A DNA stretch of 64,000 nucleotides, from the IMG/VR virus record IMGVR_UViG_3300047558_000137, positions 124,001-188,000 of that record, one strand, 5' to 3'. A model generated the notes under the pieces. The model had not been told where the DNA came from. It was given only the letters and a program-made list of their open reading frames with translations, and ran no database searches. This document shows positions 1 through 64,000 of the stretch, in pieces (positions within the stretch are counted from its first letter, which is position 1; each line of letters opens with the position of its first letter). The position numbers were made by a program, and so were the translations under genes.

Positions 1-851
1 CTCCACCAATTGTTGCCAAACTCTCGACGAGTTTCTTCTATGTGTGCAGGCAACCACGGTAACATTATTTTTAATGCATCGGTTTCCTGTAAATCTGTAT
101 AAGCATACTCTTGAGCCTGTACAAACGCATTAAGTAAATTTTGAGCAAGCCATCTATGTTGTTCATATATCGATCTACGTATAACAATAACATGCATAGC
201 AGGAAATATATTAGTTAGCCGATAGTAATCTTTTTCTACGTTTGCAAAATCAGGAAACAATCTTATAACTTTCCCGTCACCTTTTAAAAAACTAGTTGGC
301 GTTCTGGCAGCATATAGTGCATCAATTTCGCCAGTATACAACATATTAGACAATGTTTTATTTGAGTCAATTGGGCTCACAAAATCTAAATCAAGTGGTA
401 CACGTTCTATTCTGCCGGGCTGCTCTTGCCCGCCGGTGTAATGTTTTTGCGTAGTTTGATCTACACCATAGTATTCTTGCAAAATGCCACGGATCCATAC
501 AGGTGCAGTCATTTGATATTCAGGGCTCGCTACACGTTTACCATTTAAATCACTCGGTGTTTTAATTCCTGACTCAGCATTAACGTAGATACAACTATGT
601 CTAAAGAATCTAGATGGAAACACTGGAATAGCAACAAATGGTCTTTCTTCAGTATGTAAAGACATGCAGTAACTAGATAAAGACATTTCTGCTACGTCAA
701 AATCTTGATATCGTGCCATTCTGAAGAATGTTTCATCTACAGGTAAATTGCTGTAATACAATTCTGCGCCCTCAACAGACACACACCCGTCAATTAACGC
801 GGCAATGCGATCATAGTTCCAACAGGCAAAACTTAAATTTAATTTTTTCAT
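1..851 (-). CDS. 4,5-dihydroxyphthalate decarboxylase-like / PBP2-fold substrate-binding family protein (runs off window start)
   Basis: Not in ORF track. Hand translation from ATG at 851 (TAATG overlap with upstream stop): MKKLNLSFACWNYDRIAALIDG...ETFFRMARYQDFDVAEMSLSSY...AIPVFPSRFFRHS, typical of this family. Confidence 0.7.
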   Translation of the reverse strand, partial: MKKLNLSFACWNYDRIAALIDGCVSVEGAELYYSNLPVDETFFRMARYQDFDVAEMSLSSYCMSLHTEERPFVAIPVFPSRFFRHSCIYVNAESGIKTPSDLNGKRVASPEYQMTAPVWIRGILQEYYGVDQTTQKHYTGGQEQPGRIERVPLDLDFVSPIDSNKTLSNMLYTGEIDALYAARTPTSFLKGDGKVIRLFPDFANVEKDYYRLTNIFPAMHVIVIRRSIYEQHRWLAQNLLNAFVQAQEYAYTDLQETDALKIMLPWLPAHIEETRREFGNNWW

Positions 852-2071
852 TAAAATCTATTACCTAAGGTAATATTAAATTTTTGTCTAGTATTATCAA
901 ACATTACAGCATCACCAATATAGTAGAACGGAGTTAAGAACCCAACAAAGCCTACCGCACGGCCAAATTCAATATTAAAGTATTTTCGATCAATATTACG
1001 TTCAACAAAATTAATGCCAGCCATCCAACTATTGTATAGTTTATGTCCTTGAAAGTTATTGTAAAACCAAAAGTCCATTTCGCTATAAAAGTTAGTACCA
1101 GGTTTAGATACTTGAAACGTCATTGGATCGTAGTCAGGATAGACCAATGGCTTAACCATTTGTTCGTATGCTGTTCGCTGAGCGTTACTATGATTAGGCC
1201 AACGCACTAGGTATTGTAAATGCTGATTAGCTGGCATACTAAACCAATTGCGTACTAGGTGTGCTTGCTTTACACTGATCTCAGGCAAGTCCGGAGACCA
1301 GAAGAAGTATTCGTTTGTAATATTAGTATACTCACCTATGTCTGGATTGGCATAGTTAGCCTGGAAGTCGATAAAATACAAATACCACTTGTCGTCACGT
1401 ATACACATCTTAGGTTTGTCAATGCCGTATAACACACAGATCTTTTTACCCGAGTCTGCTAATATGCGTTGGTCAATTGTGTGGTAGTTAGGAAACTTAG
1501 TAACGTGTGCTGGTTGTAGGAAGTCTTTGGCTGCATAAACCCACGACTCATCACGGTCTTCATTTTCTAACATGTCTTCGCTGTAGTCGTGGACTGTAAC
1601 TTTAACCTTAGGGTAATGTACCTGCACCCATTGTAACAACGGTTTAGTTGCTAACTCAGCTTCACTTAGAGTATTTTCAACTTTATAGTTACCGGCATCA
1701 ACGGGTATAGTTTCGCCTCCGGCCTTTGGATAACGAAATACAACTTCGTCGATATGAATACCATTAAGTAGAAAACAAAATAGGGTTTGTGCGCTATCAC
1801 TGCCACCTGAACATTCTAGTCGAATATAATCGTAACGATCCCGTAACTGCTGTGCCCTGATGCGATATAATTCTTTGAGATTTACTTCAGGCTCGTGTGT
1901 CCAATTTTGGGCACCATATACTTCGTTATTAAAATTCCAGTTTGGAAATTGATCTGTGCGAGTGCCTTCTATTAGGGCCTGCACCTTACTGTAATATCGT
2001 GTGTCTCCAACTTGATAATAGCCTAGTTTGCTATTCTGTTCAAGGGTAACATCGTAAAATTTATTATTCAT
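851..2071 (-). CDS. PP-loop (adenine nucleotide alpha-hydrolase-like) protein, paralog 1
   Basis: YDYIRLECSGGSDS (SGGxDS PP-loop); similar to 5437-6567 and 60080-61186. Confidence 0.6.
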   Translation of the reverse strand: MNNKFYDVTLEQNSKLGYYQVGDTRYYSKVQALIEGTRTDQFPNWNFNNEVYGAQNWTHEPEVNLKELYRIRAQQLRDRYDYIRLECSGGSDSAQTLFCFLLNGIHIDEVVFRYPKAGGETIPVDAGNYKVENTLSEAELATKPLLQWVQVHYPKVKVTVHDYSEDMLENEDRDESWVYAAKDFLQPAHVTKFPNYHTIDQRILADSGKKICVLYGIDKPKMCIRDDKWYLYFIDFQANYANPDIGEYTNITNEYFFWSPDLPEISVKQAHLVRNWFSMPANQHLQYLVRWPNHSNAQRTAYEQMVKPLVYPDYDPMTFQVSKPGTNFYSEMDFWFYNNFQGHKLYNSWMAGINFVERNIDRKYFNIEFGRAVGFVGFLTPFYYIGDAVMFDNTRQKFNITLGNRF

Positions 2072-2194
2072 TATCTATAATTTAGCCAGCGCAGGAATTG
2101 ATCAGTTTTTTCTGTCCGAATGCCTGTTAGTTGAAATGTGACTCTTGGATTGTAGCCTGCATTGGCTGTGCCCGACTTGTTTCCCAATTGCTTT

Positions 2195-2815
2195 TCATAT
2201 TACTGTTACTCTTACATCGCTTGCGCCATAGTTCTGTTGATATTCTTCGGGTGGTACTTCTATGCCTAACATCCTTGCTAACTGTTGATTAGTTAATGGA
2301 TGCTGCCCTGGATACTTTAGTGCGGCGGCAACAATACCTTGATTCTGCTCTTTGATCTTTACAGCCATGGTCTTAAGATTTACGTAATAGTCAGCGTAGT
2401 TGGGATAGGTAATATCAAAGTGCCCACATTTAACCCACCATCCTAAACAGGCATCGTCGGGTCGATGTACTAGAACAACAGGACAGTCGGGCCAGGTTTT
2501 CTTGATATAATCGATATGATTTGCAAACACGTGGCTCTTAATAATACGAACTCCTGTGCCTGTAAATGGTTCATTGAAGTCAGCTTCTAGTGTAGCTTTA
2601 TCGTACATAGAAAGTCTATGAAACATTTGTCCAAATTCCATGCCAGGGTCATAGTATGCACCAAGATGCATTAGTTCAAGTTGACCGCTGGCATCATGAT
2701 AGTATAATCTATCTTCGCTGTAATCTGTACGATCGACGCTTGGGCTGTAATAAATGTTCTTAACTACACTGCTCCACTTTGAACCAGGAGCGCCGGCTAC
2801 AAAAATATATTTCAT
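2195..2815 (-). CDS. P-loop/sulfotransferase-like protein
   Basis: N-terminal IFVAGAPGSKWS loop and IIKSH motif loosely resemble sulfotransferases. Confidence 0.35.
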   Translation of the reverse strand: MKYIFVAGAPGSKWSSVVKNIYYSPSVDRTDYSEDRLYYHDASGQLELMHLGAYYDPGMEFGQMFHRLSMYDKATLEADFNEPFTGTGVRIIKSHVFANHIDYIKKTWPDCPVVLVHRPDDACLGWWVKCGHFDITYPNYADYYVNLKTMAVKIKEQNQGIVAAALKYPGQHPLTNQQLARMLGIEVPPEEYQQNYGASDVRVTVI

Positions 2816-3783
2816 TTAATATCCTTACTCTTGCTTAGTTCATTAATGATAGGAGAAAAATTCTTTCGAAGTGCAATAGAGTATTTTTTAACACCGTCGG
2901 GGGTTAATTGATCTTCTGGGGATAGAATGTAATTGTCTCTGGCCCAACTCTGATATTCTGCAGATTTAATAGCTCGGGAAAATTCTTGCCTATACCATTC
3001 TAAAATTTCTTTAGGGGTTTCTGGGGGCAAACTAACCATCCAACCTGCGTATACACTGATACCAGGTACGCTATCTTCTAATAGTTTTGCACCAGCAATT
3101 TTTTCAGGCACTTTATTTCCCGTTAATCCTACTAATTTTACCCGGCCGGCGTCAATTAAGGGTCTTGCAATAGCAATGGGCATAATACCAAATTCAACAT
3201 CTTTGTCTCCTGCTACTGCTGTAACTGCCTGTGCAGGCCCTTGGTAACGAACTGCTTGGATTCGTGTTTTGTCACCAGCAAGTTTTAACATTATGTATTC
3301 GTAGGCCATTTGGTGTGCACCACCGCCGACTGCAATGTTGATGCTTCTGTGATTCGATTTCACTGTGGCTAAAAATTGCTGTGGAGTATCAACTAAACTT
3401 GTAGCCTTTGCTACTAATGCCAAGGGACTTTGACCAAGTGTAACAACGTTATTAAATGAATCATACTTAAATTTTTTAATGTCTTGTTGCCAAATGTCAT
3501 TGGTCACAAACAAACTCATGTGACTCGGAACACTAATGGTTAATCCATTTTTCTCTGAGGTAACTAATAAATTTTGAGCTACAACCGCGTCTGCCCCGGG
3601 CCTGTTTTCTACAATAAAGTTTACACCTGGGTTATTCTTTTCAACTATCTGCGATGCTTTTCTAAATGATATTTCGTTGCCCGATCCAGGAGCAAACCCA
3701 ATTAATACACGAACTGGCTGATGTGGTTGCCAAGCAAATGCCAGCGAAGGGATTAATGCCAATATGGCTAATAGTTTTTTCAT
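2812..3783 (-). CDS. tctC: Bug/TctC tripartite tricarboxylate transporter substrate-binding protein
   Basis: Signal peptide MKKLLAILALIPSLAFA; GFAPGSGNE, VENRPGA, YQGPAQAVTAV, GRVKLVG. Confidence 0.85.
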   Translation of the reverse strand: MKKLLAILALIPSLAFAWQPHQPVRVLIGFAPGSGNEISFRKASQIVEKNNPGVNFIVENRPGADAVVAQNLLVTSEKNGLTISVPSHMSLFVTNDIWQQDIKKFKYDSFNNVVTLGQSPLALVAKATSLVDTPQQFLATVKSNHRSINIAVGGGAHQMAYEYIMLKLAGDKTRIQAVRYQGPAQAVTAVAGDKDVEFGIMPIAIARPLIDAGRVKLVGLTGNKVPEKIAGAKLLEDSVPGISVYAGWMVSLPPETPKEILEWYRQEFSRAIKSAEYQSWARDNYILSPEDQLTPDGVKKYSIALRKNFSPIINELSKSKDIK

Positions 3784-3861
3784 GAGTTGTTCCTTTGATT
3801 AAATACTTATAGAAATTTTTGCGTAATGCAAAAATATTTACCAAATACGGAAATTTTTTTA

Positions 3862-4584
3862 ATGAATACTAAAATTTTTACGCTTCTAACAAAAAAATTG
3901 CATGAAGCCTTTAATTTACCCAAGTACTCTAACATAGTAATAGACGAAACAACTGTAGTGGATCAACTACCCTGGACGCCTGCAAGATACCGCAAGTTTA
4001 AAGATGCAGTAGAAGCAGAACTAAGTCTACCCTGCGACTATGTGGGAACACTTCGGGACATAACGCACGATCTAAGTGAGCGTTACATACACCGCTTCTT
4101 TGCGGAAATTTGGAAACCAAGGACAAATGACTATGACTACACTGGCTGGCAACTTGCCGACGAAATTAATGCGCTATCTCCTAGGTCCGTCCTGGACGTG
4201 GGGTGCGGCTATCACCCATTTAGAGGTCGGATATCTAATTTGGTCGGTATCGATCCTTACAACAACTGCGCTGATTATATGGTTGATATTTTGGATTATG
4301 TGGGTAGCCATGACGTCATCATCGCTTTGGGATCTATCAACTTTAATGACCGTGGTGAAATCGAATCTCGCTTTGCAAAATGTGTCGAACTACTAGATGT
4401 TGGTGGGCGTTTTTATCTACGTGCTAATCCTGGAATTACACACAAGACTGGGCCGTACGTAGAAATCTTTAATTGGACTTTTGAAGTTGTAAAAGAGTTA
4501 GGGGACAAGTACAATCTTAAACTAGAAACGTTTAAGAAGGATGCTAACGAAAGACTGTACTTTGTATATTCCAAGTTAGCCTAA
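3862..4584 (+). CDS. Class I SAM-dependent methyltransferase with N-terminal extension
   Basis: VLDVGCG motif, LVGIDP, IIALGSINF; start set at MNTKIF. Confidence 0.7.
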   Translation: MNTKIFTLLTKKLHEAFNLPKYSNIVIDETTVVDQLPWTPARYRKFKDAVEAELSLPCDYVGTLRDITHDLSERYIHRFFAEIWKPRTNDYDYTGWQLADEINALSPRSVLDVGCGYHPFRGRISNLVGIDPYNNCADYMVDILDYVGSHDVIIALGSINFNDRGEIESRFAKCVELLDVGGRFYLRANPGITHKTGPYVEIFNWTFEVVKELGDKYNLKLETFKKDANERLYFVYSKLA

Positions 4585-4690
4585 TACTTAGCCTCTTTTT
4601 GTCAACAAATAAACACAGTTTATTGGTTTGGCATGTGCCTTTTAAATAGTTTTGTGAACGCAAAGTTCACAAAGACATTAGGAGGCACAC

Positions 4691-5440
4691 TTGTCAAAAA
4701 GACACCGTAGAGCAGAAGCTCTAGTAGCAACAGAAAGTAGTTTTAGTAGTAACAACACAGTCCGTTTAGATGGATACAGAAAAACTCAATCCCGTCCAAT
4801 CACCCTCCTTCCCAAAAGTCTCACACAAGAAACATATATTGATCTGTTAACTGATCCTAGTAAACTTATAGTGTTTGCTACAGGTCCTGCTGGCACAGGT
4901 AAAACTATGCTAGCCGTACTTGCGGCACTAAAGGCTTACCGGGCCGGTGAGATCAGTCGCATAGTTGTGACCAGACCAGCGGTGGGTGTAGATGATGAAG
5001 ACCATGGATTCTTACCAGGCGATTTAAATGAAAAAATGGCGCCGTGGACTAGACCTATTTTCGATATTATCGGCGAATATTATCGTCAAAGTGAAATCGC
5101 AAAGATGCTAGATGAACAGACTATCGAGATATCTCCCCTAGCATACATGAGAGGTAGAACATTTAAAAATGCGTGGATTATTGCAGACGAAATGCAAAAC
5201 GCGACACCAAGTCAGATGAAAATGTTACTCACGCGATTAGGCGAAGGCAGCAAAATGATTGTCACAGGAGACACTCGACAAGCTGACCGCAAAGAAGCTG
5301 ATAATGGGTTGCTAGATTTTAAACGTCTAGTAGAAGATTACAAGAAATGCAAATATGTGTCTGGAGTAGATTTCGATCATCGAGATATCCAACGACACCC
5401 TGCTGTACTTGAAATCTTAAAGATCTACAAGGAGGTTTAA
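4691..5440 (+). CDS. phoH: PhoH family ATPase
   Basis: GPAGTGKT Walker A, GFLPG, AYMRGRTF, IADEMQN, GDTRQAD; GGAGG SD upstream. Confidence 0.95.
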   Translation: MSKRHRRAEALVATESSFSSNNTVRLDGYRKTQSRPITLLPKSLTQETYIDLLTDPSKLIVFATGPAGTGKTMLAVLAALKAYRAGEISRIVVTRPAVGVDDEDHGFLPGDLNEKMAPWTRPIFDIIGEYYRQSEIAKMLDEQTIEISPLAYMRGRTFKNAWIIADEMQNATPSQMKMLLTRLGEGSKMIVTGDTRQADRKEADNGLLDFKRLVEDYKKCKYVSGVDFDHRDIQRHPAVLEILKIYKEV

Positions 5441-6567
5441 ACGATATCGCCAATATAGTATTCAGGACTTAAACACGCCTCAAGACTTGACTCACTAGAA
5501 AACAAGTCTGAGTGTATATGTTCTTTTAGATATTTAATACCAAGGCTCCAATTTTTTCCAGCCTTGGTATTAATAAGTTGAGTTGTAAACCAGTAATCAT
5601 ATTCACTATACCAATCCCCAACAGGTTTAATTACCTGGAATGAGTTATCCCATGTAGTATATAAAATATTTTTAAGTAGATCTTCTCTTACTTGGTTTGC
5701 GCCTGCAACAAGTCCATCCTTTGCCCAAAGTCTTTGTAACTGTGGCGATGCCTTTAAAAAATTAAGTATGGCATGGCATTGCTTAGATATCATGTCGCAG
5801 GATTCAGGACTCCAATAGAAATTCTCAATGGTATGATTATCGTATTCGTCCATGTGTACACCAACTGGGATGATATTGGCTATAGTATCCATGAAAACAA
5901 GATATAACTGGTTATTAGTTATCCAGCACCTAGGTTTATCAATTCCAATTATCGTACAAACAGAACGTTGTCTATCTATTCTTGTCCTTATGTCCTTAAT
6001 ACTTAGTGAATTATATCGTTGAACCGCAGCCGGGTTAACAGGGCCCATTGCATCTAGGATCCAATTTTCTTCCGCGTTTGAAAAATATTTGTATACATTA
6101 GATCCACAATCATATATGCTAATTTTTGTTTTAGGCATATTATCAGTGATCCACTGCAACTTTTCTTTAGCATTTAATTCAAATTCAGCATTTTGATTCC
6201 ATGCTGCATTAACTCTAGGATCAATGACAGTTACATTTTTACTAGCTTCAAAAATCCAATTAGACACTACTTCGTCTAACAATAAACCTTGTCGATAAAA
6301 ACTCTTTAGAATATTATGGCAATCTGACCCACCGCTATAATTTAATACCACATAGTCATATTTCTCTCGGATCTCTCTGGCTCTACGGTCATAGAGTTGA
6401 TCTAATGTTTCTATAGGCTCAACATGCCATTTGTGTTGCTGAAAGGCGTCATTGTTAAACTGCCACGCCAATGGCTGATTAACTTCGCTGGCATGCAATG
6501 CACATCGAATTTTACTACTAAATTCTTGTCCATTACATGTGTAGTAACCTAATTTTTTATTAATCAT
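5437..6567 (-). CDS. PP-loop protein, paralog 2
   Basis: YDYVVLNYSGGSDC; shared KLGYY...W.FNN...EP...L..LY..RA N-terminus. Confidence 0.6.
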   Translation of the reverse strand: MINKKLGYYTCNGQEFSSKIRCALHASEVNQPLAWQFNNDAFQQHKWHVEPIETLDQLYDRRAREIREKYDYVVLNYSGGSDCHNILKSFYRQGLLLDEVVSNWIFEASKNVTVIDPRVNAAWNQNAEFELNAKEKLQWITDNMPKTKISIYDCGSNVYKYFSNAEENWILDAMGPVNPAAVQRYNSLSIKDIRTRIDRQRSVCTIIGIDKPRCWITNNQLYLVFMDTIANIIPVGVHMDEYDNHTIENFYWSPESCDMISKQCHAILNFLKASPQLQRLWAKDGLVAGANQVREDLLKNILYTTWDNSFQVIKPVGDWYSEYDYWFTTQLINTKAGKNWSLGIKYLKEHIHSDLFSSESSLEACLSPEYYIGDIV

Positions 6568-7463
6568 TTAAGTGAATTTAATTTTTCTGGCCAGTATTTT
6601 TTCCAACGATTAAAGGTTTTTACTGTATCAACGTATGCCGAATTAGCAGGAATACATCTATCAGCTTCAAATAAAGCTGGCAACGCTGTTGCACGTTTTG
6701 CTGCTTTGGTTAATATGCTGTTTAATTCTTTAACCAACTGTGGATTCATAGATGAAGGTGCATAAATCCCGTACCCACTTACCATATCTTCGAATCCAGT
6801 TAATCCTTGACTAGTAAATGTAGGATACCCTGGATAACTATGTTTTCCTGACGATCCTATTACATTAATTTTACCTATTTCTACGTGCTGTTGTGTGTCT
6901 GCCGGAAGTCCGATACTAAGGTCAAGTACTCCGGATTGTAAATCAATCATAGGCTTAACAGTTCCGCTATATCCAATAAAATTTAATTTAGTATTGGGTA
7001 ATTTAGTTTGCAATTCCCTGGCTACAGCTTCAGTTAAACTACCGATCCCGACTCCTATGTTCAGGATGGGTTCTTTTTGTATATCATTTAATGATTTATA
7101 TTTAGAACTAATCACACTGTATGGTTGCCCATTGCATTCAATCATTACAGGTTGAAAATCATCTACATTATGGCTATCCGCAGGGTAGAAAAAAGGTCTA
7201 ACAAAGAAACTACTACTTGAACTCAATAAGGTTATGCCATTGGCACCTAATACATATTTTGCACCAACACTTCCGCCGGCCCCGGGTTTATTATCATAGA
7301 TAAAAGTATATTTGTTTTGTATCTTATTGGCTTCTTCATTGATAACTCTAATAAAGTTAGCTTGGTTACTACTGGTATCAAATGGCCAGATAATAGTTAC
7401 AATTTCTTTAGCGTGTACGGATAATGACAATACCGCCAGAATAATAGCAAATAGTTTTTTCAT
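6564..7463 (-). CDS. Bug/TctC-like substrate-binding protein (divergent)
   Basis: Signal peptide; DNKPGAGGSVGA, YSGTVKPMIDLQSGVLD, GKINVIG. Confidence 0.75.
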   Translation of the reverse strand: MKKLFAIILAVLSLSVHAKEIVTIIWPFDTSSNQANFIRVINEEANKIQNKYTFIYDNKPGAGGSVGAKYVLGANGITLLSSSSSFFVRPFFYPADSHNVDDFQPVMIECNGQPYSVISSKYKSLNDIQKEPILNIGVGIGSLTEAVARELQTKLPNTKLNFIGYSGTVKPMIDLQSGVLDLSIGLPADTQQHVEIGKINVIGSSGKHSYPGYPTFTSQGLTGFEDMVSGYGIYAPSSMNPQLVKELNSILTKAAKRATALPALFEADRCIPANSAYVDTVKTFNRWKKYWPEKLNSLK

Positions 7464-7469
7464 GATTAA

Positions 7470-7498
7470 ATTATAAAGGAGGAAATAGAAAAAGTCAA
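7470..7498 (-). promoter_or_regulatory. sigma70-type promoter TTGACT-N17-TATAAT, 6 nt before ATG (leaderless)
   Basis: Minus strand ttgact ttttctatttcctcctt tataat ttaatc ATG. Confidence 0.75.
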
Positions 7499-7517
7499 CT
7501 GACCGAAGCCAGTTGAC
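7489..7517 (-). terminator. Intrinsic terminator with UUCG loop
   Basis: GTCAACTGGC-TTCG-GTCAGTTGAC followed by TTTTT, just after ferritin-like gene stop. Confidence 0.8.
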
Positions 7518-7522
7518 GGAGA

Positions 7523-8218
7523 TTAAGCGTGTAGCTCAGACATTGGGATGTGTTGTTTAATACAGCGTAGGTCCCAAAGAATTTCGATAAATTGATCGGC
7601 AAGTTTTTGTGCCTTTGCCTGTGTTTCTTCATCAGTAACTAATTGTTCTAAAGAACGACGGCCTAGACTAGCATGAAACTTTTCGTCACGAGCAATTTCT
7701 TCGTACTTTTCTGCAATTAGTTTATTCGGGGCACACTTAGCCTGCATCACCCAATTACGATGTGCCATGCCTTCGGCAATAAATTGATAGATAGCAAGTG
7801 CTAGTGGGTCATCTGCACATTCAAATCTTTCCAACAATTCAGCCGGGCGAATTGTTTCGTATTCACTGTTTAGTTGTGCTACTCGAATATCTTCTAATGT
7901 AGCGGCCACATCAACTTCATGGCCCAACATATCTTCAACAATATCTTTAACATATTGAAAATGTTTTGCTTCGTCCAACGCCTGCTTGCTTAACAAGAAC
8001 ATTTCTTCTGCAGGAGTATCATACGGCAAAGCAGCTACACGTTTGCTAATCTGTGTACAGTTCATACGCTCGTTAATCATGCGACGACTAAAATAGCCGA
8101 TCATTTCTTCTTTGCTTGGCTTTGCATCAAAGTAACTCTTAACACTATTTTCGTGATACTGATATAACTCTTCGCAATCTTTTTCTATTTTATTTGTAAA
8201 TTCGCGTGGGGTTAACAT
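7523..8218 (-). CDS. Ferritin-like diiron-carboxylate protein
   Basis: Paired ExxH motifs DEAKH and DEKFH with upstream Glu (NERMN, IAEG). Confidence 0.7.
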   Translation of the reverse strand: MLTPREFTNKIEKDCEELYQYHENSVKSYFDAKPSKEEMIGYFSRRMINERMNCTQISKRVAALPYDTPAEEMFLLSKQALDEAKHFQYVKDIVEDMLGHEVDVAATLEDIRVAQLNSEYETIRPAELLERFECADDPLALAIYQFIAEGMAHRNWVMQAKCAPNKLIAEKYEEIARDEKFHASLGRRSLEQLVTDEETQAKAQKLADQFIEILWDLRCIKQHIPMSELHA

Positions 8219-9177
8219 TATTTTTTTCCTAACATTAATTGGTCTAATAGACCTCCGCTAAAGTATGTGTTTAGATTAGTATACATACCTTTAATTGCAT
8301 CTTCGAAACGAGCAAGTTCTGTTGCGTTCATGCGTACGGTCGGAATGCCTTGCTTGGCAGCTTGTGTTTGAACAACAATATTGTCTGCTAGGCTTTCTTC
8401 ACGTTCAATCTTTGCGGCAGCTAAGGCAGCACGGGCAAATATGCCTTGTACCTTTTCACCTAGGCTGTTCCATAACTGCTTGTTGATGATCAAGCTGGTT
8501 AAGAATAGGCTGTGTTCGTTGTCGTTAATGTAACTTGTTTCTTGATCGTGACCAAGAATAAAGTAACGTGTGTACGTTGTTTCGCCGCCATCAACCTTTT
8601 GTTCTTGTAGACCTTTTGCTAGATCTTCAATAAACATAGGTACAGGGTTAGCGCCAACGCTTTGGAATGTGCCCATTGATACTGGGTTGTTACCGCAGCC
8701 AATGTTCATACGGTAAAAGTCTTCTAGCTTTTCAATTGCATGACGGCTAGGAACAATGCGGAATCCACCTGAGTATGTAAACACTAGACCGCGGATATTG
8801 CTTTTTTCAGCAACCTTGGCTAACATGTGTTGACCAACTGCGCCATCAAGTACTTGTTGTGCTTGATCGTGTTCACGGAACAAGAATGGCATACTTAGAG
8901 CATACATATCTTGATCAATTGTGCCAAGTGTATTTGCGTAGACTGTGGCTAGATCAATGCTGCCATTATCTACTAAGTTAATGATACGCTCACGGTCTGT
9001 GGTCAGCGTAGTTAAATTGTCTTGTGCCTGCTTGTTCCATTCAGTTAGATCGATAACGTTGATCTGATACTGTCCGTTTGTTTCTTCTGCTACTTCGCGG
9101 GCGAAGTTTTGGGCAGCTTTAATAAAAACGTGATAAGGTTCGTGGGCTAGTACCCAGTTTAGGGTGATTGGTTTCAT
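8218..9177 (-). CDS. TRAP DctP-like substrate-binding protein (atypical)
   Basis: ALSMPFLFR, GGFR, GANPVPM, KVDGGE; no signal peptide. Confidence 0.8.
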   Translation of the reverse strand: MKPITLNWVLAHEPYHVFIKAAQNFAREVAEETNGQYQINVIDLTEWNKQAQDNLTTLTTDRERIINLVDNGSIDLATVYANTLGTIDQDMYALSMPFLFREHDQAQQVLDGAVGQHMLAKVAEKSNIRGLVFTYSGGFRIVPSRHAIEKLEDFYRMNIGCGNNPVSMGTFQSVGANPVPMFIEDLAKGLQEQKVDGGETTYTRYFILGHDQETSYINDNEHSLFLTSLIINKQLWNSLGEKVQGIFARAALAAAKIEREESLADNIVVQTQAAKQGIPTVRMNATELARFEDAIKGMYTNLNTYFSGGLLDQLMLGKK

Positions 9178-9213
9178 TGGGATTCTCCTGATAGAGTGTG
9201 ATATAATTATTTA

Positions 9214-9801
9214 TCACTCCCGTGTAATCAACTCAAACACTTCCTTCCAGTTAGTTACTTTTTCAATACCATGCCCATAATGGTACATATTATGCCCGTG
9301 TTCCATTAGGATACTACGCAAACCCAACTGATAGCCCACTTCTGCGTTTTCGGGTTTATCTTCAACCCACCAGCACTTTGAGCCTTTGTAGGGTAATAGT
9401 GCATCGTGCTTGTCTGCGCCAGTATCTAAGCAGATAACCTTTTCAAATGCTGTTTCTCCAAACAGCTTTTTAAGGTTCATTTCACGCAGTTTGCCAGCAT
9501 TTGGATCTAGACTCAAACTGGTAATGCAGTGAAACACATAGCCAAATTCTTCATGCAGACGTTTAACGTAATACATGGCATCACGCAATGGTGGTAAGAA
9601 GCCAATTGCGGCACTTTCGTTAAAGATCTTGATTAGCTTTTTGCCCTGCTCGCGATCAATATTGTAGTTCTTTGCAATATCATATTCAAACTCGCTACCC
9701 GGGACTTTCTTAAATCCGTGTTGCTCCATCCAAATATCAAATGCATATTCCCAATTCAACAAGACGCCATCAGCGTCAACTAATATGACTGAATTTTTCA
9801 T
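9214..9801 (-). CDS. HAD-family 5'(3')-nucleotidase-like phosphatase
   Basis: ILVDADGVL (DxD) and WVEDKPEN motifs. Confidence 0.8.
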   Translation of the reverse strand: MKNSVILVDADGVLLNWEYAFDIWMEQHGFKKVPGSEFEYDIAKNYNIDREQGKKLIKIFNESAAIGFLPPLRDAMYYVKRLHEEFGYVFHCITSLSLDPNAGKLREMNLKKLFGETAFEKVICLDTGADKHDALLPYKGSKCWWVEDKPENAEVGYQLGLRSILMEHGHNMYHYGHGIEKVTNWKEVFELITRE

Positions 9802-9905
9802 TTATTATTCCAAAAGATTACTTAAAAATTTAACTAATAACACAATTAATACCAAACCCGGATGGCCGGCTAGCAGTAAAAACAAACAGGCAGTAAACAA
9901 GGCCA

Positions 9906-10379
9906 TTACCGATGTTCCTTTGTTAGTTCACACACCAACTGAAAATGTTCATATGCTTGTCGCACACTTTCGTGCCGCATCAGTTGGTCTGCTTCTACAC
10001 GCATAGCTTCGACTGCGGATTCACATACTTCTCGGGCGCTGGGCCATTCTAGAAAACGTGCATCTTCTCCAAACACTTCTACTAAATGTTCCCAAGCGGC
10101 TTTTTGTTCGTCGGTTAAGGGCTTTTGCTTTGGTCGCAGATTACTGGCCCGCATCAATGCTGAACTGATAGCATCCTCTGCTATACGCCCTGCGGCAATC
10201 ATTGCGGCATAGTTTGGTTCTATATTGTAGCGTGTGGACTTGCCGCCGGGGTAGCAGATAACCAGATGTGCGCCTTTAGGGAAAGCATCCATTAGTTCCT
10301 GATCGTACTCATACGCAGGCACATATTTGCGCCCTTCTTTTTTATAGAAGATTGTTTTTTTGTTGGTGTTGGTACTCAC
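9906..10379 (-). CDS. Hypothetical phage protein
   Basis: 157 aa ORF in co-oriented run. Confidence 0.6.
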   Translation of the reverse strand: MSTNTNKKTIFYKKEGRKYVPAYEYDQELMDAFPKGAHLVICYPGGKSTRYNIEPNYAAMIAAGRIAEDAISSALMRASNLRPKQKPLTDEQKAAWEHLVEVFGEDARFLEWPSAREVCESAVEAMRVEADQLMRHESVRQAYEHFQLVCELTKEHR

Positions 10380-10503
10380 GTTTTAACCACCATTTGTAAC
10401 GTTGAAAGTAATGTTCAGGCTTTGCCATTGGCTTTTGCTGGAATGTCTGACATTCATCTAAGTACTCAAACCATTTTTCTCTGCACCAGAATCTAAATGT
10501 CAT
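10342..10503 (-). CDS. Small Trp-rich hypothetical protein (53 aa)
   Basis: Hand translation MTFRFWCREKWFEYLDEC...KWWLKREYQH; ATGA overlap with upstream stop. Confidence 0.55.
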   Translation of the reverse strand: MTFRFWCREKWFEYLDECQTFQQKPMAKPEHYFQRYKWWLKREYQHQQKNNLL

Positions 10504-10841
10504 GAATACTCCTGATGATCTTGTTTAAGTGCTTCCCACGTTGCCATGCGTTCTTTATCATAAATTTCATATAGTGCAGCTAGCCAGTTGTATACATAGA
10601 ATGCCGGTACCATGTAGATTGCAGTTCGTAATGCAAAAAATATGTCATCCCGTTCTTCTAAGAAGTACATAGACAAACAGAATGCAACCATAAACCAAAG
10701 TAGTCCAGCAAAGATCGTGGTCATAATTGAGTAGAACTTATCTTCCATAATGAGGCGGCGATACTCATAAAGCCAACGCCATGGCCGTGCCGGCGTTATT
10801 GATGTTTTGATTCGGTTTAAAATCCAGATAGTGAAGTTCAT
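10500..10841 (-). CDS. Hypothetical membrane protein
   Basis: Two hydrophobic stretches; start MNFTIW. Confidence 0.6.
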   Translation of the reverse strand: MNFTIWILNRIKTSITPARPWRWLYEYRRLIMEDKFYSIMTTIFAGLLWFMVAFCLSMYFLEERDDIFFALRTAIYMVPAFYVYNWLAALYEIYDKERMATWEALKQDHQEYS

Positions 10842-10846
10842 TGTTG

Positions 10847-11227
10847 TTAGATCTCCTCTTTGTACAGTTCCGCGGCATCTTTGCTCTGTAAGATTTTGCA
10901 GGCCTTTTCCATAGTCTTCCAAAATACTTCAGCATCCTGCATACAACTCCAAAGTATGCCATCAATGTGCTTGGCAGGAATCACATCAGTCTGTCGGAAT
11001 GATTTATGGAATTGATAACCAATTGAGTGGCTTGCATCTTCTCCTTCGTATTGATCAATGTCCCACATTGCACCTTCAAGTGTTTCCTTAACATCTTTTT
11101 CGTATTGGCAGAACATATCGTAGATAATGCGATCTGTAGTACTGGATGTATAGTTGCGACTCATCTTTTCTTCATGTAGCTTAAAGAATAAGTCAGCAAA
11201 CTCTTTGCTGGTAAGATAAGTTTTCAT
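10847..11227 (-). CDS. Hypothetical protein
   Basis: ORF track, ATGA overlap. Confidence 0.6.
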   Translation of the reverse strand: MKTYLTSKEFADLFFKLHEEKMSRNYTSSTTDRIIYDMFCQYEKDVKETLEGAMWDIDQYEGEDASHSIGYQFHKSFRQTDVIPAKHIDGILWSCMQDAEVFWKTMEKACKILQSKDAAELYKEEI

Positions 11228-11517
11228 CGCTTTAATAACTCCACAAGTTTCTTTGGGTCTACTATTTCATGAACAGGCTTAACATTAGTTGGTACCGAAC
11301 GATATTCAATGACTTCCCAGTCACTCATATCGGTGTTGTTATATTTGTTCATGTGGCTAGTAATATGGGCACGTAGTTTACCCAGGGTGTCCCAGGTCTT
11401 GCCACCTTTTTCGACCCACAGCCCACCATGTCCATCGGCAGGAACATAGACGCCGCCCTTACTGTAACAGTTAGTCTTGCGGTGTCGTATTTTATAGAAT
11501 GTAACTTGATCACTCAT
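11224..11517 (-). CDS. Hypothetical protein
   Basis: ORF track, coupled overlap. Confidence 0.6.
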   Translation of the reverse strand: MSDQVTFYKIRHRKTNCYSKGGVYVPADGHGGLWVEKGGKTWDTLGKLRAHITSHMNKYNNTDMSDWEVIEYRSVPTNVKPVHEIVDPKKLVELLKR

Positions 11518-11699
11518 GGGAAATTAGGATCTCGTTCTGATTCAAGCGGAACATCAGTCCACTTAGACCATTGCATATTAGCGGTTTGATTCATCTGCTC
11601 CTGCGTAGGCATACCTGCGTATATAGTAGCATTATACTTCTGGCGATACTGCAAAACTTTATCGCCAACAACTGGCACGTACCAACGTAATTCAATCAT
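11514..11699 (-). CDS. Hypothetical protein
   Basis: ORF track, coupled overlap. Confidence 0.55.
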   Translation of the reverse strand: MIELRWYVPVVGDKVLQYRQKYNATIYAGMPTQEQMNQTANMQWSKWTDVPLESERDPNFP

Positions 11700-11944
11700 T
11701 TGTCATCCCCCGAATCTAGGTTCATGCAACCATCGCGCATTTCAGCTATTTTAATTTGTTGTATTTGTTTTTCCTCAACAGTCTTGTGTTGCCAGAAAAA
11801 AGTATCGTATCCTTGATTAAACTGTACTGCTTCAATCATGATGTAGATAATTGCAAACAGCCAAAATACGGCTGCACCAGAGATATGGATTTCAGTTCGT
11901 TCTGTCCGGAATAACATGTACGTGTCCTTCGGTGAAGTCTGCAA
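11696..11944 (-). CDS. Hypothetical membrane protein (true start probably internal)
   Basis: Hydrophobic segment VFWLFAIIYIMI. Confidence 0.45.
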   Translation of the reverse strand: MQTSPKDTYMLFRTERTEIHISGAAVFWLFAIIYIMIEAVQFNQGYDTFFWQHKTVEEKQIQQIKIAEMRDGCMNLDSGDDK

Positions 11945-12170
11945 CCTTTAAGGCTGGATAACATTGTAAACAAACACTACGGTAACCTGGGCCGCCAGTG
12001 CTACTAATAACGGATCCACACTCGCGACACATCCTAAGTGCCTGTGTAACAATGAACCCACGACCTCTTTCGTAGATGGGGTCAAATATGTATGATCTTC
12101 CTGTGTAGTCATATTCGCCATCTACTTCAAGTAGCCTTTCGTCGTAACCCAACAGTTTCTTCTGCGTCAT
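11892..12170 (-). CDS. Hypothetical zinc-finger protein
   Basis: CRECG...CLQC. Confidence 0.45.
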   Translation of the reverse strand: MTQKKLLGYDERLLEVDGEYDYTGRSYIFDPIYERGRGFIVTQALRMCRECGSVISSTGGPGYRSVCLQCYPALKVADFTEGHVHVIPDRTN

Positions 12171-12411
12171 AGTCTTTTAGTTTCCTAATATCTTTGTGCT
12201 TAACTACAATTATACTACAGATGTTATTTTCTGTCTTCATGGGCAAATCTAGATGCACAGTAACTTCGGGTCCAGTTACTGGGCTAATCAAACGATCATT
12301 GCCCACTGTACCGATAAAGGGCACCTTGTTGTAGTGCCCAAACACACGGTCGCCAATTTCATACCGGGCTTTGTATCCGTTACGTTCAAAGTATTCTGCG
12401 TAGTTTGCCAT
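12127..12411 (-). CDS. Hypothetical protein (SH3-like)
   Basis: YEIGDRVFG...FIGTV beta-rich pattern. Confidence 0.55.
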   Translation of the reverse strand: MANYAEYFERNGYKARYEIGDRVFGHYNKVPFIGTVGNDRLISPVTGPEVTVHLDLPMKTENNICSIIVVKHKDIRKLKDYDAEETVGLRRKAT

Positions 12412-12412
12412 T

Positions 12413-13450
12413 TTACTTCCATACAGTAAGTTGTTGAGTTCTTTCGGGAAATAGATCTACGGGGCTGTCTTCTCTGCGTATGTCAACTGTTAGACAATGC
12501 AGTCCGCCATCCCAAAAAGTTCTAGTCCTAAATGGCATGGCGTGTGCTGTTACACCATGTCGTTCTAGTTCTCTAAACACCTGCTCGTTTTCGCCAACCA
12601 TAAAAACATTTTTATCATCAATTACAAGACAGTTGATTTCAAAGAATGTTTCGGTATAGTCGCCTACCCAATCAAGTGCATGTTGTATTATATACTGGTT
12701 AAAGGTTTTATTTTTACCGGCGACACCAGATTCCCACCATTTTCCGTTTGCTCCAGGGCCGGCTCTACGCTTGGATGCAAACTCTGGGCGATTAACCTGT
12801 ATACGGTCCCACCCAGGAAATGTATTATCATAGTCCTTGTAATATCTGCTGGCCAGTATTAATCCAGGTTTGACCACAGCAAAGCAACCGTCTATATGCC
12901 CACCATTAAACAATAAATGAACTCTGTGGTCTTTAAAGTATTCTGTCTGTTCGAAATACTTTACAAATTGATCAAGGTCTTCAGGTTTTGACCCCCAATC
13001 TAAGTAAATGTCTCGGCCTATTCTAACAGTGTTTGCACTGTTAAATTGCCTAACAATTGGGTCTGAGTGTTCTTTGTTAACAAATCCTGTGTAGGTATCA
13101 ATGACAGAGGCCCATTCACGTGAACGGAATCCAAACATTGTTTTTCCAGCAACAAGATATTCATCCCGTGGCGTAATGCTGGGCTTGTGTAGGTTGCCTT
13201 CAATGTCAATGAAATTATCAATGCTATCGTATGTTGGTCGTTGGACCACGATACCTAACGCTTCAAGACTCTTTTGAATTACTGTTAGATCTTCTTTTGT
13301 CTTTTCAGTGATCTCCTGAAAGACATCTCGTACTTGGGAATCCAAGTGTTCGTACCAGCTAGCTGGATAAACGTCACCGAGCCAAACTTCATTTAACTTT
13401 CCCCAATTTGTATAACTGTTAATTTGGTACAACTTCGCACCCTTGTTCAT
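12413..13450 (-). CDS. Amidinotransferase (pentein) family protein
   Basis: NSYTNWGKLNEVWLG start, ITPRD, GGHIDGCF, WDGGLHCLTVDIRR catalytic Cys motif. Confidence 0.8.
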   Translation of the reverse strand: MNKGAKLYQINSYTNWGKLNEVWLGDVYPASWYEHLDSQVRDVFQEITEKTKEDLTVIQKSLEALGIVVQRPTYDSIDNFIDIEGNLHKPSITPRDEYLVAGKTMFGFRSREWASVIDTYTGFVNKEHSDPIVRQFNSANTVRIGRDIYLDWGSKPEDLDQFVKYFEQTEYFKDHRVHLLFNGGHIDGCFAVVKPGLILASRYYKDYDNTFPGWDRIQVNRPEFASKRRAGPGANGKWWESGVAGKNKTFNQYIIQHALDWVGDYTETFFEINCLVIDDKNVFMVGENEQVFRELERHGVTAHAMPFRTRTFWDGGLHCLTVDIRREDSPVDLFPERTQQLTVWK

Positions 13451-13679
13451 AATCCCAATATACTTTACTACCTAAGGCTTTGAGCACATTATACTTCTTA
13501 GCTTCTTCTACGCACTCTCGTGGTTGAGCAATGCTACCCACAACTGTGCCACATTGGTCACAGCGATAACTAATGCCACTGTCAACATCAAATGTTGCCC
13601 TATTTCCGCAAGGCAAGTATTGATACAATGGCGTCGGGCTACCGTCGAATGCCTGCGTAACTCTGTTAGGTAGTTTCAT
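13419..13679 (-). CDS. Hypothetical zinc-ribbon protein
   Basis: LPCG...YRCDQCG...C. Confidence 0.5.
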   Translation of the reverse strand: MKLPNRVTQAFDGSPTPLYQYLPCGNRATFDVDSGISYRCDQCGTVVGSIAQPRECVEEAKKYNVLKALGSKVYWDYEQGCEVVPN

Positions 13680-14034
13680 TTCGACGTTTGGCCTGTGTAC
13701 GTTTGCTCATAATTTGATAGGCTGCGTTTTCTTTAACAGCATCAATATAGTCTTGAGGTGGTTTTACAATACGGCCTTCGCCAGTCTCCGGATCAATTAG
13801 GCGCCAGCGTTTGCCTACTAGTTGAGGATAGGGCTCGCCTTTGGCAAACAACAGTGTTTTACGATAGTTGGCCTCGGCTACCATACGGTTAAGGGCAGTT
13901 AGTGGATAGGAATCGGGATTATCAAGTATCCAATTAATCACGTTAACTAAATGGCTATCGGCCATGTCTTTAACTGCAATAGATCGGCCATCTGCTGTAC
14001 GCCATACACGACCACGTTCGGATTCATGACTCAT
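13666..14034 (-). CDS. Hypothetical protein
   Basis: ORF track. Confidence 0.6.
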   Translation of the reverse strand: MSHESERGRVWRTADGRSIAVKDMADSHLVNVINWILDNPDSYPLTALNRMVAEANYRKTLLFAKGEPYPQLVGKRWRLIDPETGEGRIVKPPQDYIDAVKENAAYQIMSKRTQAKRRNETT

Positions 14035-14236
14035 CCTTGCCCCCGAGCAGTTTTACGATTTCATCTGCTAGCCAAGTACGGTGCGAGTTACTAGTGTAAC
14101 GCCAGTCGTAATTAACCTGTGCAATAGTAAATTCTTCTTCACCTTCGTGTTGCATTTTGATAGCAACGCCGCCGAACATGTCGTACTCTTTCCAGATCTT
14201 TGTTGGAAGAATTTTGACTATCTTTACTTCTTCCAT
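14024..14236 (-). CDS. Hypothetical protein
   Basis: ORF track, coupled. Confidence 0.55.
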   Translation of the reverse strand: MEEVKIVKILPTKIWKEYDMFGGVAIKMQHEGEEEFTIAQVNYDWRYTSNSHRTWLADEIVKLLGGKDES

Positions 14237-14436
14237 TAGCGCACCTGGCCTTCGTAGCGGGCCATCATATACCAGTCTGGTACATGTTCGGGCAAGTCCT
14301 TGTTGTAATCATTTACAAAACGAATAGCATCGCCTTCGCTGTCAAAGTATTTGACTTCGTCAACTTTAGTGCCCCATCCACGTTCACTTTCAATGATGAT
14401 AACCTTATAGGCTGCTGTTAGTTTAATTTCTGGCAT
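14236..14436 (-). CDS. Hypothetical protein
   Basis: ORF track, coupled. Confidence 0.55.
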   Translation of the reverse strand: MPEIKLTAAYKVIIIESERGWGTKVDEVKYFDSEGDAIRFVNDYNKDLPEHVPDWYMMARYEGQVR

Positions 14437-14437
14437 A

Positions 14438-14677
14438 TTAGTTCTTTAGTAGATAAAGTGTTACTACACTGCTGTCAAGTTTGATTAGATCGTCGGGATA
14501 TTTGTTCCACTCGCTTCCGTATGATTTGCTACCAACTTTTTGCACTTTAACCATTTTGTTGTTTAGCTTAATAACTTTACCAATTATTAAACTGTTATGT
14601 GCAGGAAAGGTAACACAGTCATCTACTGCTAGATCCTGTCCTAACTTGTCTTTATGTTGTGGAATTTCTTTAACCAT
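14438..14677 (-). CDS. Hypothetical protein (KOW/SH3-like)
   Basis: DKLGQDLAVDDCV...IGKVIKL. Confidence 0.55.
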   Translation of the reverse strand: MVKEIPQHKDKLGQDLAVDDCVTFPAHNSLIIGKVIKLNNKMVKVQKVGSKSYGSEWNKYPDDLIKLDSSVVTLYLLKN

Positions 14678-14867
14678 TAAAATATTCCTCTGCTTTGATT
14701 GTAGCTTCTTCTATAGTTTCTGCGTAGACCTGCACACGGGCAACGCCATCTTCTATAGTCATGTCAAACGGTACTACGCCTGTGAACGCAAATGTCTCAG
14801 GTAATGGAACCTCCACTTCAAATATCTGCAATCGCTTGATGCGATTAATTACATCTTTTGCATCCAT
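14670..14867 (-). CDS. Hypothetical protein
   Basis: ORF track. Confidence 0.55.
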   Translation of the reverse strand: MDAKDVINRIKRLQIFEVEVPLPETFAFTGVVPFDMTIEDGVARVQVYAETIEEATIKAEEYFNG

Positions 14868-15040
14868 GTTATGCCTTACTTGCCAACCCTATTAGGTTGA
14901 TTAGATTGTAAATGCCTAGCAGTGCTAGTCCGATAGACCACCATAGGCTATGTTTCTCTTTGAAATTATCAAAGACTGCCCAATGCATACCAGCTAGAAA
15001 TATCAGTGCAAAACAAACACACATCGAAATTAAAATCATA

Positions 15041-15352
15041 TTAAACCTTTAGTAATGCCCACACGGCTGTTGCCTGCAGGTCGTTTTCAAATTCAGGATA
15101 AACTTCGTCAAGATTATCAACAGTTTTGTATCCGCTATCGATCTTCTTATCGCAAAGTTTGTGGGCATTGTAAGTGTCAATGCCCTCGTGAATTTTTGTT
15201 TGTAGTTTCTTGCCGCGGCGGCCCCAGAATGCCACGTAGTTGTTTGTACGGTAACCGTATTTTAAGTGATCATCAGTTCCGTTAAGACGGATCAAGCCCC
15301 ATACTTTATCTGAGGTGCCTTCTTTGTAATGTCCAATCCAGAAGTAGTTCAT
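15041..15352 (-). CDS. WGR-domain-like protein
   Basis: SDKVWG...VAFWGRRG...KKIDSGY. Confidence 0.55.
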   Translation of the reverse strand: MNYFWIGHYKEGTSDKVWGLIRLNGTDDHLKYGYRTNNYVAFWGRRGKKLQTKIHEGIDTYNAHKLCDKKIDSGYKTVDNLDEVYPEFENDLQATAVWALLKV

Positions 15353-15756
15353 ATTGTAAATCCTACGTTACGCAACCCTGCTACTGCTTTGTGATAGTCT
15401 TCGGGATTAACTTTGATAAACTCATTACTAGTACCGCTATCAAACCTACGGTCACGCAAACGATCGTACATGTCCTTGCTTTCTTTAAGTCCAAGTCCCG
15501 ACCATGCGCGAATCTCTTTAATACAACCCACAGCATTGTTCATAGCGCCCTGCCCCATGCCTTTGAGATGCACACGGTCGTTGTATGTGCCAGTGATCAT
15601 AGCAAAGAAGATCTGTCCTTTAACATCAGGATCAAGTGCAGACGTGATACTTTCCCACAATTCCATACCTTTCTCTGCGCCGTAGGCTTCCGATATGCTA
15701 CGCATAAAATGAATTCCGTTACAGATAATTGCGGTCTTGTGGTCTTCGGGAATCAT
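15349..15756 (-). CDS. Protein with ribosomal bL12 (L7/L12) C-terminal-like motif
   Basis: CIKEIRAWSGLGLKESKDMYD resembles bL12 VIKAVR..TGLGLKEAKDLVE; GGAG SD before MIPED. Confidence 0.55.
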   Translation of the reverse strand: MIPEDHKTAIICNGIHFMRSISEAYGAEKGMELWESITSALDPDVKGQIFFAMITGTYNDRVHLKGMGQGAMNNAVGCIKEIRAWSGLGLKESKDMYDRLRDRRFDSGTSNEFIKVNPEDYHKAVAGLRNVGFTI

Positions 15757-15918
15757 TCTGGTACTCCAACAGCACGACAATTTTGATCACGTGGCAGTGT
15801 GCGTTCGCACTCTCTAATGGCCTTGCGATACTTTTCAGCATCAGCAAAAGGCATAGTATTAAGGATACTACAGATAAAAAATCCTAGTACCACACACCAA
15901 ACGTTATCTCGTGTCATA

Positions 15919-16182
15919 TTAGATCCGTTTCAAATATACAAACAAATTCTTCTTGCTACGTGGTTCCCATGCTGTTGCATCAGGTCCACATACAGATCTT
16001 GTGACCCGAGCAACACCACAGCTATCATAATAGCCTCGTGTAGTTGTGCCGTCAACTGGATTATACTTAGGCTCGGTGTAGGACTTGCTACACTTCCATG
16101 TCCATGCGTTCATTTTAAATCGGCGCTCAATCCAGCTGGCACGATTGTGTACGCAGTCCTGGCATGTTACTTGTTCTGTCAT
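15919..16182 (-). CDS. Hypothetical Cys-rich protein
   Basis: CQDCVH...C...C...CG. Confidence 0.55.
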   Translation of the reverse strand: MTEQVTCQDCVHNRASWIERRFKMNAWTWKCSKSYTEPKYNPVDGTTTRGYYDSCGVARVTRSVCGPDATAWEPRSKKNLFVYLKRI

Positions 16183-16829
16183 TTTTCTTCCTTAACATAG
16201 TTAAGATAAGTCACGTTTGCATCTTGTAGTGCATGGCGCCCTTTGGCGTGTGACTTTACTTTAGCATGTATTATACTACCAGTTGGAATTTTTGTTTTGC
16301 AGTAAAAGTGAATTAAGTTGCCATGTTCATCATGGCCAGTGTGTACAAAAGTGTTATAATGAGTCAAATAACGTGTATCAATTTCCGTATATGTCAATGT
16401 GACCTTGGCATGCAGTTGACCAATGAATCGACTGCTAAGTCCCATGCGGTAGACTTGATCTTTGATTTCATGTCGCTTACGCAGGTCGTCTGCCAACTTA
16501 GGAGCCCATGCAATCACACCAAAGTTCTTGTTGGATACTTCTTTGTTTTTAATGGCCTCGTAAACAACCATAGTAAATTCAGGAATTGTTTTGCTAGAAA
16601 TACTGGCCATCAAGACTTGATGTTCGATTATCTGCTTAACTTGATCGGCTGCTTCAATGTCTAGATCGGCAATGACATCTTTCTGTTCAAAGTGTGAAAG
16701 GATCAGTTCTTTATTACCGGGTTCGTTGTTGTTGAATTTAACAACACGATCGCCCTGCTGTCGGTAGACAGCCAAAGCTACCGCAATGGCGTCTAGTGTA
16801 TCAACCTTTTGTTGCGGATGACGTGGCAT
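16179..16829 (-). CDS. Hypothetical protein, C-terminal OB-fold-like
   Basis: 216 aa ORF; C-terminal beta-rich segment ending T.LNYVK. Confidence 0.55.
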   Translation of the reverse strand: MPRHPQQKVDTLDAIAVALAVYRQQGDRVVKFNNNEPGNKELILSHFEQKDVIADLDIEAADQVKQIIEHQVLMASISSKTIPEFTMVVYEAIKNKEVSNKNFGVIAWAPKLADDLRKRHEIKDQVYRMGLSSRFIGQLHAKVTLTYTEIDTRYLTHYNTFVHTGHDEHGNLIHFYCKTKIPTGSIIHAKVKSHAKGRHALQDANVTYLNYVKEEK

Positions 16830-17113
16830 TACATACTCCAGTAAGATTCGCTAGCAGGGTTACAGCACCAAGGTGTGTCACGATCGATTTGAACTTCTTT
16901 GCCAGTCATTAAACTTTTAACAGTTTTCATTGTAGCATAAAACACAATGCGATACTTGTCCACAGTATAAAGTCCGGACAGTAAAAGCTCGTTAACTTCA
17001 CGTTTCATGCCTGCTTCATCACGATCACGCCATACAGTAGTACTAACCAAACGCTCACCGGTTTTGCAGCGACGATCCAGTTTGTAGATATACATTGTGT
17101 AAGACTGTTTCAT
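16829..17113 (-). CDS. Hypothetical protein
   Basis: Start MKQSY after AGGAG SD. Confidence 0.6.
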   Translation of the reverse strand: MKQSYTMYIYKLDRRCKTGERLVSTTVWRDRDEAGMKREVNELLLSGLYTVDKYRIVFYATMKTVKSLMTGKEVQIDRDTPWCCNPASESYWSM

Positions 17114-17187
17114 GATAGCTCCTGTGTGTTGCAATAACTGTATTATACAATAAAAAAGGCCCAAAATGGGCCAATTTATCTGATTTT

Positions 17188-17205
17188 TGTTGTATTTTTG
17201 CAACA
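17188..17205. promoter_or_regulatory. Imperfect palindrome TGTTG-N8-CAACA upstream of a TATAAT promoter
   Basis: 17 bp identical (inverted) to 56844-56860. Confidence 0.45.
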
Positions 17206-17221
17206 AACTAGTACTAGAGTA

Positions 17222-17467
17222 TTACTTTTTTCTAACCATATGCTGCATCTGCTGATGCACAGCGTTTAGGTATGCTGTTTGATTGATGTTTTTGCGCTCT
17301 AATGTTTCTACACGGGCAGTTAGTACACGCACAGTCTGCTCCATTTGTTCAATAACAGCCTTTTGATCACGAATAACTTTGTCGTGACTCATTAAGTTTG
17401 GGCGAGGAGGAGCATTGGGATCTACTTCCCGCTTCTTCTTTGCCCTGTACATGTCAAACATACTCAT
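17222..17467 (-). CDS. Coiled-coil hypothetical protein
   Basis: Heptad-rich; ATAAATA 6 nt upstream. Confidence 0.6.
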   Translation of the reverse strand: MSMFDMYRAKKKREVDPNAPPRPNLMSHDKVIRDQKAVIEQMEQTVRVLTARVETLERKNINQTAYLNAVHQQMQHMVRKK

Positions 17468-17790
17468 ACTGTATATTTATCGTTTAATGGGCCCGGCACT
17501 TTAATGACCATTGTTTCTGTATCTTCGAGGTACTCGCACTCACAAACATCACCGGGATAGAAGATTATTCCCATCCCTTCACTAAAGATCTCACCGTTTA
17601 TTTTAACAAGACCCCGGGTAATGAGATTGATTTCTGTAGCAACTTTGTGATAGTGCGCTTCGCTGACTTCACCTGCATAGTTAATTTGATACGCAGCCTC
17701 AAGGTCTGTAGTCTTAAACGCAGCCCTATCAAATCCACCGACAAACCATCCGCGGTCACCGGTTTCACGCAGATGGAACTTCTTTGGCAT
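17464..17790 (-). CDS. Cupin-fold protein
   Basis: EAHYHKVATEINLITRG, FYPGDVCECEY cupin pattern. Confidence 0.7.
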   Translation of the reverse strand: MPKKFHLRETGDRGWFVGGFDRAAFKTTDLEAAYQINYAGEVSEAHYHKVATEINLITRGLVKINGEIFSEGMGIIFYPGDVCECEYLEDTETMVIKVPGPLNDKYTV

Positions 17791-18184
17791 CTGTAGTCTC
17801 TTCAGAAGTGGCCTGAGTGCTTACTTCAGACTCGATAGCTTTATCTTCTTCCTTGGGGATGAACTGCTCAAGATATGGTAAGTCCAACTGTGCCATAACC
17901 TGAATAACGTATTCAGGATATCCTTCTAAGAAGTATTTAAACAGCCGATCAAAGTTACCATCTAATGCGCCATAGCGATTAGCAATAACAGTTTTCTTAG
18001 CTAGGTTTAGGATAACGCCAGCATAGGTTTGATCCTTGGGATTAAGCCCACGAGTAAACTCAATGCGCTCATCATAACGATGATTTTCGGGGTTAGTCAT
18101 GTAGCCCTTTTCCCCTGTACGCTTAGGATCCTTGGGTTTGATTACATAAAATGCTAATAGGTGTAGGTCTTTAGTTTTCGTCAT
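17765..18184 (-). CDS. Hypothetical protein
   Basis: ORF track. Confidence 0.6.
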   Translation of the reverse strand: MTKTKDLHLLAFYVIKPKDPKRTGEKGYMTNPENHRYDERIEFTRGLNPKDQTYAGVILNLAKKTVIANRYGALDGNFDRLFKYFLEGYPEYVIQVMAQLDLPYLEQFIPKEEDKAIESEVSTQATSEETTDAKEVPSA

Positions 18185-19107
18185 TATTCTTCAATCTGTG
18201 TTAATTCTACTAGAGTTGCGCTTACATTAATTTCTGGGTCTGCAACTTGTCCGTGATGCAGTATACCTTTCTTAATAACAAGAATGGCAGCATCTTGTCC
18301 TTCTGGGGTAGTGGCCCAGAGTTCTAAGTTATCATACATCCAACGGAACATTTCGTTAATGTCCTCAGTTGATGCTTGATTACAAATAATTTCTCTAGCT
18401 TCGCGGATCTTCTTACGCTTTAATAATTCAACAGCTTCTAGTTTCCATTCCTTAACGCCACGATCGTTTGAGCTCGGGTTAATTAGTTTTCCTGTTGTGC
18501 TGTTGGGTTGCAATAAATTTAAACATTTACGCAGATCTGGGTATGTTGCCTTAACATAACTGTCTAGTGTGTCTAATTCAAAATCTACGCCTTCTGTTAC
18601 AAGAATAGTTGCAACACGGGCAGTAAATTCAGTAATGTCAGTTTTGTCAATGTGGAATCCTTGGCAACGACTATGTAACGCTGGCATAATCTTTTGCGGC
18701 ATATTACAAGTAAAGATAAAACGTGCTTGGCTTGCGTAGGTTTCTAACAGACCACGCATAATTCCCTGTGCGTTATAACTTAGAAAATCTGCTTCGTCTA
18801 GTAATACAACTTTAAATCGGCCAAATGGCATTGTTTGTACAAAGCCTTCAACCTTGGTTTTAATAAAGTCTACACCGTTATCACGACTTGCGTTAATTTG
18901 TAATACATCGTACTCGTCGATGCCTAGCTCGTTAATTAATATCTTAGCAAGAGTTGTTTTACCAGTACCTGGACTACCGCTTAGTAAAATGTGCGGAATA
19001 GTTTTGTCTTTAATCCAACTTAACACCTGTTGACGTTGGCGCTCATCTGTAAAGACATAATCGTCAACAGTCTTGGGTCTATATTTCTCGGTCCATAATT
19101 CTATCAT
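18184..19107 (-). CDS. Sliding-clamp loader AAA+ subunit (RFC small / T4 gp44-like)
   Basis: WTEKYRP, GSPGTGKT, INAS, LLDEAD, SRC, PDLRK. Confidence 0.92.
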   Translation of the reverse strand: MIELWTEKYRPKTVDDYVFTDERQRQQVLSWIKDKTIPHILLSGSPGTGKTTLAKILINELGIDEYDVLQINASRDNGVDFIKTKVEGFVQTMPFGRFKVVLLDEADFLSYNAQGIMRGLLETYASQARFIFTCNMPQKIMPALHSRCQGFHIDKTDITEFTARVATILVTEGVDFELDTLDSYVKATYPDLRKCLNLLQPNSTTGKLINPSSNDRGVKEWKLEAVELLKRKKIREAREIICNQASTEDINEMFRWMYDNLELWATTPEGQDAAILVIKKGILHHGQVADPEINVSATLVELTQIEE

Positions 19108-19278
19108 ACGTTTCTTAATCCTATTCTACTGTATCCTAAACTGCTACGTAATTCTTTTTTGTTTGCACGTTCTTCGACTCTACGCTTTTTCTCAGGGTCT
19201 TCCATGCACACCCAGCAATCACAATACCGACGATGCCTTTGTTGATTTCGTTTTTGCCCTAGATCTCTATTGCGTCTA

Positions 19279-19491
19279 TCACTCATATCTGCTTCCCGGT
19301 TGTCCTGGATCGTTGCTGTTTGTGCAGGCCAGGTTATGATCTGTTGCTCTAGGGCATCGTTTATTGCCGCATGTGGGACATACAATGAATCTACTCATAG
19401 TAACTGGCATTAGTGTAACAGGATCTATTAACTTGCTCAAACAGTTATAGCACCAACACTTCATACCAGTTCTTCTAGTATTCCCAAACAT
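19279..19491 (-). CDS. Small Cys-rich hypothetical protein
   Basis: CWCYNC...CPTCGNKRCPRATDH..C. Confidence 0.55.
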   Translation of the reverse strand: MFGNTRRTGMKCWCYNCLSKLIDPVTLMPVTMSRFIVCPTCGNKRCPRATDHNLACTNSNDPGQPGSRYE

Positions 19492-19736
19492 TCTGCTAAT
19501 CCTAGTAGGCCTGCTGTTACCTTAAGCCATGCACCCAACAATGCAGGATCTGCACCTGCTAGAAATAATGTTACACAGGCAGTAAGGCGTAGAAAACTTT
19601 TTACAAGACTAATGTAAAAGTGTCCGGGGCTAGTATCTTTTGGTTGAATTTCTATCATAGGTTTCCTATGTGGACAACGTCCTTGATTGTAGTCGCAATC
19701 AGCATGTATTTCATGCCTGCAGGTATCACACTTCAT
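19461..19736 (-). CDS. Hypothetical membrane protein
   Basis: HFYISLVKSFLR...LGILEELV hydrophobic C-terminus. Confidence 0.5.
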   Translation of the reverse strand: MKCDTCRHEIHADCDYNQGRCPHRKPMIEIQPKDTSPGHFYISLVKSFLRLTACVTLFLAGADPALLGAWLKVTAGLLGLAECLGILEELV

Positions 19737-19965
19737 TAAAAAGCTCTTTTAGTTTTTGAGTTGCAGCAGGATCTAAGATCCATGTAAATTTTACTTGTTC
19801 ATCGTCGGGATTGCGAGCGGCATTGTATACTGTTGTTACCTGTAAATGATACCAGCCTGCATGTTGTGGATTTTCAAGCGGAGTTAACTCTGCGTAAGTG
19901 TGGATCTCACCACTGTTGTCAATTAGTTTTTTCATTAAGTCTTTTCCACATGATAGTTTTATCAA
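19726..19965 (-). CDS. Hypothetical protein
   Basis: ORF track. Confidence 0.5.
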   Translation of the reverse strand: MIKLSCGKDLMKKLIDNSGEIHTYAELTPLENPQHAGWYHLQVTTVYNAARNPDDEQVKFTWILDPAATQKLKELFNEV

Positions 19966-20164
19966 GTTGTTCTATAAATTCTTCTTCGCCGGCGAATACG
20001 GGTGCAGTTCTTAAAATTTCATCGAGTTGATATTTTAGTATAAGCAAGTCTTGTTTACAATGCCATTGAGTAAATCCATCATTGTAACCACTATTCATTT
20101 GTGCCGCGCAGGCATCGACTTGACGCTGGAGATCTCCAACATCCCATCTTTTAATAAAACTCAT
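19919..20164 (-). CDS. Hypothetical protein
   Basis: ORF track. Confidence 0.55.
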   Translation of the reverse strand: MSFIKRWDVGDLQRQVDACAAQMNSGYNDGFTQWHCKQDLLILKYQLDEILRTAPVFAGEEEFIEQLDKTIMWKRLNEKTN

Positions 20165-20166
20165 GT

Positions 20167-20538
20167 TTACCAGCGGTCTTTTGTGTCAGACAAAATAGCA
20201 TCGCTAATATTGTCATCACTTGGTTGTTCATCGGACACCATTAAAATATCATTAGTGTCGATGCGTCGAATTGTTTTTTCGCCTTCTGCATCTTCAATCT
20301 TAACACCACGTGTCCAACGACCGTGACTGATTAAGATCCATTGTCCGACTGTAATATCTTTCTGCTTTGGGCCAATAGCATATACTTGTGCCCAACGTGG
20401 ACGAATGCCGGCTGTACGTAAATCGTCGCCAAGTAATAGTAGTCCACTGCTTAGTGTGCGCCCACCAAAGTTCATATCTGCAACCAATACATGGTCGTTT
20501 AGGGCTCGAATATCATTTACTTTAATTGAATCAAACAT
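20167..20538 (-). CDS. groES: GroES-like co-chaperonin (T4 gp31-like role)
   Basis: IRALNDHVLV...SSGLLL...VYAIGP...ITVGQWIL...IDTNDIL. Confidence 0.75.
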   Translation of the reverse strand: MFDSIKVNDIRALNDHVLVADMNFGGRTLSSGLLLLGDDLRTAGIRPRWAQVYAIGPKQKDITVGQWILISHGRWTRGVKIEDAEGEKTIRRIDTNDILMVSDEQPSDDNISDAILSDTKDRW

Positions 20539-20540
20539 AA

Positions 20541-20987
20541 TTAAATTCTTGTAGGTCCTGATGCTTTCTTAGGGTTAGGCATTGGCGCCTGTGTAACTGT
20601 TTGTGTTTTAGCAACACTACTGGCCAAACTACCACGTGCAGATGGTTGAATTGGGCTGGACTGATCTGGAATAGGGGTAGACTCGGGACTAGTTGTTTGA
20701 ACTAGATTTTGTGCCAAATTGTGCAATTCTTGTGCTCTATTTTGCTCAACGATAGATTGTGTGCGAGCAAATGATGTTGGGTCATTGGGACTATATGGTG
20801 CTTCTTCAACAGCGTATACTTGATCCATTAACTGATTTCTTCCAGCAGCAATAGTGCCCTGGGCACCTAATAAGTCACCACGAGCGTTAACTCGCATATT
20901 TCCTACCGCAGTGGTATCTTCGTTTGACAATTTAATTTTGTCAAAGTCGACTGTTTTTCCTCTGGCAGTTTTATATAGTTTAGACAT
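20541..20987 (-). CDS. Hypothetical protein
   Basis: AAGGAG SD and TATAAATA upstream. Confidence 0.6.
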   Translation of the reverse strand: MSKLYKTARGKTVDFDKIKLSNEDTTAVGNMRVNARGDLLGAQGTIAAGRNQLMDQVYAVEEAPYSPNDPTSFARTQSIVEQNRAQELHNLAQNLVQTTSPESTPIPDQSSPIQPSARGSLASSVAKTQTVTQAPMPNPKKASGPTRI

Positions 20988-21023
20988 AAGTCTCCTTAAA
21001 ATGGTATTTATAAACTACGTAGT

Positions 21024-21536
21024 TTACTTTAAAAATTCCTCTATTGGTAGATCATAATAGATACTATCAATTTTGTGTACTCCTATTAAGTACAACACAT
21101 AACTTGCAACACTAGATCCTCGACCTAGCCCCCACACTATGTTATTTGTTCTAAATGTATCCACTAGATATTTTAGATAACGCAACAAATTAAATGCATC
21201 ACGCTCTTGAAATAATAATAACTCTTGGCCAACACGCTGTAATTCGGGCTCTGTACTGCATTGATCTAATACCCATTTAGCAATATCCATAGTTTTATAT
21301 TCTTCAGGCATGTGCCAATGGCTTTGCATGGCCTGATCAAATTGATCTATATCAATGTCATTGGCTTCGTATTTTTTCAACGAGGGCATGTCTGCATACA
21401 TGGCACGTACTGATGAATTATAGTATTCTGGATCTAGTACAAAAAACTTTGAAAGATCTAGATCAGGATTTTGATATAACAAATCAGCAAGTTCCTTAGT
21501 ATCAGTGTATGCTACGCCGCATTGATCGTACATCAT
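21024..21536 (-). CDS. DNA polymerase III alpha (DnaE) fragment, stand-alone 170 aa
   Basis: WGLGRGSSVASYVLYLIGVHKID...EEFLK aligns to DnaE GRGS.AGSLVAY.L.IT..DP...L.FERFL. Confidence 0.8.
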   Translation of the reverse strand: MMYDQCGVAYTDTKELADLLYQNPDLDLSKFFVLDPEYYNSSVRAMYADMPSLKKYEANDIDIDQFDQAMQSHWHMPEEYKTMDIAKWVLDQCSTEPELQRVGQELLLFQERDAFNLLRYLKYLVDTFRTNNIVWGLGRGSSVASYVLYLIGVHKIDSIYYDLPIEEFLK

Positions 21537-21769
21537 TGAATGTCAATAATATTCTTAAATTGCTTGGAGTTCTTTTCCATATCAGCAAGAGCTTTGGCAT
21601 TACGCCGGCTAATTTCTTCCTGGTATCCTACTTGCAACAATTGTAACTGTTGTACCATGTCAGGTCTACCCCACTGGTAGGCCTTGGTCATCCGTGATAT
21701 AAGATCACCATATTGTTTATGTAAGTCATCATTTGATAACTCAGTTAGACTTGGTTGTAATGGATGCAT
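21533..21769 (-). CDS. Hypothetical helical protein
   Basis: ORF track, coupled. Confidence 0.6.
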   Translation of the reverse strand: MHPLQPSLTELSNDDLHKQYGDLISRMTKAYQWGRPDMVQQLQLLQVGYQEEISRRNAKALADMEKNSKQFKNIIDIQ

Positions 21770-22053
21770 TATTGTGTACAGGTTCTAGTAATAGTTACAG
21801 TACCGTCCGGCTGTTGTATCTGTGTCCACGGACTGCAATTTTGCTGTTGCTGTATGATCACAGGTGGTTGTTGTGTAACTATTACAGGAGGCACAGGTCT
21901 TGTTGCTTCATAGACAATAATGCCGCCAACAACAGCCGGCGCCATCCAGTACCAATTACTTCCGCCGCCACGGTGCCAATGCCCGTGATGATGATGTTGG
22001 GCAATGGCTCCAGAGCATATAGTTAATAATGCAATTGCTAAGATTTTACGCAT
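21769..22053 (-). CDS. Secreted His/Gly/Pro-rich small protein
   Basis: Signal peptide, HHHHGHWHRGGG, PVPPVIV. Confidence 0.55.
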   Translation of the reverse strand: MRKILAIALLTICSGAIAQHHHHGHWHRGGGSNWYWMAPAVVGGIIVYEATRPVPPVIVTQQPPVIIQQQQNCSPWTQIQQPDGTVTITRTCTQ

Positions 22054-22061
22054 AGAGTTCC

Positions 22062-22250
22062 TTAAGGATTGTCTAGGCCGTTAAGATCTATCCAGTTTAC
22101 AGTTTGCTTAACTTCTTCGCCTTTTATATATGCCTGTAAATCTGACATTGTTTGTTCTGGCATCACACAAACCCAATTAGCACCTTGCTTTTGAAAAGCT
22201 AATTTTGCGTGTCCACCTTCAAATTGAACATCAATGTACTTTAAATTCAC
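22062..22250 (-). CDS. Hypothetical protein
   Basis: ORF track. Confidence 0.5.
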   Translation of the reverse strand: MNLKYIDVQFEGGHAKLAFQKQGANWVCVMPEQTMSDLQAYIKGEEVKQTVNWIDLNGLDNP

Positions 22251-22660
22251 AGATCACCTTCTTTGCGATTTTCGCTGTAGTGTGCATCAAATGTGCCACC
22301 TGGATAACGGCTCTCTAACTTATTTACGTTTTCTTGAATAACATCATTAGGATTTAAGCCCAATGCAGTACATGCATCAGTCCAATACCAAATAATATCG
22401 CCAAGTTCACGTTTCATATGAAAGATTTCTGCGTCAGTAAGTGGCTTGCCCTGGAACAAGATTTTCTTAACAATCTCACTAAATTCGCCGCCTTCGCTGG
22501 CTAAGCCAATACTAGCAGTCATTAACAAGCTGATGTTAACGTTAGTTGAATTACGTAGTTCGTTAATTCTACGTAGCAAATCATCAAAGTTCATTGACTC
22601 TCTGCTGGTCACTGCTGCGACAAATTTTTGATATTTTTCTAAATCGATTTGATTACTCAT
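22247..22660 (-). CDS. mazG: MazG-like NTP pyrophosphohydrolase
   Basis: GLASEGGEFSEIVKK...RELGDIIWY...NVNKLESRY. Confidence 0.85.
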   Translation of the reverse strand: MSNQIDLEKYQKFVAAVTSRESMNFDDLLRRINELRNSTNVNISLLMTASIGLASEGGEFSEIVKKILFQGKPLTDAEIFHMKRELGDIIWYWTDACTALGLNPNDVIQENVNKLESRYPGGTFDAHYSENRKEGDL

Positions 22661-22719
22661 AAGAAACTCCTAATGATGCTAGTATACACATACATCAATT
22701 AGGAGTCAATTAGTTTGGT

Positions 22720-24189
22720 TTAACGCAAGTACCAGGTGCTGTTTGGACTGTTATACAACAATTCAATGCTTAGGTTACCACTGGTAAACTTGTTGGTTGG
22801 AACCCAAAGGATAGCTGAACTATCACTGGTGTTTACGTTAGCGTAGGTAATCGGGCTGGTTGTACTAATTCTAAATGTCTGTCCATTTGCAGGATATGGT
22901 GGCAATGTGATGTTAGCCACGGATACTGTTGCAGAACTTGTACTTGTAATAATAACACCACTTACATAAATGTTAGCAACAAACTGGTTGTTACCTACAG
23001 TGTTAAATGTCTTAACCATTGTACCAGCATCAACACGGGCACCATTTGATATTAATTGACCCTGTACTGTAACGTTGCCCATTGCTGTCATGCTTTGGTC
23101 ATTGTTAATACTTACGGCCTGTAGTTTTTGTTGCTCAACAGTTCCGCCATCTGGGCTAGTAAAGAATGCAATATTACCACCTAGACCGTACTGTACGTTT
23201 GAGCCTGTAGCAAAGAAGTCAATACTGGCTGTTTGTTGGAATGCATTACCGCCAGTGATGCCTGTGCCATTGCCAGTAAATGCTAACGCATTAACATAAC
23301 CTAGTAGATCAGCACTCTTAACTGGTTCTATAGATGCGTATGACTGTAAACTACCACGTGCGGCTGTAACAGTATATCCACCCATTGGGCCATTGTCTGT
23401 TTGATAATAACTTACGTTAGCCAATGTTAAGTTACCGACCATAACACTATTATGACTTCCGTATGTGCTCACAACATCTTGACCTTGCTCAAGAGCTTTA
23501 ACTGTGTTTAGATCATTATAATCATTGAAGCCAATTAACAATGTGCTGTTTTCATCGGGGTTGTAGTAAATGTGGTGATCACGGAAACTGGCACGATCTC
23601 TAGTTAAGTCAAAAATCAAATAGTTAGTACCACCATCAACACTACTAATATCAAAAACAAAATCGCCGGTGGCATCAAATGTTATGCTGTTAGTGCCAGA
23701 ATCATATCCTGCAATATCGCCGACACCAACTGAAACGCTGGCAGGTAATGTTAGAGTGTGGTCAGTATCTGTAATTACAACCCATATACGCATTGAACCA
23801 TAGCCAATTGCGTTTGCACCAGTACTTGCTGGCCAATTAGTAAAATCAAGACTAAATGAACTACCTGAAGTAATTTTATGAAAGTTAGCAACGTTAAAGT
23901 CTAGTGTAACACTGGTACTAATAACGTTATGATCAAATAGTGTTTCAGTCCAAGCAGCCAATTGTGGTCTGCGTAGCACTGTACCAGCCATGTCATTTTC
24001 AAATTGAGTTTGGCCATTTAGTGCGCTGGTTAATACAACTTTACCTTGCAAATCGTTAATTTCGTTTTGTGCAAAGATAAAGTTATTTTTTATGTTTGTA
24101 AAGTTATCACGAAAGCCCTGGCTTGAGTTATCTTGCCCAGCTACCGGATAGGTACCATCAATGTTGTATGGATTAATGTTTGATGCCAT
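22720..24189 (-). CDS. Virion structural protein (baseplate/tail)
   Basis: N-terminal YPVAGQDNSSQGFRDNF shared with next gene; Gly/Thr/Asn-rich. Confidence 0.6.
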   Translation of the reverse strand: MASNINPYNIDGTYPVAGQDNSSQGFRDNFTNIKNNFIFAQNEINDLQGKVVLTSALNGQTQFENDMAGTVLRRPQLAAWTETLFDHNVISTSVTLDFNVANFHKITSGSSFSLDFTNWPASTGANAIGYGSMRIWVVITDTDHTLTLPASVSVGVGDIAGYDSGTNSITFDATGDFVFDISSVDGGTNYLIFDLTRDRASFRDHHIYYNPDENSTLLIGFNDYNDLNTVKALEQGQDVVSTYGSHNSVMVGNLTLANVSYYQTDNGPMGGYTVTAARGSLQSYASIEPVKSADLLGYVNALAFTGNGTGITGGNAFQQTASIDFFATGSNVQYGLGGNIAFFTSPDGGTVEQQKLQAVSINNDQSMTAMGNVTVQGQLISNGARVDAGTMVKTFNTVGNNQFVANIYVSGVIITSTSSATVSVANITLPPYPANGQTFRISTTSPITYANVNTSDSSAILWVPTNKFTSGNLSIELLYNSPNSTWYLR

Positions 24190-24227
24190 TTATGTTGTCC
24201 CAAATTATTAAGTATTTATCTGTTATT

Positions 24228-24521
24228 TTACCAGGTAGCAAATGTTGCTCTAACCCAGGTATTAGTTGCAATACAGATATACAGATGAGTGTTATCACGT
24301 GCCAATTGTCCGGTTATTCCGGTGTCTGACGCAGTAGTTGGCACACTAGTCCAAGTTGGGGTAGTATCTAAAATAGATTGTATGTTGGAAATTTCTGACT
24401 TAGCAACAACAAAGTTGTTTTTGATGTTACTGAAGTTATCACGAAATCCCTGCGTGTCATTGTCTTGACCGGCAATAGGATATGTGATGTCAATGTTTGT
24501 TGGGTTAATGTTAGAAGCCAT
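24228..24521 (-). CDS. Small virion structural protein
   Basis: MASNINP..YPIAGQDNDTQGFRDNF; C-terminal G..G.LA.D..HLYIC.ATNTW. Confidence 0.6.
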   Translation of the reverse strand: MASNINPTNIDITYPIAGQDNDTQGFRDNFSNIKNNFVVAKSEISNIQSILDTTPTWTSVPTTASDTGITGQLARDNTHLYICIATNTWVRATFATW

Positions 24522-27500
24522 TATTTAAATACTCCGTATTGTGGAAATTTAAGATATTTATCTTGACTTCCTGGTGCGTAATATTGATCACGACGTGATA
24601 TAAACTTAGTTGTACCACCATTGAATGTGGTTGGTTCACTAATTGCAGATTTAGTTAATAGATATGTTTTATATGACGGAACTGTTTGTCCGTTAAGTAG
24701 TATTGGGTCGTAGTAGAGAACTGAGCTGGCACGAGACTTGCCCCCTAATACTTGAACTCGATCATTTGGGGTTATTTCTTGTATAGAGCTCAAATAGACA
24801 ATGTCATTAATTATATTAATTTGCCAAACTCCGGCACGTTGATTTGTAGCAGCCGTTCCTTGTGCTTTTTCTAAATAACCAGGAACAACAGTATAAGAAT
24901 CATAGGCTGTGACACCATATCCTTCAACTACAGTAGTTGAAATGTTATCACCAATCCAGGCATCAAAATAATTTACCCATCCGTCGTACGGCCCCACGTT
25001 ACTAAAGTTTTCTTGTTTAGCAAAAACCATAGTAGAACCAGATGTGTAATTTAACACGCCATCGATACCTCCTCTGGCATTTATATAACTGATAGGTCGT
25101 CCATTTATTTCACTAAATGGTACGTTAACTGCGTAATCAACTCTAGCAACAATTGATCCAACGTTTTTAGTTGGCAGATAATCAAATGTAGTTTCTTTGC
25201 CCGGTAAGTAGGAATTTGAAACTGGATCAAAATATTTACTATATGTATCTTCAACTTGATAACGGTCTATACTAAATTCAATGTTATTAAAGTTTATTCC
25301 GGCATTCTTTAAACGGTATGCAATTAATTTACTTGTACCAGGAATAGTGTAGGCCAATACGGCCGCTTTAGTATATCCCAGTGGTGTTTTAAATTTTGTA
25401 CTGTCTGTTGGATCAGGCTGATTACTTGCCATCCATGGTGGCAAACTACTTTGGTCAATGTATCCTATGCCTTGCTCAAGACGCTTAATCATATTTTCTG
25501 AACTATTAGGATATACCACAGTGTATGGTTGACCATCTTCGTCTATATATGGATTAGATATATCTGCAGACAAATCTAATGTCAATGCTGCACCATGCCC
25601 ATCGGCATTTTCTGCTGGATCAACAATGTTTATATACACCACTTCGTATTTTACATTGTAATATTCATCCAATACTACCGCAGTTTGCACTCCGTCGAAA
25701 CTGTAACGCTTAGTCCAGTGGTTACTTGTTATGGCTGTTTGATAATCGCTTAATTCTTTAGTCGTCAATCCAGACAACATCAGCATTTCAATATTTTTTC
25801 TAACACCGAACCATGGGTCAGTGGGTCTATAGATAATAGCAGGATCAAATATGTTTGTATCAGTAATGATAGAATTATAAATTTGTCTTTGGTCGTTGGC
25901 CGGCAACGCTTTTAAATATAGATTCTCGTAAGGTTTAGAATTTATAATATTCAATGATATAGTAAATTCTTGTATAGAGGTAGCAGAATTATCATTTGTA
26001 CTTGCAAGAACTGTAAATTTATAAGTTCTGTCAATTGTGGTTGTGTTTTTATCAAACGTAGTTGTATAGTCATCAATTGTTGATGCCTCAAAACTAACTC
26101 TTCCGCTTATATCACCGGATGGTAATAGTGTTAGCCCCTGAGGTAATCTAGCAGATAAACCAGATTTATCATAAATTGAGTAGGTCAATGGCTTTCCAAT
26201 AATACTACGTGCTTTAACTGAAAGCTCGCTAACTGTACCATTATCAATTGACCCAAGATTTGGAGATGTTTGCCATTCAATGATATTGTTAATATCACCC
26301 AATACATTTAATGTAAAGTAAATCGGAACACTAGAGTAATCTACTTCGTCAACAGTCTTAGTTACAACAACACCAAATGTATATGATGTCAATGACTCTG
26401 TTTGTGGATCTAATTTTCCGTACAGCCATCCTGTGTTGGCATCCAATAATAATCCAGGTAAGTTATTAGTTCCGCTACCGCCGGGGTCAAAACTGTCGAA
26501 ACTTCCTGGTAATCCATTGTTAGTTGGCAATTGTTCCAGTGGATCAAATCCCGAATCATCATCAAATGTTCCAATGGTGTTTGCCAATGAATATGTTAAA
26601 TCATAATTTTGAAAATCAAATCCATCAAACTTAAAAGCATAATAGCTGTCTTGACGACCAACTGGTAAGACTCTCGATGTGTTTAATAAAACAGGTAGAT
26701 ATTGGTTTAAGCTATCAACTGTTATATACGTATCATTGATTTTGTTTGTACTGTCTGCTGTAAATCCACCGCGGCTAACAACCTGTAGTGAATAATCTTG
26801 TATGTCATAGTTAGCACCATCATACGCCTGTACAGTAAAACTATAGGTTAGGCTCTGATTTAATTGGTTAAAGTCGTAGGGACCGAAATCGTAATCCTGT
26901 ACATCAGTTTGTATACCACCTGAATCAACTACATCCCCGTCAAATCCTGCAGGCCCCCATGCACCTACTAGTTGCAATGGTTGTATATAGCCGCTTAACA
27001 AGCCTGTGTTAGATAAAGTTATACCTGTTGGCAAAGATCCACCAACAATAGACCACTGTATTACCACAGCTGGGTTAGATTCTAATACTTGTAACTGCTG
27101 ACTATAGTATCCGCCGTCAAAATATGTTCCTAGATTTTTAGAACCTGGACTACTTGGTTCAACTGTTGGGCCATATACGTTAGTTAATGTTATACTAAAC
27201 GAACGATCATTGATATGACCAAGATCGTTTGTTGCTCTGACACTAAATCTGAAATTTTGACTTTGATCAACTGCAATGGAATTTAAAAATGTAGGTACAC
27301 CTTGTAATATTCCAGTGCGTGTTAATTCCATTCCCGGCGGCAACTCGCCGGATATTACTTTGTATGTGATAGTTTGTCCAGATGGACCTTGTGCTGTTAA
27401 TTGTAAAGAAAAATATTCCGAGTTTGGTACAGTGGCTAACAGTCCGGGTGGGGTAACCCATTGAAAGTCTCGGTTAACTGTATTAGTGATAGATATGTAA

Positions 27501-27859
27501 AAGTTACCATCAATTACTTTTCCTTCAGCACTTCTCGCTCTTATAATAAAATTATAATCTAAGCGATCAAAGTAATTATTAGATGGAGTTGAGTAAACGG
27601 GAGTTCCTGATATTACACCAACATAGTCATGGGCAACAATTTGTCCATAGTATGGACTACCCGGGTCAGTGACAACAGGACCTTTATCAACAGTAGTTAA
27701 GGTCAGTCCCGGTGGCAAGTCTCCACTTATTTTAGTAAATGTATACTCTGTGCCGGGATAGTCAGTATCTGCCACTAGTAATTGTACACTAGCAGGCAAT
27801 CCGATAAGAAAATCACCTAAACTACCCGGTGTTGTTACCCAACTTAATTTTGTTGCCAT
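24521..27859 (-). CDS. Baseplate wedge-like protein with Ig-like repeats
   Basis: Repeated W.T.PG.L, SG.LP.GLTL...G.ISG.P, F.F.VRA modules; 1112 aa. Confidence 0.65.
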   Translation of the reverse strand: MATKLSWVTTPGSLGDFLIGLPASVQLLVADTDYPGTEYTFTKISGDLPPGLTLTTVDKGPVVTDPGSPYYGQIVAHDYVGVISGTPVYSTPSNNYFDRLDYNFIIRARSAEGKVIDGNFYISITNTVNRDFQWVTPPGLLATVPNSEYFSLQLTAQGPSGQTITYKVISGELPPGMELTRTGILQGVPTFLNSIAVDQSQNFRFSVRATNDLGHINDRSFSITLTNVYGPTVEPSSPGSKNLGTYFDGGYYSQQLQVLESNPAVVIQWSIVGGSLPTGITLSNTGLLSGYIQPLQLVGAWGPAGFDGDVVDSGGIQTDVQDYDFGPYDFNQLNQSLTYSFTVQAYDGANYDIQDYSLQVVSRGGFTADSTNKINDTYITVDSLNQYLPVLLNTSRVLPVGRQDSYYAFKFDGFDFQNYDLTYSLANTIGTFDDDSGFDPLEQLPTNNGLPGSFDSFDPGGSGTNNLPGLLLDANTGWLYGKLDPQTESLTSYTFGVVVTKTVDEVDYSSVPIYFTLNVLGDINNIIEWQTSPNLGSIDNGTVSELSVKARSIIGKPLTYSIYDKSGLSARLPQGLTLLPSGDISGRVSFEASTIDDYTTTFDKNTTTIDRTYKFTVLASTNDNSATSIQEFTISLNIINSKPYENLYLKALPANDQRQIYNSIITDTNIFDPAIIYRPTDPWFGVRKNIEMLMLSGLTTKELSDYQTAITSNHWTKRYSFDGVQTAVVLDEYYNVKYEVVYINIVDPAENADGHGAALTLDLSADISNPYIDEDGQPYTVVYPNSSENMIKRLEQGIGYIDQSSLPPWMASNQPDPTDSTKFKTPLGYTKAAVLAYTIPGTSKLIAYRLKNAGINFNNIEFSIDRYQVEDTYSKYFDPVSNSYLPGKETTFDYLPTKNVGSIVARVDYAVNVPFSEINGRPISYINARGGIDGVLNYTSGSTMVFAKQENFSNVGPYDGWVNYFDAWIGDNISTTVVEGYGVTAYDSYTVVPGYLEKAQGTAATNQRAGVWQINIINDIVYLSSIQEITPNDRVQVLGGKSRASSVLYYDPILLNGQTVPSYKTYLLTKSAISEPTTFNGGTTKFISRRDQYYAPGSQDKYLKFPQYGVFK

Positions 27860-27860
27860 A

Positions 27861-30074
27861 TTATAAAATCAACGCTTCGATCATCTTTTCGCCAACTTCG
27901 TCGCTAGATTCTAATGCTATAGCAAATACATCACTTGAATGTGGTACGCCTGCTACCGCACAACCGTTTGCACCAGCAATTAGTCGTTGGCCTTTTCTAA
28001 TAAATCCAATTACACGCACAGGAACTCGACCTTTAAGTGCAACAGCTTGACCATTGCATTCACTATTCATCAAGTAAGCAGGAGATTCTGATATAGCACC
28101 AATTGCTCTATCGCCAATTTGACATGCAGTTACTTCAGCTTCTCCGCCAACTGCAACCACTGTACCAATTGAGTACTCTTGGTCTGTTACATATTTCTCT
28201 GCCAAGTCGGCATACTTGGCCTGTGTAGATACACCATAGAATGTATTAAACCAACTAGTTGGACTACCTAGGTTATATGTTACGTTGGCACTTGGCATAA
28301 TGTTGCCGGTTATAATAATACCACTGCCGTTAGTAGTTGGTGCTACCAATGTAATATTGGCTGTGGAGTTTACAGACAGGTTACTTAATGTACCAACTGC
28401 GGTAATACCAGTCTGTACCGCTGTTCCTATAGTACCAATATGTACTGCACCAACGTTACCAATAGTGGCTGCATTAATAGTTGTTGAACTCAATGAGTTA
28501 ATATTGGCACTAGGTGTTTGTACATTTGCAACGCCTTGTATATAACCGCCGGTGATAACTGCATTGGCTGTGTTAATGCTACCAGCATATAATGTTGTTA
28601 CGTTACCGTTTGTACTATTTAGGCTGGTAATATACCCTGTAGCGGCAGTAATGTTTGCCAGGCCTTGTATATACCCGCCTGATATTACTGCATTGGCAGT
28701 ACTAAAACTGTTTGCAACCAATATTCCATGGTTACTTGCACCACTTACTGTTAATCCAGTCAGTGTTCCTAGGCTAGTTACGTTAGTCTGTGCCGCTGTT
28801 TGCAGTTGGCCATATACTGGACCAACAAATGCACCGGCAGTAATGTTACCACTAACACCTAATTGTGTTAGACCTGTTAATGAACCAGTGACAGTAATAG
28901 TGGTAGCGGTAATGTTAGTAACGCCAATTGACGTTGCTTGTAATGTGTTTGTGGAAGTTGTGCCGATAACAGTTAAGTTGCCCAGACTACCAACTGTGGT
29001 AATTCCTGTTTGCACTGGATTAGTTACGTTGCCCCACACGTTGCCTACAAATCCACCAGCTACTACGTTTCCAAATACTCCTAGACCACCGGCAGTGATT
29101 GCAATAGCGCCAGTTGATGAACTAGTAGAAGCTTCAGCTGATGTAAATCTTGCACTACCGGTAACAATACCTCCAATTAATGGAGTACCGTACCAGCCTA
29201 TTGTGTTAGCAGTAAGAACAGCGTACCCACCTGAGTATACATTTCCAGTAGACATTATAGATCCACTTACTGTAGCGTTCGATGCAACAGTTAGATTGCC
29301 GCCTGCGTTAACGTTACCTGCAATGCCTGCGCCACCTGCAACAATCAATGCCCCGGTTGCAGTGCTTGTACTTGGTGTGGTATTGCTTAATAGGCCGCTA
29401 CCAAAGTGTACGTTACCATATATACCACTATAAACTACACTGTTACCCAACATTGGGTCAGCATCATTATTGTTTGTGATTTTATAGACAAAATCGTTGG
29501 TTTGGTATTGATACCCAAAGAACGAATATGTGTTAACTGGATAATGGTGGCTAATGTTGCCAAAAATACCCACGTCTTTAACGTCACCTACTGCGGCGTT
29601 AGCATGAACTACCAACAGACCAGCATCAGTGGTCTGTGCAACACCACCAGAAACTGCTGATACATAATATAAATTTCTAAAAGGACGGGTAACACTACCT
29701 AAGTCGTATACGCCACTATCAGTTGGAATAATGTTACCCGATGTGTATACTGTGTTGGCAAAGTAAGTTGTACCGCCGCTATATAACCCAGTATTTGCAA
29801 TTACATTGTCGGCAGCTAAATTGGCAGAAAATGCCGCTGTAGTGCCTGTTGCGTTTGCTGTAAATGAATTAGTAAAACTAGCATTTACAGAAGTAAGTTG
29901 GTTGGATATAGTAGAGTTTAAAAAGTCTACCTGCGTTCCGTTTAAGAAAGCAGAAACGTTAGCGAAGTTGTCGTCTACCTTTTTAAACGCTTCTCGAATG
30001 TTGTCACCAGTACCGTCGTTGGGACTAGTACCAATATTAACGTCTGTAATCTTATTAGATTCCCACAATGCCAT
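27861..30074 (-). CDS. Tail fibre / baseplate protein
   Basis: N-terminal VNIGTSPNDGTGDNIREAF (T4 gp9/gp10-like), T.VG.L..L.V repeats, C-terminal ADLAEKY domain. Confidence 0.7.
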   Translation of the reverse strand: MALWESNKITDVNIGTSPNDGTGDNIREAFKKVDDNFANVSAFLNGTQVDFLNSTISNQLTSVNASFTNSFTANATGTTAAFSANLAADNVIANTGLYSGGTTYFANTVYTSGNIIPTDSGVYDLGSVTRPFRNLYYVSAVSGGVAQTTDAGLLVVHANAAVGDVKDVGIFGNISHHYPVNTYSFFGYQYQTNDFVYKITNNNDADPMLGNSVVYSGIYGNVHFGSGLLSNTTPSTSTATGALIVAGGAGIAGNVNAGGNLTVASNATVSGSIMSTGNVYSGGYAVLTANTIGWYGTPLIGGIVTGSARFTSAEASTSSSTGAIAITAGGLGVFGNVVAGGFVGNVWGNVTNPVQTGITTVGSLGNLTVIGTTSTNTLQATSIGVTNITATTITVTGSLTGLTQLGVSGNITAGAFVGPVYGQLQTAAQTNVTSLGTLTGLTVSGASNHGILVANSFSTANAVISGGYIQGLANITAATGYITSLNSTNGNVTTLYAGSINTANAVITGGYIQGVANVQTPSANINSLSSTTINAATIGNVGAVHIGTIGTAVQTGITAVGTLSNLSVNSTANITLVAPTTNGSGIIITGNIMPSANVTYNLGSPTSWFNTFYGVSTQAKYADLAEKYVTDQEYSIGTVVAVGGEAEVTACQIGDRAIGAISESPAYLMNSECNGQAVALKGRVPVRVIGFIRKGQRLIAGANGCAVAGVPHSSDVFAIALESSDEVGEKMIEALIL

Positions 30075-30129
30075 AGCTCAAATCCTTATATAGCTTATTT
30101 AGCTGGATTTGAGAAAGCAGGGTTTTGGA

Positions 30130-30453
30130 TTAAATGCTAAAACTGCTACCGCAACCGCATGTTGTTTGTGCGTTTGGGTTATTAATAGTAAAACTGCTGC
30201 CCATTAATTCTTCTTTATAATCAATGGTAGCGCCAGTTAAATACTGCCCACTCATAACATCTACTAGAACTTTTACCCCATCTAGGTCAAAATCCCAATC
30301 GTCATCAGTTTTTTCTTCGTCCAGTGTAAATCCATAGCTAAATCCCGAGCAGCCGCCACCTTGGACAAACACTCGTAAGTTAACGTTTGGATTGTTTTCT
30401 TCTGCTAAAATGTCTCGAATTTTAGCTTTTGCTGATTCAGTAATAGTAATCAT
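30130..30453 (-). CDS. erpA: A-type Fe-S cluster carrier (ErpA/IscA)
   Basis: [15 protein letters not shown] ... [14 protein letters not shown]. Confidence 0.92.
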
Positions 30454-30458
30454 ACAAA

Positions 30459-30677
30459 TTATTTATTGCGATATACTACACGACCGCGATTTAAGTCATA
30501 TGGACTCATTTCAACTTCTACACTGTCACCTAGTAGAATACGAATATTGTGTTGACGAAGTTTTCCGCCAATTGTGGCAGTAATCATATGATCGTTTTCG
30601 AGTTTAACTCTAAACATTGCATTGGGCAGTACCTCGTCAATTTTACCTGCCATGCGAATTTGCTCTTCTTTGGCCAT
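30459..30677 (-). CDS. infA: Translation initiation factor IF-1
   Basis: [25 protein letters not shown]...[25 protein letters not shown]. Confidence 0.95.
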
Positions 30678-30717
30678 TTTGCTTTTGCGTTATCCTTTCA
30701 TTATCTACGCTGTTTAC

Positions 30718-30993
30718 TTATGCCAAAGGTTTGGCAATTAGTTTAATAAACATGAACTTTTTCATGTGTTTTTCGCTGCCAGTGACGTAGCCCAACGGAT
30801 AGGTGCCGCGGCAGTCTTTAACTACCTTGACTCCACCCTTGGGGCCTTGGCGCCATATTACGTCACTGCATTGAACCGCGTCATAGTACGACCTAGTGGC
30901 ATACTTGTGGTCTGGAGAATCGAACGTATAAACGCCGCGGGGACGACTGGGACTGTCCCAATTGACTTCGCAGTAGTACTGGTAATTAGCCAC
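30718..30993 (-). CDS. Hypothetical protein
   Basis: Probable GTG start overlapping upstream stop. Confidence 0.55.
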   Translation of the reverse strand: MANYQYYCEVNWDSPSRPRGVYTFDSPDHKYATRSYYDAVQCSDVIWRQGPKGGVKVVKDCRGTYPLGYVTGSEKHMKKFMFIKLIAKPLA

Positions 30994-31381
30994 GGCGCAT
31001 ACGGCTGATTTCCACCGCCTCATCATCACTGAAGATGGGCACGGCGTTGCTTTTGTGCATGGTACCAATGCCAAGAATCTTAGTACCTGTATATTGTGGA
31101 ATAGCTTTTGTAGTTGCAATACCGTCGCCAGTATTACGACTAGGAATGTGGTTAGTAGTTGAACGGCCCGGCGGAGCTGACAACGAATAATTCAGTGGCT
31201 CAGCCTTTAAGGCACGTTGACGTCGGCGGTCTTCTTGTTCGGCGCCATGACGCTTTTTAAGTTCTGCCCATTCTTGATTAAGACGCTCATGCGCTGCCTT
31301 GGCTTCGGCGCTCTTAAACTTGATCTTGCCTTTTTTCTTACCAGATAGGCTCAAACTGGGGTGTGCTAAGTGCATTGTCAT
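30986..31381 (-). CDS. Basic hypothetical phage protein
   Basis: YTGTKILGIGTMHKSNAVP; leaderless TGCTATAAT-N6-ATG. Confidence 0.65.
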   Translation of the reverse strand: MTMHLAHPSLSLSGKKKGKIKFKSAEAKAAHERLNQEWAELKKRHGAEQEDRRRQRALKAEPLNYSLSAPPGRSTTNHIPSRNTGDGIATTKAIPQYTGTKILGIGTMHKSNAVPIFSDDEAVEISRMRRG

Positions 31382-31398
31382 AGCTGTATTATAGCATA

Positions 31399-31728
31399 TT
31401 ATTCAAATTGATCTGGCCAGTCTCTGTAGTAAGCATGTTGTAAGTTTTCGGCAAATTGATTAAAACTTTTGTGTTTAGTTTCTAGCTCGCCCTCTTGTGG
31501 GGCAACACGCTTAAATGCGGACTCTAGCTGTGTCATATCCTTAAAGTCCATCATAATGTGCCACTCGGGAATGTCCATACTACGAAACCCCATTTTACAA
31601 CGAGTAATTCTGTAGCTGACCATTTTGCCTTCTTTGACTAAATGATCTAAAAATCCCCGCATATTAGCAACCCACTGTGAGTCACTAATGTCGCCTTTCT
31701 TGTCACACCAAACGTGATAGATATCCAT
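31399..31728 (-). CDS. Dimeric alpha-beta barrel-like hypothetical protein
   Basis: Pattern YHVWCD...YRITRCKMG...WHIMMDF..QLESAF; fold inferred. Confidence 0.4.
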   Translation of the reverse strand: MDIYHVWCDKKGDISDSQWVANMRGFLDHLVKEGKMVSYRITRCKMGFRSMDIPEWHIMMDFKDMTQLESAFKRVAPQEGELETKHKSFNQFAENLQHAYYRDWPDQFE

Positions 31729-32153
31729 TATAAAGTCCCTAACATTTTAAACCCTTGCAGGCCTAGCATATAGGGTTCAGTTGATTCAAAATACATAAAT
31801 TGATATCCTCTATCTCGATAGATAGCACATTCATTTTGTAAACTGCGTATGCCCAATCTTAATTTAGGGTTGGCATAATCCCAAGCATGGTGGTCTACAA
31901 CAACGGTTTGGCTATCCCAAATACGATACATGCTCCATGCTATTAGTCGATCTTGTTCATAATATCCAAATACTTCAGTGTTAGGTACAGAGAATCTCCC
32001 TGGTACCATTGGCATAACACTTTTAAATTTTTTGTATAAGCAGTATTCTTTATAAACTCGATTGATTTCGTCTATTGGAACAGGGTTTAATAAATGTGCT
32101 TCTAATGTAATATTATAAGTGACCGTAGTTAAATCTATACGACCGAATTCCAT
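31728..32153 (-). CDS. GNAT-fold protein resembling the C-terminal domain of arginyl/leucyl-tRNA protein transferases (ATE/Bpt)
   Basis: LIAWSMYRI...HHAWDYANPKLRLGIRSLQNECAIYRDRGYQFMY. Confidence 0.5.
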   Translation of the reverse strand: MEFGRIDLTTVTYNITLEAHLLNPVPIDEINRVYKEYCLYKKFKSVMPMVPGRFSVPNTEVFGYYEQDRLIAWSMYRIWDSQTVVVDHHAWDYANPKLRLGIRSLQNECAIYRDRGYQFMYFESTEPYMLGLQGFKMLGTL

Positions 32154-32156
32154 GAA

Positions 32157-32636
32157 CTATTTGAATCTCCAGTTGACAACTTGATCTAGTGCAGCCTGGT
32201 CCCAGTTATTGTAGTAACCCTTAGATTTAAGTTGATCGGCTGCTGTATTTAACTTGTCTAGTTTCTGTACCACTAATAATCCAGCCAACCCAAAGTTCAT
32301 CTTTACGCCATTGACATATTCCTCAGCATCAGGATGATCTTCTAAGACTACATAGTTATGGGGCATTAAAATTTTATTGTATGCCTGTACAAGACTTGCT
32401 AATACAACTTGGTCCACCTGTGTGTGGTCAAACCAAACAACTACAACTTCTTTAGTTTCAAGTTCTTGTAGATTTGCTTCAACTGTATTAACAAGATTAC
32501 CAGGATCGCTTTTTACAATGGCTATTTTATTGTTTACCCTGGCCTGTCTTGCAAAAGGACAAGGCGCCCATGCGCCTAATGCAGGATGTGGAACTTCCAC
32601 AAACTCCTGCATCCATTTAATTAATTGCTGTTCCAT
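32157..32636 (-). CDS. Hypothetical protein with PCPFA motif (DUF1415-like)
   Basis: W..EFVE.P......APCPFA; LEDHP. Confidence 0.45.
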   Translation of the reverse strand: MEQQLIKWMQEFVEVPHPALGAWAPCPFARQARVNNKIAIVKSDPGNLVNTVEANLQELETKEVVVVWFDHTQVDQVVLASLVQAYNKILMPHNYVVLEDHPDAEEYVNGVKMNFGLAGLLVVQKLDKLNTAADQLKSKGYYNNWDQAALDQVVNWRFK

Positions 32637-33000
32637 CGCTGGTTAATTTTAATTTGGCAAGTGGGATTTCTTCTAAACGTGGACCTGCTAGTGCTCGCTC
32701 TTTGTCAATTAAAAAGATATGCCCTTTAAAACGCTCGAGCAGATGCTTTTTAATTTCTTCTTCATCACGACCTTGACCTAGAAATTGATCAGTTTCTGCA
32801 TCAAACCAGTAAGTCATATCGCCATGTTTTTCCGGTTTAATTTCGTGTATCATTTTAGATACACGCTTGTACATAGATTCAATTTCTGCTTCACTGGGGC
32901 GATTGCGCCAGCGATCAATTACACGAATCACTACAGACCAAAAGATAGCCCATAGAGTTAGCTGTAACATAAATCCTAAGAATTCTGCGATAATTTCCAT
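32617..33000 (-). CDS. Hypothetical membrane-anchored protein
   Basis: N-terminal TM helix; FLGQG motif. Confidence 0.55.
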   Translation of the reverse strand: MEIIAEFLGFMLQLTLWAIFWSVVIRVIDRWRNRPSEAEIESMYKRVSKMIHEIKPEKHGDMTYWFDAETDQFLGQGRDEEEIKKHLLERFKGHIFLIDKERALAGPRLEEIPLAKLKLTSDGTAIN

Positions 33001-33001
33001 A

Positions 33002-33718
33002 TTAGTCCCAAAGTGCCTGATAATACTTACCAAACAGTCGGAAGCCGTTGCTAATACGGTCTTGCACAACCTTCATGCCTTCGTAATCACATTTGTATGT
33101 ATCGTTTGGTCCACGATCCATTTGGTAATATTTATGTTCACCTTTTGGAACTTGATTACCATCTTTATCGACAGGCACCCACAGCATGTCTATCTCGCCT
33201 GAGCGAAACTCATCTTGCCAGCTTTCATCAAGTTCATGCTCAAAGGCAAATATCATTTCATCCATTACCCAATCCCAACGCTTGAAATGATTGTCGTCGG
33301 TGTCGTATTCATTTTCTTTAGGAGGTGCGCTGGTGCTACGCAATTCTTCCGGTACATCAGCATCATCTACAAATGGCGCACCGTGTTTATCACGCTTTAG
33401 CTGTCGTAGCATAGGCAAGGCAATCATGCCCAGCGTATGATCCATTGACCAAGTGTCCCAACGATCAATCTTAACGTATTCAATACGTGGGTAAATCTTT
33501 TCGCCAACCCACTGAATAGCACGACTAACGGGTACTAGTCGTTCAGCAAGTGCTTCTGCCCATTCGGGACGATCAAACCATTTACGGTTTTCGTCTAGTG
33601 CAGATTCAATGCTTTTATCGCGATGGCAACGACTCCAGTCAGTCCAAAAGAACGCCAAGTCCACGATAGTGTAGGGACTAAGCCAATGATCTCGATATTT
33701 GCTGATGTAAACTTTCAT
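33002..33718 (-). CDS. Hypothetical phage protein
   Basis: 238 aa; TATAAT-N6-ATG upstream. Confidence 0.7.
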   Translation of the reverse strand: MKVYISKYRDHWLSPYTIVDLAFFWTDWSRCHRDKSIESALDENRKWFDRPEWAEALAERLVPVSRAIQWVGEKIYPRIEYVKIDRWDTWSMDHTLGMIALPMLRQLKRDKHGAPFVDDADVPEELRSTSAPPKENEYDTDDNHFKRWDWVMDEMIFAFEHELDESWQDEFRSGEIDMLWVPVDKDGNQVPKGEHKYYQMDRGPNDTYKCDYEGMKVVQDRISNGFRLFGKYYQALWD

Positions 33719-33749
33719 AGCTTAATTATATATTTAATTGAATTTCTGG

Positions 33750-34019
33750 TCAAGCCCATCGTAGGGCAAACGCTGTGGCGTCTGCTGGATGTTCAAAATA
33801 CCAATAGTTTTGCACCAATTTATAGTCGCCTGTTGCACTAATATGGACCCAGGCTGCAATTTCTACAATGGTATTTGTAATTTTATATCTTTCCATGCTG
33901 ACATTGGCCCTAGTCCATCCATCACCAATTAGTTTTTCTGCCATTATATTATCAATAATCTCTTGATCTATTTGGCGGGCTAAATGTGTCGAAGCCTCGT
34001 TGGCCCAATCATCTTTCAT
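33750..34019 (-). CDS. FxLRW-array protein
   Basis: Ends ADATAFALRWA. Confidence 0.75.
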   Translation of the reverse strand: MKDDWANEASTHLARQIDQEIIDNIMAEKLIGDGWTRANVSMERYKITNTIVEIAAWVHISATGDYKLVQNYWYFEHPADATAFALRWA

Positions 34020-34267
34020 GCCCATTTCAGTACAAATGCAGTATAGTCTTGATCTTCATCAAAGTATACACGAATTCTATAACCTCGCTCTGTACTTTCG
34101 TAGGTAGCACCAACTTGCTCAAGTTCCTCATCTAGGATTCTTTCTAACATTCCAGGAGGTGCAGTTGGTGTGCCAATACGGCGTCGCCATACATCCGCAT
34201 ACCAACGCTCAAAGTAGTTCTTGGGCTTATTACAGTTGATGTTCTGATAATACTCTTTTACAATCAT
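34016..34267 (-). CDS. FxLRW-array protein
   Basis: Ends DYTAFVLKWA. Confidence 0.75.
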   Translation of the reverse strand: MIVKEYYQNINCNKPKNYFERWYADVWRRRIGTPTAPPGMLERILDEELEQVGATYESTERGYRIRVYFDEDQDYTAFVLKWA

Positions 34268-34515
34268 GCCCACCTCAACAAAAACATCGTAAACTTTTGT
34301 TCATCAATCACACGGTAATCTTTCATGTTGTAATCTTTGTCTAACTTTACTTCTACACCGTATTCGATCAACACATGATGAAGTTGTGCGTCATAAACAG
34401 GATTGCCTGTGACTACTTTTGCTTCTGGGAGAACTGACCAATAATGATTTGGTGACGGTTGTCCCATACTTTCCACAGCTCGTGCCAATATTAGTTGTAA
34501 GTCACAAGATTTCAT
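34264..34515 (-). CDS. FxLRW-array protein
   Basis: Ends EQKFTMFLLRWA. Confidence 0.75.
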   Translation of the reverse strand: MKSCDLQLILARAVESMGQPSPNHYWSVLPEAKVVTGNPVYDAQLHHVLIEYGVEVKLDKDYNMKDYRVIDEQKFTMFLLRWA

Positions 34516-34943
34516 GCCCACCTCAACTTATAAAACACAAAATCTTTTTCGTCGCGAAAGTAGATTGCCCCGACCCCGCACCACCACCGACTCCACGCAT
34601 CTGGTTTGTTTGGATGTTTTCCGAAATGTTCTGTACACCATTTGATGATTTCGTTATACTCGCGGCCCAGGGGATAGATGCTATTGCTAATGTCAACAGT
34701 GTGCCATTTAGCCCGACTGAATTGGTATTTGGGTTTTGTAACAGGATGCATTGGTAAAAAGATTTCTTTACATAAGTTACTATCGTAGATTCTGTTTTTC
34801 AAAATCTTTGTGTACAAACTCTTACCAGTTTGACGGCCCACGCTGATTACATTTATTGTGCCAGCTGGGATACCACCAGCGGTATTACCTAACACAGTTG
34901 GCATCCATGTTTCAAGATCAACGGTGATTGTTTTATTTTTCAT
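34512..34943 (-). CDS. FxLRW-array protein with N-terminal P-loop-like remnant (VGRQTGKS)
   Basis: Ends DEKDFVFYKLRWA. Confidence 0.7.
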   Translation of the reverse strand: MKNKTITVDLETWMPTVLGNTAGGIPAGTINVISVGRQTGKSLYTKILKNRIYDSNLCKEIFLPMHPVTKPKYQFSRAKWHTVDISNSIYPLGREYNEIIKWCTEHFGKHPNKPDAWSRWWCGVGAIYFRDEKDFVFYKLRWA

Positions 34944-35224
34944 GACCACCTCAACAAAAATGCAGTAACTAACTTCTCATCGTAGAAGTAAATATAGCCG
35001 CCGCGATAGTCCCAGTCGCTGTGTTCTCCACCTGCTAGATCACTAAGTGGGTTACCGAGTTCCCACAGCCACCTATACAATCCATGTGGCCAATCGATTG
35101 GCGTGCGATAAGTTTCCCAGCGTTCTTGGGCAGGATTATAATCAAACCTCCACTCATTTTTAGCATGTTTGTGACGAATAGTAGCCAAAATTTTCTCCGC
35201 CGGTGTCAACGGTGCTAACATCAT
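34940..35224 (-). CDS. FxLRW-array protein
   Basis: Ends EKLVTAFLLRWS. Confidence 0.75.
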   Translation of the reverse strand: MMLAPLTPAEKILATIRHKHAKNEWRFDYNPAQERWETYRTPIDWPHGLYRWLWELGNPLSDLAGGEHSDWDYRGGYIYFYDEKLVTAFLLRWS

Positions 35225-35505
35225 GCCCACCTCATCAGGAACACTGCCTTATCACGCTCGTGCTTGAAGAAGATTGTTTCAAATCTCCAAATCCAATCGC
35301 GTCCAAAATGTTCTTCACACCACAGCATGATTTCTTCAAATGGTGCAGCACCATTATACTGCCAGTGAGAGAAATACTGACACACAATATTAACTGCGTT
35401 TGCGTCATTTGTATATAGGCAAGGAGTCTCTGCTACAAACTCCCGTAGACGTTCGCGGAGAGTGCTGTAAATCGAATCAACTTGCAGTGTGTTCTTTACT
35501 TTCAT
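35221..35505 (-). CDS. FxLRW-array protein
   Basis: Ends RDKAVFLMRWA. Confidence 0.75.
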   Translation of the reverse strand: MKVKNTLQVDSIYSTLRERLREFVAETPCLYTNDANAVNIVCQYFSHWQYNGAAPFEEIMLWCEEHFGRDWIWRFETIFFKHERDKAVFLMRWA

Positions 35506-35732
35506 GACCACCTCAACATAAAAAGAGTTGCTTTTTCCTTGCTAGTAAATTGCCACCAGGTCCCGATATAATTGTGACATTCTCTCCAGCCTGCACATTT
35601 CTTTCCGTTGCCAAAAGTGTCCCGGCACCAATCAAACATGTTATCGTATCCGTTTCGATCTGCATGTTCAAAGTCTAAATGTACGTGCCATTGCCATTTT
35701 CTAGCATCTTTTCTACGTTGTTTTGAGTTCAT
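35502..35732 (-). CDS. FxLRW-array protein
   Basis: Ends EKATLFMLRWS. Confidence 0.75.
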   Translation of the reverse strand: MNSKQRRKDARKWQWHVHLDFEHADRNGYDNMFDWCRDTFGNGKKCAGWRECHNYIGTWWQFTSKEKATLFMLRWS

Positions 35733-35914
35733 GCCCACCTCAATAAAAATGCTGTTAAATCTTGTTCAGTCTTATAGACTATACCGGTTGCAAAAGCATC
35801 GTATTCAGGTCTGCTGTTACACCAGTCATAAATTTCATCCCACTCAGCCGCAGAGAAATGAAAACTAATACCAATGTAATTGTAGCGATGATCGATTGTA
35901 AACTTCTGAGTCAT
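35729..35914 (-). CDS. FxLRW-array protein
   Basis: Ends QDLTAFLLRWA. Confidence 0.75.
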   Translation of the reverse strand: MTQKFTIDHRYNYIGISFHFSAAEWDEIYDWCNSRPEYDAFATGIVYKTEQDLTAFLLRWA

Positions 35915-36108
35915 GCCCACACCAATGCAAATAACGTAGCGTCTACTTGACGCACAAACTTAAATGTGTAATCCCAGTCGTCTTTAAAGTAATCTGGCTT
36001 TGTGAAGTTCCAGTCCTTATGCTGAACCAAATTTTGATGCATTAGCCATGATAATATATCAGGAAGAACCTGATCACGTTTAATGCTAACACAAACATCG
36101 TAAGTCAT
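35911..36108 (-). CDS. FxLRW-array protein
   Basis: Ends DATLFALVWA. Confidence 0.75.
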   Translation of the reverse strand: MTYDVCVSIKRDQVLPDILSWLMHQNLVQHKDWNFTKPDYFKDDWDYTFKFVRQVDATLFALVWA

Positions 36109-36314
36109 GCCCACTTTAACCTAAACCACATGGCATCCTGCTCACGCTCAAACCAAACATAGCGACCAGCATAATACAGATAGAACTTACCAGGGCTGTC
36201 ATGCAGTTGCAGTTCACGCTTGAGATTTCGATCAAAACGATCATGCATATCGGAAACACTGACTTTGTGCCAGCGTAGTTGGCGAATCCGTTTATCTTTG
36301 TTCCAGTATTTCAT
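36105..36314 (-). CDS. FxLRW-array protein
   Basis: Ends EQDAMWFRLKWA. Confidence 0.75.
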   Translation of the reverse strand: MKYWNKDKRIRQLRWHKVSVSDMHDRFDRNLKRELQLHDSPGKFYLYYAGRYVWFEREQDAMWFRLKWA

Positions 36315-36631
36315 GACCACCTCAATGATAACCAAGTCAATAGTTCTTCGCTAATGATATAACGGTCCCAGAATCCGGGCCTTGTTGCTTTTAATTCACC
36401 ATGTTTCCACATGTATAGGGCTTGTTGCTCTATCCAGTGACTGACCTCTCTATTGACATCTACGACTACATACCCTTCGGGTACAGTTTCATTATGATTA
36501 GTAACCGTAACCCATTTGGGTGGTGTTAGATCCATAGGCTGTACACCCACAATATCTTGTGCTATTAACTTGGGAAGAATTTTCCTAATCATAGGAATCA
36601 TTATCATTGGATTTTTTAATGGGTCTGTCAT
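36311..36631 (-). CDS. FxLRW-array protein
   Basis: Ends EELLTWLSLRWS. Confidence 0.75.
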   Translation of the reverse strand: MTDPLKNPMIMIPMIRKILPKLIAQDIVGVQPMDLTPPKWVTVTNHNETVPEGYVVVDVNREVSHWIEQQALYMWKHGELKATRPGFWDRYIISEELLTWLSLRWS

Positions 36632-36855
36632 GCCCACCTCAACAAAAATGCAGATGCCTTGGCATCATCATTGAACTTAAAAACCACAGCCCACTGATTG
36701 AACTCAAGATATTGCTCTTTAGTACCGGAACGTCGGTTAAATTTAGCAAAACTCCAATCCCATGTGCGAACATCGTTACCGAAAGTCTCAAAACACCAAG
36801 TCAGCTGTTGTGTCAATCCGACATCAGACTTTGCGTCCACGTTTACTTTAATCAT
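36628..36855 (-). CDS. FxLRW-array protein
   Basis: Ends AKASAFLLRWA. Confidence 0.75.
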   Translation of the reverse strand: MIKVNVDAKSDVGLTQQLTWCFETFGNDVRTWDWSFAKFNRRSGTKEQYLEFNQWAVVFKFNDDAKASAFLLRWA

Positions 36856-37103
36856 TGCCACCTCAACCTACATATTGTAGCATCTTTTTCATGCAAGAAC
36901 CAGACACTTCTCATAAACATTTTGTATGTGTGCGGGTCAAAAGTTTCCCGGCACCACGTGTTAATTGTTTCAAAATCGTGTTGCTTCCAGTTTAGTGCAG
37001 TCTCATACTCTGCACCTAAATGCCATCCAAACTCCGGGGCCTCGCAAGGAGTCATAGGAATCATAACCTTTTTACCGTCAATGTATGTCCACACTTCTGT
37101 CAT
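36852..37103 (-). CDS. FxLRW-array protein
   Basis: Ends EKDATICRLRWQ. Confidence 0.75.
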   Translation of the reverse strand: MTEVWTYIDGKKVMIPMTPCEAPEFGWHLGAEYETALNWKQHDFETINTWCRETFDPHTYKMFMRSVWFLHEKDATICRLRWQ

Positions 37104-37327
37104 AGCTTTAATAAAAACATTAGATAGTGTTGTTCATTGTGAAATGTCAAATAGTTGCGACCTTCTTTCCAGTTGTAGTATTGTCCAACATCGTATTTGT
37201 CATTGAGCCAGCGCCAAAGATTACTGTATCGTATTTGATCCTTAAGCCAGCTATCTTTAATCTGCTCGATATGAGCATCAATTGGAATCTTGTGTTTGAA
37301 CCAATGATTAAACAGATGTACTTTCAT
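37100..37327 (-). CDS. FxLRW-array protein
   Basis: Ends EQHYLMFLLKL. Confidence 0.7.
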   Translation of the reverse strand: MKVHLFNHWFKHKIPIDAHIEQIKDSWLKDQIRYSNLWRWLNDKYDVGQYYNWKEGRNYLTFHNEQHYLMFLLKL

Positions 37328-37569
37328 GACCACCTCAATACAAATGCTGTATGACTAGATTCATTGTCCCAACGTAAATACCATCCTTGTGTTTTTGTTG
37401 CAACAAACCGCCCGCCAACGGGACGAAGCTCATGGTTCATTACTGTACCCGGATCCCACCCATTGGCACGAGCAATAGTCTGACAATGTTTAAAAAAGTT
37501 ATCAAAATACTTGGGCCATGCATCTTCCCAATAACCTTTAGTAACATGTACTATAAACTTGTCAGACAT
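37324..37569 (-). CDS. FxLRW-array protein
   Basis: Ends SHTAFVLRWS. Confidence 0.75.
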   Translation of the reverse strand: MSDKFIVHVTKGYWEDAWPKYFDNFFKHCQTIARANGWDPGTVMNHELRPVGGRFVATKTQGWYLRWDNESSHTAFVLRWS

Positions 37570-37787
37570 TATGCCCACCTCAACATAAACATAACATAAT
37601 CACGTTCATCTTCAAAATAAAACACCGGCGATTCTTGATCTTCTTCTACGGCATGCCACTTAGTTAATGCCTGCGTGATTACATCACCGTTCTGCATATC
37701 GAGTCCTTGTGCTGTATGGTACTCGTAGAAGTTGCGCCACCAGTTGGTCCACACGCCACGCTCATTAATCACATTTACTTCAATCAT
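37569..37787 (-). CDS. FxLRW-array protein
   Basis: Ends RDYVMFMLRWA. Confidence 0.75.
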   Translation of the reverse strand: MIEVNVINERGVWTNWWRNFYEYHTAQGLDMQNGDVITQALTKWHAVEEDQESPVFYFEDERDYVMFMLRWA

Positions 37788-37981
37788 AGCCATTTTAATG
37801 CAAACATTGATGCATCAGCTTCATCTCGGAAATAAAATCCAGTATTCCCAAATGACGATTCCCAGGACCAACGATCTTGATCTTTACGATGCCAGACTGC
37901 GTAACCAAAATGTCGGATACACCAGGCTCGGATGATATCTATTTCGTGATAGCGATCCTTACCTAATACAAACTCAGTCAT
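37784..37981 (-). CDS. FxLRW-array protein
   Basis: Ends ADASMFALKWL. Confidence 0.75.
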   Translation of the reverse strand: MTEFVLGKDRYHEIDIIRAWCIRHFGYAVWHRKDQDRWSWESSFGNTGFYFRDEADASMFALKWL

Positions 37982-38274
37982 TGCCATCTCAGACTAAACA
38001 TCATGGCATCAGCTTCACGACGGAAGATAAAGACCAAATCGCTTTCTTCATCATCGCTAGCATCAACGTGCTGTATAACACCTTCAGCTTCTTGCTCAGT
38101 GGTAAGCTCAGGAACCTGCTCTACACGTTCTTCGTAATAGAACCAGTCCTCGATGCCCATCCAGGTGTTTTTAACAAAGCGGCGCGAACCAAGACCAATA
38201 CTGGCTCGGCACCATTCTTCGATTTCCACGAGCTTGTCGTGGTGCTTACGGTCTAGTTTGATAGTGGTTGTCAT
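37978..38274 (-). CDS. FxLRW-array protein
   Basis: Ends ADAMMFSLRWQ; leaderless promoter upstream. Confidence 0.75.
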   Translation of the reverse strand: MTTTIKLDRKHHDKLVEIEEWCRASIGLGSRRFVKNTWMGIEDWFYYEERVEQVPELTTEQEAEGVIQHVDASDDEESDLVFIFRREADAMMFSLRWQ

Positions 38275-38322
38275 AGCTGTATTATAGCATTTTTTGAATT
38301 TACAAAAAGTAGTACTAAAGTA

Positions 38323-38568
38323 CTAGGAAAACTTTAGCTTCCAGAGCAGGTATAACTCTGGCGTTAGATACAAGGCTACATTGCTTTCGGGCTCAGAGTC
38401 CATTGGCTTCCAGTACTCAGCATCTTGGCTGCGTATCCATTCAAACATGCCTGCGGGAGTTACAATGGATTCAAACTCTGGATCGTCGTAACAACTTGTT
38501 TTACCTTTGTAGCTAAACAGTTCATACTGTCCATTACGTGGCAAAAATTGTTTGTAAGTTACAGCCAT
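38323..38568 (-). CDS. FxLRW-array protein
   Basis: Ends PELYLLWKLKFS (TAG stop). Confidence 0.7.
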   Translation of the reverse strand: MAVTYKQFLPRNGQYELFSYKGKTSCYDDPEFESIVTPAGMFEWIRSQDAEYWKPMDSEPESNVALYLTPELYLLWKLKFS

Positions 38569-38747
38569 TTCAAATTGAACCATTCAATATGTGATTGTAC
38601 CATAAAACTATATCCTTCAGGTCCCGAAGATACATGCATATGGGCAACATCATTTTCTAACAGCCAGAGGACCATTTCAAGCCACTCTGGCGTTGTGCCT
38701 ATAGTATAGCAGTTTGGACCGTATCCGTATTTTTTAGTTAGTTTCAC
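38559..38747 (-). CDS. FxLRW-array protein
   Basis: Ends IEWFNLKWL. Confidence 0.7.
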   Translation of the reverse strand: MKLTKKYGYGPNCYTIGTTPEWLEMVLWLLENDVAHMHVSSGPEGYSFMVQSHIEWFNLKWL

Positions 38748-38934
38748 GACTGCCCCATTTTAACTTATACCAGGTATAAACATCTTCATCCATGTAGAGA
38801 TTCTCAAGACCATAGTCATACTCTGTGCCCCAACGACTGCTGTTCTCTGGACCAAAGTTTAAACCTAGCCAATGCCTAACATCCTGCTTTAGTTTCCAGT
38901 CCCAGTGTTCGATAACTATGCCATGTTGCTTCAT
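38734..38934 (-). CDS. FxLRW-array protein
   Basis: Ends YTWYKLKWGSRETN. Confidence 0.7.
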   Translation of the reverse strand: MKQHGIVIEHWDWKLKQDVRHWLGLNFGPENSSRWGTEYDYGLENLYMDEDVYTWYKLKWGSRETN

Positions 38935-39191
38935 AACCATTTCAACTTTATCAAGGTCAACAAATCTTCACGCACAATGTAGATAGCACGATGACGGCCA
39001 CCATAGCTACGCCACGTTGTTGTGTCTTGTTCTTCAATCCAATCACCAAACCAGTAGCTACATTGTATACGATACCATACATATCCATCAGGTTCTTTAT
39101 AGCCGTACTCGCAACCAGGCTCAACTTGATAGAGTCTGCTACTGTATCCTTCTGGTGGGTGTTTGGTATGAAACCACTCCTCGTAACTCAT
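38931..39191 (-). CDS. FxLRW-array protein
   Basis: Ends EDLLTLIKLKWL. Confidence 0.7.
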   Translation of the reverse strand: MSYEEWFHTKHPPEGYSSRLYQVEPGCEYGYKEPDGYVWYRIQCSYWFGDWIEEQDTTTWRSYGGRHRAIYIVREDLLTLIKLKWL

Positions 39192-39403
39192 GCAAATCTC
39201 AACAAAAAATAAGTTAAATCTTCTTGGCTTTTCAACTCGACGTAATTCTTGGTAGAATCACTAACAAACACACCTTGGCGCCAACGACGATTATCCCTGT
39301 CTTCTTGGATCCAATTTACAATGCTCCAATGTATGGGCGTGTCGAATGGAATTTGATAAGCAAACCCATCATATAGCTGTTTGTTGAGATTGAAATACCT
39401 CAT
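39188..39403 (-). CDS. FxLRW-array protein
   Basis: Ends EDLTYFLLRFA. Confidence 0.75.
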   Translation of the reverse strand: MRYFNLNKQLYDGFAYQIPFDTPIHWSIVNWIQEDRDNRRWRQGVFVSDSTKNYVELKSQEDLTYFLLRFA

Positions 39404-39612
39404 GACCACCTCAAAGCAAATAACACAGCATCCTGCTCAGATCTAAAATGCCACACAGTTTGGTCCCGGCGAAACATAGCACCCCTATAATCGTCCTGAC
39501 AATTTTGTTCGCACCATACAAACCTTTGATCCTTGCCCCAGACCCAACCACCCGAATGTGGAACTTCCACTCGATGACGGAGATCTCGATTGCGACTGTA
39601 TTTTGATTTCAT
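39400..39612 (-). CDS. FxLRW-array protein
   Basis: Ends QDAVLFALRWS. Confidence 0.75.
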   Translation of the reverse strand: MKSKYSRNRDLRHRVEVPHSGGWVWGKDQRFVWCEQNCQDDYRGAMFRRDQTVWHFRSEQDAVLFALRWS

Positions 39613-39869
39613 GACCACCTCAGCGCAAACATCATAGCATCTTGATCACATTCAAACTCAATGAACTTTTCTTTGAGATATCCGGGACTGTGATAGTAAG
39701 GATGTTGGCAGTTGTCTTCGAGCCATTGATTAACTAGATAATCTTTGTAGCTAATCTGCCATTGCTTTGGTACACCGTCAAAAGTATGGCCATAGACAAC
39801 ACGGTGCAACTTGGGCACCTTGAGAGTTTTTCCAATACCAAACTTTGTGTCTATGTAAGTTATTGCCAT
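39609..39869 (-). CDS. FxLRW-array protein
   Basis: Ends QDAMMFALRWS. Confidence 0.75.
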   Translation of the reverse strand: MAITYIDTKFGIGKTLKVPKLHRVVYGHTFDGVPKQWQISYKDYLVNQWLEDNCQHPYYHSPGYLKEKFIEFECDQDAMMFALRWS

Positions 39870-40132
39870 CTTAGTACAAACAGTGTTAAATCCGCTTCGT
39901 TACGAAACCAAAACTTGGCGCTGTTGGCATACCAACGAGCTGATGGAGTCCATACACCGTCTTCTGGAGTAGGACCAAATGTATCGAAACACCATTTTAG
40001 CATATCATTCCAATATTGATTATACCATCCGTGCCCTGAACCAAATTCAAATACTGGTGCAACAGTGTAATAACGTGCTCCATAAACGCGGCCTTCATTT
40101 ACAGTAAGCGTCACGCCTCCATTATGTGCCAT
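39860..40132 (-). CDS. FxLRW-array protein
   Basis: Ends ADLTLFVLRWQ. Confidence 0.75.
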   Translation of the reverse strand: MAHNGGVTLTVNEGRVYGARYYTVAPVFEFGSGHGWYNQYWNDMLKWCFDTFGPTPEDGVWTPSARWYANSAKFWFRNEADLTLFVLRWQ

Positions 40133-40461
40133 ACATTGATCTTTTCTTCTAGATCACGATTTTTCTTTGCAATCAAGTCACGTTCTTCACGTGCAACTTT
40201 TGCAATGCGTTCTGCGCTTTCAGTTCGACGCACTAGTTCAGCAGCCATATCTTCAATGGTACGTGCTTCTAGCATTTTAATTTCGTAACGTGCTTCTTTA
40301 AGCTGTCGTTCGGCATAGTCAACATCATTCTTTAGATGATCTATTTCATCTTCAAGATCAATAACTTTATTGTCATTGAGAATTATTTCGCACAGACGGC
40401 GAACAACAGGATCGTCTGTATAACGAAGATGGTAGTCGGCAAATTCTTTATCGGTTCTCAC
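40111..40461 (-). CDS. Coiled-coil hypothetical protein (non-family insert in array)
   Basis: GTG start after GGAG; heptad-rich. Confidence 0.6.
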   Translation of the reverse strand: MRTDKEFADYHLRYTDDPVVRRLCEIILNDNKVIDLEDEIDHLKNDVDYAERQLKEARYEIKMLEARTIEDMAAELVRRTESAERIAKVAREERDLIAKKNRDLEEKINVWHIMEA

Positions 40462-40724
40462 GAGTGTGCTCCAAACTTTAATGCAAACATTATAGCAGCT
40501 TCTTCCCATTCAAATTGAAAGGTAGCATAATCAGTGCCCCAAATATTTTGATTGTCGTTTCCGTTACGCCAATCAATATAGTAGCGTTTAAAATAAGGTT
40601 TGTCGCCAGTAGCATATTCATTGCACCATTCCATCATGGCAGTAATATCTGCTTTACGACTTACACGCACCTTATATATAAAGTCTGGGTTACTGCGACC
40701 GCCCTCGCTGTAAAATAATTCCAT
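40458..40724 (-). CDS. FxLRW-array protein
   Basis: Ends EAAIMFALKFGAHS. Confidence 0.7.
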   Translation of the reverse strand: MELFYSEGGRSNPDFIYKVRVSRKADITAMMEWCNEYATGDKPYFKRYYIDWRNGNDNQNIWGTDYATFQFEWEEAAIMFALKFGAHS

Positions 40725-40728
40725 AATA

Positions 40729-41109
40729 CTATTTCTCTGTTAAGGCACGAATTGTTTCGTATCGTTTAATTGCTTCTTCGACATCTTTCCATGCATCTTT
40801 TACAGCAGGATGAACGTCATTGTAACTATGATCTTGCGGATTATAACCGGGTCGAATTTTTATACTAGGTGGATCTTGCTTAACCCAGCCCTGAGGATCT
40901 GCGTCAGTCCAATAATAAACAATAGCAGAATTGCCCAAGGTAGAGCTTGAGTAGTCACGCCACTCATCTTTACGCTTGTCGTACCATAGATAACCATGGT
41001 CGCTGTCGCCGTCGCCTTTACCGCCCATGCCCCAACCGCGGTAGCAGAGATAGTAGTCGCTCTTACTAGGCTGACGTTCTTCTACTCTATACCAAATGCT
41101 TGTTCTCAT
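40729..41109 (-). CDS. Hypothetical protein (non-family insert)
   Basis: WYRVEERQPSKS.YYL; TAG stop. Confidence 0.6.
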   Translation of the reverse strand: MRTSIWYRVEERQPSKSDYYLCYRGWGMGGKGDGDSDHGYLWYDKRKDEWRDYSSSTLGNSAIVYYWTDADPQGWVKQDPPSIKIRPGYNPQDHSYNDVHPAVKDAWKDVEEAIKRYETIRALTEK

Positions 41110-41342
41110 GTTGCATATTTTAACACAAATATCAAATATTTTTGCTCGTCAACAACTTCAAGTGTATCACGCAGGTTAAAATCATCCTCGGCCACAGTTA
41201 ATTTAATACCATAGTTTACATTTAGCCAGCGTACAAAATCCTGTGTGCTGGGCTCATAATATCCAGTAAAAGTGGTGTCATACTCTTTTTTGGCTGCACG
41301 TAAGAGCATGAATAACTCTTGCCAGGTTGGAGTGTTAGTCAT
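41106..41342 (-). CDS. FxLRW-array protein
   Basis: Ends EQKYLIFVLKYAT. Confidence 0.7.
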   Translation of the reverse strand: MTNTPTWQELFMLLRAAKKEYDTTFTGYYEPSTQDFVRWLNVNYGIKLTVAEDDFNLRDTLEVVDEQKYLIFVLKYAT

Positions 41343-41556
41343 CTTTTAGTATATCAAATAATTCAGCGTATTCAACTTCGGGCTCCATGTGAAACCCGTT
41401 CCCCCATACCGCCCAAAAACGTTGTTTATATACAGTCTTTAACCAAACATATCTCCCGCCAATTGTTTTAACTGGCCAAATGGCAAAGGTCCGGCGCCAT
41501 GGATAGCAGTCGGCGCCATTGTATATGCGTTGGGTTATCAACATGTTATTCTTCAT
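41335..41556 (-). CDS. Hypothetical protein (non-family insert)
   Basis: WRRTFAIWPVKTIGGRYVWLK. Confidence 0.6.
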   Translation of the reverse strand: MKNNMLITQRIYNGADCYPWRRTFAIWPVKTIGGRYVWLKTVYKQRFWAVWGNGFHMEPEVEYAELFDILKDD

Positions 41557-41782
41557 TTTTCTGGATACAATTTAGAAACAAAAATGTAGTAAACGATTCA
41601 GTGTAAAGATCTCTGCGGATATAGATAGTATGACCTTGAGTAAACCAAGGGCGTTCGATGAACTTTTGGTAAGGATCATTATCGCCGTAGGCCTTACGCA
41701 GGCTGTCAATTACAGGCACCCAGTCTTGAGCTTTAAATTTTAAGTTAAAGTGTGTTTTTTTATAATGATTAAAATAACTCAT
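41546..41782 (-). CDS. Hypothetical protein, degenerate array member
   Basis: ESFTTFLFLN near C-terminus. Confidence 0.55.
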   Translation of the reverse strand: MSYFNHYKKTHFNLKFKAQDWVPVIDSLRKAYGDNDPYQKFIERPWFTQGHTIYIRRDLYTESFTTFLFLNCIQKNEE

Positions 41783-41988
41783 GACCACCTCAGTGCAAAC
41801 ATTGCGGCATCTTGTTCTAGTGCAAAGTAGTATACACGATTATCAGTAAACGGATGGTCTACCCCATCAAACTCATAGTTATAATCCGATACATTGTCCA
41901 ACAACCAAATACGCAGGTCCCTAAAGTGTCCAGTACTACGCCATGGCACACTGACTGGAATTGTACACCAATATTTTACAGGTCTCAT
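41779..41988 (-). CDS. FxLRW-array protein
   Basis: Ends QDAAMFALRWS. Confidence 0.75.
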   Translation of the reverse strand: MRPVKYWCTIPVSVPWRSTGHFRDLRIWLLDNVSDYNYEFDGVDHPFTDNRVYYFALEQDAAMFALRWS

Positions 41989-42212
41989 GCCCACCTCAAC
42001 ACAAACTCTGTAGCATCTTTTTCATTGTAAAAAAAGTAGTCGTGCCCGCCGGGTACACTAAAGATTGCATACAGGTTACGAATATGTTCAGTTTCGAAAA
42101 ATTCAAAATAACTGTGGTCATTTCGAAGGTCCAACACTTTCGAATGATCAAAGTGTATGCAGGTCCATCCTGCATTTTTAAAATCTTGATGACTTTGTGA
42201 GATCTGTGTCAT
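41985..42212 (-). CDS. FxLRW-array protein
   Basis: Ends KDATEFVLRWA. Confidence 0.75.
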   Translation of the reverse strand: MTQISQSHQDFKNAGWTCIHFDHSKVLDLRNDHSYFEFFETEHIRNLYAIFSVPGGHDYFFYNEKDATEFVLRWA

Positions 42213-42439
42213 GCCCACCTCAACACAAACATCATGTGATCGTCTGCACGCCTAAACTCAAACACCCCTTCGCCAACAAAGCGCCAGTTGCCATCTTTGA
42301 TTTGTTCAGCACACCATGTAATACAAGGAGTCCAACCTTGATAGTATGTGTTAACAATACCGCTGCCAATTGAATTAGGACCAGGTGCCGGCACACTTGC
42401 TACAATCCAACCATTGAGTTCATTTCGTGGAAGTTTCAT
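42209..42439 (-). CDS. FxLRW-array protein
   Basis: Ends DDHMMFVLRWA. Confidence 0.75.
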   Translation of the reverse strand: MKLPRNELNGWIVASVPAPGPNSIGSGIVNTYYQGWTPCITWCAEQIKDGNWRFVGEGVFEFRRADDHMMFVLRWA

Positions 42440-42657
42440 AACCATCTCAAACTAAACAAGGTTGCATCTTCGCCACGCTTGAATGCAAAGTAAGGGCCAA
42501 CGTTGCGCCACTCACTGCTCTTAAAGTTTTCGTAACACCAGCGTTCTTTGGCACCAGTATCATCTTTGACTTCTACATGGTACGGCCAATATTTCTTGTT
42601 TAAAACTCTCATAAGGTGCATCTCATTTCGTTTCTGTGTGTAGTAACTTAACTCCAT
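42436..42657 (-). CDS. FxLRW-array protein
   Basis: Ends EDATLFSLRWL. Confidence 0.75.
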   Translation of the reverse strand: MELSYYTQKRNEMHLMRVLNKKYWPYHVEVKDDTGAKERWCYENFKSSEWRNVGPYFAFKRGEDATLFSLRWL

Positions 42658-42878
42658 TTTAACACAAATTCCATTAAAGTTATATCATCGGCAAATAATA
42701 CAGTCATACCTTCTGATATTACTGTGTCTCTAGCATCGCACCAATCAGCAAATGCGTCGATATTATCTGCCCAAAATTTATAATCTGTCAGAATGACTAG
42801 TCGCTCGTCTGTATCCAATAATTCACTTGGAGCAATAATAAAACGGTGATGCCGCCACTCTTCAAATATATCTGTCAT
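42648..42878 (-). CDS. FxLRW-array protein
   Basis: Ends TLMEFVLKWS. Confidence 0.75.
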   Translation of the reverse strand: MTDIFEEWRHHRFIIAPSELLDTDERLVILTDYKFWADNIDAFADWCDARDTVISEGMTVLFADDITLMEFVLKWS

Positions 42879-43114
42879 AGATATTTGATCCTAAAGAATG
42901 TTTCTGCAGCCTCATCGTAGAAGTCTAAGCAGATCATTTCTCTATGTTGATGGCGGCCATCTGTATCGGTGACCCAGTCTTGGTGGTAGCGTGTAGTGAA
43001 TCCAAGTTCGCGCCGCATAACTTCGCGAATCATAAAGACGCTGGGCTTGGTCTTATATTCTTCTTTAATTCGTTTGCGTATGCGTGTCCATTCACGCTCA
43101 TTTAAGGATATCAT
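42875..43114 (-). CDS. FxLRW-array protein
   Basis: Ends AAETFFRIKYL. Confidence 0.7.
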   Translation of the reverse strand: MISLNEREWTRIRKRIKEEYKTKPSVFMIREVMRRELGFTTRYHQDWVTDTDGRHQHREMICLDFYDEAAETFFRIKYL

Positions 43115-43349
43115 ACTTTAACTTAAACCAAGTTGCATCAGATTCAGTTAGTGTTGCTACAATTTTGTACCTATAACTGTAGGTTGTATTATCTAAGTGC
43201 AGGGCCCAGTAAGGTTCTTCAACGGCATTTTCCATTACCCACTTACCAGCGTCAGTCTGTTGCCATTCCCAAATTGGTTGGGCAGCATATATTTCTGGGT
43301 CGTCTACATCGCCCATGCTGAAGGTGTGAACTATTAATTTTACCGCCAT
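43098..43349 (-). CDS. FxLRW-array protein
   Basis: Ends DATWFKLKYDILK. Confidence 0.7.
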   Translation of the reverse strand: MAVKLIVHTFSMGDVDDPEIYAAQPIWEWQQTDAGKWVMENAVEEPYWALHLDNTTYSYRYKIVATLTESDATWFKLKYDILK

Positions 43350-43522
43350 CGTAATGCAAATTCTGTGGCAGCTTTTTGGTCTGTAAAAGTAAACCTATAC
43401 TGCTCATTAAAAAGTGTTGTTTCAAAGTCCAGGGACCATGCAGATTCATCCAAATTCTTATTGCACCAGGTGGCCGCGAGCGTAGCTCTATTTGCACCAG
43501 ATACTGTAATAGTACTAATCAT
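43340..43522 (-). CDS. FxLRW-array protein (first in array)
   Basis: Ends KAATEFALRWR; TATAAT 8 nt upstream. Confidence 0.75.
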   Translation of the reverse strand: MISTITVSGANRATLAATWCNKNLDESAWSLDFETTLFNEQYRFTFTDQKAATEFALRWR

Positions 43523-43562
43523 ATGCGTATATTATAACGTATAACATCTTTATAGTTAAAAA

Positions 43563-43937
43563 CTATTTCTTTAAAATGTCCCAGACCTTTTGTTTTTCTT
43601 TGTATTCTTTTACCATTGCTTCGTATTTTTCACGGAGTACGCGAATCTCTTCAAAGCTCTTTTCGAGATGTTCGTCTCTTTTTATCTTGTCCGGAATACG
43701 TAATGCTTCTTTAATTTCTTTAAGAGTTGCGTTTAGACTGTCGCCGTTAATGATTATATCGGCCTCTTCACCTTTGAGTTCAATTTGGGCTTTTTGACTA
43801 ACGGTCATTGGAGCCGAAGTCCATGTGCCTGTATTGTAATCTATCGCACTGGTTCCGTTTGCTACGCCAATAGTATAAGTTCCTGCGGCGCTTGTATTTG
43901 TATAAGGTAATGTAGTTGTATATACTGTATTTGCCAT
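43563..43937 (-). CDS. Hypothetical protein
   Basis: Thr-rich N-terminus, coiled-coil C-terminus. Confidence 0.6.
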   Translation of the reverse strand: MANTVYTTTLPYTNTSAAGTYTIGVANGTSAIDYNTGTWTSAPMTVSQKAQIELKGEEADIIINGDSLNATLKEIKEALRIPDKIKRDEHLEKSFEEIRVLREKYEAMVKEYKEKQKVWDILKK

Positions 43938-43953
43938 ATTAATAAGAGGCCAT

Positions 43954-43980
43954 AAAAAAGCCTATACCGTAGTATAGGCT
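43954..43980 (-). terminator. Intrinsic terminator
   Basis: AGCCTATAC-TACG-GTATAGGCT then TTTTT on minus strand. Confidence 0.8.
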
Positions 43981-44003
43981 GTTTGTTAACTAAAGTCAAC
44001 AGT

Positions 44004-44555
44004 TTAGAAATTACGTGTGTAACTAACTTTGACTACATTATTTTCTGTATCGCCTCTGATTCTATCAAAGCCAACTGTTACAGAATCGTTCTTGTTTAAT
44101 GGATAAGTTAAACTGGCACGAGCAGTATGTGTCTGGTCGGAATCGAGCTGCGTTGCTGAACGATATCTCCATCCCAATTTTGCAGTAAATGGACCAACTG
44201 GCATACTTACACCTGGTTCAACACTGTAATATGTAAAGTCTGTAGTGTTTGTATACTTCTGACCTACCCCGATACGAGTATATCCTTTAACTGATCCAAA
44301 TATAGTGTTTGTTGCAGTTAGACCAGCCTCAAGGCGTGTGCTTAATGCACCAGTGCCATCAGTAACTTGGTTACCAAAACCTACATCGGCAGCAAGTGTA
44401 TTGCTTAAATCGTGTTTGACAATTAAGCTGTACAGTTTACTATTTGCACCACCGGCTACTTGATTTGTGTAGTCAGCAAATTCAACAGTTGCACTTGAAC
44501 CTGCAAATGACAAGCCAGAGGCAACTAGCGATAACATTGCTAAAATTTTCTTCAT
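44004..44555 (-). CDS. Small outer-membrane beta-barrel (porin-like)
   Basis: Signal peptide, alternating amphipathic strands, C-terminal YTRNF. Confidence 0.7.
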   Translation of the reverse strand: MKKILAMLSLVASGLSFAGSSATVEFADYTNQVAGGANSKLYSLIVKHDLSNTLAADVGFGNQVTDGTGALSTRLEAGLTATNTIFGSVKGYTRIGVGQKYTNTTDFTYYSVEPGVSMPVGPFTAKLGWRYRSATQLDSDQTHTARASLTYPLNKNDSVTVGFDRIRGDTENNVVKVSYTRNF

Positions 44556-44575
44556 TTATTTTCCTTAAAATAGAG

Positions 44576-44599
44576 AAAAAGCCCAATGATGGGCTTTTT
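44576..44599. terminator. Bidirectional intrinsic terminator
   Basis: AAAAAGCCC-AATGAT-GGGCTTTTT. Confidence 0.75.
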
Positions 44600-44616
44600 G
44601 TTTTTGTTAGTCTTAA

Positions 44617-45168
44617 TTAGAAATTAAAGCCTAGACCAACACCAAATGCGTTTTCTTTGATAGTCTGACCTGAGCGGCTAGCATTCAAGTTGAACGAAAC
44701 ATCTTTTGTAACTGGAATGCTGTATGTAGCAAAACCAACTGTCTGTTTGGTACGTGCGCCAACTTCTGTTGAACCAACGCGAGTCTTAACACCGGTTAGC
44801 AAGAAACCTGGGCCAACTGGCAAACCGTATGTTGCACCAACTAGACCATAGTTGTAAGCTGTGCCACCGTTGAAGCCATTGTCATGACCTGCACCAACAA
44901 ATGGTGTGATGCCTTTAAAGTTGATACCGTTCTTTGCGGCAGTAACCTCAACACTAGACAAGATACCTGAATTGTCTTTCATTGTGGCTGTGCGGCCTTG
45001 CAAGCCGTATTGGATTCCGCCAATTTCCTTACCAGCACGAATGTATTGTGCTGTGCTATCGCCAGAACCATTACGACCTAAAACGTTATCAACGTCAACG
45101 GATACATAAGATACTGCAAAAGCAGAACTAGAAACGGCCAAAGCCAAGATTGCTAAAATTTTCTTCAT
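44617..45168 (-). CDS. Small outer-membrane beta-barrel (porin-like)
   Basis: Signal peptide MKKILAILALAVSSSAFA, C-terminal GVGLGFNF. Confidence 0.7.
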   Translation of the reverse strand: MKKILAILALAVSSSAFAVSYVSVDVDNVLGRNGSGDSTAQYIRAGKEIGGIQYGLQGRTATMKDNSGILSSVEVTAAKNGINFKGITPFVGAGHDNGFNGGTAYNYGLVGATYGLPVGPGFLLTGVKTRVGSTEVGARTKQTVGFATYSIPVTKDVSFNLNASRSGQTIKENAFGVGLGFNF

Positions 45169-45234
45169 TTATTTTCCTTTTATAAAAGTATGTAAAAACT
45201 ACACATTGTAGTTATAAGATAACCTGTGCCCAGG

Positions 45235-46083
45235 TTAAATTTCAAATCCAAAAGTTGGATCGAAATCAGCGGCTCTTGACTCGTATCCTGCATAACCGCG
45301 TGGATTGCAAATAATACGAGTATCGCCAATTTGGTAGTCAAACGGATCATGTGTATGCCCGTGTGTCCAAACTCGAATTTCTGGATTGTCTAGAATAAAC
45401 TCTGACAAGTCACTGCTGTAGGCACCATTCATAATAGTGTCGTCGGCATAGTGCGGATGTGTAGATAACTTGCTAGGTGCATGATGTGTTAGTACAACCA
45501 CAGGCAAGGGGTTGTCACGTTTGCGGTTTTCTTCTAGATAAAACTTAAACAACTGTTTTGTCTTAACGTGTTCGGTAGTAGTATGCTCAGGAACCAAGCG
45601 ATGGTAAACACTCTTAGCTTCGTTAAGCATGGTAATCTGTCGGTAATCATTCATCATTGACTTCATATGATATAAGGTCAATTGATCAAAGTTGTTCATG
45701 TCGGTCCAGAGTGTGCCACCTAAGAATAATACTCCATTATATTCACAGGCTTCTTTTTCAAGCACTGTAATATTTTTAGGCAGCATATCTTTTAAGTGCG
45801 GCACAGTCTTATGGTAAGTGTAACCATAGTGCTCGTGATTGCCTACAACGTAGAATACCTTGTCGTACTTGCAACATTCTTCGTGGAAGAAGCGTGTCCA
45901 ACGATCCATACGCTTCATGTTGCCAGTGCTTGGCCCACCTTCGTTTAGAATGTTGTTTACATCGTACTCAGCTTTAACGTGCTTGGCTTCGCAGACATCG
46001 CCGGACAATAGTAGCACTTCGCCGCCAGGTAATTCGAGGTCAGCAAATTCAAGGTGCAGGTCAGAGATCACATTTATTTTCAT
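45235..46083 (-). CDS. Calcineurin-like metallophosphoesterase
   Basis: SDLH, GD, GNHE, THHAP, HGHTH motifs. Confidence 0.9.
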   Translation of the reverse strand: MKINVISDLHLEFADLELPGGEVLLLSGDVCEAKHVKAEYDVNNILNEGGPSTGNMKRMDRWTRFFHEECCKYDKVFYVVGNHEHYGYTYHKTVPHLKDMLPKNITVLEKEACEYNGVLFLGGTLWTDMNNFDQLTLYHMKSMMNDYRQITMLNEAKSVYHRLVPEHTTTEHVKTKQLFKFYLEENRKRDNPLPVVVLTHHAPSKLSTHPHYADDTIMNGAYSSDLSEFILDNPEIRVWTHGHTHDPFDYQIGDTRIICNPRGYAGYESRAADFDPTFGFEI

Positions 46084-46107
46084 ACACAGATTATAGTACT
46101 AAATTGA

Positions 46108-46476
46108 TTAGATGTCAACGAAACGGCGACTAGTTAATAGCCAACCAATTTGATTTAGATCTTGTTCAATTTCTTCTGTTACATAGCTTTCTTCGACAAA
46201 GCCAGCAAAGTCGGTTCCTTTGAACCCCGATCCCGATCCGTACCAAGAACGATAATCTTCGTGCTGTCGTATTTCAGAAACTATTATTGCGGCATTGTGC
46301 CAGGTTGTGTCCCAGGTAATATTAGTTAATATGCCCCAGACATCTTTTGGTTGATAAACATTGTTGCACAGAGCAGCGTATAAGTTCTGTGCGTATATTT
46401 CTTGGCGCTGAATCTTATCAACTACCCATGTAGTTGTTCTAATGTCACGTTCCAGATTAAAAACCCTGCGCCCCAT
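46108..46476 (-). CDS. Hypothetical protein, paralog of 52713-53093
   Basis: YAQNLYAALCNN...W...EDYRSWY...V.EE...DL..IGW. Confidence 0.6.
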   Translation of the reverse strand: MGRRVFNLERDIRTTTWVVDKIQRQEIYAQNLYAALCNNVYQPKDVWGILTNITWDTTWHNAAIIVSEIRQHEDYRSWYGSGSGFKGTDFAGFVEESYVTEEIEQDLNQIGWLLTSRRFVDI

Positions 46477-46497
46477 ATTGTATTTAATACAGGCAAC

Positions 46498-46525
46498 AAA
46501 AAAGCCCGCCTAAGCGAGCTTTTTG
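46498..46525 (-). terminator. Intrinsic terminator
   Basis: AAAAAGCTCGC-TTAG-GCGGGCTTTTTT on minus strand. Confidence 0.7.
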
Positions 46526-46549
46526 CTTTTAAAAGAAATAAGTCTAGTA

Positions 46550-46816
46550 TTAGACCAAACCCATTGCCAGGGCCTTGTAACCAGCGGCAATGATCTTGCG
46601 GCTAGCTTTACCATGACGGTACTCAGTAACGTGAACGCCGTTCTTGGCCTTACGTTGGTTTGCATAAATTGCAAAACCTGCTTGGCGCAAACGAGTTGCT
46701 TCTGCACTCAAGTTACCAATGCCAAAACGCTTTTTAGCTTCTGCGGCTGTCAAAGACTCACCGTCAACAACCAATGCCTTATAGGCTTTACCAGTTTTAG
46801 TTTTCAAATCAAACAT
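46550..46816 (-). CDS. Small winged-HTH DNA-binding protein
   Basis: LTAAEAKKRFGIGNLSAEATRLRQAGFAIY. Confidence 0.65.
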   Translation of the reverse strand: MFDLKTKTGKAYKALVVDGESLTAAEAKKRFGIGNLSAEATRLRQAGFAIYANQRKAKNGVHVTEYRHGKASRKIIAAGYKALAMGLV

Positions 46817-46899
46817 ATTAATTTCCTTAAAGTATTTGCTGTTAACGCAACAGCTAGATCTATTGTAACAACAGCAACACTACAAATCAAATATTTTGG

Positions 46900-48702
46900 T
46901 TAAACTCGTGTAATTTTATTTTTCGTTGAATACAACTTACGGAATATAAACTTTTTAAAGTCTTTAATATTTGGTGTGCTCGGCTCAATTTGGTACTGGA
47001 ACGCACCCCGATCCCACGTTTCTATATCAACATCAGTATCAACTGTTAAAGGATAAGATACAGAATCCCGATACATTGAATTAGTCTGTAGCTGATAGAT
47101 AGAATCGGGTATATTGGTTAAACTTCTGGCAACACTGGTTGTTAGGTCAAATGTAAGATCCAAATGATCGTAGAGATATTCGGAATTTAAGTTATGATAA
47201 AGCCCATGCCCATTTTTTCGAAATGATTCAAGATCCTTTATTTCCCCAGTTGATAGATATTGGTGTATAATATTTCTAGACTTGACAAACTGTTCGGCAA
47301 AGTCTCCTATGCGGAATTGTTCGAACAGTTGATCGTAGAATTGTCTATAGGATATACCTAATACGTTTCTGCAATACTTGGCATACAGATGACTATAGCC
47401 ATGTATGTGAAAATTAATAACAGTGGCCGCATATAGATAACCATCAACAATGTCATCTAGGCTCATAGTGTCGGTTGACTGTACCAATTCCATATCTTCA
47501 TCGATACCACGCCAGTCATCTTGGTGATATAGTGTAACAAAATCTCTTACTGTTACAGATTTAATACCATACTGCTGTCTGCTGGCAGGTTGAGATAATT
47601 CACTGTTTTCCAATAGTTGAGCAAAAAATACTTCAATGGTTTGATGCTGTCCCATTTCTAGCGTATCAGCTATGCCCTGCTTCCAGGACTCTAGTGTTTC
47701 ATTGGGCAGACCAATAATTAATTCTGTATAGGTTGGTATCTTGTGCTGTTGGCTCAACTTCATTAACTTCTGTACATCATTAATGGCAAGATTTTTACGT
47801 TTGATTGCATCTAAGGTATTGTCGTTGTTACTTTGTAATGCCACAGTAACACCTTTGCTATAAGGACCTATTACTCGCGCAATTTCAAATGCATTTTCTG
47901 AACTGTTCTTAGGATACTGAATATTGACAGAACTGATCATACTGTTATCTGCGGCCTCACGTATCATGTGTGCTATTTCAAGATCTCTTTTGAACAATAT
48001 ACCAAAGTTGGCATCTGCTACAAATATATGCACAACAGGATTTGCTCGAGCCCAGTCTAGTTCTGCTTGTATATGCTCTAACTGAAACTTTTTTATTTTT
48101 GAGTATGTAACTCCGCCCCAATCGCAAAACGTGCATGAATAAGGGCATCCACGATTGGTTTCTAATGTCATTGCCCAGACAAAGTTGGGATTGTCTTTGA
48201 CGATTTGATCAAACACTCCTGAGGTATATGCACTTGGAATGTCTAGGTCTTGTAGTCGTTGTCGTTGATAAAACGGTTCTATAGGTCGATTGGCAGCAAT
48301 GTCTCGAAGTATGGCAGTGAAGTTTTCCTCACCTTCGCCCATGATAATGCAGTCAATGAATTTATGCTGTATTAATTTACCGCTGGGTTCTGCTCCACCA
48401 AATACAATAACACAATCAGGCCAACGTTGTTTAATTTCTTGGGCCAATGTTAGACAATAATTTTTATTCCATATATAACAGCTAAACCCGCATAAGACAG
48501 GATCCGACATTCGTGCCAATACATCTTCAACAGGTTCTCTGCGGAATATAATATCAGCTAAATGGAATTGTTCACGTATGTCAGAAAAATGGGTTGCATA
48601 ACTCCATATGCAACCCACACTGTACGGTAGCCAATAAGTATTTTCGTCTCTATATTCAACACCGTACTGTGGTTGAAATAGATATACGTTTGATTTTGTC
48701 AT
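46900..48702 (-). CDS. B12-binding domain radical SAM protein
   Basis: LCGFSCYIWN, VFGG.EP, IMGEGE, ETNRGCPYSCTFCDWG (CxxxCxxC), ELIIGLPNET. Confidence 0.9.
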   Translation of the reverse strand: MTKSNVYLFQPQYGVEYRDENTYWLPYSVGCIWSYATHFSDIREQFHLADIIFRREPVEDVLARMSDPVLCGFSCYIWNKNYCLTLAQEIKQRWPDCVIVFGGAEPSGKLIQHKFIDCIIMGEGEENFTAILRDIAANRPIEPFYQRQRLQDLDIPSAYTSGVFDQIVKDNPNFVWAMTLETNRGCPYSCTFCDWGGVTYSKIKKFQLEHIQAELDWARANPVVHIFVADANFGILFKRDLEIAHMIREAADNSMISSVNIQYPKNSSENAFEIARVIGPYSKGVTVALQSNNDNTLDAIKRKNLAINDVQKLMKLSQQHKIPTYTELIIGLPNETLESWKQGIADTLEMGQHQTIEVFFAQLLENSELSQPASRQQYGIKSVTVRDFVTLYHQDDWRGIDEDMELVQSTDTMSLDDIVDGYLYAATVINFHIHGYSHLYAKYCRNVLGISYRQFYDQLFEQFRIGDFAEQFVKSRNIIHQYLSTGEIKDLESFRKNGHGLYHNLNSEYLYDHLDLTFDLTTSVARSLTNIPDSIYQLQTNSMYRDSVSYPLTVDTDVDIETWDRGAFQYQIEPSTPNIKDFKKFIFRKLYSTKNKITRV

Positions 48703-48714
48703 CAACCGTATTTA

Positions 48715-49233
48715 TTAGTTACTTACTACCCTTGCTACAGAATTAATAACACTGGCAATACGTCCGATATCGCGAAGTTGTTCTACGGTGTAGCCCATCT
48801 TCTTTAATCCTTCATAGTGTGCCTTAACACAAAAGTGGCACTTACCAACAATACTTGCAGCCAAACTATAGGCTTCAAAACGTTCTTTGGTTGTACCGCC
48901 ACTGGTACTGATAGCGTTCATACGCAACTGTGCCGGCAATCCTTTTAACTGCTCATCGTCGGCCATTTCAACATAAGGATACCATATGTTGTTTTGTGCC
49001 ATTAATGCGCCAGCCGTAAGTGCTGCCTGTGTTTCAGTTTTGTTGGCAATTTGGCTTTCCATCCAAGTCCATAGCTTGCTGTTACCTGTTGCAAAAGCTG
49101 CCGCTAAGGCCACAGCTTCTGCTTCTTCTACTGGTAGTGTGCTACGCTTGATTACTGCGTCAATGTTTAATTTTGTATCTTTTGCATAGTCAGGAATACT
49201 GGCTTCCTTTAATGCATCTACCCATGCTGTCAT
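48715..49233 (-). CDS. ahpD: Alkylhydroperoxidase AhpD
   Basis: IPDYAKDTKLN, MAQNNIWY, LAASIVGKCHFCVKAH. Confidence 0.9.
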   Translation of the reverse strand: MTAWVDALKEASIPDYAKDTKLNIDAVIKRSTLPVEEAEAVALAAAFATGNSKLWTWMESQIANKTETQAALTAGALMAQNNIWYPYVEMADDEQLKGLPAQLRMNAISTSGGTTKERFEAYSLAASIVGKCHFCVKAHYEGLKKMGYTVEQLRDIGRIASVINSVARVVSN

Positions 49234-49243
49234 TTTGTTTTCC

Positions 49244-49471
49244 TTACGTTAATGCTTTAAAAGAGCCTACTAGATAGATTACAACCACAACTAGTTCTAC
49301 TATGATTAGGCTCCATTTCTTCCATATAAATCCTAACCAGAGCCATAATAGATTGGCAGCTAGACAGACAAATATATTAATAGGATAATAGTTAAAACTT
49401 GTTAACCAAACACCCAACAACAGTATTAGTGTAGCTGACCATTCTACTATAAACTCTAGGTTAAATTTCAT
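49244..49471 (-). CDS. Small membrane protein (3 TM)
   Basis: Hydrophobic; EWSAT...YP.N...W..WG. Confidence 0.55.
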   Translation of the reverse strand: MKFNLEFIVEWSATLILLLGVWLTSFNYYPINIFVCLAANLLWLWLGFIWKKWSLIIVELVVVVIYLVGSFKALT

Positions 49472-50016
49472 TAAAGTGTTTCACCACCGATTGGGCGTGA
49501 GCATGGGCACAACTCGCCAGTTTGCAATGCATCTAATACACGCAATGCTTCGTCTGGGTTACGGCCAACATCCAAGTTGTTTACTGTAACGTGTTGGATG
49601 ATGTTGTCTGGGTCAACAATAAATGTTGCACGTAGTGCGGCACCTGCTGGACCATAGAAGATACCCAATTGCTCGGCCAAGCTGTTTTCGTCGCGAGCTA
49701 CGTCAGCAAATGACCAGCTGTTAGTTTTCTTCAAGTCTTCGTGTGCGTTACGCCAAGCCAACTTGCAGAACTCATTGTCTGTTGAGCCGATTAGCAATAC
49801 TGCATCACGGTCAGCAAAGTCCGAATTCAACTTGTCGTAGGCTACGATTTCAGTTGGACATACAAAAGTAAAGTCCTTTGGATAATAAACGATTACTTTC
49901 CATTTACCTTCAAAGCTCTTGTCTGTGATGGTTTCAAATGCGCCGTCTGGTGTCAATGCGCCTGGCTTAACGCCTGTTACTGCAAAACTTGTGATTTTGT
50001 CGCCGATAGTTTTCAT
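49471..50016 (-). CDS. ahpC: Peroxiredoxin AhpC
   Basis: YYPKDFTFVCPTE, ALRATFIVDP, VGRN, TGELCP. Confidence 0.95.
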   Translation of the reverse strand: MKTIGDKITSFAVTGVKPGALTPDGAFETITDKSFEGKWKVIVYYPKDFTFVCPTEIVAYDKLNSDFADRDAVLLIGSTDNEFCKLAWRNAHEDLKKTNSWSFADVARDENSLAEQLGIFYGPAGAALRATFIVDPDNIIQHVTVNNLDVGRNPDEALRVLDALQTGELCPCSRPIGGETL

Positions 50017-50041
50017 TTTAGTTTCCTTTAAGTTAATGAAT

Positions 50042-50386
50042 TTATTTTTGTGATCTGCAATTTGGGCAAATCAATTCTAAGTTAGATTCGTCATTATTGT
50101 AACTGTTGTTGTCTTTGTATTCTACTACCAAAGGTGCAGGTTCTCCTTGCCATTCTGTAATACCGCAACGTTCGCATTTGTGACCACGTTCTTGGATCAA
50201 ATATTTTTTAACCCAATCTGGCACTTGCCTCCAAGCTGATGGCTCTTTGGCCATTTTCCAATCGTTAACCAATTGGCGGCTGCGGTGTTGTTGTTGACAA
50301 CTATTGTTGCAGTATTTGTTAGTATAACTATTACCTTTGATAGGATTGTTACGACCACAATTCAAACAAGTAAAACAACGTGACAT
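50042..50386 (-). CDS. HNH-like zinc-binding protein, catalytic His residues apparently lost
   Basis: KCERCG...LVVEYKDNN..NN..SNLELICPNCR. Confidence 0.65.
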   Translation of the reverse strand: MSRCFTCLNCGRNNPIKGNSYTNKYCNNSCQQQHRSRQLVNDWKMAKEPSAWRQVPDWVKKYLIQERGHKCERCGITEWQGEPAPLVVEYKDNNSYNNDESNLELICPNCRSQK

Positions 50387-50497
50387 ATCTTCTTTCTCTA
50401 GAGCTAATCTAAAAGCACTATGTAATTACTTAGTGCTCTATACTTGGTAATTATATACGCATATAACTATAAATCAAGTCATTTGGTTAAATACGTT

Positions 50498-51136
50498 GTG
50501 TTCAAGCCAACCATTGCACTTTATCAACACCATCCCGAAGCTTCCCGAGATTGCGGGCAGGGAATAATTTTGTCAATGGCTGATAGATATAACATTGTAG
50601 AGTTCGCTGAGCAGGACTGCACAGATGAATTTCTAAGCAAAGTGGACCTGCTAGCATTTCCCGGGGGAATAGGAGATGCAGACAAATACTACGAATTCTT
50701 CCGACGCAAAACGGCCAATAGAGTGGCCGATTTTATTGACCGTGGTGGCCGCTATCTAGGTATCTGTATGGGCGCATACTGGGCTGGCCTTAACTATTTT
50801 GATATCCTAGATGGAGCAGACGCAGTACAGTATATCAAACAACCCACTGCTGACATACGCCGTAGCTACGGAACTGTGGCTCCTGTTACTTGGAATAATA
50901 CAGGCTATAATATGTATTTCTACGATGGCTGTACGTTTACGGGCAACAACTTTGAAACCGTGGCACGTTACGCAAACGGTGACCCAATGGCTATAAGAAA
51001 AGGCAGTATAGGGTTAATTGGCTGTCATCCCGAAAGCCAAGAATATTGGTACGATAAACCCTACTTAAAGGGCCATTGGCACAATGGGCAACACAATCGG
51101 CTGTTGCTTAATTTTGTTGATCAGCTGATGCTCTGA
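50498..51136 (+). CDS. Class I glutamine amidotransferase-like protein (biotin-protein ligase N-terminal type)
   Basis: FPGG, YLGICMGAY nucleophile elbow, GCHPE; GTG start just after TTAAATA. Confidence 0.75.
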   Translation: MFKPTIALYQHHPEASRDCGQGIILSMADRYNIVEFAEQDCTDEFLSKVDLLAFPGGIGDADKYYEFFRRKTANRVADFIDRGGRYLGICMGAYWAGLNYFDILDGADAVQYIKQPTADIRRSYGTVAPVTWNNTGYNMYFYDGCTFTGNNFETVARYANGDPMAIRKGSIGLIGCHPESQEYWYDKPYLKGHWHNGQHNRLLLNFVDQLML

Positions 51137-51365
51137 TCTTCATACCTAGTAGTGTGCCAAAGAACGCACCTAGTAAAGCAAACACTAGAGCAAAGTGATC
51201 AGTAACATAGTTAATTACTGCTAGGCTAGCAGTGAATGTTACAACCACACTCCACAAGGCTGCTACCACAGGACGATTGTGTTGTACACTCTTTAAGAAA
51301 TAGATGTAAATTACATCAGTGAAAAACACAGCCAAAAACGTTATTAGGTATATATCCCAGGTCAT
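51108..51365 (-). CDS. Small membrane protein
   Basis: Three hydrophobic segments. Confidence 0.6.
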   Translation of the reverse strand: MTWDIYLITFLAVFFTDVIYIYFLKSVQHNRPVVAALWSVVVTFTASLAVINYVTDHFALVFALLGAFFGTLLGMKIRASADQQN

Positions 51366-51510
51366 TTGGCTTTTTCCACTTCTGCTTTCTTTTCAGCATA
51401 GATAGGTTCAGGTAGGTGCGGGGTAATAACATAGTAGTTAGCACCCCACCACCCAATTGCCGATAGTCCGCCGGCTACAATTAATTCGATGATTATCATC
51501 GAGTATTTAA

Positions 51511-52077
51511 TTAATCATCGATGTCCTCATAATATTCTTCGTCCTCATAAATGTAGTCTTTGTTATCATAGTCCTGATAATAGGCTTCATTTGGTGCAAG
51601 GATTCGGAATTGTCCTGCGTACTTTAATGCAGCCATAGTAAGATCGTATTCTTCTCGGATATCGCAGATAGCCCATCTGCTACCACACGACCCGATAACT
51701 TCTTTCAGCTTACTGTGTTTAAATTCATTATCTTTAAGGGCTCGGTGAATACCAGACCCTTGACTTAAAATAATACGCCCAGCTCGCTGTTCGGGATGTT
51801 TGAGCCATGCATCCATAATACCCAACGAACTAATCGTGGCATTATTGTCTGGATCAATGGTTAACTTACACTTCTTGAATTTGATACTACCCTTGGTCTT
51901 TTCATTACCAGGAGTTTCCTTGGTGCTCCAAGGCATATCTGAGGTTACGTGATTGACGTAGAACGTGACGCCATGTGCTTTTACAACCCACATTGGTATG
52001 GTTGGATCTGCCAAGTGTCCTTTGTTAAAGTGAAACACTAGGTCTTTACATTTGTATTCAATCTATTTTTGTGACAT
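51511..52077 (-). CDS. Hypothetical protein with in-frame amber codon at position 5 (readthrough candidate)
   Basis: AAGGAG-N6-ATG TCA CAA AAA TAG ATT GAA TAC AAA TGT AAA GAC CTA GTG, in frame with ORF-track 51511-52038. Confidence 0.7.
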
Positions 52078-52113
52078 GCTGTTCTCCTTGGTTATGTCAA
52101 TAATATTTATAAA

Positions 52114-52189
52114 TGGTGCGCTAGACGGGACTCGAACCCGTACATGGGAGTTTTAGAGGCTCCTGCTCTAACCTTTTAGCTACTAGCGC
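52114..52189 (-). tRNA. Amber suppressor tRNA (anticodon CUA)
   Basis: 76 nt cloverleaf: acceptor GCGCTAG/CTAGCGC, A73, encoded CCA; anticodon arm GGAGC-CT CTA AA-ACTCC; T-arm ACGGG-TTCGAGT-CCCGT. Confidence 0.88.
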
Positions 52190-52423
52190 ATGTAGTAATT
52201 ATACAAGATTTTGATTTAACTGCAAGTATTTTGGTTATTTTTTATTGCAGTCTTTGCAGGGTGTAGTTCTTTTGATGTCACAATCACCGCAGGCACCTTT
52301 ATGTGCTAGCCAACGTGGAGCATAGACTATAGGTTCGTATTTTGCGGGTTTTGATTCTGAGCATTGCATACATGTCTCCGTAACTTATATATAACGTTTG
52401 ATAGCTACGTTACGTTGACATGT

Positions 52424-52735
52424 TTAACGTTTTTTTGCACGTTGGGCAAAGACATCATTGGCTGTGGCAACCACGGTCTGCTGATATACCTTAGGTGTAG
52501 GCTTTGTTAAATCGACCACTTCTGCCACTGTGTGCTCATGGCAAATACGTTCGTTTTCAATTACACGAAGTGTGGCACAGTCCTGCCCTGCTACATGACT
52601 TAGTGCATGATCTGCTGGACCTTTACCTGTTGCAGCCATAACAGCCATGCTGGCGCTGGTAACTGGATACTCTGCAACCACAGCGCATCCAGTTAGTTGA
52701 ACAAGTAATAGGCTATACCAGATCTTCGTCATCAA
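52424..52735 (-). CDS. Putative lipoprotein
   Basis: Lipobox LLLVQLTGC. Confidence 0.6.
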   Translation of the reverse strand: MMTKIWYSLLLVQLTGCAVVAEYPVTSASMAVMAATGKGPADHALSHVAGQDCATLRVIENERICHEHTVAEVVDLTKPTPKVYQQTVVATANDVFAQRAKKR

Positions 52736-53093
52736 ATGGTACCGGTTGCCATCCTAACTTTAGAAAGTCTTCACGAACATCGTCAGCAACAAATCCTTCG
52801 TTACCTGAACAGTAGTAGTCCATGTAATCTTCGTTGCGTCTAGCTATATGTGCCATCATGCCTCCTGCATAGCGCCAGGTACATGACCAAGTGTCGTCTT
52901 TAAGGATAGGCATAACTTCACGCTTTTGCCATTGCATATTGCAGAGTGCCGCATAGACTCTCTGTGCATAATCATAGTCTGTACGAATCTTTGCAACAAT
53001 CCAGTCGCAATCTTCTAATTCATGCTCTAGACTAGGGCTTGTCATGACAGTACTCGAATGTGTGTTACATTGGCGGTACGGAAACTGCGCCAT
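52713..53093 (-). CDS. Hypothetical protein, paralog of 46108-46476
   Basis: YAQRVYAALCN...WSCTWR.AG...EDYMDYYCSGNEG.V..D. Confidence 0.6.
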   Translation of the reverse strand: MAQFPYRQCNTHSSTVMTSPSLEHELEDCDWIVAKIRTDYDYAQRVYAALCNMQWQKREVMPILKDDTWSCTWRYAGGMMAHIARRNEDYMDYYCSGNEGFVADDVREDFLKLGWQPVPFDDEDLV

Positions 53094-53341
53094 TCACTTT
53101 TATCCAAACACCAAACACTCATTGACTTTGGATCGTGTATGCGTGTTTCATGTAGTTTGGCTGCATCACGTGCAGGCAATGCTGATGCCATTAATGTGCA
53201 GGGCATTGTACGCTTTTCGCCATTTACTTTTGTAAAGGTTACTTCGCATTGATGTTTCCAAAGTAAGTTTTGGATTTCGCGGAATCGTGTATCCAAATCA
53301 AAGTCTGGATTGTCATTGTTAAATTCGTAGTCTAAACTCAT
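53042..53341 (-). CDS. Sm/SH3-like (WYL-related) phage protein
   Basis: VTFTKVNGEKRTMPCTL...VWCLDKSEWRSFR. Confidence 0.65.
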   Translation of the reverse strand: MSLDYEFNNDNPDFDLDTRFREIQNLLWKHQCEVTFTKVNGEKRTMPCTLMASALPARDAAKLHETRIHDPKSMSVWCLDKSEWRSFRTANVTHIRVLS

Positions 53342-53952
53342 TGTATACCTCGTCCTAGTATTGTACCATATTCTGGATTTTCCTCAGTGTACAAGACCTG
53401 ATATCCGTTGTTTAACAGCAACGGAACCACAGCGCCACATTTGCCACTGTAATGTCCCCAGTATTTGTTGTACCAAGTGTCATCGCATACCACAATACTC
53501 TGTTCAGCCATTGCAGGTAGTGCGTAGACCATTTGTTGCAGATGTGCAGCCTGACTATTGACGTTGTTCATTTCAAAGCCCAACTGTTTATAGCGGACCT
53601 GTTGATCACGTACAAAGTCTTCAGTCTTTTCTGGGTGCCAGTCCCAATCAAAGTTATCCAAGTACAAAAAGCTAATGTAAGCAATATGACTGGGAAAATG
53701 TTTGAGATAAGATTCGCCAGTTTGGTTAATGACCTCTACGTTGGGGATGTCTTGTTCAATAACAAAGTTACAGTTATTGATGTCCATATCCACTGTAAAC
53801 AGGCTTTTACCAAATCTAGAGGCCCACTCAGCAATGGTTTTTGTACTACCGTCATCGCCATTACGACTTGTGCCAATTTCTACAAACTGGCCAATGTAGT
53901 CCGGATCAAATTGATCTAGATACTGCTCGGCTCGACGGAATACTTGTCCCAT
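53338..53952 (-). CDS. SAM-dependent methyltransferase-like protein
   Basis: FVEIGTSR..GST, FTVD, FLYLD, VVCDDT, GKCG.VVP. Confidence 0.65.
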   Translation of the reverse strand: MGQVFRRAEQYLDQFDPDYIGQFVEIGTSRNGDDGSTKTIAEWASRFGKSLFTVDMDINNCNFVIEQDIPNVEVINQTGESYLKHFPSHIAYISFLYLDNFDWDWHPEKTEDFVRDQQVRYKQLGFEMNNVNSQAAHLQQMVYALPAMAEQSIVVCDDTWYNKYWGHYSGKCGAVVPLLLNNGYQVLYTEENPEYGTILGRGIQ

Positions 53953-54169
53953 TACTTAGACTGATTGCGGCTAGTGCGTTGGCGGCTTTCGCTTTGAAGA
54001 ACTTCAACAAAGCTACGGACAAATGCGCCACGAACGTGACGATCTGGGATAGTGCTAGCCCGGCGCTTTACTTCTTTGGTCAGTTTAACTGCCTTGGGAT
54101 CGTAACCTTTACATGTCATTTTGTTTTCCTTAGTTAAATGAATATTTTACAATAATTATCTTAAAAAGT

Positions 54170-54403
54170 CTAGGCTTTGTCAGCTAGAACGTTGAAAGTT
54201 TGTTCGTGTTTATACACGTTGGCAATAGGAACTACATATCCACGATCAAGTGCCCAGTTAAGTGAGTCTCGGACCGATGTTGGGCAATCGTGTTTAATGG
54301 CCAGCATTGCCCGTGGAACAAGCCTTACTCCGTCAACAAGATTGTAACCTTCATCTCCGGGTTGCAAGGCAGTTGTGTTGGATTCGTGCAGGATATAAGT
54401 CAT
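54170..54403 (-). CDS. Hypothetical protein
   Basis: ORF track; TAG stop. Confidence 0.55.
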   Translation of the reverse strand: MTYILHESNTTALQPGDEGYNLVDGVRLVPRAMLAIKHDCPTSVRDSLNWALDRGYVVPIANVYKHEQTFNVLADKA

Positions 54404-54445
54404 TTAATGACAAACTCAATTACCATGATTAGAATAGCAGCCATT

Positions 54446-54676
54446 TTATACTCCAAAATGTTTTTGTATTGCTTCTAGGTAGTTGTCAGTTCCAAGATGT
54501 TGGTTACCGTTGTCAATCTTGTCATAGATGCCGGCACATTCTTTGACAATCAACAGGGCGAATTTTTCCATATTGTCGGTAATAGGCAAATGCTCTAGTT
54601 TGGCAGTATAAATCCCGGTACTATCTAAACTAAAGCCACTCTTTTTAGCAAGTTCTCGAATTCGTTCGCTCATCAC
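54446..54676 (-). CDS. HFGVEE-family small protein
   Basis: MSERIRELA...EKFALLIVKEC...KHFGV. Confidence 0.7.
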   Translation of the reverse strand: MMSERIRELAKKSGFSLDSTGIYTAKLEHLPITDNMEKFALLIVKECAGIYDKIDNGNQHLGTDNYLEAIQKHFGV

Positions 54677-54909
54677 TTACCCCATAACATTAAGAAACGC
54701 CAGATAACAAGTTCGTACATGGTCTGTCCCTGCATGTTACGCACTCGACCGAAAAGAAAATAGCTGGTCTTTTCTTTTTCACGATCAGTAATATGTGTCC
54801 AACAATCGTTGGCCCAATTTACTGAAAATAAATAACCAAACAGAGTAAAATACCTAGGCTCATTCGGGCAAGGATAGGTATTAAAGTATTCTCGGGCACG
54901 TTCACTCAT
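54673..54909 (-). CDS. Hypothetical protein
   Basis: ORF track, coupled. Confidence 0.55.
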   Translation of the reverse strand: MSERAREYFNTYPCPNEPRYFTLFGYLFSVNWANDCWTHITDREKEKTSYFLFGRVRNMQGQTMYELVIWRFLMLWGK

Positions 54910-55139
54910 TCTATCAAACTCCTTATAAGTTCTTGCTGAGATTGCTCTTTGTTCATAGTTGACAATAAGTATAGCATTTGCGATTCGTCTGCAATAACTT
55001 CTTCGTCTTCCCCGTTAGGGCTTTGGATAATTTTGCTTTCAATAAATTGATACTGTGCGCTGTCTTCGCCGAAGAAGAGTTTACACAATGTCTTGTATGA
55101 CCCTAGTGTGCTAGGCATGCCAGTACTAAGAGTTATCAC
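54906..55139 (-). CDS. Hypothetical protein
   Basis: STLGSY...GEDEEVIADESQM. Confidence 0.6.
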   Translation of the reverse strand: MITLSTGMPSTLGSYKTLCKLFFGEDSAQYQFIESKIIQSPNGEDEEVIADESQMLYLLSTMNKEQSQQELIRSLIE

Positions 55140-56437
55140 AGTTTTTCTCCTGGGTTAAATCCGCGGAATCGCAGGAATCGGGGGAAGCGCAAACTATAGG
55201 TACCATCTTGGTTCTGTGTAATAGCATCTGCTCTTACTTCAACAATTTGACCAAGGCACTTAGTACGATGATTCCAAAACTCAATTCGATTATCATCGCT
55301 AAAGCCACTACCAACGTTGACTGTAATCTTGCGTTCGTCGTCCACACCTGAGCAAACAAATGCTCCCAGGCGTCCGACATTACGTCCAGTACCTTCTTCA
55401 ACATCAATGACCTCCAAACTAACCTCAATAAAAGGTTTCTGCTTGAGCCAGGCCACACTGCGTTTACACTCGTAGACAGCATCGGGATCTTTGATCATAA
55501 TGCCTTCATACCCTCCAGCAATGGCAGTGGCGTTAATTTCTTTAAAGCGAGCAAGTCCTTGGTTAGTGTCTAGATCAACAAGTTCTTGCCCTAGTACACT
55601 TACATTGGGCATGTGTTCTGCAATAGGTGCAATCCACGCACGAAGTTGGGCACTGCGTTGGTGTTGCGTTTTAGTGCTAACACCTGCTTGGAACTCGCTT
55701 AGTGGCAGAATGTCAAACAGATTGAGTACTGCATCGTCGGCTTTAACATCACCTTTGCGATGGATCTGCTTCATTAGATCTTGGAAGTTGCCTGACATAA
55801 TCTCACCGTCAAGCACCATTGGCTCTTTAAAGAAGATAGCATGTTTGGCAATCTGTTGCTTAACTGTTTCAAAGTTAACCAGCTCTTTGCCGTTGCGGCT
55901 ATATTGATCAACCTGTCCATTGGGATAGGCGATTGTGATAACACGGACACCGTCTAGTTTAACTTCAATGAGTTTTTGGCCCGAAACCTTGCTTTCGTGC
56001 TTGGCCCCATCATGTGCTAGCTGGCATTCAAATACAGGCACATGATAGCGGGCATCTGCGTGTTTGTTGACAGTTGAGTCACTAGTACCACAGCGCATAT
56101 CCTTAATAAGAATACGGCGGTACCAACGATTCCATTCAGCTTCGGTTGCCTTTTGGCGCATATGGTTAACTGCGGCAATGGCGTTATTACCAGTTAGTTC
56201 ACGTTTACGAAGTTGTTCAGCAAACAGCCAAAATGTTTCGGGCTTGAGTCCGGCTCCGTCGCCAGTCTTTTCTTCGACCTTTTTAACACCAAAGGTAATC
56301 ATAGCATCGTAAGCATAACGAAAGCCTTTAAACAGCTCGTCATTGCCTGCGGCACTTTCACGTTGGATAACAGATTCCTTAAACAGGCGACTGTTGTCGC
56401 TTTCAAGTTCTGCAATTACATCCCAAGGTTTATTCAT
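55136..56437 (-). CDS. lig: ATP-dependent DNA ligase
   Basis: EVKLDGVR (KxDG), LDGE, EGIMIK, WLKQK, GSGF, SLRFPRF. Confidence 0.95.
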   Translation of the reverse strand: MNKPWDVIAELESDNSRLFKESVIQRESAAGNDELFKGFRYAYDAMITFGVKKVEEKTGDGAGLKPETFWLFAEQLRKRELTGNNAIAAVNHMRQKATEAEWNRWYRRILIKDMRCGTSDSTVNKHADARYHVPVFECQLAHDGAKHESKVSGQKLIEVKLDGVRVITIAYPNGQVDQYSRNGKELVNFETVKQQIAKHAIFFKEPMVLDGEIMSGNFQDLMKQIHRKGDVKADDAVLNLFDILPLSEFQAGVSTKTQHQRSAQLRAWIAPIAEHMPNVSVLGQELVDLDTNQGLARFKEINATAIAGGYEGIMIKDPDAVYECKRSVAWLKQKPFIEVSLEVIDVEEGTGRNVGRLGAFVCSGVDDERKITVNVGSGFSDDNRIEFWNHRTKCLGQIVEVRADAITQNQDGTYSLRFPRFLRFRGFNPGEKL

Positions 56438-56777
56438 AGTCGTACTCTTTGTTCAATTGTTCCACTGCCGCGTCCATGATGATTTCATCAAATGCCAGTT
56501 CAGTTCGATTATACATTACTTGACTATATTCTTTACCATAGTTGCCAGTGATTTTGTATTGGCTGGCACCAAATTTAAATGCCTTAGGAAACTCACGACC
56601 ACGATTGCCCAATCCGTTGTTGTACAGATCGTAGTAGCAGTTCATTGCAATACGAAAACGTTCTAGAGCAGGATTGTTTTTAACATCAACTACTGGACCC
56701 ATTGTGGGAATACGCTTGTGCAGAGCATCTGCAAGTGCTTGATATCGACCGTTGCCGCTCCAGTATGTTTTTTCCAT
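56430..56777 (-). CDS. Hypothetical protein
   Basis: AGGAG SD; TGTTATAAT promoter upstream. Confidence 0.6.
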   Translation of the reverse strand: MEKTYWSGNGRYQALADALHKRIPTMGPVVDVKNNPALERFRIAMNCYYDLYNNGLGNRGREFPKAFKFGASQYKITGNYGKEYSQVMYNRTELAFDEIIMDAAVEQLNKEYDYE

Positions 56778-56843
56778 TTCCAACTCCTGTTGTGTTTTGC
56801 TATGTCTAAATTATAACATGATTTTGGGCAAATTTTACCCAAA

Positions 56844-56860
56844 TGTTGCAAAAATACAAC
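56844..56860. promoter_or_regulatory. Second copy of TGTTGCAAAAATACAAC element
   Basis: Identical to inverted copy at 17189-17205. Confidence 0.45.
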
Positions 56861-56866
56861 GTAGTA

Positions 56867-57181
56867 TTAAGTATTACTTTTGCCCGCTTCTTTTAGCGTA
56901 TCAAACAGCATGAGCTTTTCATGTGCCGCTTTGATTGTATCAAAACGATCCTGCAGGTTTACAATTGATTTGCCAACCGAATGTAATTGATTTACATCAA
57001 GTGAGCGCAGAGCATCTAGTGTAGAGTAGGCTGCGGCCAGATCAATTTCTGCGCCAACCATAGCGTATTCTTTACGCCACTCATTGTCGTAACTGCTAGA
57101 GTAGCCGCGTAGGCGAACAATTTCTGCTTCAGTTACTTCGCACATACGGCGCCCATGGCCCATGTCTGCAATAATTTTCAT
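56867..57181 (-). CDS. Hypothetical protein
   Basis: Starts at conserved GGAGTTGAAGAATGA junction. Confidence 0.6.
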   Translation of the reverse strand: MKIIADMGHGRRMCEVTEAEIVRLRGYSSSYDNEWRKEYAMVGAEIDLAAAYSTLDALRSLDVNQLHSVGKSIVNLQDRFDTIKAAHEKLMLFDTLKEAGKSNT

Positions 57182-57384
57182 TCTTCAACTCCAAAATGTT
57201 CTCTAACAGACCCACCAGGATCAACTCCTCCCCTGTCTGCTTGGTTAGCGCAGACTTGGATTATCATTATCGCAAAGTCATACAATGACTTTCGGTCAGT
57301 TTCAAACAAGCCAGTGCTGGCATCGTATTGCAGTCCTGGCACCATTCTAATGTAGTCATTGATACGGTGTATATTTTCGTTCAT
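57178..57384 (-). CDS. HFGVEE-family small protein
   Basis: MNENI...FAIMIIQVC...REHFGVEE. Confidence 0.7.
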   Translation of the reverse strand: MNENIHRINDYIRMVPGLQYDASTGLFETDRKSLYDFAIMIIQVCANQADRGGVDPGGSVREHFGVEE

Positions 57385-57387
57385 TCT

Positions 57388-57636
57388 TCAACTCCTTGGA
57401 TATCGAGTAAATCCAAAATTCTTCAAAACTTCTCGGGTAACATCAATCTCGGGATCAATGCCTTGTGTTTGATATGCCCGTGTTAGACGGCCAAATTCAG
57501 CAACTTGATCTAATGTATCACGCACAATCAACTCGGCGAACTTTTCTTTGTCAAACGAGTAATATACTGTTTCATCAACACCAATTGAGTCTACATAAGT
57601 GCATGACTCAATAAGCTGTTCAATTCGTTTGTTCAT
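57388..57636 (-). CDS. HFGVEE-family protein, junction motif out of frame
   Basis: MNKRIEQL...EKFAELIVR; ends PRS. Confidence 0.7.
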   Translation of the reverse strand: MNKRIEQLIESCTYVDSIGVDETVYYSFDKEKFAELIVRDTLDQVAEFGRLTRAYQTQGIDPEIDVTREVLKNFGFTRYPRS

Positions 57637-57857
57637 GGTACCCTCACAAAATCAACATTTTCCACAGCATCGGTAGCAAACACTCCACTTTGATTGCGAC
57701 TGCCGACGACACCATGCGTACTCAGGTAGTATTGGTTATTTGGCATTAGTGATGCATAGATTTCGTCACCTGATTTCACGCCTTCTCCGGCAAACTTTCG
57801 TAATGCCTTTGCTTTAAAAACAACAAGAAGGTCGGGATTACTGTTTCGTATAATCAT
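57633..57857 (-). CDS. Hypothetical protein (unrelated cargo between junctions)
   Basis: Starts at junction motif. Confidence 0.55.
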   Translation of the reverse strand: MIIRNSNPDLLVVFKAKALRKFAGEGVKSGDEIYASLMPNNQYYLSTHGVVGSRNQSGVFATDAVENVDFVRVP

Positions 57858-58069
57858 TCTTCAACTCCAAACTGTTCTTTTAATTCTGCGAGAGCATCTT
57901 CTGCCAGGTTATCATCTTCTATGAACGGAGATATTGTAGTCCAACAATCACGAATAATCAACTCGGCGAACTTTTCAGCAAAAAGCATTGTCAGTTTCAT
58001 TTCACCGAATTTCCCACCAAATACTTGTTCGCAGGACTGTTCAGCAAGTAGTTTAATTCGTTCGTTCAT
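57854..58069 (-). CDS. HFGVEE-family small protein
   Basis: MNERIKLLAEQ...EKFAELIIRDC...EQFGVEE. Confidence 0.75.
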   Translation of the reverse strand: MNERIKLLAEQSCEQVFGGKFGEMKLTMLFAEKFAELIIRDCWTTISPFIEDDNLAEDALAELKEQFGVEE

Positions 58070-58236
58070 TCTTCAATACTGAAATGTTTCTTAATCGTAG
58101 CCAATTGTAGTATAGCCTTCTTATCCCAAGGGTTTCGTTTTACTTTGTCCTCAAAATAACGAATGTCATCCACTGTAGCATGTTCTGGGACAGTGTTCAT
58201 ATCAACGTCTGTAGTAAGTTTATATTCTTCGTTCAT
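58066..58236 (-). CDS. Mosaic 56 aa protein with family ends and unrelated middle
   Basis: Hand translation MNEEYKLTTD...IKKHFSIEE; ATGA overlaps on both sides. Confidence 0.65.
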   Translation of the reverse strand: MNEEYKLTTDVDMNTVPEHATVDDIRYFEDKVKRNPWDKKAILQLATIKKHFSIEE

Positions 58237-58433
58237 TCTTCAACTCCGAAATGTTCTTTGTATCGGTTTAGCATCCGTTCAAAGGCGTTGAACGCCAACT
58301 CTTGTTTGTTCAGTTCGATGCATTCCTTGATAATCAACTCGGCAAATTTTTCAAAATTGAATCCGATTTCGCCACAGTCACAAATAGTTCGACCTTCGCA
58401 TTGGTCGGCAAGTTCTAAGATTCGTTCGTTCAT
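58233..58433 (-). CDS. HFGVEE-family small protein
   Basis: MNERILELA...EKFAELIIKEC...EHFGVEE. Confidence 0.75.
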   Translation of the reverse strand: MNERILELADQCEGRTICDCGEIGFNFEKFAELIIKECIELNKQELAFNAFERMLNRYKEHFGVEE

Positions 58434-58678
58434 TCTTCAACTCCGAAATGTTCTTCAATCTCGTTTATAATCTCCTGGTACGGAGTAGCCCTGCGGCACA
58501 TTTTCGCACCCATACCTGTTTGATCGTCATACACTTTATCTACAATGTCAATACATTCACGCACAATCAACTCGGCAAACTTTTCAATATCTTCAGCATG
58601 CCAAGGCCCAACTATATAGAATTTAGCAAAGTCTGGGTTGGCCTGTTCAGCAAGTAGTTTAATTCGTTTGTTCATCAT
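58430..58678 (-). CDS. HFGVEE-family small protein
   Basis: MNKRIKLLAEQA...EKFAELIVREC...EHFGVEE. Confidence 0.75.
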   Translation of the reverse strand: MMNKRIKLLAEQANPDFAKFYIVGPWHAEDIEKFAELIVRECIDIVDKVYDDQTGMGAKMCRRATPYQEIINEIEEHFGVEE

Positions 58679-58878
58679 TCAACTCCGAAATGTTCGTTCA
58701 AAACCATTGCCCAATCCAAGTCACTGCGTCCAATAAACTCAGGAGAGTTAAGATATTGACCACATTCCTGCACAATCAATTCGGCAAACTTTTCCATAAA
58801 CTTTGTCTGCCCCGCCCAAGAAGGATCGGGTTCGAGTTTGGCTGCTTGGTCCCAAAGTTGTCGAATTCGTTCGTTCAT
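58675..58878 (-). CDS. HFGVEE-family small protein
   Basis: MNERIRQL...EKFAELIVQEC...EHFGVE. Confidence 0.75.
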   Translation of the reverse strand: MNERIRQLWDQAAKLEPDPSWAGQTKFMEKFAELIVQECGQYLNSPEFIGRSDLDWAMVLNEHFGVE

Positions 58879-59081
58879 TAATATTTCCTTAATTGCTTAA
58901 GACCGATTACACCACAATGATCACATTTTCGTGCCTGGTAATCAATATCGTACCCGCCTTCTCTGCGATGCATAGGTTTAGACCACTTAGTCCACTTATG
59001 TAATCCTAGCCAACACCATCGCCCCGTGGCTAGGAGCTCTTCGTCCTTTAGGAGACGAAAGGTGTTTTCGGCTTCGTTCAC
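58878..59081 (-). CDS. Hypothetical protein
   Basis: CWLGLHKWTKW...CDHC. Confidence 0.55.
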   Translation of the reverse strand: MNEAENTFRLLKDEELLATGRWCWLGLHKWTKWSKPMHRREGGYDIDYQARKCDHCGVIGLKQLRKY

Positions 59082-59365
59082 GATGCATTACCTGCACTAT
59101 CATAGTTGTAGAAGCGACCCGCTTCATCATTCCAATGGCGTGTGTCGTAGTACTGTGCTGATACAGTATATCCTAGTAGGCCAAGTTCCAAGTTCATGCC
59201 AGCGTGATCTTGTCTAATAGCCCATCTAAACGATAAGCTAATAATTGTAGTATCACGATAGACTTCAAATTCTACAGCCTTCTTGCCAAGAACTGCACTG
59301 CGGTTGTAGATATTGTCCCAACGATCACTAAATGGATTGCTTAAATTAAAACTAAAATTAATCAT
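59078..59365 (-). CDS. Hypothetical protein
   Basis: QDHAG...YDTRHW. Confidence 0.6.
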   Translation of the reverse strand: MINFSFNLSNPFSDRWDNIYNRSAVLGKKAVEFEVYRDTTIISLSFRWAIRQDHAGMNLELGLLGYTVSAQYYDTRHWNDEAGRFYNYDSAGNAS

Positions 59366-59702
59366 TTTTCAACTCCGAAATGTTTTCTTCATACCACTTA
59401 TCAGTTTGTTCCTGGATAAGTTCTTCCAATGCAATAACACTATTGACCCCGCACTCAACAACGCCTTCTTCACGCTCAGTGCGAACCTTGAGTTGTGGGT
59501 GAAATGGATTTGTTCGCCCTTCAACGGTTGAATCCCGAACAGGAATATACTGACTGCGAACACGCTCAATACATTCCCGAATAATCAACTCAGCGAACCT
59601 TTCGTTGTATAGTTGGTCAAACTCTTTGTCACCACGTTTACTGCCAGACAAGACAGTATCACGAAATGCCTGTTCAGCAAGTTTTTTAATTTGTTCGTTC
59701 AT
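59358..59702 (-). CDS. HFGVEE-family protein, junction motif out of frame
   Basis: MNEQIKKLAEQA...ERFAELIIREC; CATTTCGGAGTTGAAAAATGA read in another frame. Confidence 0.7.
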   Translation of the reverse strand: MNEQIKKLAEQAFRDTVLSGSKRGDKEFDQLYNERFAELIIRECIERVRSQYIPVRDSTVEGRTNPFHPQLKVRTEREEGVVECGVNSVIALEELIQEQTDKWYEENISELKND

Positions 59703-60034
59703 GCTTTCTCCTGTAAGATTTCCCATACATGCGCTTTTTCAATTCGATCAGCGTACTCTGTTCTACATCCGTCAACATCTTTAAGCCAACGATGAACTGA
59801 TGATGTGCTACCCCATGCAGCACTAGGAATAGCGTGTCCAAGAAACTTGACAATATCTATTAGTGCTTCTCGATTAATATGATCGGCGCTCCAAGCCGCA
59901 CCTGCTAGGTCATTAGACAATACTGACGTAAGAAACCTTCCGGGCTCGTAGCCGCGTAACAGATAATCTTCTAGTGCCCGTGCTGTGTGCTCAGGAACAC
60001 CAGTGCCATCGTATTTGAGAAGTAGTTTTGACAT
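59699..60034 (-). CDS. Hypothetical protein
   Basis: YLLRGYEPG.FL..VL.NDL..A; leaderless TGCTATAAT-N6-ATG. Confidence 0.65.
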   Translation of the reverse strand: MSKLLLKYDGTGVPEHTARALEDYLLRGYEPGRFLTSVLSNDLAGAAWSADHINREALIDIVKFLGHAIPSAAWGSTSSVHRWLKDVDGCRTEYADRIEKAHVWEILQEKA

Positions 60035-60079
60035 GTGCTAATTATAGCACAGATTGGATTTTATTCTAGGTAATACTTT

Positions 60080-61186
60080 TTACTTACCCAAACAGTAATG
60101 CTTACTGAATACACCCTTGGTACGCAATAACTGGTTTGGCGATACTGCCACAAACGCATTTAGGTACTCTAAGAATGGTTTATCGGATGCAAGATTGTAA
60201 ATTCCCTTGATGTAATTTAATGCCAACGGATCGTGGCTTTTAAATTTCTCTTGCAGTACTGGCTCAGCAGTAGACAGATCTGTGTTATCTACTATTCCAT
60301 TGGAATCTAATGAAATTGACAATATCTTAGTGTGTACTTGTTTCTGTAATGCACTAACGCCGGGTGTTAATTCATCGTGGCGTCCACACGAACGAGCAAA
60401 TCCCCTGTGCCCAGAAACACCTTCAGGGAATAGGTGTTCAGCTTCTGTGCCTTCATATAATTCAACTGGCAACTTAGACACAGCCTGTTTTAATAAATGG
60501 CTTTGTTTAAGTAAAATTTTGGGTTCTAAAAAGAAACATTCTAATCTGTTGTCAGCACCAAATACCTGTCGCATTGGTAAGTCTTTTTGTCTAGACCACC
60601 ACAGACCATTTTTGTATATTAGGAATGGTTTTTCATGTCCCGAAATCATTGCCCAATTTCGGCCATTATATTTTTGTTCGCATTGAATATTAGCAACAGG
60701 GTCAGTTACACAATTAGTAAATGTTCTAATGTCTCCGAGATTTTTGTAAACCCAGTCTTCACTGTCGATAAACTGTTCTCTAATACTGCTATCTAATTTG
60801 TCAACAAATGATAACTTAGTCGTTTTATCCCAATGATTATTAATTAGCCAATTAAATTGAGATGCTGGCATATATTTGAGATCGGCATTGCCAACACATA
60901 TAATTTCATCTATGTGAATTTTGTTTCTAGCAAATACATTATAAATTGTTTGGCTATCAGTGCCGCCGGACCAATAGAATACTAGTATGTCATACTTGTC
61001 CCTGATCCTACGTGCATGTTGATCCATCAATTCTTCAATTGATTCAGTTGGATTAACGGTCCAATCTAATTTGTCGTACTCGGCGGTATTGCAATAGAAT
61101 TGTACAGGTGCACCGCTTAGATAACTTTCGTATTGGGCCAGATATATATTATGGAAACGTTTTCCATTTACTATATAGTAGTACAT
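60080..61186 (-). CDS. PP-loop protein, paralog 3
   Basis: YDILVFYWSGGTDS, IHIDEI. Confidence 0.6.
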   Translation of the reverse strand: MYYYIVNGKRFHNIYLAQYESYLSGAPVQFYCNTAEYDKLDWTVNPTESIEELMDQHARRIRDKYDILVFYWSGGTDSQTIYNVFARNKIHIDEIICVGNADLKYMPASQFNWLINNHWDKTTKLSFVDKLDSSIREQFIDSEDWVYKNLGDIRTFTNCVTDPVANIQCEQKYNGRNWAMISGHEKPFLIYKNGLWWSRQKDLPMRQVFGADNRLECFFLEPKILLKQSHLLKQAVSKLPVELYEGTEAEHLFPEGVSGHRGFARSCGRHDELTPGVSALQKQVHTKILSISLDSNGIVDNTDLSTAEPVLQEKFKSHDPLALNYIKGIYNLASDKPFLEYLNAFVAVSPNQLLRTKGVFSKHYCLGK

Positions 61187-62124
61187 TATTGTTTGATATT
61201 ATAGTCGCGAAACAGTTGCAAATAACTATTAGCAATTCTGTTTTGATCGCGCATTAGATCTGTCGGCGGTGTGCTGTTAGGGTCAATAATAAATGAACGT
61301 ACTAACTCCTGCTTAAATTCGCCTGCCATAAGGGTATGTATCTCTTTACGTAGACGTTGTACAACATCAGCCGGAGTTCCTGCAGGTGCCCAGACTCCAA
61401 ACCATTGGTCACGGCCAGCAAACTGTGGGTATCCTAAACTACGCAATGTTGGTACTCCGGGCAATTCACGATATGGCTGGTCTGCTACTACAGCAATAGC
61501 TCGTAGTTTGCCTGTCTGTACATGAGGTAACACAGCCTGAGGAACAGCAGTCATAAAGTCTAATTGACCACTTAACAAATCCTGTGTAGCCAATGGCTGT
61601 CCCTTATAAGGAACGTGCGTCATATTGGTGTTAGTAATTTGACTTAGCATAGCAGAGAATACGTGTTGAGCATTACCTGCGCCAGGCGAACCATAATTAA
61701 GAGTTCTTGTACGTGCAAGTTCAACTAACTGTCTAATATCCTGAATGCCTGAACTAGAATTTACTGCAACTACCATAGGTAACACTGTCCCAACATAGGC
61801 CACAGGAATTAAATCTGTTTTGTAGTCGTAAGGCGGATCAGTCATAAAGTGTGTGCTTATGGCCAATACTGCCACCGAGCTTAACAACAATGTGCGACCA
61901 TCTGGTGTGCTTTTTGCCACGTGTGCAGAACCAATTGTAGTGTTTGCACCTGGACGGTTTTCTACAATTACAGGACGTTCTGATGTGGACATATTTTTTG
62001 CTAGTAATCTAGCAATAGTATCATTACCGCCGCCGGGACTATATGGAACTACAATTTTAGTTTCGTTTGCATGAACACACAAAGAAATTGCCATAGAAGC
62101 AATTACAATTATTTTTTTAATCAT
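61186..62124 (-). CDS. tctC: Bug/TctC substrate-binding protein
   Basis: Signal peptide; VVPYSPGGGNDTIARL, VENRPGA, PDGRTLL, HVPYKG, GKLRAIAV, WFGVWAPAGTP. Confidence 0.92.
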   Translation of the reverse strand: MIKKIIVIASMAISLCVHANETKIVVPYSPGGGNDTIARLLAKNMSTSERPVIVENRPGANTTIGSAHVAKSTPDGRTLLLSSVAVLAISTHFMTDPPYDYKTDLIPVAYVGTVLPMVVAVNSSSGIQDIRQLVELARTRTLNYGSPGAGNAQHVFSAMLSQITNTNMTHVPYKGQPLATQDLLSGQLDFMTAVPQAVLPHVQTGKLRAIAVVADQPYRELPGVPTLRSLGYPQFAGRDQWFGVWAPAGTPADVVQRLRKEIHTLMAGEFKQELVRSFIIDPNSTPPTDLMRDQNRIANSYLQLFRDYNIKQ

Positions 62125-62142
62125 TGGATATATGTATTTGAA

Positions 62143-62475
62143 TAGTGGTAGCTTATTCTGTTACGAGGAAAGCTACCGAAACCCTAGGCGGCGTTTAGGC
62201 TACCAATGCGAACTGTGAGTCGTTTGCGTTTACTTTTTTGCTTCTACGGCCGGGAAACCCCAACCCTAAGGGCTTTCACATTGCCCTGCTGTCCACTCTG
62301 TTACTCTTGACCCAATCGATCCTGTGTCAGGCCCATTATAAAACACACTAAGCACGACTACATTGCCAAAAAGACCTGGAAGTCAAAAACAATGTACATA
62401 ATGTGTTTTATGGTGGACCTGGGCGGCACTGCCCCGCCGTCTTGAATCCTTTTCTCTTTGCTTCATACAGCAATA
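62143..62475 (-). ncRNA. ssrA: Circularly permuted (two-piece) tmRNA
   Basis: Acceptor piece ending CAGGTCCACCA at 62411 precedes coding piece starting GGGCCTG at 62334 (G3:U70, A73); tag ANDSQFALVA* at 62227-62195; outer limits approximate. Confidence 0.88.
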
Positions 62476-62477
62476 AC

Positions 62478-62921
62478 TTAATACTCTTCTACTTTAACAA
62501 TCTTTGCGGCAGTTGTCAAATATTCCCACACACTTTCATTGTAGTGTGGCTTACCTGCCCAATAGTTTTCTGCCGCTGATTTAACTTCAGCACTGTCAAT
62601 TGCATGTCCGTCACCGATTAACATACTTACTTCACTGCCCCAGTTTAGATCGTGACGTTGCACAGGACCTTCTGGGACTACAGTAAATAACCAATCAGTT
62701 GCACCACCAGCTAAATCTACATCATCTGGATCGCTACACATAAAAACACTTTGCTTATGTGATAGCATGTTTTGTGGACGATACATTTCCAATGGACGAT
62801 AAAAGTCCGTATGCCCCCAATTGGCCTCATAGTTGTTGCGTGGGGTTAGAACTGTACCTACTGGTAATTCTGTGGAACTGCCGTGGTAAAATGTTGGACT
62901 AGTAATCTCTGTAATACGCAT
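62478..62921 (-). CDS. ADP-ribosyltransferase-fold protein (Arr-like)
   Basis: FYHGSSTELPVGTVLTP, VFM, E-Y near C-terminus. Confidence 0.5.
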   Translation of the reverse strand: MRITEITSPTFYHGSSTELPVGTVLTPRNNYEANWGHTDFYRPLEMYRPQNMLSHKQSVFMCSDPDDVDLAGGATDWLFTVVPEGPVQRHDLNWGSEVSMLIGDGHAIDSAEVKSAAENYWAGKPHYNESVWEYLTTAAKIVKVEEY

Positions 62922-63027
62922 TTTATATTTATATCCAAGTTGGTCAACAATCTGACTTGACAGATAGTAGGCTCAACCAACCTAGTGTTCCGGGCTCATT
63001 TCGTGTCTTCTTGGATACAAATAGGTT

Positions 63028-63045
63028 GCCCTACCGAAGTAGGGC
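63028..63045 (-). terminator. UUCG hairpin after 63075 gene
   Basis: GCCCTAC-TTCG-GTAGGGC; weak U tract. Confidence 0.55.
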
Positions 63046-63074
63046 TACCACATTAACTAAGGAGAAATCCGCAA

Positions 63075-63398
63075 TTAAGCGGCTGCTTTTTCTGCGGCAC
63101 GAGCTTGGATAGACTCCATGCTAGGCTTAACAGCCTTGGCCTTAACAGTTGCCACAGCATTATACTTGGCATCTGCTGTGTCAATGGCTTCTTTGTATGC
63201 GGCATTAGAATACAAGTCAGTTGTTTTGAGATGGCTAACCAACTCAGCTTTGGTCATGGCCTTGGGCAACTCAAACAGTTGCACATCTGTGTCTGTCTTT
63301 GCCAAGATCTTGACACGGGTCATGTCGGTTGCAAAGCGAACTTTGTAACCAGATTTGCACTTACTAACACCACCAACTTTAAAAAGTTTATCAGTCAT
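63075..63398 (-). CDS. Basic Ala/Lys-rich hypothetical protein
   Basis: GGAG SD; own sigma70 promoter. Confidence 0.65.
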   Translation of the reverse strand: MTDKLFKVGGVSKCKSGYKVRFATDMTRVKILAKTDTDVQLFELPKAMTKAELVSHLKTTDLYSNAAYKEAIDTADAKYNAVATVKAKAVKPSMESIQARAAEKAAA

Positions 63399-63453
63399 AA
63401 TTTACTCCATAAAAAGACTGTTGTTGAAATGTCCACACACTGGACATATTCAA

Positions 63454-63482
63454 ATTGTAGTTGAAACCGAATTTAGCGTCAA
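63454..63482 (-). promoter_or_regulatory. sigma70-type promoter TTGACG-N17-TACAAT
   Basis: Read directly on minus strand. Confidence 0.65.
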
Positions 63483-63509
63483 CCACAATTTGAACCTTGT
63501 TTGCCCATT

Positions 63510-63638
63510 TTACTGGGCCAATTCCTTGCTGTGCTCTTTAACAGCACCAATACCGTTGTCCAGAATTCGAGCAACACCGCTAAAGCCGACTGTGGCTACA
63601 ACGATGCCCAAAATGAATCCAATTAGAATGTTACGCAT
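63510..63638 (-). CDS. Small membrane peptide (42 aa)
   Basis: MRNILIGFILGIVVATVGF... Confidence 0.5.
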   Translation of the reverse strand: MRNILIGFILGIVVATVGFSGVARILDNGIGAVKEHSKELAQ

Positions 63639-63652
63639 TTTGGGCCTCTTGA

Positions 63653-63988
63653 TTAACGGGTAAGTTTGTACATTGTGCCTTTGGGAGTAACTTTACCCCA
63701 GACACCTTCTTTGGCCCAATCTGCTTCGAGCAGTTTGAGAGCTTGGCCATCTGTAATACGATAGCCAATTGCAACTTTTACATAGGCTGTTTTCTTGTCA
63801 TAGCTAACAGGGTAAATAGTTCCTTCAATAACCTCGCCAAGTCCAATTTTGACTTTTTCCAAAAGGAGACTCTGTTTATCAGTATAAAGGCTACGATTAA
63901 CGCTGTTCTTCATACGACGGTCGAGCCATGCGCCGCCCTTGCGGGTAGGGGGTGCTTCGTTTGAAAAATTAGAAACAATAACTTGCAT
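63653..63988 (-). CDS. Hypothetical protein
   Basis: AGGAG SD upstream. Confidence 0.55.
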   Translation of the reverse strand: MQVIVSNFSNEAPPTRKGGAWLDRRMKNSVNRSLYTDKQSLLLEKVKIGLGEVIEGTIYPVSYDKKTAYVKVAIGYRITDGQALKLLEADWAKEGVWGKVTPKGTMYKLTR

Positions 63989-64000
63989 TTTTACACTCCT

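What the first reader, a model, noticed from the sequence alone, without database searches (positions are those of the whole stretch)
851..7463. Repeated module: Bug/TctC binding protein upstream of a PP-loop (SGGxDS) enzyme, three times
Seen: three paralogous 368-406 aa proteins with an SGG[ST]D[SC] PP-loop (851, 5437, 60080). Each is preceded in the same operon by a Bug/TctC protein: directly overlapping at 6564-6567 and 61186, and via one intervening gene at 2812. No TctA/TctB membrane partners occur in the window. Known: PP-loop enzymes adenylate substrates (amide, thio or tRNA modification), and TctC proteins bind carboxylates in the periplasm. Inferred: a duplicated, diversified sensing or scavenging plus activation module. 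The TctC ligand loop differs between copies (PGSGNE, TSSNQA, PGGGND), suggesting different ligands.
Basis: partly seen in the sequence, partly recalled or inferred. Interest (0 to 1): 0.75.

Follow-up and report, generated by a model that had tools for sequence, protein, structure and literature searches.

The report
Phage TctC plus PP-loop enzyme pairs
A 374-kb freshwater phage carries four gene pairs, each joining a secreted carboxylate-binding protein (TctC) to an uncharacterised, phage-only ATP-using enzyme related to asparagine synthetase; the pairing recurs in many uncultured phages and probably lets them take up and chemically activate organic acids.

Summary
The window lies in a 374,314-bp virus record from freshwater. 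It has three TctC genes, each just upstream of an SGGxDS protein. A fourth pair sits 1.2 kb outside the window. The whole phage has four TctC genes and four PP-loop genes, all paired, and no tctA or tctB.

The PP-loop proteins match no Pfam or NCBIfam model. The predicted fold is a PP-loop ATP pyrophosphatase, closest to the synthetase domain of asparagine synthetase B (Z 12.2) and to beta-lactam and carbapenam synthetases. There is no glutaminase domain. The family is essentially phage-only: 293 IMG/VR relatives, and 4 short MAG contigs among 185,579 species genomes.

TctC is the commonest neighbour of these genes, in three different gene orders. One phage carries tctC-tctB-tctA directly followed by the PP-loop gene. 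All phage TctCs have signal peptides.

Best reading (inferred): periplasmic capture and TTT import of an organic carboxylate, then adenylation and amidation in the cytoplasm. The substrate is unknown. The pairs did not duplicate as units, and nothing supports a sensing role. I rate it a new variant of known kinds, of moderate to high interest.

The parts
1..851 (-). 5' part of a 327-aa gene (whole gene G000 123868-124851), a homologue of 4,5-dihydroxyphthalate decarboxylase. It has an SBP-like fold and no signal peptide. Its start overlaps the PPA stop (TAATG).
   Evidence: PDB 9jp7 E 9.8e-73, aligned 1-325 of 327; junction; N-terminus
851..2071 (-). PP-loop paralog A (406 aa, SGGSDS)
   Evidence: 53% identical to PPD outside the window
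2195..2815 (-). p206, a sulfotransferase-like P-loop protein lying between TctC_1 and PPA
   Evidence: weak Sulfotransfer_3 hit; ESM Atlas neighbours are phage sulfotransferase-family clusters; homologues are fused to SAM methyltransferase domains
2812..3783 (-). TctC_1 (323 aa), with signal peptide MKKLLAILALIPSLAFA
   Evidence: PF03401 8e-17
3826..4584 (+). p252, weakly methyltransferase-like, transcribed divergently from TctC_1
   Evidence: Methyltransf_23 E 0.043; conserved next to the module in L013, L010 and L014
4691..5440 (+). PhoH-like ATPase, convergent with PPB (context only; conserved synteny)
   Evidence: PF02562 1.4e-68
5437..6567 (-). PP-loop paralog B (376 aa, SGGSDC); this is the protein that was modelled
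6564..7463 (-). TctC_2 (299 aa), with a signal peptide and a diverged first ligand loop (DTSSNQAN); belongs to a virus-specific TctC clade
   Evidence: PF03401 1.8e-15
7470..7517 (-). 10-bp hairpin plus T-run (terminator-like) overlapping an 11/12 sigma-70-like promoter just upstream of TctC_2. It sets TctC_2-PPB off as a possible two-gene unit.
   Evidence: consensus scan only; sequence
7523..8218 (-). p231, a di-iron (rubrerythrin / R2-like ligand-binding oxidase-like) protein
   Evidence: conserved with DctP in relatives
8218..9177 (-). DctP-like (TRAP SBP family) protein without a signal peptide
   Evidence: PF03480 1.4e-44; N-terminus; PDB DctP matches
60080..61186 (-). PP-loop paralog C (368 aa, SGGTDS), a distant subfamily
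61186..62124 (-). TctC_3 (312 aa), the most canonical copy, with a signal peptide
   Evidence: PF03401 6.5e-48; PDB BugE, terephthalate-binding protein, Bug27 and BugD at 1e-41 to 5e-37

Best explanation
Each module pairs a Sec-exported TctC-family solute-binding protein with a cytoplasmic PP-loop ATP pyrophosphatase. The enzyme belongs to a phage-specific family whose fold is that of the asparagine synthetase B, beta-lactam synthetase and carbapenam synthetase synthetase domain, without a glutaminase domain. Proposed mechanism, all steps inferred. During infection the TctC is secreted to the periplasm of a Gram-negative freshwater host and captures an organic carboxylate. It hands the carboxylate to the host's TctBA membrane unit; some related phages bring their own. 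The partner enzyme then adenylates the carboxyl group (ATP to AMP plus PPi) and resolves the acyl-adenylate with ammonia or an amine, giving an amide or lactam. This traps the compound and commits it to use in the infected cell. Four diverged pairs would handle four related substrates. The sulfotransferase-like, methyltransferase-like, dihydroxyphthalate-decarboxylase-like and di-iron proteins interleaved with them would process the same or related, possibly aromatic, acids. Shown: gene order, families, predicted fold, signal peptides, conserved linkage. Inferred: substrate class, transport route, chemistry.
For: TctC family and signal peptides. PP-loop motif sits between strand 72-76 and helix 81-92 of a confident model (pLDDT 86.4, pTM 0.88). 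Fold matches: AsnB Z 12.2 over 283 residues, beta-lactam synthetase Z 10.9, carbapenam synthetase Z 10.0, then NAD and GMP synthetases near Z 8 (Foldseek). Sequence bridge: the short paralog family U matches the PPB PP-loop region (hhalign 96.2%, E 2.2e-9), and the U profile hits NH3-dependent NAD synthetase at E 0.0015 and QueC at 0.022. Linkage in this genome: 4 of 4 TctC genes are paired with 4 of 4 PP-loop genes, with ATGA or TAATG overlaps. Linkage in IMG/VR: among 130 non-redundant immediate neighbours of PP-loop genes, 34 are TctC by phmmer clustering; Pfam finds 31 TctC among the 92 of them that are at least 230 aa. Of 99 PP-loop gene clusters, 29 have a TctC adjacent and 47 within two genes. 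Adjacent pairs number 42, against 14.5 +/- 3.2 (maximum 25) in 2000 within-locus shuffles. The linkage persists in three arrangements: T->P, P->T and convergent. 19 of 20 TctC-centred loci have a PP-loop gene next door. TctC is almost absent from GenBank phages (2 of 50,697 records). Transport link: L074 has tctC, a mini tctB (24.5 bits), tctA (6.8e-139) and the PP-loop gene in one same-strand row. Established knowledge, from my own recall: Bug/TctC proteins bind carboxylates; small-molecule PP-loop enzymes (AsnB, NadE, QueC, LarE, beta-lactam synthetase) adenylate carboxylates; bug genes in Betaproteobacteria commonly sit beside the enzymes that use their ligand; phage pstS is a precedent for a phage-encoded periplasmic binding protein.
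Against: No biochemical data exist and no characterised member is known. There is no sequence-level match to any Pfam, NCBIfam or PDB entry for the long family. About half of the PP-loop genes lack a TctC within two genes. The phage has no TctA or TctB, and its host, and therefore the presence of host tctBA, is unknown. TctC_2 and TctC_4 have lost the canonical PGGxxD loop, so a carboxylate ligand is not assured for them. The partners' family relationships are not congruent. Related phages share synteny by descent, which inflates the counts. No RNA run was listed, so there is no expression evidence.
Confidence: 0.45

Rival explanations
1. The two genes are linked, but not through a shared imported substrate. 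The PP-loop enzyme amidates or modifies an endogenous molecule, such as an envelope precursor (as AsnB-like amidotransferases do for peptidoglycan or O-antigen uronic acids), a nucleotide or cofactor, or a nucleic acid. TctC supplies a co-substrate or gives an unrelated nutritional benefit. The genes travel together as a mobile auxiliary-gene cassette.
For: Half of the PP-loop genes have no nearby TctC. Neighbours also include NMO-type FMN enzymes, ATP-grasp (GARS_A), AMP-binding, radical SAM-SPASM, 2OG oxygenases and fatty-acid desaturases. Partner relationships are not congruent. NT5C and PhoH lie nearby.
Against: Adjacency is kept through three different gene orders and is stronger than gene-order shuffles allow. 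The genes are translationally coupled in all four pairs here. The tctCBA-PP-loop row in L074 ties the enzyme to the transporter. The PP-loop proteins are acidic (pI 5.6-6.5), which is unlike nucleic-acid enzymes.
Confidence: 0.25
2. The cluster builds or tailors a phage-specified small molecule by amide or lactam formation, sulfation, methylation, decarboxylation and oxidation. The TctC proteins bind that product or its precursor in the periplasm rather than scavenging nutrients.
For: The closest solved folds include beta-lactam and carbapenam synthetases. The cluster holds a sulfotransferase-like p206 whose relatives are fused to methyltransferases, a decarboxylase homologue and a di-iron protein. 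Related loci hold rSAM-SPASM and AMP-binding enzymes.
Against: No core scaffold-forming enzyme set is conserved. Module content varies widely between phages. No exporter was found.
Confidence: 0.12
3. The TctC proteins act in the periplasm without transport, as decoys or modulators of host signalling or of superinfection. The PP-loop neighbour is functionally independent.
For: The phage has no TctA or TctB. TctC_2 and TctC_4 have diverged ligand loops. The TctC clades are virus-specific.
Against: This does not explain the specific, repeated pairing with one enzyme family, nor the phage-borne tctBA in L074.
Confidence: 0.08

Closest known systems
Tripartite tricarboxylate transporter (TctC/TctB/TctA) and the Bug family of orphan binding proteins of Betaproteobacteria
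   Same: PF03401 domain, Sec signal peptide and SBP fold. TctC_3 matches BugE, the terephthalate-binding protein, Bug27 and BugD at 1e-41 to 5e-37. As I recall for bug genes, each copy sits beside an enzyme gene.
   Different: The genes are encoded by a phage. This phage has no TctA or TctB. They form virus-specific clades. TctC_2 and TctC_4 lack the canonical PGGxxD loop.
Asparagine synthetase B synthetase domain, beta-lactam synthetase and carbapenam synthetase (class II amidotransferase-derived PP-loop enzymes)
   Same: Best structural matches, Z 10-12 over 265-288 residues. SGGxDS PP-loop at the same strand-loop-helix position. These enzymes adenylate a carboxylate.
   Different: 8-12% identity. 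No PF00733 hit in any of 40 members. No N-terminal glutaminase domain; a family-specific N-terminal region of about 50 aa instead. The family is found only in phages.
NH3-dependent NAD synthetase, QueC and LarE (small PP-loop enzymes acting on carboxylates)
   Same: PP-loop core, Z about 7.3-7.8. The short paralog family U hits them at sequence level.
   Different: Only the nucleotide-binding core matches; the substrate-binding parts are unrelated.
Phage-encoded periplasmic phosphate-binding protein PstS (auxiliary metabolic gene; from my own knowledge)
   Same: A phage supplies a secreted binding protein that would use the host's membrane transporter.
   Different: Different SBP family and transporter class. 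Here the SBP comes in up to four diverged copies, each coupled to a cytoplasmic enzyme.
Phthalate, terephthalate and isophthalate catabolic clusters of Comamonas, with TTT-type binding proteins (from my own knowledge; genome note PMC4472898)
   Same: A TctC-type binding protein sits next to catabolic enzymes. A full-length homologue of 4,5-dihydroxyphthalate decarboxylase lies directly after PPA.
   Different: No Rieske dioxygenase in the phage. The decarboxylase homologue is not found in the related loci. No PP-loop enzyme is known in those pathways.

Membership tests
PP-loop ATP pyrophosphatase superfamily (adenine nucleotide alpha hydrolase, HUP class) | SGGxDS/T motif in the loop between the first strand and first helix of the nucleotide-binding domain | tested here: met
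   SGGSDS, SGGSDC and SGGTDS. In the model the motif (residues 78-83) lies between strand 72-76 and helix 81-92. S78, G80 and D82 are invariant in 40 homologues.
PP-loop ATP pyrophosphatase superfamily (adenine nucleotide alpha hydrolase, HUP class) | Rossmann-like alpha/beta fold shared with solved PP-loop enzymes | tested here: met
   VIA-align: Z 12.2 to AsnB and Z 7.3-8.2 to NAD and GMP synthetases, LarE, MesJ and CysD. Foldseek probability 1.00. This rests on a predicted model, not an experimental one.
PP-loop ATP pyrophosphatase superfamily (adenine nucleotide alpha hydrolase, HUP class) | ATP cleaved to AMP plus PPi via an adenylated substrate | not testable with these tools
   Needs ATP-PPi exchange or AMP-formation assays.
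Asparagine synthetase family (Pfam PF00733 Asn_synthase) | Sequence match to the family profile | tested here: not met
   No member of A2 (40 sequences) hits PF00733 even at E 10. No NCBIfam hit. No PDB hit with the family profile.
Asparagine synthetase family (Pfam PF00733 Asn_synthase) | N-terminal class II (Ntn) glutaminase domain | tested here: not met
   The proteins are 368-419 aa. The PP-loop starts near residue 75, and only about 50 residues of a small beta-alpha unit precede the synthetase domain.
TctC/Bug solute-binding proteins of TTT transporters | PF03401 above the gathering score | tested here: met
   62.1, 57.7 and 164.1 bits against a cut-off of 27. The fourth copy is marginal at 28.1 bits.
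TctC/Bug solute-binding proteins of TTT transporters | N-terminal signal peptide (periplasmic location) | tested here: met
   Basic n-region, hydrophobic core and an AxA-type site in all four copies and in 33 phage homologues. Judged by inspection only; no predictor was available.
TctC/Bug solute-binding proteins of TTT transporters | Two conserved ligand loops (P-x-x-G-G-x-x-D and G-x-G-S-x-x-H; the motifs are from my own recall of Bug structures) | tested here: inconclusive
   TctC_3 (PGGGND, GAGNAQH) and TctC_1 (PGSGNE, GGGAHQ) are near canonical. TctC_2 (DTSSNQAN, GIGSLTE) and TctC_4 (SAADNSAN) have diverged.
TctC/Bug solute-binding proteins of TTT transporters | Works with TctA/TctB membrane proteins | tested here: inconclusive
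   Neither is present in this phage. The host is unknown. Related phage L074 carries tctB (24.5 bits) and tctA (463.6 bits) between tctC and the PP-loop gene.
4,5-dihydroxyphthalate decarboxylase (for the gene at window 1-851) | Full-length sequence similarity to the solved enzyme | tested here: met
   9jp7, E 9.8e-73, residues 1-325 aligned to 21-347. Catalytic residues were not checked, and activity is not testable here.

The most novel reading that the evidence does not exclude
Freshwater phages carry a previously unrecognised class of auxiliary metabolic module. Virus-specific TctC binding proteins are coupled to a virus-only family of AsnB-like adenylating enzymes, in up to four diverged pairs per genome. 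Together they would import dissolved organic acids, possibly aromatic or humic-derived, and convert them to amides during infection. This would redirect carbon and nitrogen flow in infected cells on an ecosystem-relevant scale.
Probability: 0.3. Interest if true: 0.75.

Novelty: new variant of a known kind. Interest (0 to 1): 0.6.

Why it matters
Known phage auxiliary genes for nutrient uptake are single binding proteins such as PstS. Here a binding protein is repeatedly coupled to a dedicated cytoplasmic enzyme, and both partners form clades found almost only in viruses. The counts are large: 293 IMG/VR relatives of the enzyme, and Atlas clusters of up to 311 members for the enzyme and up to 214 for the binding protein. 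That points to long-standing selection in freshwater phages, not a recent host pick-up. If the coupling is biochemical, it gives a defined, testable pair (ligand plus enzyme) for working out what organic acids infected freshwater bacteria take up. It would also add an uncharacterised branch to the PP-loop and asparagine-synthetase-like enzymes.

Tried and rejected
1. Direct physical complex of mature TctC_2 with PPB: the predictor scored 0.00 and returned 'no answer', so it counts neither for nor against.

2. Sequence-level assignment of the long PP-loop family failed everywhere: Pfam at E 10, NCBIfam, PHROGs (only a 16-bit PAPS-reductase hit on the PP-loop of PPC), PDB by phmmer, and PDB by profile.

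3. Duplication of whole modules as units is not supported. Identity matrices are incongruent. Partner divergence correlates only weakly (Mantel r 0.27; 1.3% of within-locus shuffles reach it). An earlier run with cruder pairing gave r 0.43.

4. An unbiased reverse test from viral TctC genes failed. The broad TctC alignment had no searchable block. The narrower one mostly recovered contigs already seen, so the 19-of-20 result is not independent.

5. A complete phthalate pathway is not present: no Rieske domain in the phage, and the decarboxylase homologue is absent from related loci.

6. An ATP-sulfurylase or PAPS-reductase identity was suggested by the AFDB name, the sulfotransferase neighbour and an SsuA-like hit. 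CysD scores only Z 7.6, against 12.2 for AsnB.

7. Cellular origin: only 4 short MAG contigs among 185,579 species genomes. These are probably phage DNA in bins.

8. GenBank phages: no homologue of the enzyme, and 2 metagenomic records with TctC.

9. Literature: nothing on a TctC plus PP-loop module. Only tctA has been noted as a viral auxiliary gene.

10. No RNA run was listed.

11. The host was not determined.

Full report
**What the sequence is.** The window is bases 124001-188000 of a 374,314-bp virus record rated complete by CheckV. Near-identical DNA occurs in freshwater metagenome runs. Phage context is clear: PhoH, an ATP-dependent DNA ligase, and a protein with a tail-fibre-like C-terminus. 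GC content is about 40% throughout, with no compositional island at the finding.

**Checking the observation.** All ORFs are at the stated coordinates on the minus strand.
- The three PP-loop proteins carry SGGSDS, SGGSDC and SGGTDS.
- The three upstream proteins pass the Pfam TctC cut-off of 27 bits, at 62.1, 57.7 and 164.1 bits.
- Gene junctions are ATGA (TctC_2/PPB; TctC_1/p206) and TAATG (TctC_3/PPC).
- PPA and PPB are 32% identical over their full length.
- PPC aligns by BLAST only at the N-terminus. Profile-profile comparison gives 99.96% probability over 234 columns, so it is a true but distant paralog.

A search of the whole phage found a fourth paralog, PPD, at G000 121509-122768. It is preceded, with an ATGA-type overlap, by a fourth TctC that scores a marginal 28.1 bits. 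The genome therefore has exactly four TctC genes and four PP-loop genes, all paired. It has no TctA or TctB.

**What the PP-loop proteins are.** None of 40 family members matches any Pfam model, even at E 10. None of the four phage copies matches NCBIfam. A family profile finds nothing in the PDB.

An AlphaFold2 model of PPB built on 40 homologues is confident (pLDDT 86.4, pTM 0.88). It places the motif between a strand and a helix, as in PP-loop enzymes.

Structure comparison gives the following:
- asparagine synthetase B synthetase domain, Z 12.2 over 283 residues;
- beta-lactam synthetase, Z 10.9;
- carbapenam synthetase, Z 10.0;
- NAD and GMP synthetases, LarE, MesJ and CysD, at Z 7.3-8.2.

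There is no glutaminase domain.

A shorter paralog family (U, about 310 aa, motif SSGLDSQ) occurs in related phages. It links to PPB (hhalign 96.2%). Its profile hits NH3-dependent NAD synthetase at E 0.0015 and QueC at E 0.022. This gives a sequence bridge to the superfamily.

The family is essentially viral:
- 293 relatives in IMG/VR;
- Atlas clusters that are 99-100% viral;
- BFVD matches that are all uncharacterised proteins of uncultured phages;
- no match in 50,697 GenBank phage records;
- only four short MAG contigs among 185,579 species genomes.

**Is the TctC linkage real?** Two long contigs from other samples show the same layout as this phage: DctP, a 231-246-aa gene, TctC, PP-loop, then PhoH, then further TctC/PP-loop pairs.

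Across 79 viral loci, the 130 non-redundant immediate neighbours of PP-loop genes break down as follows:
- 34 TctC, by phmmer clustering (Pfam finds 31 TctC among the 92 neighbours of at least 230 aa);
- 25 further PP-loop paralogs (family U);
- 10 NMO-type FMN enzymes;
- 4 DctP.

Of 99 PP-loop gene clusters (80% identity), 29 have a TctC adjacent and 47 have one within two genes. Adjacent pairs number 42, against 14.5 +/- 3.2 in shuffles of gene order within loci.

The linkage survives rearrangement. Among 47 non-redundant pairs:
- 24 are TctC then PP-loop on one strand;
- 13 are PP-loop then TctC on one strand;
- 10 are on opposite strands.

TctC-centred loci almost always have a PP-loop gene next door (19 of 20). 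These loci overlap the first set, so this is not an independent test.

PPC-type homologues are also often preceded by TctC, but not always.

TctC is otherwise nearly absent from phages: 2 of 50,697 GenBank records. The TctC_2 type belongs to virus-specific Atlas clusters.

**The transport link.** Phage contig L074 (99.5 kb) carries, on one strand, two 2OG-oxygenase-like genes, tctC, a 63-aa tctB-like gene (24.5 bits), tctA (463.6 bits, E 6.8e-139) and then the PP-loop gene. These are followed by an NMO gene, a second PP-loop gene, an AMP-binding enzyme and a radical SAM-SPASM enzyme. This is the strongest evidence that these TctCs serve real TTT transport and that the enzyme is tied to it.

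All phage TctCs examined have signal peptides. The PP-loop proteins have none and are acidic. The two partners are therefore expected in different compartments. A co-folding attempt gave no answer.

**Surroundings.**
- The gene directly after PPA (TAATG overlap) is a full-length homologue of 4,5-dihydroxyphthalate decarboxylase (E 9.8e-73). It has no signal peptide and is not seen in the related loci.
- The gene between TctC_1 and PPA belongs to a phage sulfotransferase-like family. Members of that family elsewhere are fused to SAM methyltransferase domains. The divergent neighbour p252 is weakly methyltransferase-like.
- Upstream of TctC_2 lie a DctP-like protein without a signal peptide and a di-iron protein, a pair conserved in relatives.
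- A hairpin terminator overlapping a near-consensus promoter separates that pair from TctC_2-PPB. This is a consensus scan only.

The region thus reads as a run of small-molecule binding and tailoring genes.

**Mechanism.** The solved enzymes closest in fold adenylate a carboxylate and resolve it with ammonia or an internal amine. Bug/TctC proteins bind carboxylates. Both statements are established knowledge from my own recall. TctC_3 matches BugE, the terephthalate-binding protein, Bug27 and BugD.

The most economical model has three steps: periplasmic capture by TctC, import through host (or, in some phages, phage) TctBA, then adenylation and amidation in the cytoplasm. I hold this at 0.45. 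The fold, families, export signals and linkage are shown. The substrate, route and chemistry are inferred.

**Points against a simple picture.**
- Half of the PP-loop genes lack a nearby TctC.
- TctC_2 and TctC_4 have lost the canonical first ligand loop.
- The pairs did not arise by duplication of whole units. PPA-PPD are 53% identical but TctC_1-TctC_4 only 24% over part of their length. TctC_2-TctC_4 are 35% identical but PPB-PPD only 31%.
- Nothing supports a sensing role.

**Comparison and novelty.** The TctC proteins are members of the TctC/Bug family. The enzymes are members of the PP-loop superfamily by motif and predicted fold. They fail the membership tests for the asparagine synthetase family itself: no profile match and no glutaminase domain. 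They may nonetheless work like its synthetase domain.

I found no description of this pairing in the searchable literature. Only tctA has been listed as a viral auxiliary gene.

I rate it a new variant of known kinds, with interest 0.6.

Noticed in passing
window 1-851 (-); whole gene G000:C1:123868-124851: A full-length homologue of 4,5-dihydroxyphthalate decarboxylase (PDB 9jp7, E 9.8e-73) in a phage. Its start overlaps the PPA stop codon. It has no signal peptide. It is absent from the related loci examined.
   Followed up: partly
window 7523-9177 (-): A DctP-family (TRAP) binding-protein homologue that lacks a signal peptide overlaps, at its stop, the start of a di-iron (rubrerythrin / R2-like ligand-binding oxidase-like) 231-aa protein. 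The pair is conserved in L008, L013 and L016; L010 has the DctP homologue followed by a 246-aa gene. A second DctP-like gene lies at G000 295887-296843.
   Followed up: partly
window 2195-2815 (-) and 3826-4584 (+): p206 belongs to a phage sulfotransferase-like family with 279 representative clusters. Several homologues are fused to a SAM methyltransferase domain. The neighbouring divergent gene p252 is weakly methyltransferase-like, which suggests the two act together.
   Followed up: partly
window 7470-7517 (-): A 10-bp GC-rich hairpin with a T-run overlaps an 11/12 match to a sigma-70 promoter immediately upstream of TctC_2. This is a consensus scan only.
   Followed up: no
window 52114-52189 (-): A tRNA with anticodon CTA (reads UAG; ARAGORN calls it tRNA-Pyl). 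It is a possible amber suppressor in a huge phage. Whether TAG is recoded in part of the genome was not examined.
   Followed up: no
L074:836-9477 (IMGVR_UViG_3300020222_002168): A phage-borne complete TTT set with a 63-aa mini-TctB. It is flanked by 2OG-oxygenase-like genes and followed by two PP-loop genes, an NMO gene, a truncated AMP-binding enzyme and a radical SAM enzyme whose SPASM match is N-terminal.
   Followed up: partly
L099-L118 and L031-L091 (many): A recurrent triad in other freshwater phages: a short PP-loop paralog (family U, about 310 aa, SSGLDSQ), a long PP-loop paralog, and a convergent TctC. Family U is absent from this phage.
   Followed up: partly
L092-L095 (GTDB MAG contigs: Haliscomenobacter, Flavobacteriales, Methylococcaceae, Bacteroidetes bins): The only 'cellular' hits to the PP-loop family are short MAG contigs. 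L092 and L093 also carry TctC. They look like phage DNA binned into MAGs.
   Followed up: no
window 9214-9801 (-): An NT5C-type 5'-deoxynucleotidase lies directly upstream of the DctP-like gene. The position is conserved in relatives (L008, L014, L017, L063).
   Followed up: no

Follow-up and report, generated by a model that had tools for sequence, protein, structure and literature searches.

The window analysed here, a stretch of 64,000 nt, belongs to a 374-kb uncultured phage, in which 40 contiguous small genes fill positions 33750-43522 according to the ORF chain and the junction census. These genes comprise 36 family members, recognised by a shared C-terminal tail, and four non-family guests. 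All features of the array lie on the minus strand, a point absent from an earlier note on this DNA. The gene products range from 60 to 143 aa, close to the 60-145 aa given in that note, apart from one gene whose product has 38 or 62 aa, according to which start is taken. The summed gene length (9,963 nt) exceeds the span (9,773 nt), giving a net overlap; neighbouring genes overlap by 4 nt at 21 junctions, by 10 nt at about eight or nine, and by 1 nt (TAATG) at one, and the intergenic DNA of the array consists of two spacers only. The motif F-x-L-[RK]-W-x-stop ends 36 of the genes, and the variants LKW, LKF, LKY, LRF, and LVW are present among the tails. An HMM built from these tails detected 36 members in the window, all within the array (E 4e-16 to 1e-5), and none outside it (next best ORF, E 0.38). 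The shared C-terminal end described earlier is real.

The guest segment (40111..41782) holds the four genes without an HMM match, including a coiled-coil-like gene (40111-40509) and three others (40729-41109, 41335-41556, and 41546-41782), which are the non-family genes previously placed at 40.1-41.8 kb. Family members (40458-40724 and 41106-41342) are interleaved with them, and the guest genes have orthologs within the arrays of other phages.

Two transcription units are proposed. Unit 1 (38323..43522, 22 genes) starts with the ATG at 43522, has no gap larger than 4 nt except for one start-codon ambiguity, and is followed by a 48-nt spacer. Unit 2 (33750..38274, 18 genes) starts with the ATG at 38274 and was proposed according to the gene chain and an internal promoter-like box. 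A sigma-70-like promoter match (TTAACT-17 nt-TATAAT, 43531..43559, minus strand; 10/12 in a consensus scan) ends 8 nt ahead of the ATG that opens the array, and this putative promoter suggests a leaderless or near-leaderless start for unit 1. A candidate extended -10 box, TGcTATAAT (38281..38289, minus strand), was read from the sequence 6 nt ahead of the unit 2 ATG (38274). The array would be transcribed as two units, each from a near-leaderless ATG behind a TATAAT box. Promoter and terminator matches in the array are near shuffle expectation.

In the first class of junction (class A), GAGGTGG is located inside the codons for Leu-Arg-Trp-x. The exact 15-mer TTGAGGTGGKCATGA was found by pattern search in 11 copies (0 expected), all on the minus strand and all in the array; the first lies at 34264..34278, and the other ten start at 34512, 34940, 35502, 35729, 36311, 36628, 37324, 39400, 41985, and 42209. 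Each copy encodes Leu-Arg-Trp-(Ala/Ser)-stop, with an ATG overlapping the TGA. Five further GAGGTGG junctions lack the exact 15-mer (35227..35233, and those at 36858, 37575, 39615, and 41785, minus strand), the one at 37575 being the TAATG-type junction with a 1-nt overlap. In the whole window, GAGGTGG occurs 17 times versus 4.0 expected, and 16 of these copies are in the array. Both counts of the earlier note (16 GAGGTGG junctions, 11 of them as the exact 15-mer) were borne out, as was the geometry it described, in which GAGGTG is followed by 3 nt and then by an ATG overlapping the TGA stop; the spacer from GAGG to ATG is 5 nt. The GTG within AG-GTG-G shares its reading frame with the downstream ATG. 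At these 16 junctions, the SD motif is contained in the preceding gene, at a distance from the next start that would allow it to function. Co-directional neighbours have overlapping stop and start codons at the 21 ATGA junctions and the single TAATG junction, and such overlap is likewise found at 154/227 junctions in other phages.

The second class (class B, about nine junctions) was missed in the earlier note. Here, an A-ending Arg or Lys codon (AGA, AAA, or CGA) followed by TGG makes an ATG, resulting in a 10-nt overlap, as exemplified by the junction at 37978..37987 (minus strand); according to the junction census, the others start at 43349, 42657, 42445, 39869, 38940, 38568, 37793, and 34025. 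In the six cases where the motif's Arg codon is not AGG, it is always AGA or CGA. The A-ending codon gives up the SD and gains an ATG within the R/K-W pair. The previous claim that LKW, LKF, and LKY variants lose the SD was incomplete, since the AAA and AGA forms gain an in-codon ATG. In related phages, the Lys codon is AAG rather than AAA in 13/14 cases when an ATG lies 2-12 nt downstream, suggesting that partial SD pairing is kept.

AGG accounts for 16/22 of the Arg codons at the motif, versus 4.2% in 48 background genes (p 5e-18); it makes up 9% of the Arg codons in the array gene bodies. Position x is occupied by freely varying residues (A, S, L, Q, E, T, and others), yet its codon ends in A in 26/31 cases, compared with 31% in the background, by which ATGA is kept, and the stop codon is TGA in 26/32 cases versus 11/48. 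In related phage loci, which were fetched by protein similarity only, the Arg codon was AGG in 53/57 cases with an ATG 2-12 nt further on and in 1/9 without one (p 7e-7). These codon statistics demonstrate that selection acts on the nucleotides, beyond the peptide alone. It could be presumed instead that the junction is conserved merely through the L-R-W-x peptide and common ancestry, with no role in translation of the next gene, because among 60 orthologs of one subfamily L87 and W89 never vary and position 88 holds either Arg or Lys, and the C-terminal helix belongs to the predicted fold. However, the synonymous choice at the motif is far from the usage of the genome (AGG 73% vs 4%) and depends on a nearby downstream start codon, the A-ending codon of the free x residue preserves ATGA, and the gene bodies share only ~20-25% identity, so that synonymous sites are long saturated. 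This explanation is very improbable and, as judged from the sequences, already largely refuted. SD-type tetramers were also found at -18..-4 in 17/48 of the phage's own background genes versus 1-3/48 in control windows, which together with the codon statistics backs the putative self-coupling proposed earlier.

For class A, we propose that the end of the C-terminal helix, Leu-Arg-Trp-x, coded as (T/C)TG-AGG-TGG-NNA-TGA, would supply both the GAGGTGG SD and the overlapping ATG. With an SD, a 5-nt spacer, and an ATG overlapping the stop, a ribosome ending one gene would be positioned to start the next, in a mode that may be termination-reinitiation or SD-assisted. In bacteria, experiments have shown that overlapping ATGA pairs are coupled and that the SD contributes to a variable extent (Huber et al. 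2019, PMC6728339). The array resembles these pairs in its co-directional genes, its 4-nt ATGA or 1-nt overlaps, and the SD in the upstream 3' end, and by analogy tight serial coupling would be expected. It differs in that the signal is inseparable from a conserved protein motif, the two being passed on as a module in thousands of members, that as many as 40 successive couplings are linked, and that an alternative state exists in which the same codon pair gives a start codon instead of an SD. The array is an unusually clean case of natural dual coding, with a peptide motif and a translation-initiation signal locked in the same 15 nucleotides and a second junction state swapping the SD for an in-codon ATG, and the junction offers a ready-made module for serially coupled operons.

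About 40% of the junctions have no GAGG, indicating that the SD is not essential. Bacteroidia ribosomes were reported to ignore the SD at initiation (PMC7797042), and the three family matches in cellular genome bins are all in Bacteroidota MAG contigs, suggesting that the element may act differently in some hosts. Successive genes are always offset by one identical frame shift, and a few database relatives hold two family domains in one protein, as might be seen if the SD-like site caused pausing or frameshifting and neighbouring ORFs were made as fusion proteins. Such a mechanism is extremely improbable, as there is no slippery sequence, the stop codon and ATG are conserved at nearly every junction, and the rare two-domain proteins are simply explained by stop loss.

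In related jumbo phages, the flanks of the array are conserved while its content and order are strongly different, which is opposite to the invariant order that the earlier note had named as a refuter of its model. The member at 39400..39612 (minus strand; dN/dS 0.09-0.14), used as a comparison anchor, has orthologs (79-87% identity) in five other contigs, and its neighbours differ from one contig to the next. The blastn homology blocks stop at a stop codon (offset -0 to -2), and their starts lie 13-53 nt within the upstream tail, at a breakpoint resolution of ~50 nt set by the conserved tail, in comparisons among relatives that are not near-identical. Selection for intact genes alone would likewise set boundaries at gene ends. 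Turnover of the array is extreme, yet each subfamily is under strong purifying selection. All members have a tail and junction of ~15-55 nt in common; this segment is the only repeated DNA in the array, and we propose that recombination within it causes whole genes to be gained, lost, and reordered.

According to previous studies, PeSL, an intergenic promoter plus terminator stem-loop, is found in hyperplastic regions of T4-type phages, with shuffling and mini-circles (Arbiol et al. 2010, PMC2839356; Comeau et al. 2014, PMC4122927). With this precedent, and with variable order and content, boundaries at the junctions, and a sole repeat, the tail and junction might be regarded as a dedicated, selected recombination element, with the genes as mobile cassettes (possibly excised circles) and the RBS role secondary. 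We consider this improbable, because every conserved base of the 15-mer is already covered by the peptide, SD, and ATGA constraints, which fully account for its conservation, and the TTG:CTG ratio equals background usage. In addition, no stem-loops or recurring inverted repeats were found in the array, neither an integrase nor an endonuclease family is among the precomputed Pfam matches within +/-10 kb, and the terminal members lose AGG. Of the cassette shuffling at the 15-mer suggested earlier, the shuffling and the block ends at the stop/junction stand, but a 15-mer selected in itself as a recombination site is improbable.

Like PeSL regions, the array contains small, non-essential, mostly uncharacterised genes of variable content and order, with boundaries at a short repeat (~50 nt resolution here). 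Unlike them, it has no stem-loop and no intergenic DNA except the two spacers, its repeat consists of coding sequence and a translation signal, and its shuffled genes belong largely to one family. A repeated PeSL-type unit of sigma-70-like early promoter and terminator stem-loop was not found, the array having no recurring inverted repeats and promoter and terminator matches near shuffle expectation. Integron cassette arrays are similar in their serial small, mostly promoterless genes read from one end and their cassette-like turnover, whereas the genes of this array overlap and have no recombination sites between them; an integron array was rejected because attC-type inverted repeats are absent and no integrase is among the same Pfam matches.

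The array is probably a hyperplastic, translationally coupled, shuffled set of one large unnamed family of phage proteins, and the themes that underlie it, translational coupling and hyperplastic phage regions, are known ones. It provides a testable model of how accessory regions of phages could acquire and rearrange genes in the absence of intergenic regulatory cassettes. At 50% identity, the family falls into at least 2,934 clusters, with matches always ending at the C-terminus. Many uncultured phages have it in arrays, which reach 40 copies, and 450 members from 102 other viral loci show the same tails and junctions. Neither cultured phages nor Pfam, PHROGs, or NCBIfam contain this family, and its members have no curated-family match (Pfam-A, PHROGs v4, NCBIfam 20, PADLOC 2.0) except for a capsid fragment in one of them. 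PDB gave no significant match (best by sequence, E 0.56; best by fold, E 0.85), and the BFVD matches are uncharacterised uncultured-phage proteins only. A very large phage protein family that no database names takes up ~10 kb of coding capacity in this phage.

The proteins are small, soluble, and Trp-rich, and purifying dN/dS (0.08-0.28 among orthologs) and two confident AlphaFold models indicate that the array genes encode real proteins. When the last 8 residues were removed, 13/36 members ranked first in a leave-one-out HMM analysis, and profile-profile comparison (hhalign) placed ~10 members at >=90% (robust) and ~10 at 50-90% (probable), with nothing beyond the tail for ~16. The description of about 36 paralogous mini-genes is right in the number of members, but at the sequence level paralogy beyond the tail appears firm for only about 20 of the 36.

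The best-conserved member (39860..40132, minus strand, 90 aa) represents a widespread subfamily with many metagenomic homologs at 50-76% identity, and its AF2 model (pLDDT 85.8) shows a beta-hairpin, a helix, a beta-hairpin, and a C-terminal helix. A divergent member with the tail F-R-I-K-Y-L (42875..43114, minus strand) resembles the others in sequence in the tail only and has 14 orthologs in other phage loci; the core of its AF2 model (pLDDT 90.9) consists of a helix, a long beta-hairpin, and a C-terminal helix, and hhalign against the main subfamily gave a probability of 42% (E 2.7e-4). Judged by the order of secondary structures, the two models share a helix/beta-hairpin/C-terminal-helix core, and they match different BFVD proteins. 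The conserved part is predicted to be a small folded domain in about half of the members, more than a terminal peptide.

A chimeric member (36311..36631, minus strand) fuses an N-terminal segment of the T4-type major capsid protein to the family tail. Its residues 10-35 (nt 36527-36604) match positions 7-32 of the Pfam Gp23 profile (29.1 bits, cutoff 24.4); the protein also matches the PHROG "major head protein" and has a 69% identical ortholog in locus L075. Speculatively, and with rather low confidence, the tail and junction may be a portable "plug" (last helix, SD, and overlapping stop/start), and the array a nursery fusing unrelated N-terminal bodies onto it. If so, any coding segment recombined onto the tail would become a stably folded, automatically translated operon member, and new proteins would arise also from pieces of essential phage genes, such as that of the major capsid protein. 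The family would then be partly polyphyletic, with the dual-coding junction as the unit that is spread by selection and recombination across thousands of phage genes.

As for function, the most likely role, offered as a tentative guess, is that of early factors, either accessory or involved in host interaction, on which diversifying pressure acts. Should the proteins turn out to interact with the host or to counter its defences, the family would represent a large new reservoir of such factors. T-even internal-protein (IP) genes are polymorphic and share a common capsid-targeting sequence, which is N-terminal and cleaved during head maturation. The array is similar to them in its diverse small phage proteins, short shared terminal motif, and hyperplastic locus, and the coding segment in common might likewise provide homology for recombination, but its shared part is C-terminal and part of the fold. 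As the earlier note suggested, the shared C-terminal helix might be a docking signal, or a targeting signal, that leads a diversified set of effectors to one partner (host machine, chaperone, or, as for T4 internal proteins, the capsid), with the array as an arms-race repertoire, e.g., of anti-defence proteins. This would fit the extreme turnover with strong purifying selection, the many members that have only the tail in common, the capsid-protein fragment, and the fact that the proteins nearly always stop exactly one residue after the Trp. That exact end is also a consequence of the ATGA overlap, however; in the models of well-conserved members, the tail is predicted to form the final helix of a compact fold whose aromatics are buried, rather than a free peptide, and no anti-defence, defence, structural, or solved protein was matched (Pfam-A, PHROGs v4, NCBIfam 20, PADLOC 2.0, PDB, BFVD), which makes a docking signal rather unlikely. 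Such a signal is compatible with a hyperplastic, translationally coupled, shuffled array.

The ORF census of the window revealed 40 consecutive small ORFs on the minus strand, running from 43522 down to 33750, and 36 of them share a C-terminal tail, whose typical form is F-x-F-x-x-E-x-D-A-x-x-F-x-L-[RK]-W-x-stop. An HMM built from the 36 tails recovers exactly these 36 ORFs in the window (E-values of 4e-16 to 1e-5), with the next ORF at an E-value of 0.38. The members, all on the minus strand, are located at 43340-43522, 43098-43349, 42875-43114, 42648-42878, 42436-42657, 42209-42445, 41985-42212, 41779-41988, 41106-41342, 40458-40724, 39860-40132, 39609-39869, 39400-39612, 39188-39403, 38931-39191, 38734-38940, 38559-38747, 38323-38583, 37978-38274, 37784-37987, 37569-37793, 37324-37569, 37100-37327, 36852-37103, 36628-36855, 36311-36631, 36105-36314, 35911-36108, 35729-35914, 35502-35732, 35221-35505, 34940-35224, 34512-34943, 34264-34515, 34016-34267, and 33750-34025; among them, at 40111-41782 (minus strand), lie four genes that do not belong to the family. 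The array span (9,773 nt) is smaller than the total of its gene lengths (9,963 nt), and the only intergenic DNA is a 48-nt spacer (38275-38322) plus a few nucleotides in other places. An earlier note had described an array of mini-genes sharing a C-terminal motif, which is confirmed here and extended to 40 ORFs, 36 with the common tail. Its counts were also correct according to pattern searches: the 15-mer, an exact sequence encoding Leu-Arg-Trp-(Ala/Ser)-stop with an overlapping ATG, occurs in 11 copies (0 expected), and GAGGTGG in 16 copies within the array. The plus-strand GC skew is lowest over the array (-0.13 to -0.18 at 34000-42000, versus about -0.05 across most of the window), which fits a coding strand rich in G and Trp. 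A 199-aa ORF at 36607-37206 (plus strand), antisense to four array genes and without support as a gene, probably just reflects how codons are composed on the opposite strand.

The nucleotide sequence of the junction, which comprises the tail codons and the start of the next gene, is itself under selection. Sixteen junctions (class A) are encoded as Leu(NNG)-Arg(AGG)-Trp(TGG)-x(NNA)-TGA, which creates GAGGTGG, leaves 5 nt from GAGG to the ATG, and makes that ATG overlap the stop; the GTG within AG-GTG-G shares the frame of the downstream ATG, so that one position can serve as SD or as start codon. In about nine junctions (class B), Arg or Lys is encoded by AGA, AAA, or CGA, and the A-ending codon followed by TGG places an ATG within the codon pair, so that the two genes overlap by 10 nt; in several class B junctions the ATGA is retained as well. 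While AGG accounts for 4.2% of Arg codons in 48 background genes of the window and 9% in the array bodies, it is used at 16 of the 22 Arg codons of the motif (p = 5e-18), and the remaining six are all A-ending, each making the ATG. For residue x, 26 of 31 codons end in A, compared with 31% in the background, and the stop is TGA in 26 of 32 cases, compared with 11 of 48. TTG was considered as an additional selected base and rejected; since the third-position G of Leu lies in GAGGTGG and the TTG:CTG ratio equals that of the background, every conserved base is explained by the peptide, SD, and ATGA constraints.

The sharpest test of this codon choice came from 14 loci fetched solely by protein similarity, a sample unbiased for the junction. 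When an ATG lies 2-12 nt past the Arg codon, that codon is AGG in 53 of 57 cases, compared with one of nine where a nearby start is lacking (p = 7e-7), and this lone case has a GTGA overlap; Lys in the context of an ATG 2-12 nt on is encoded by AAG in 13 of 14 cases. SD-type tetramers at -18 to -4 are present in 17 of 48 other genes of the phage, versus 1-3 of 48 in control windows, indicating that its host reads SD sites. These non-array sites are AAGGA-type and never GAGG, and the form of the junction SD follows from the Arg-Trp codons. The codon-usage tests thus give good statistical support to the earlier reading of the array as self-coupling, with each gene's end supplying the ribosome-binding site of the next.

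A TTAACT-17-TATAAT match ends 8 nt ahead of the first ATG (43522), and a TGcTATAAT box lies 6 nt ahead of the ATG at 38274, which suggests two transcription units, the first gene of each being near-leaderless. With two such units, every gene but the first ones would rely on coupling. Coupling at overlapping ATGA pairs has been shown experimentally in bacteria, where the contribution of the SD varies (PMC6728339). TATAAT just 6-8 nt before the ATG is also seen in many window genes (e.g., 43522, 38274, and 33718), suggesting that leaderless or near-leaderless mRNAs are frequent, while about one third of genes have AAGGA-type SD sites instead. A 72-aa protein of eIF-1A/IF1-type fold (PF01176) is encoded at 30459-30677 (minus strand), about 3 kb downstream of the array, and could be relevant to unusual initiation modes; a relative (L258) has an 86% conserved copy, and a similar gene lies at 11820-12038 of L001, an unrelated jumbo-phage contig, about 1.5 kb downstream of a mini-cluster. 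A tRNA with anticodon CUA at 52114-52189 (minus strand), labelled tRNA-Pyl by ARAGORN, would be of the amber-suppressor type. Of the stop codons in the window, TAG is used least (4 of 48 background genes); three genes in or beside the array (43563, 40729, and 38323) terminate with it.

The flanks of the array, namely orthologs of the genes at 46550, 45235, 44004, 43563, and 33002, are kept in five related contigs, in which the counterpart of member 39400-39612 (the 39400 ortholog) is 79-87% identical, and in several metagenomic ones. The array content of these relatives is strongly different, and many of their members have no counterpart in the window. Across six genomes, four or more different genes are found next upstream of the 39400 ortholog, and the only recurring blocks among the relatives are two-gene blocks, such as 39860-39609 and 38931-38734. 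DNA homology blocks end at an offset of 0 to -2 relative to the shared gene's stop codon, and they start 13-53 nt within the tail of whichever gene is upstream; a few chimeras have their break inside gene bodies. The sole repeated DNA in the array is the tail plus junction (38-56 nt, 60-79% identity, 20 copies), and neither stem-loops nor attC-like repeats were found there. This pattern fits recombination within the common tails, although selection for intact genes alone could also place block boundaries at gene ends. The proposal that cassettes are shuffled at the junction is, from the limits of the homology blocks, supported at a resolution of about 50 nt. Such recombination within tails would be analogous in outcome to PeSL-mediated shuffling (PMC2839356, PMC4122927), from which the array differs by having no intergenic cassettes. 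Two further contigs (L004 and L005) match the window at 100% identity and carry no comparative signal, and the best match among metagenomes is 82% identical, leaving no recent indel to inspect.

The ortholog pairs between this phage and its relatives, tail-only members included, have dN/dS values of 0.08-0.28. The array proteins are soluble, mostly acidic, and rich in Trp (5.6% versus 1.7%). AlphaFold2 predicted a beta-hairpin, helix, beta-hairpin, and C-terminal helix for the best-conserved subfamily (pLDDT 85.8), and a helix, two short helices, a long beta-hairpin, and a C-terminal helix for a divergent one (pLDDT 90.9); compared without superposition, the two models have the same core order and different BFVD matches, all of them uncharacterised proteins of uncultured Caudovirales. 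The search for deep homologs of the tail-only member 37569-37793 yielded two, not enough for folding. Once the C-terminal 8 residues had been cut off, 13 of the 36 members were ranked first in a leave-one-out HMM analysis, and profile-profile comparison gave strong support for about 10 members, moderate support for about 10, and none for about 16. Member 36311-36631 (minus strand) is a chimera, in which residues 10-35 significantly match the N-terminal segment of the T4-type major capsid protein (Pfam Gp23 positions 7-32), fused ahead of the family tail; a 69% identical ortholog in another phage indicates a maintained gene rather than debris. Given this chimera and the partial leave-one-out and profile support, the gene bodies may not all share common descent. 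N-terminal extensions, such as GRQTGKS in 34512-34943, were considered as terminase fragments and dropped for want of Pfam or NCBIfam support. Six relatives of 136-161 aa (P0156, P0158, P0166, P0222, P0247, and P0250) match the family profile twice each, as if neighbouring array genes had been fused after loss of the junction stop.

The window derives from a 374,314-bp uncultured viral contig, and the family extends well beyond it. A scan of viral contigs with the 15-mer found at least 118 loci, of which many carry 2-6 copies, all on the same strand, and the HMM detected 450 members, spread over 102 of the 122 other loci, at most 14 per fetched stretch; 351 of the 450 end in L-[RK]-[WFY]-x-stop, with the same junction types. 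On one contig from a metagenome, 40 members are packed into about 13 kb. An exhaustive profile search (E up to 0.001) yielded 2,934 clusters at 50% identity, all of proteins of about 60-160 aa, with the alignment reaching the last residue. Except for the capsid fragment of 36311-36631, no array member was matched in Pfam, PHROGs, NCBIfam, PADLOC, PDB sequences, or PDB folds. Among cultured phages, megablast and blastn found no DNA match to the array or a flank, nor did tblastn match the best-conserved member; a literature search found no earlier description. None of the results points to a function of the proteins, and the effector or anti-defence role suggested in the earlier note is a possible one. 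The family is large and undescribed, and the array is a new form of known themes.

In cellular genomes, a subfamily profile search gave no match, and a 21-nt junction pattern gave 116 single matches, compared with about 140 that we estimated by chance. Three of the 116 are real family members, the sole ones found in cellular genome bins, on short MAG contigs of Flavobacterium, Bacteroidetes UBA11400, and Crocinitomicaceae (L222, L226, and L243; all Bacteroidota). These contigs probably represent phage DNA binned along with the cellular genomes, and they hint weakly at the host. Bacteroidia ribosomes ignore the SD at initiation (PMC7797042, PMC9976891). The flanking genes weakly resemble those of Proteobacteria phages, and the large flanking proteins have weak, partial matches to Alphaproteobacteria jumbo phages and to Campylobacter and Pseudomonas phages. 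Immediately upstream of the array are tandem 183-aa paralogs (44004-44555 and 44617-45168, minus strand), one with a borderline match to the Gram-negative porin Porin_4 (27 bits, exactly the cutoff). Further upstream, an auxiliary-looking cluster at 45235-50016 (minus strand) contains a metallophosphatase, a B12-binding radical SAM enzyme (46900-48705), CMD, DUF6552, and an AhpC/redoxin-type protein.

Follow-up and report, generated by a model that had tools for sequence, protein, structure and literature searches.

An amber codon at the start of one phage gene and an adjacent tRNA(CUA), conserved together in a standard-code giant phage and dozens of related phages

The window, the whole stretch of 64,000 nucleotides analysed here (positions 124,001 to 188,000 of IMG/VR record IMGVR_UViG_3300047558_000137), carries on its minus strand a tRNA gene with anticodon CUA at 52189-52114, 36 nt upstream of a gene that is interrupted by TAG at its fifth codon. 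The tRNA is a canonical cloverleaf with G1-C72, C2-G71, G3-C70, the discriminator A73 and an encoded CCA. ARAGORN gives the anticodon as cta and labels the tRNA 'Pyl' only because of that anticodon, and the Rfam tRNA model (RF00005) scores 60.3 bits against a gathering score of 29. Upstream of the tRNA lies a promoter-like sequence (52225-52198), composed of TTGCAG (52225-52220), a 16-nt spacer and TATAAT (52203-52198), the latter ending 8 nt before tRNA position 1; it was not listed by a consensus scan because the -35 element matches only 3 of 6 positions, and its function is inferred only. Downstream of the tRNA, a Shine-Dalgarno site AAGGAG (52089-52084) lies 6 nt before an ATG (52077-52075), which is followed by TCA CAA AAA (leader M-S-Q-K, 52077-52066), the in-frame TAG (52065-52063) and then ATT GAA TAC AAA TGT AAA GAC CTA GTG, in frame with a 183-codon ORF that ends at TAA (51513-51511). 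The GTG at 52038, where a mechanical ORF call of 175 aa begins, has no Shine-Dalgarno site. A terminator-like hairpin (51502-51486) lies just after the gene, while no terminator-like site was found between the tRNA and the gene; in the window the two appear to form one transcription unit. The motif TATAAATA at 52111-52104 was considered as a T4-type late promoter and rejected, since it is not enriched (3 copies in the window against 6 expected). The observation made in an earlier note on this sequence, that a tRNA(CUA) directly precedes a gene interrupted by TAG at codon 5, is thus confirmed, and every sequence statement in that note holds, including that TAG is a rare true stop in the window (6 of 140 genes called by our own caller).

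Comparison with related viral contigs shows that the arrangement is far beyond chance and that the gene is neither an error nor a pseudogene. In 79 of 80 related contigs (50-100% aa identity), which fall into 57 clusters at 90% nt identity and 34 at 80%, the same gene has an in-frame TAG 1-8 codons after an ATG with a Shine-Dalgarno site; the equivalent of the Shine-Dalgarno motif (translated as K-E-N/I-K) precedes the leader ATG in the related loci, and the leader in relatives is 2-9 codons long and variable in sequence. In 75 loci the TAG lies exactly at the position found in the window and is followed by ATT (63), ATC (11) or ATA (1), and in four loci it lies 1-4 codons further upstream. 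An A follows the TAG in all of these and in the cultured Rhizobium phage RHph_I1_18, whereas the distant TAG-bearing locus L170 has a G (L numbers denote individual related loci). In E. coli, a 3' purine favours amber suppression (Bossi; Miller and Albertini). The stop is always TAG, although TAG ends only 5.8% of 1870 called genes in the same loci, and the terminator of the gene itself is TAA (50) or TGA (29) and never TAG in 79 loci. TAG-less relatives have their start Met at exactly the position of the TAG; no family-wide tree was built to map gains and losses of the TAG and of the tRNA.

The codons that follow the TAG behave as coding sequence. The eight codons between the TAG and the proposed GTG start keep their amino acids while third positions vary (Y is TAT 40 / TAC 27, C is TGT 63 / TGC 11, K is AAG 35 / AAA 27, and D is GAT 38 / GAC 30), and the Val codon itself is GTC, GTT or GTA in 28 of 75 loci, indicating that translation passes through the TAG. 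In RHph_I1_18, no ATG, GTG or TTG lies in the 22 codons after the TAG. Homologues that start at the GTG had been named beforehand as an outcome that would overturn the suppression reading, and these data show that they do not start there. A sequencing error had likewise been raised as an alternative, and it is excluded by the presence of the TAG in about 80 separately assembled contigs.

A same-strand tRNA(CUA) was found in 74 of the 80 loci. Four of the other six have under 1 kb of upstream sequence, and two TAG-bearing loci with about 3.7 kb of upstream flank (L106 and L155) show no tRNA; on the point that relatives with the TAG but without a suppressor would count against the idea, no TAG-bearing locus with 4 kb or more of upstream flank lacks a tRNA(CUA). 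The tRNA is upstream of the gene in most loci and downstream in 5 of them and in RHph_I1_18, where it lies 11 nt after the gene; in many relatives it lies 0.3-3.7 kb away. It is also present in L170. At least nine of these tRNAs were missed by ARAGORN. Across 54 distinct members of the tRNA family, 12 of 15 base pairs show compensatory changes, CUA is nearly invariant, and U33, A37, A73 and CCA are invariant within that alignment, although tRNA(CUA) genes with G73 exist outside it (L181/L182 and phage XacN1). The tRNA therefore looks functional and maintained by selection, but neither its aminoacylation nor suppression in vivo was assayed. The note had suggested that the anticodon arm resembles tRNA-Trp, which is not supported: by BLAST, the canonical tRNAs most like this suppressor family, tested with the RHph_I1_18 member, are mostly annotated tRNA-Lys, which is only a lead to the inserted residue. 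Comparison with co-resident phage tRNAs did not settle which tRNA the suppressor derives from, and the isotype was not classified with tRNAscan-SE. The 'Q' at the TAG position in database homologues is not evidence for Gln, because it comes from code-15 gene calling: the DNA of locus L002 reads MSQQ-TAG-IEY where the database protein P0005 reads MSQQQIEY, and the homologue P0123 does not translate in code 11.

A scan for further in-frame TAGs, which the note had also proposed, indicates that these genomes otherwise read as standard code. A first BLAST screen that read TAG through in all six frames was dominated by off-frame and antisense ORFs of conserved genes and was replaced with codon-usage scans. 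No other credible in-frame TAG was found in the window (including a tail-fibre-like 737-aa gene, a clamp loader and a ligase), in 471 kb plus 1.25 Mb of related loci, or in the complete 170,978-bp genome of RHph_I1_18, in which the homologue, present as the same module but unannotated in GenBank, is the single N-terminal-TAG candidate and the capsid, portal, tail and baseplate genes are annotated intact. About 310 kb of the window's own 374-kb genome was not seen and could hold other TAG clients; the full 374,314-bp contig and the other 330-365-kb contigs were not scanned for further in-frame TAGs or for aaRS, RF or PTH genes. The only internal candidate in the window, the TAG at 32159 that joins a 159-aa and a 141-aa gene in frame, is an ordinary stop: the upstream protein matches PHROG profiles to their end, and of the four relatives, one keeps the in-frame TAG junction as the window does, one ends in TAG out of frame with the next gene, and two end in TAA or TGA. 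TAG ends about 4-8% of genes in the window, the related loci and RHph_I1_18, and code-11 gene calls cover 93% of the window and 89% of RHph_I1_18, so that neither the many TAG-bearing genes nor the low code-11 coding density of a code 15 phage is seen.

The function of the protein was not identified, so that no purpose for the proposed gate can be shown. Searches of Pfam, PHROGs and NCBIfam and a PDB profile search all gave nothing. The N-terminal domain (52062-51826, residues 1-79 after the TAG), which is predicted to be all-beta, is the conserved core of the family (FHFNK...PMW...YVNH...WSTKETP...TKGS); its AlphaFold2 model has a pLDDT of 97.2 and no PDB neighbour (best E 0.54), and its matches in BFVD are only uncharacterised phage proteins. 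In this model the first strand spans residues 2-12, upstream of the GTG. The C-terminal domain (51825-51511), predicted to be alpha/beta, carries an acidic tail; in the full-length model (pLDDT 73) residues 91-170 have a pLDDT of 81-95 and the tail is below 50, and PDB searches returned only weak RRM/ACT/WYL-like hits (RRM/ACT-like, E at least 0.045). Proteins that fuse the N-domain to other sequence carry no informative Pfam domain. A resemblance of the second amber-gated ORF (L107) to PTH2 peptidyl-tRNA hydrolase was considered but was not supported by Pfam or PDB. The protein has four conserved cysteines, and the most conserved neighbours of the gene are an AhpC-like peroxiredoxin and an AhpD-like protein.

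Based on the results presented above, we consider it probable that the tRNA(CUA) and the gene beside it form a two-part module. In this view, the real start is the ATG at 52077, and four codons later the ribosome meets UAG; if the host release factor reads that codon, only a tetrapeptide is made, whereas if the charged phage tRNA(CUA) reads it, translation continues into the 183-residue, two-domain protein. Synthesis of the protein would then be conditional on the suppressor tRNA and scaled to it, as in an AND or feed-forward gate. Because the TAG sits where TAG-less relatives have their start Met, outside the folded domain, the identity of the inserted residue probably does not matter, and what is selected would be the stop codon itself. 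Sequence comparison establishes the conservation of the TAG, the protein-coding selection on the codons just after it, the company of a structurally constrained tRNA(CUA) wherever this could be tested, and the standard code of the surrounding genomes; that suppression actually occurs, that the gate serves timing or dosage, and that the inserted residue is Lys (most likely) or Gln are inferences, since expression, proteomic or reporter evidence is lacking. As to a true feed-forward gate, dependence of the ORF on the tRNA is supported by conservation and co-occurrence, but joint transcription is suggested only by the missing terminator-like site, and with the tRNA so distant in many relatives this point is left undecided. 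Related CUA tRNAs occur in phages in which tblastn found no homologue of this gene and no gated ORF lies next to the tRNA (XacN1, Xoo-sp13 and the Eneladusvirus group), so the tRNA probably has other roles; inspection beside the suppressor tRNAs of XacN1, Xoo-sp13, phiN3 (whose anticodon is UUA) and Yersinia phage fHe-Yen9-03 likewise showed no such gate. In addition, two TAG-less family members (L180 and L181/L182) still sit next to a tRNA(CUA), a linkage that is not explained by decoding alone. On the whole, the core interpretation in the note, that a cis-linked suppressor tRNA reads the TAG of one gene in a genome that is not recoded as a whole, is supported, while the purposes it listed (timing, host dependence, addiction or a step toward code 15) were not tested.

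Among the alternatives, an autoregulatory sensor is possible but rather unlikely. The protein itself might act on suppression or termination, for instance on the suppressor tRNA or on release factor 1, so that the early UAG makes its synthesis report the suppression level, closing a feedback loop in the way the early in-frame UGA of prfB senses RF2. In favour of this, gene and tRNA stay adjacent even in L180 and L181/L182, gene order is flexible while linkage is tight, the N-domain gene lies near a peptidyl-tRNA hydrolase and near the RNA ligase RnlA in Phosso and Atu_ph07, and the family has no other detectable role. On the other hand, nothing ties the protein to translation, its most conserved neighbours are not translation genes, and three TAG-less lineages show no tRNA nearby. 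The further reading that the protein is a functional partner or regulator of the suppressor tRNA or of UAG termination, and that the leader UAG makes its synthesis a read-out of suppression, is not excluded, although we consider it unlikely; it would make this a phage-borne feedback circuit setting how strongly UAG is read through in the infected cell, and the phage tmRNA found near the suppressor tRNA in several lineages might deal with the read-through products.

A neutral relic or first step toward code 15, in which the TAG arose as a harmless mutation because a suppressor tRNA happened to be present and has no regulatory meaning, is improbable. A published model has suppressor-tRNA acquisition precede the spread of in-frame stops (Borges et al. 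preprint, 10.1101/2021.08.26.457843), and TAG is a rare terminator here; however, a neutral TAG should interchange with sense codons and appear in other genes, whereas it is fixed at one position in 79 of 80 diverged loci, essentially no other gene carries one, and the position coincides with the ancestral start codon. Still less likely is a leader mini-ORF that truly terminates, with re-initiation at the adjacent codon. That codon is ATT, ATC or ATA in 79 loci, and AUU can serve as a weak start, as in infC of E. coli, but this explains neither the constant use of TAG nor the company of the tRNA(CUA); RHph_I1_18 has AAC and L170 has GTT after the TAG, and in TAG-less relatives the equivalent residue is V, L or I in the first beta strand, so the Ile is explained by the fold. 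A start at the internal GTG or at Met24, where the mechanical ORF list and many database gene calls begin (V/MFHFNK or MW...), or a pseudogene or sequencing error, is already contradicted by the comparative data.

We found no published description of this arrangement, but several known systems are comparable. In code 15 (TAG to Gln) phages such as crAss-like and Lak phages, a phage tRNA(CUA) also reads in-frame TAG in a standard-code host, and recoding is proposed to regulate expression (10.1101/2021.08.26.457843); there, however, tens to hundreds of in-frame TAGs are spread through late genes, code-11 coding density is low and TAG interchanges with CAG/CAA, whereas here one gene has one strictly conserved TAG at codons 2-9. 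Orphan CUA suppressor tRNAs occur in the standard-code jumbo phages XacN1 (PMC5852040) and RsoM2USA (PMC8504454). The XacN1 tRNA-Sup genes are the closest GenBank phage tRNAs to that of the window by BLAST, genome size is similar (about 340-385 kb) and a phage tmRNA lies nearby, but XacN1 lacks this gene family, and its authors read through only C-terminal TAGs. In prfB, a stop a few codons into the ORF likewise makes output depend on the balance between termination and an alternative decoding event, but by a +1 frameshift at UGA with an internal Shine-Dalgarno site, and its product is the factor that reads the stop; here the early in-frame stop is present and would be read in frame by a cognate tRNA, while nothing shows that the product acts on decoding. 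An engineered feed-forward 'leak dampener' (PMC7969014) has the same logic as the gate proposed here, with an amber codon in the target and a co-expressed suppressor tRNA, whereas this arrangement is natural, conserved and phage-borne. In pyrrolysine and selenocysteine insertion, a dedicated tRNA reads a stop codon in a small set of genes of a standard-code genome. tRNAPyl has a 6-bp anticodon stem, a 3-nt variable loop, a small D loop and no GG or T-psi-C motifs; the tRNA here has a 5-bp anticodon stem, a 5-nt variable loop, GG in the D loop and GGTTCGA in the T arm. No PylS/PylBCD or SelB-type machinery was seen among the roughly 35 window proteins scanned, which is not an exhaustive scan, and the position outside the folded domain implies no special residue. 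Read-through of the Q-beta A1 type, in which a near-cognate host tRNA reads a leaky stop at the end of a complete protein and gives two products sharing an N-terminus, does not apply, since termination here gives only a short peptide and a cognate tRNA is encoded in cis.

The arrangement has practical consequences, since gene callers truncate this gene, start it at Val9 or Met24, or translate it with code 15. The tRNA and leader could also serve as a compact natural part for amber-dependent expression control, and because the module exists in a cultured phage-host pair, RHph_I1_18 on Rhizobium phaseoli, the question of what an orphan phage suppressor tRNA does is directly open to experiment. 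Suppressor tRNAs are repeatedly annotated in standard-code phages without any known target, and the XacN1 authors stated explicitly that they could not find one. The present finding supplies at least some of these tRNAs with a first conserved, testable target and, if the inferred suppression occurs, shows a natural use of an amber codon as a gene-specific switch rather than as a genome-wide code change.

On the minus strand, a tRNA occupies positions 52189-52114. The detection of this tRNA by ARAGORN, which had been named beforehand as a check, returned anticodon cta at position 34, and the tRNA model of Rfam scored 60.3 bits. The tRNA adopts an ordinary cloverleaf with the pairs G1-C72, C2-G71 and G3-C70, the discriminator A73 and an encoded CCA. 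The label 'tRNA-Pyl' assigned by ARAGORN only reflects the anticodon, since the 5-bp anticodon stem, the 5-nt variable loop, the GG in the D loop and the GGTTCGA T arm are not those of tRNAPyl. A TATAAT hexamer ends 8 nt before the tRNA and is preceded by TTGCAG at a 16-nt spacing, an arrangement that is promoter-like, although nothing more is shown. An AAGGAG (52089-52084) lies 24 nt after the CCA, and six nt further on is an ATG (52077), followed by TCA CAA AAA TAG (52065-52063) and then by ATT GAA TAC AAA TGT AAA GAC CTA GTG, in frame for 183 codons to a TAA at 51513-51511. A terminator-like hairpin follows at 51502-51486, and no such site was found between the tRNA and the gene. The mechanical ORF list, on the other hand, starts this gene at the GTG at 52038. 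The window itself derives from a 374,314-bp viral contig, IMGVR_UViG_3300047558_000137.

The 183-residue piece after the TAG has 934 relatives in the protein collection, many of them on contigs of 330-365 kb, whereas searches of Pfam, PHROG and NCBIfam assigned it to no family. To examine homologues around the amber codon, as the earlier note had proposed, the 80 best of 225 matching viral contigs were retrieved and the DNA upstream of the match was read. In 79 of the 80, an in-frame TAG lies 1-8 codons after an ATG preceded by a Shine-Dalgarno site; in 75 it lies directly before the conserved I-E-Y-x-C-K-D, and in four more it is 1-4 codons further upstream but still followed by an Ile codon. 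These loci span 50-100% amino-acid identity and form 57 clusters at 90% nucleotide identity and 34 at 80%. The TAG is therefore conserved and not accidental. The 'Q' that some database proteins show at this position results from code-15 gene calling of the same TAG and says nothing about the residue inserted.

Homologues starting at the internal GTG would have counted against the proposed read-through, but the comparison showed the opposite. Across the 75 loci, the eight codons after the TAG keep their amino acids while third positions vary freely (Tyr: TAT 40, TAC 27; Cys: TGT 63, TGC 11; Lys: AAG 35, AAA 27; Asp: GAT 38, GAC 30), and the Val codon that is GTG in the window is GTC, GTT or GTA in 28 loci. 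In addition, a deep-alignment AlphaFold2 model of residues 1-79 reaches a pLDDT of 97.2 and places residues 2-12 in the first beta strand. By this comparison, translation must pass through the TAG, although the suppression itself is inferred and was not shown directly. More distant family members that lack the TAG begin M-[V/L/I]-E-[I/L]-A-C-K, with the start Met exactly where the others have TAG. Consequently, the TAG clade looks like the same protein given a short in-frame leader that ends in an amber codon.

The occurrence of the TAG in relatives without a suppressor had likewise been named in advance as evidence that would contradict the reading. With 10-kb flanks, ARAGORN found a same-strand tRNA(CUA) in 66 of the 80 loci, and the Rfam model recovered eight more that ARAGORN missed (loci L096, L098, L102, L104, L113, L114, L125 and L127), all eight of which carry a YUCUAAA anticodon loop. 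Of the six loci left, four have under 1 kb of upstream sequence and two (L106 and L155) have about 3.7 kb. Gene order and spacing vary: the tRNA ends 26-54 nt before the TAG in 12 loci, lies 83-3729 nt upstream in most loci, lies 47-74 nt downstream of the gene in five loci, and lies 8 kb downstream in one locus. Among 54 distinct tRNA sequences, 12 of 15 predicted pairs show compensatory changes, CUA is nearly invariant, and U33, A37, A73 and CCA are invariant. A distant TAG-bearing relative, L170 (ATG TCA TAG GTT), also has a divergent tRNA(CUA), which ends 24 nt before its ATG. Among the TAG-less relatives, three lineages (L165, L167 and L184) show no tRNA in the available flanks, whereas two (L180; L181/L182) do have a tRNA(CUA) next to the gene. 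Thus, the TAG was never found without the tRNA where this could be tested, while the tRNA does occur without the TAG, and the gene-tRNA linkage appears older than the TAG.

The failure of ARAGORN to detect some of these tRNAs has implications for surveys. Of the eight listed above and the tRNA of L170, all missed by ARAGORN, several have GGGTTTGA T arms or short D arms, and that of L170 has an aberrant T loop, yet the Rfam tRNA model finds them at 33-50 bits. Surveys that rely on one tRNA finder will undercount phage suppressors. In L125 (9479-9559, minus strand) and L127 (2714-2794, minus strand), the Rfam 'freshwater-2' RNA motif (RF02980, 70-78 bits) lies about 65 nt upstream of the suppressor tRNA, on the opposite strand. 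Another tRNA-like gene, with a 6-nt anticodon loop containing GCA and a U discriminator (Cys-like; 'tRNA-???' in ARAGORN), lies directly beside the module in two different lineages, at 10833-10908 (minus strand) in Rhizobium phage RHph_I1_18 and at 10599-10675 in L181. Furthermore, a phage-encoded permuted (two-piece) tmRNA lies within 1-10 kb of the suppressor tRNA in the window (62195-62472, minus strand) and in four unrelated relatives, namely RHph_I1_18 (MN988519, 15429-15752), XacN1 (5066-5486), L104 (169-495) and L181 (7585-7951). Amber read-through sends ribosomes to mRNA 3' ends, which is the substrate of tmRNA, so the pairing may be functional.

A search for other in-frame TAGs, also named beforehand as a check, gave no indication of genome-wide recoding. 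A codon-usage scan trained on the long ORFs of the window found no TAG with coding sequence on both sides except the junction at 32159, which is an ordinary stop. A scan for a Shine-Dalgarno site, an ATG, up to 10 codons, a TAG and then a coding ORF found the target gene and one trivial case with a start two codons after the TAG. Over 1.25 Mb of related loci, 72 of 76 such candidates are the target gene. Code-11 gene calls cover 93% of the window, TAG ends 6 of 140 genes, and a tail-fibre-like gene, a clamp loader and a DNA ligase are intact; about 310 kb of the window's own genome lay outside these scans. In three related loci (L012 about 1391, L020 about 1107 and L045 about 1436, plus strand), a TAG upstream of the tRNA is flanked on both sides by sequence that scores as coding (GAAV-TAG-PVPAV and similar), which may represent a second kind of in-frame TAG or simply in-frame gene junctions.

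A tblastn search of GenBank phages found the N-terminal domain in RHph_I1_18, Sinorhizobium phage Phosso and Agrobacterium phage Atu_ph07. In RHph_I1_18, a cultured phage, the region is unannotated, and the DNA reads ATG AGT GAG TTC ATG TAG AAC GAA TCG TGC, giving M-S-E-F-M-amber-N-E-S-C-R-E-V-I-F-H-F-N-K, a 76-codon version comprising the N-domain only, while a tRNA annotated 'tRNA-Pyl(cta)' starts 11 nt after its stop codon. The whole 170,978-bp genome was examined and is that of a T4-like phage whose capsid, portal, tail, baseplate and replication genes are annotated intact in code 11. Our scan called 251 genes (TGA 125, TAA 106, TAG 20) and found exactly one N-terminal-TAG gene, this one, and no credible internal TAG. 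In Phosso and Atu_ph07, on the other hand, the domain is the C-terminal part of a 173-176-aa protein with no in-frame TAG.

The protein has no known function. The family has 164 clusters at 50% identity among 1.84 billion representatives and occurs in three architectures: two-domain, N-domain alone, and N-domain at the C-terminus of a larger protein. The N-domain is a confidently modelled all-beta fold with no PDB neighbour (best E 0.54), and its matches among predicted viral structures are uncharacterised phage proteins. The C-terminal domain is alpha/beta, with only weak RRM/ACT-like similarity, and four cysteines are conserved. In 27 of 79 related loci the next gene downstream is an AhpC/TSA peroxiredoxin, and in 25 an AhpD-like CMD protein follows. 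In the window, these two genes (49471-50016 and 48715-49233, respectively, minus strand) are displaced by an insertion, being separated from the gated gene by an HNH gene (50042-50386), a BPL_N/GATase-like gene on the other strand (50444-51136) and two small ORFs. The window also encodes a 601-aa B12-binding radical SAM protein (46900-48705, minus strand), which has no homologue in the flanks of the related loci. In addition, a run of small ORFs under 110 aa occupies about 35200-43400 (minus strand); several are preceded by nearly the same upstream sequence, which translates as (I/V)EVVMK and covers the Shine-Dalgarno site plus the start, and this looks like a tandem family of small paralogous genes.

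By BLAST, the canonical phage tRNAs closest to the RHph_I1_18 suppressor are mostly annotated tRNA-Lys, with fewer Asn and Arg. The loop CU-CUA-AA differs from a tRNA-Lys(CUU) loop by one base, and A73 with U35 are LysRS identity elements in E. coli, both points being established knowledge that was not tested in this analysis. Gln is what code-15 phages insert. Therefore Lys or Gln are the candidates, although the inserted residue itself was not identified in this analysis; because the position lies outside the fold, the residue probably does not matter. XacN1 carries two tandem tRNA-Sup genes (3912-3987 and 3995-4070) that share an identical body but differ in acceptor stem and discriminator (A73 against G73), and they may be charged with different amino acids. 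The tRNA(CUA) of L181 also has G73.

Based on the results presented above, the observation in the earlier note of an amber-suppressor tRNA directly upstream of a gene interrupted by an early TAG is confirmed, and its core interpretation, a local read-through of that gene in a genome that is not recoded as a whole, is supported. In the most likely mechanism, the UAG sits so early that termination yields only a di- to nonapeptide, which gives a clean OFF state, while read-through by the charged phage tRNA gives the full protein. The A after the TAG is the context reported to favour amber suppression in E. coli (Bossi; Miller and Albertini). In this view, output depends on the phage tRNA and scales with it, which is the logic of the engineered suppressor-tRNA feed-forward gate (PMC7969014). 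Whereas the conservation of the TAG and of its tRNA is a finding of the sequence comparison, this mechanism is inferred; timing, dosage control or insulation from expression outside a full infection are plausible purposes, but none is shown. The persistence of gene-tRNA adjacency in TAG-less relatives keeps open a further, tentative option, that the protein may act on the tRNA or on UAG termination, with the UAG providing prfB-like feedback. A plain upstream mini-ORF, for which any stop codon would serve, is excluded, because the leader's stop is always TAG although TAG ends only 5.8% of 1870 genes called in the same loci, and the gene's own terminator is TAA (50) or TGA (29) and never TAG.

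In L107, the one locus where the main gene has no in-frame TAG and has lost the gate, a different 122-codon gene (9330-9707, plus strand) lying between the tRNA and the main gene begins ATG TTG TAG ATT after a strong Shine-Dalgarno site. A match to phrog_1866 covers the residues upstream of its first ATG, and the string ATGTTGTAGATTAA occurs twice, at 9234 and 9330. This suggests that the leader cassette can be redeployed.

The related literature describes genome-wide recoding, orphan CUA suppressors in standard-code jumbo phages, and synthetic amber gates. For the orphan suppressors, the authors of the XacN1 study stated that they could not identify target genes, and a similar mention exists for RsoM2USA. 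Phage suppressor tRNAs and programmed recoding are thus already known, whereas no description of a conserved single-gene N-terminal amber gate with a cis-encoded tRNA was found in the open-access papers and preprints searched. The tRNA-Sup genes of XacN1 are the closest GenBank phage relatives of the window's tRNA, but no gated ORF follows them. Similarly, in Sinorhizobium phage phiN3, the tRNA annotated 'tRNA-TERM' (2995-3072) appears from its loop to have anticodon UUA, which would make it an ochre-type suppressor, and no gated ORF follows it. The module, whose mechanism is testable, therefore explains only part of the orphan-suppressor puzzle, yet it is widespread in uncultured jumbo phages and present in at least one cultured phage.
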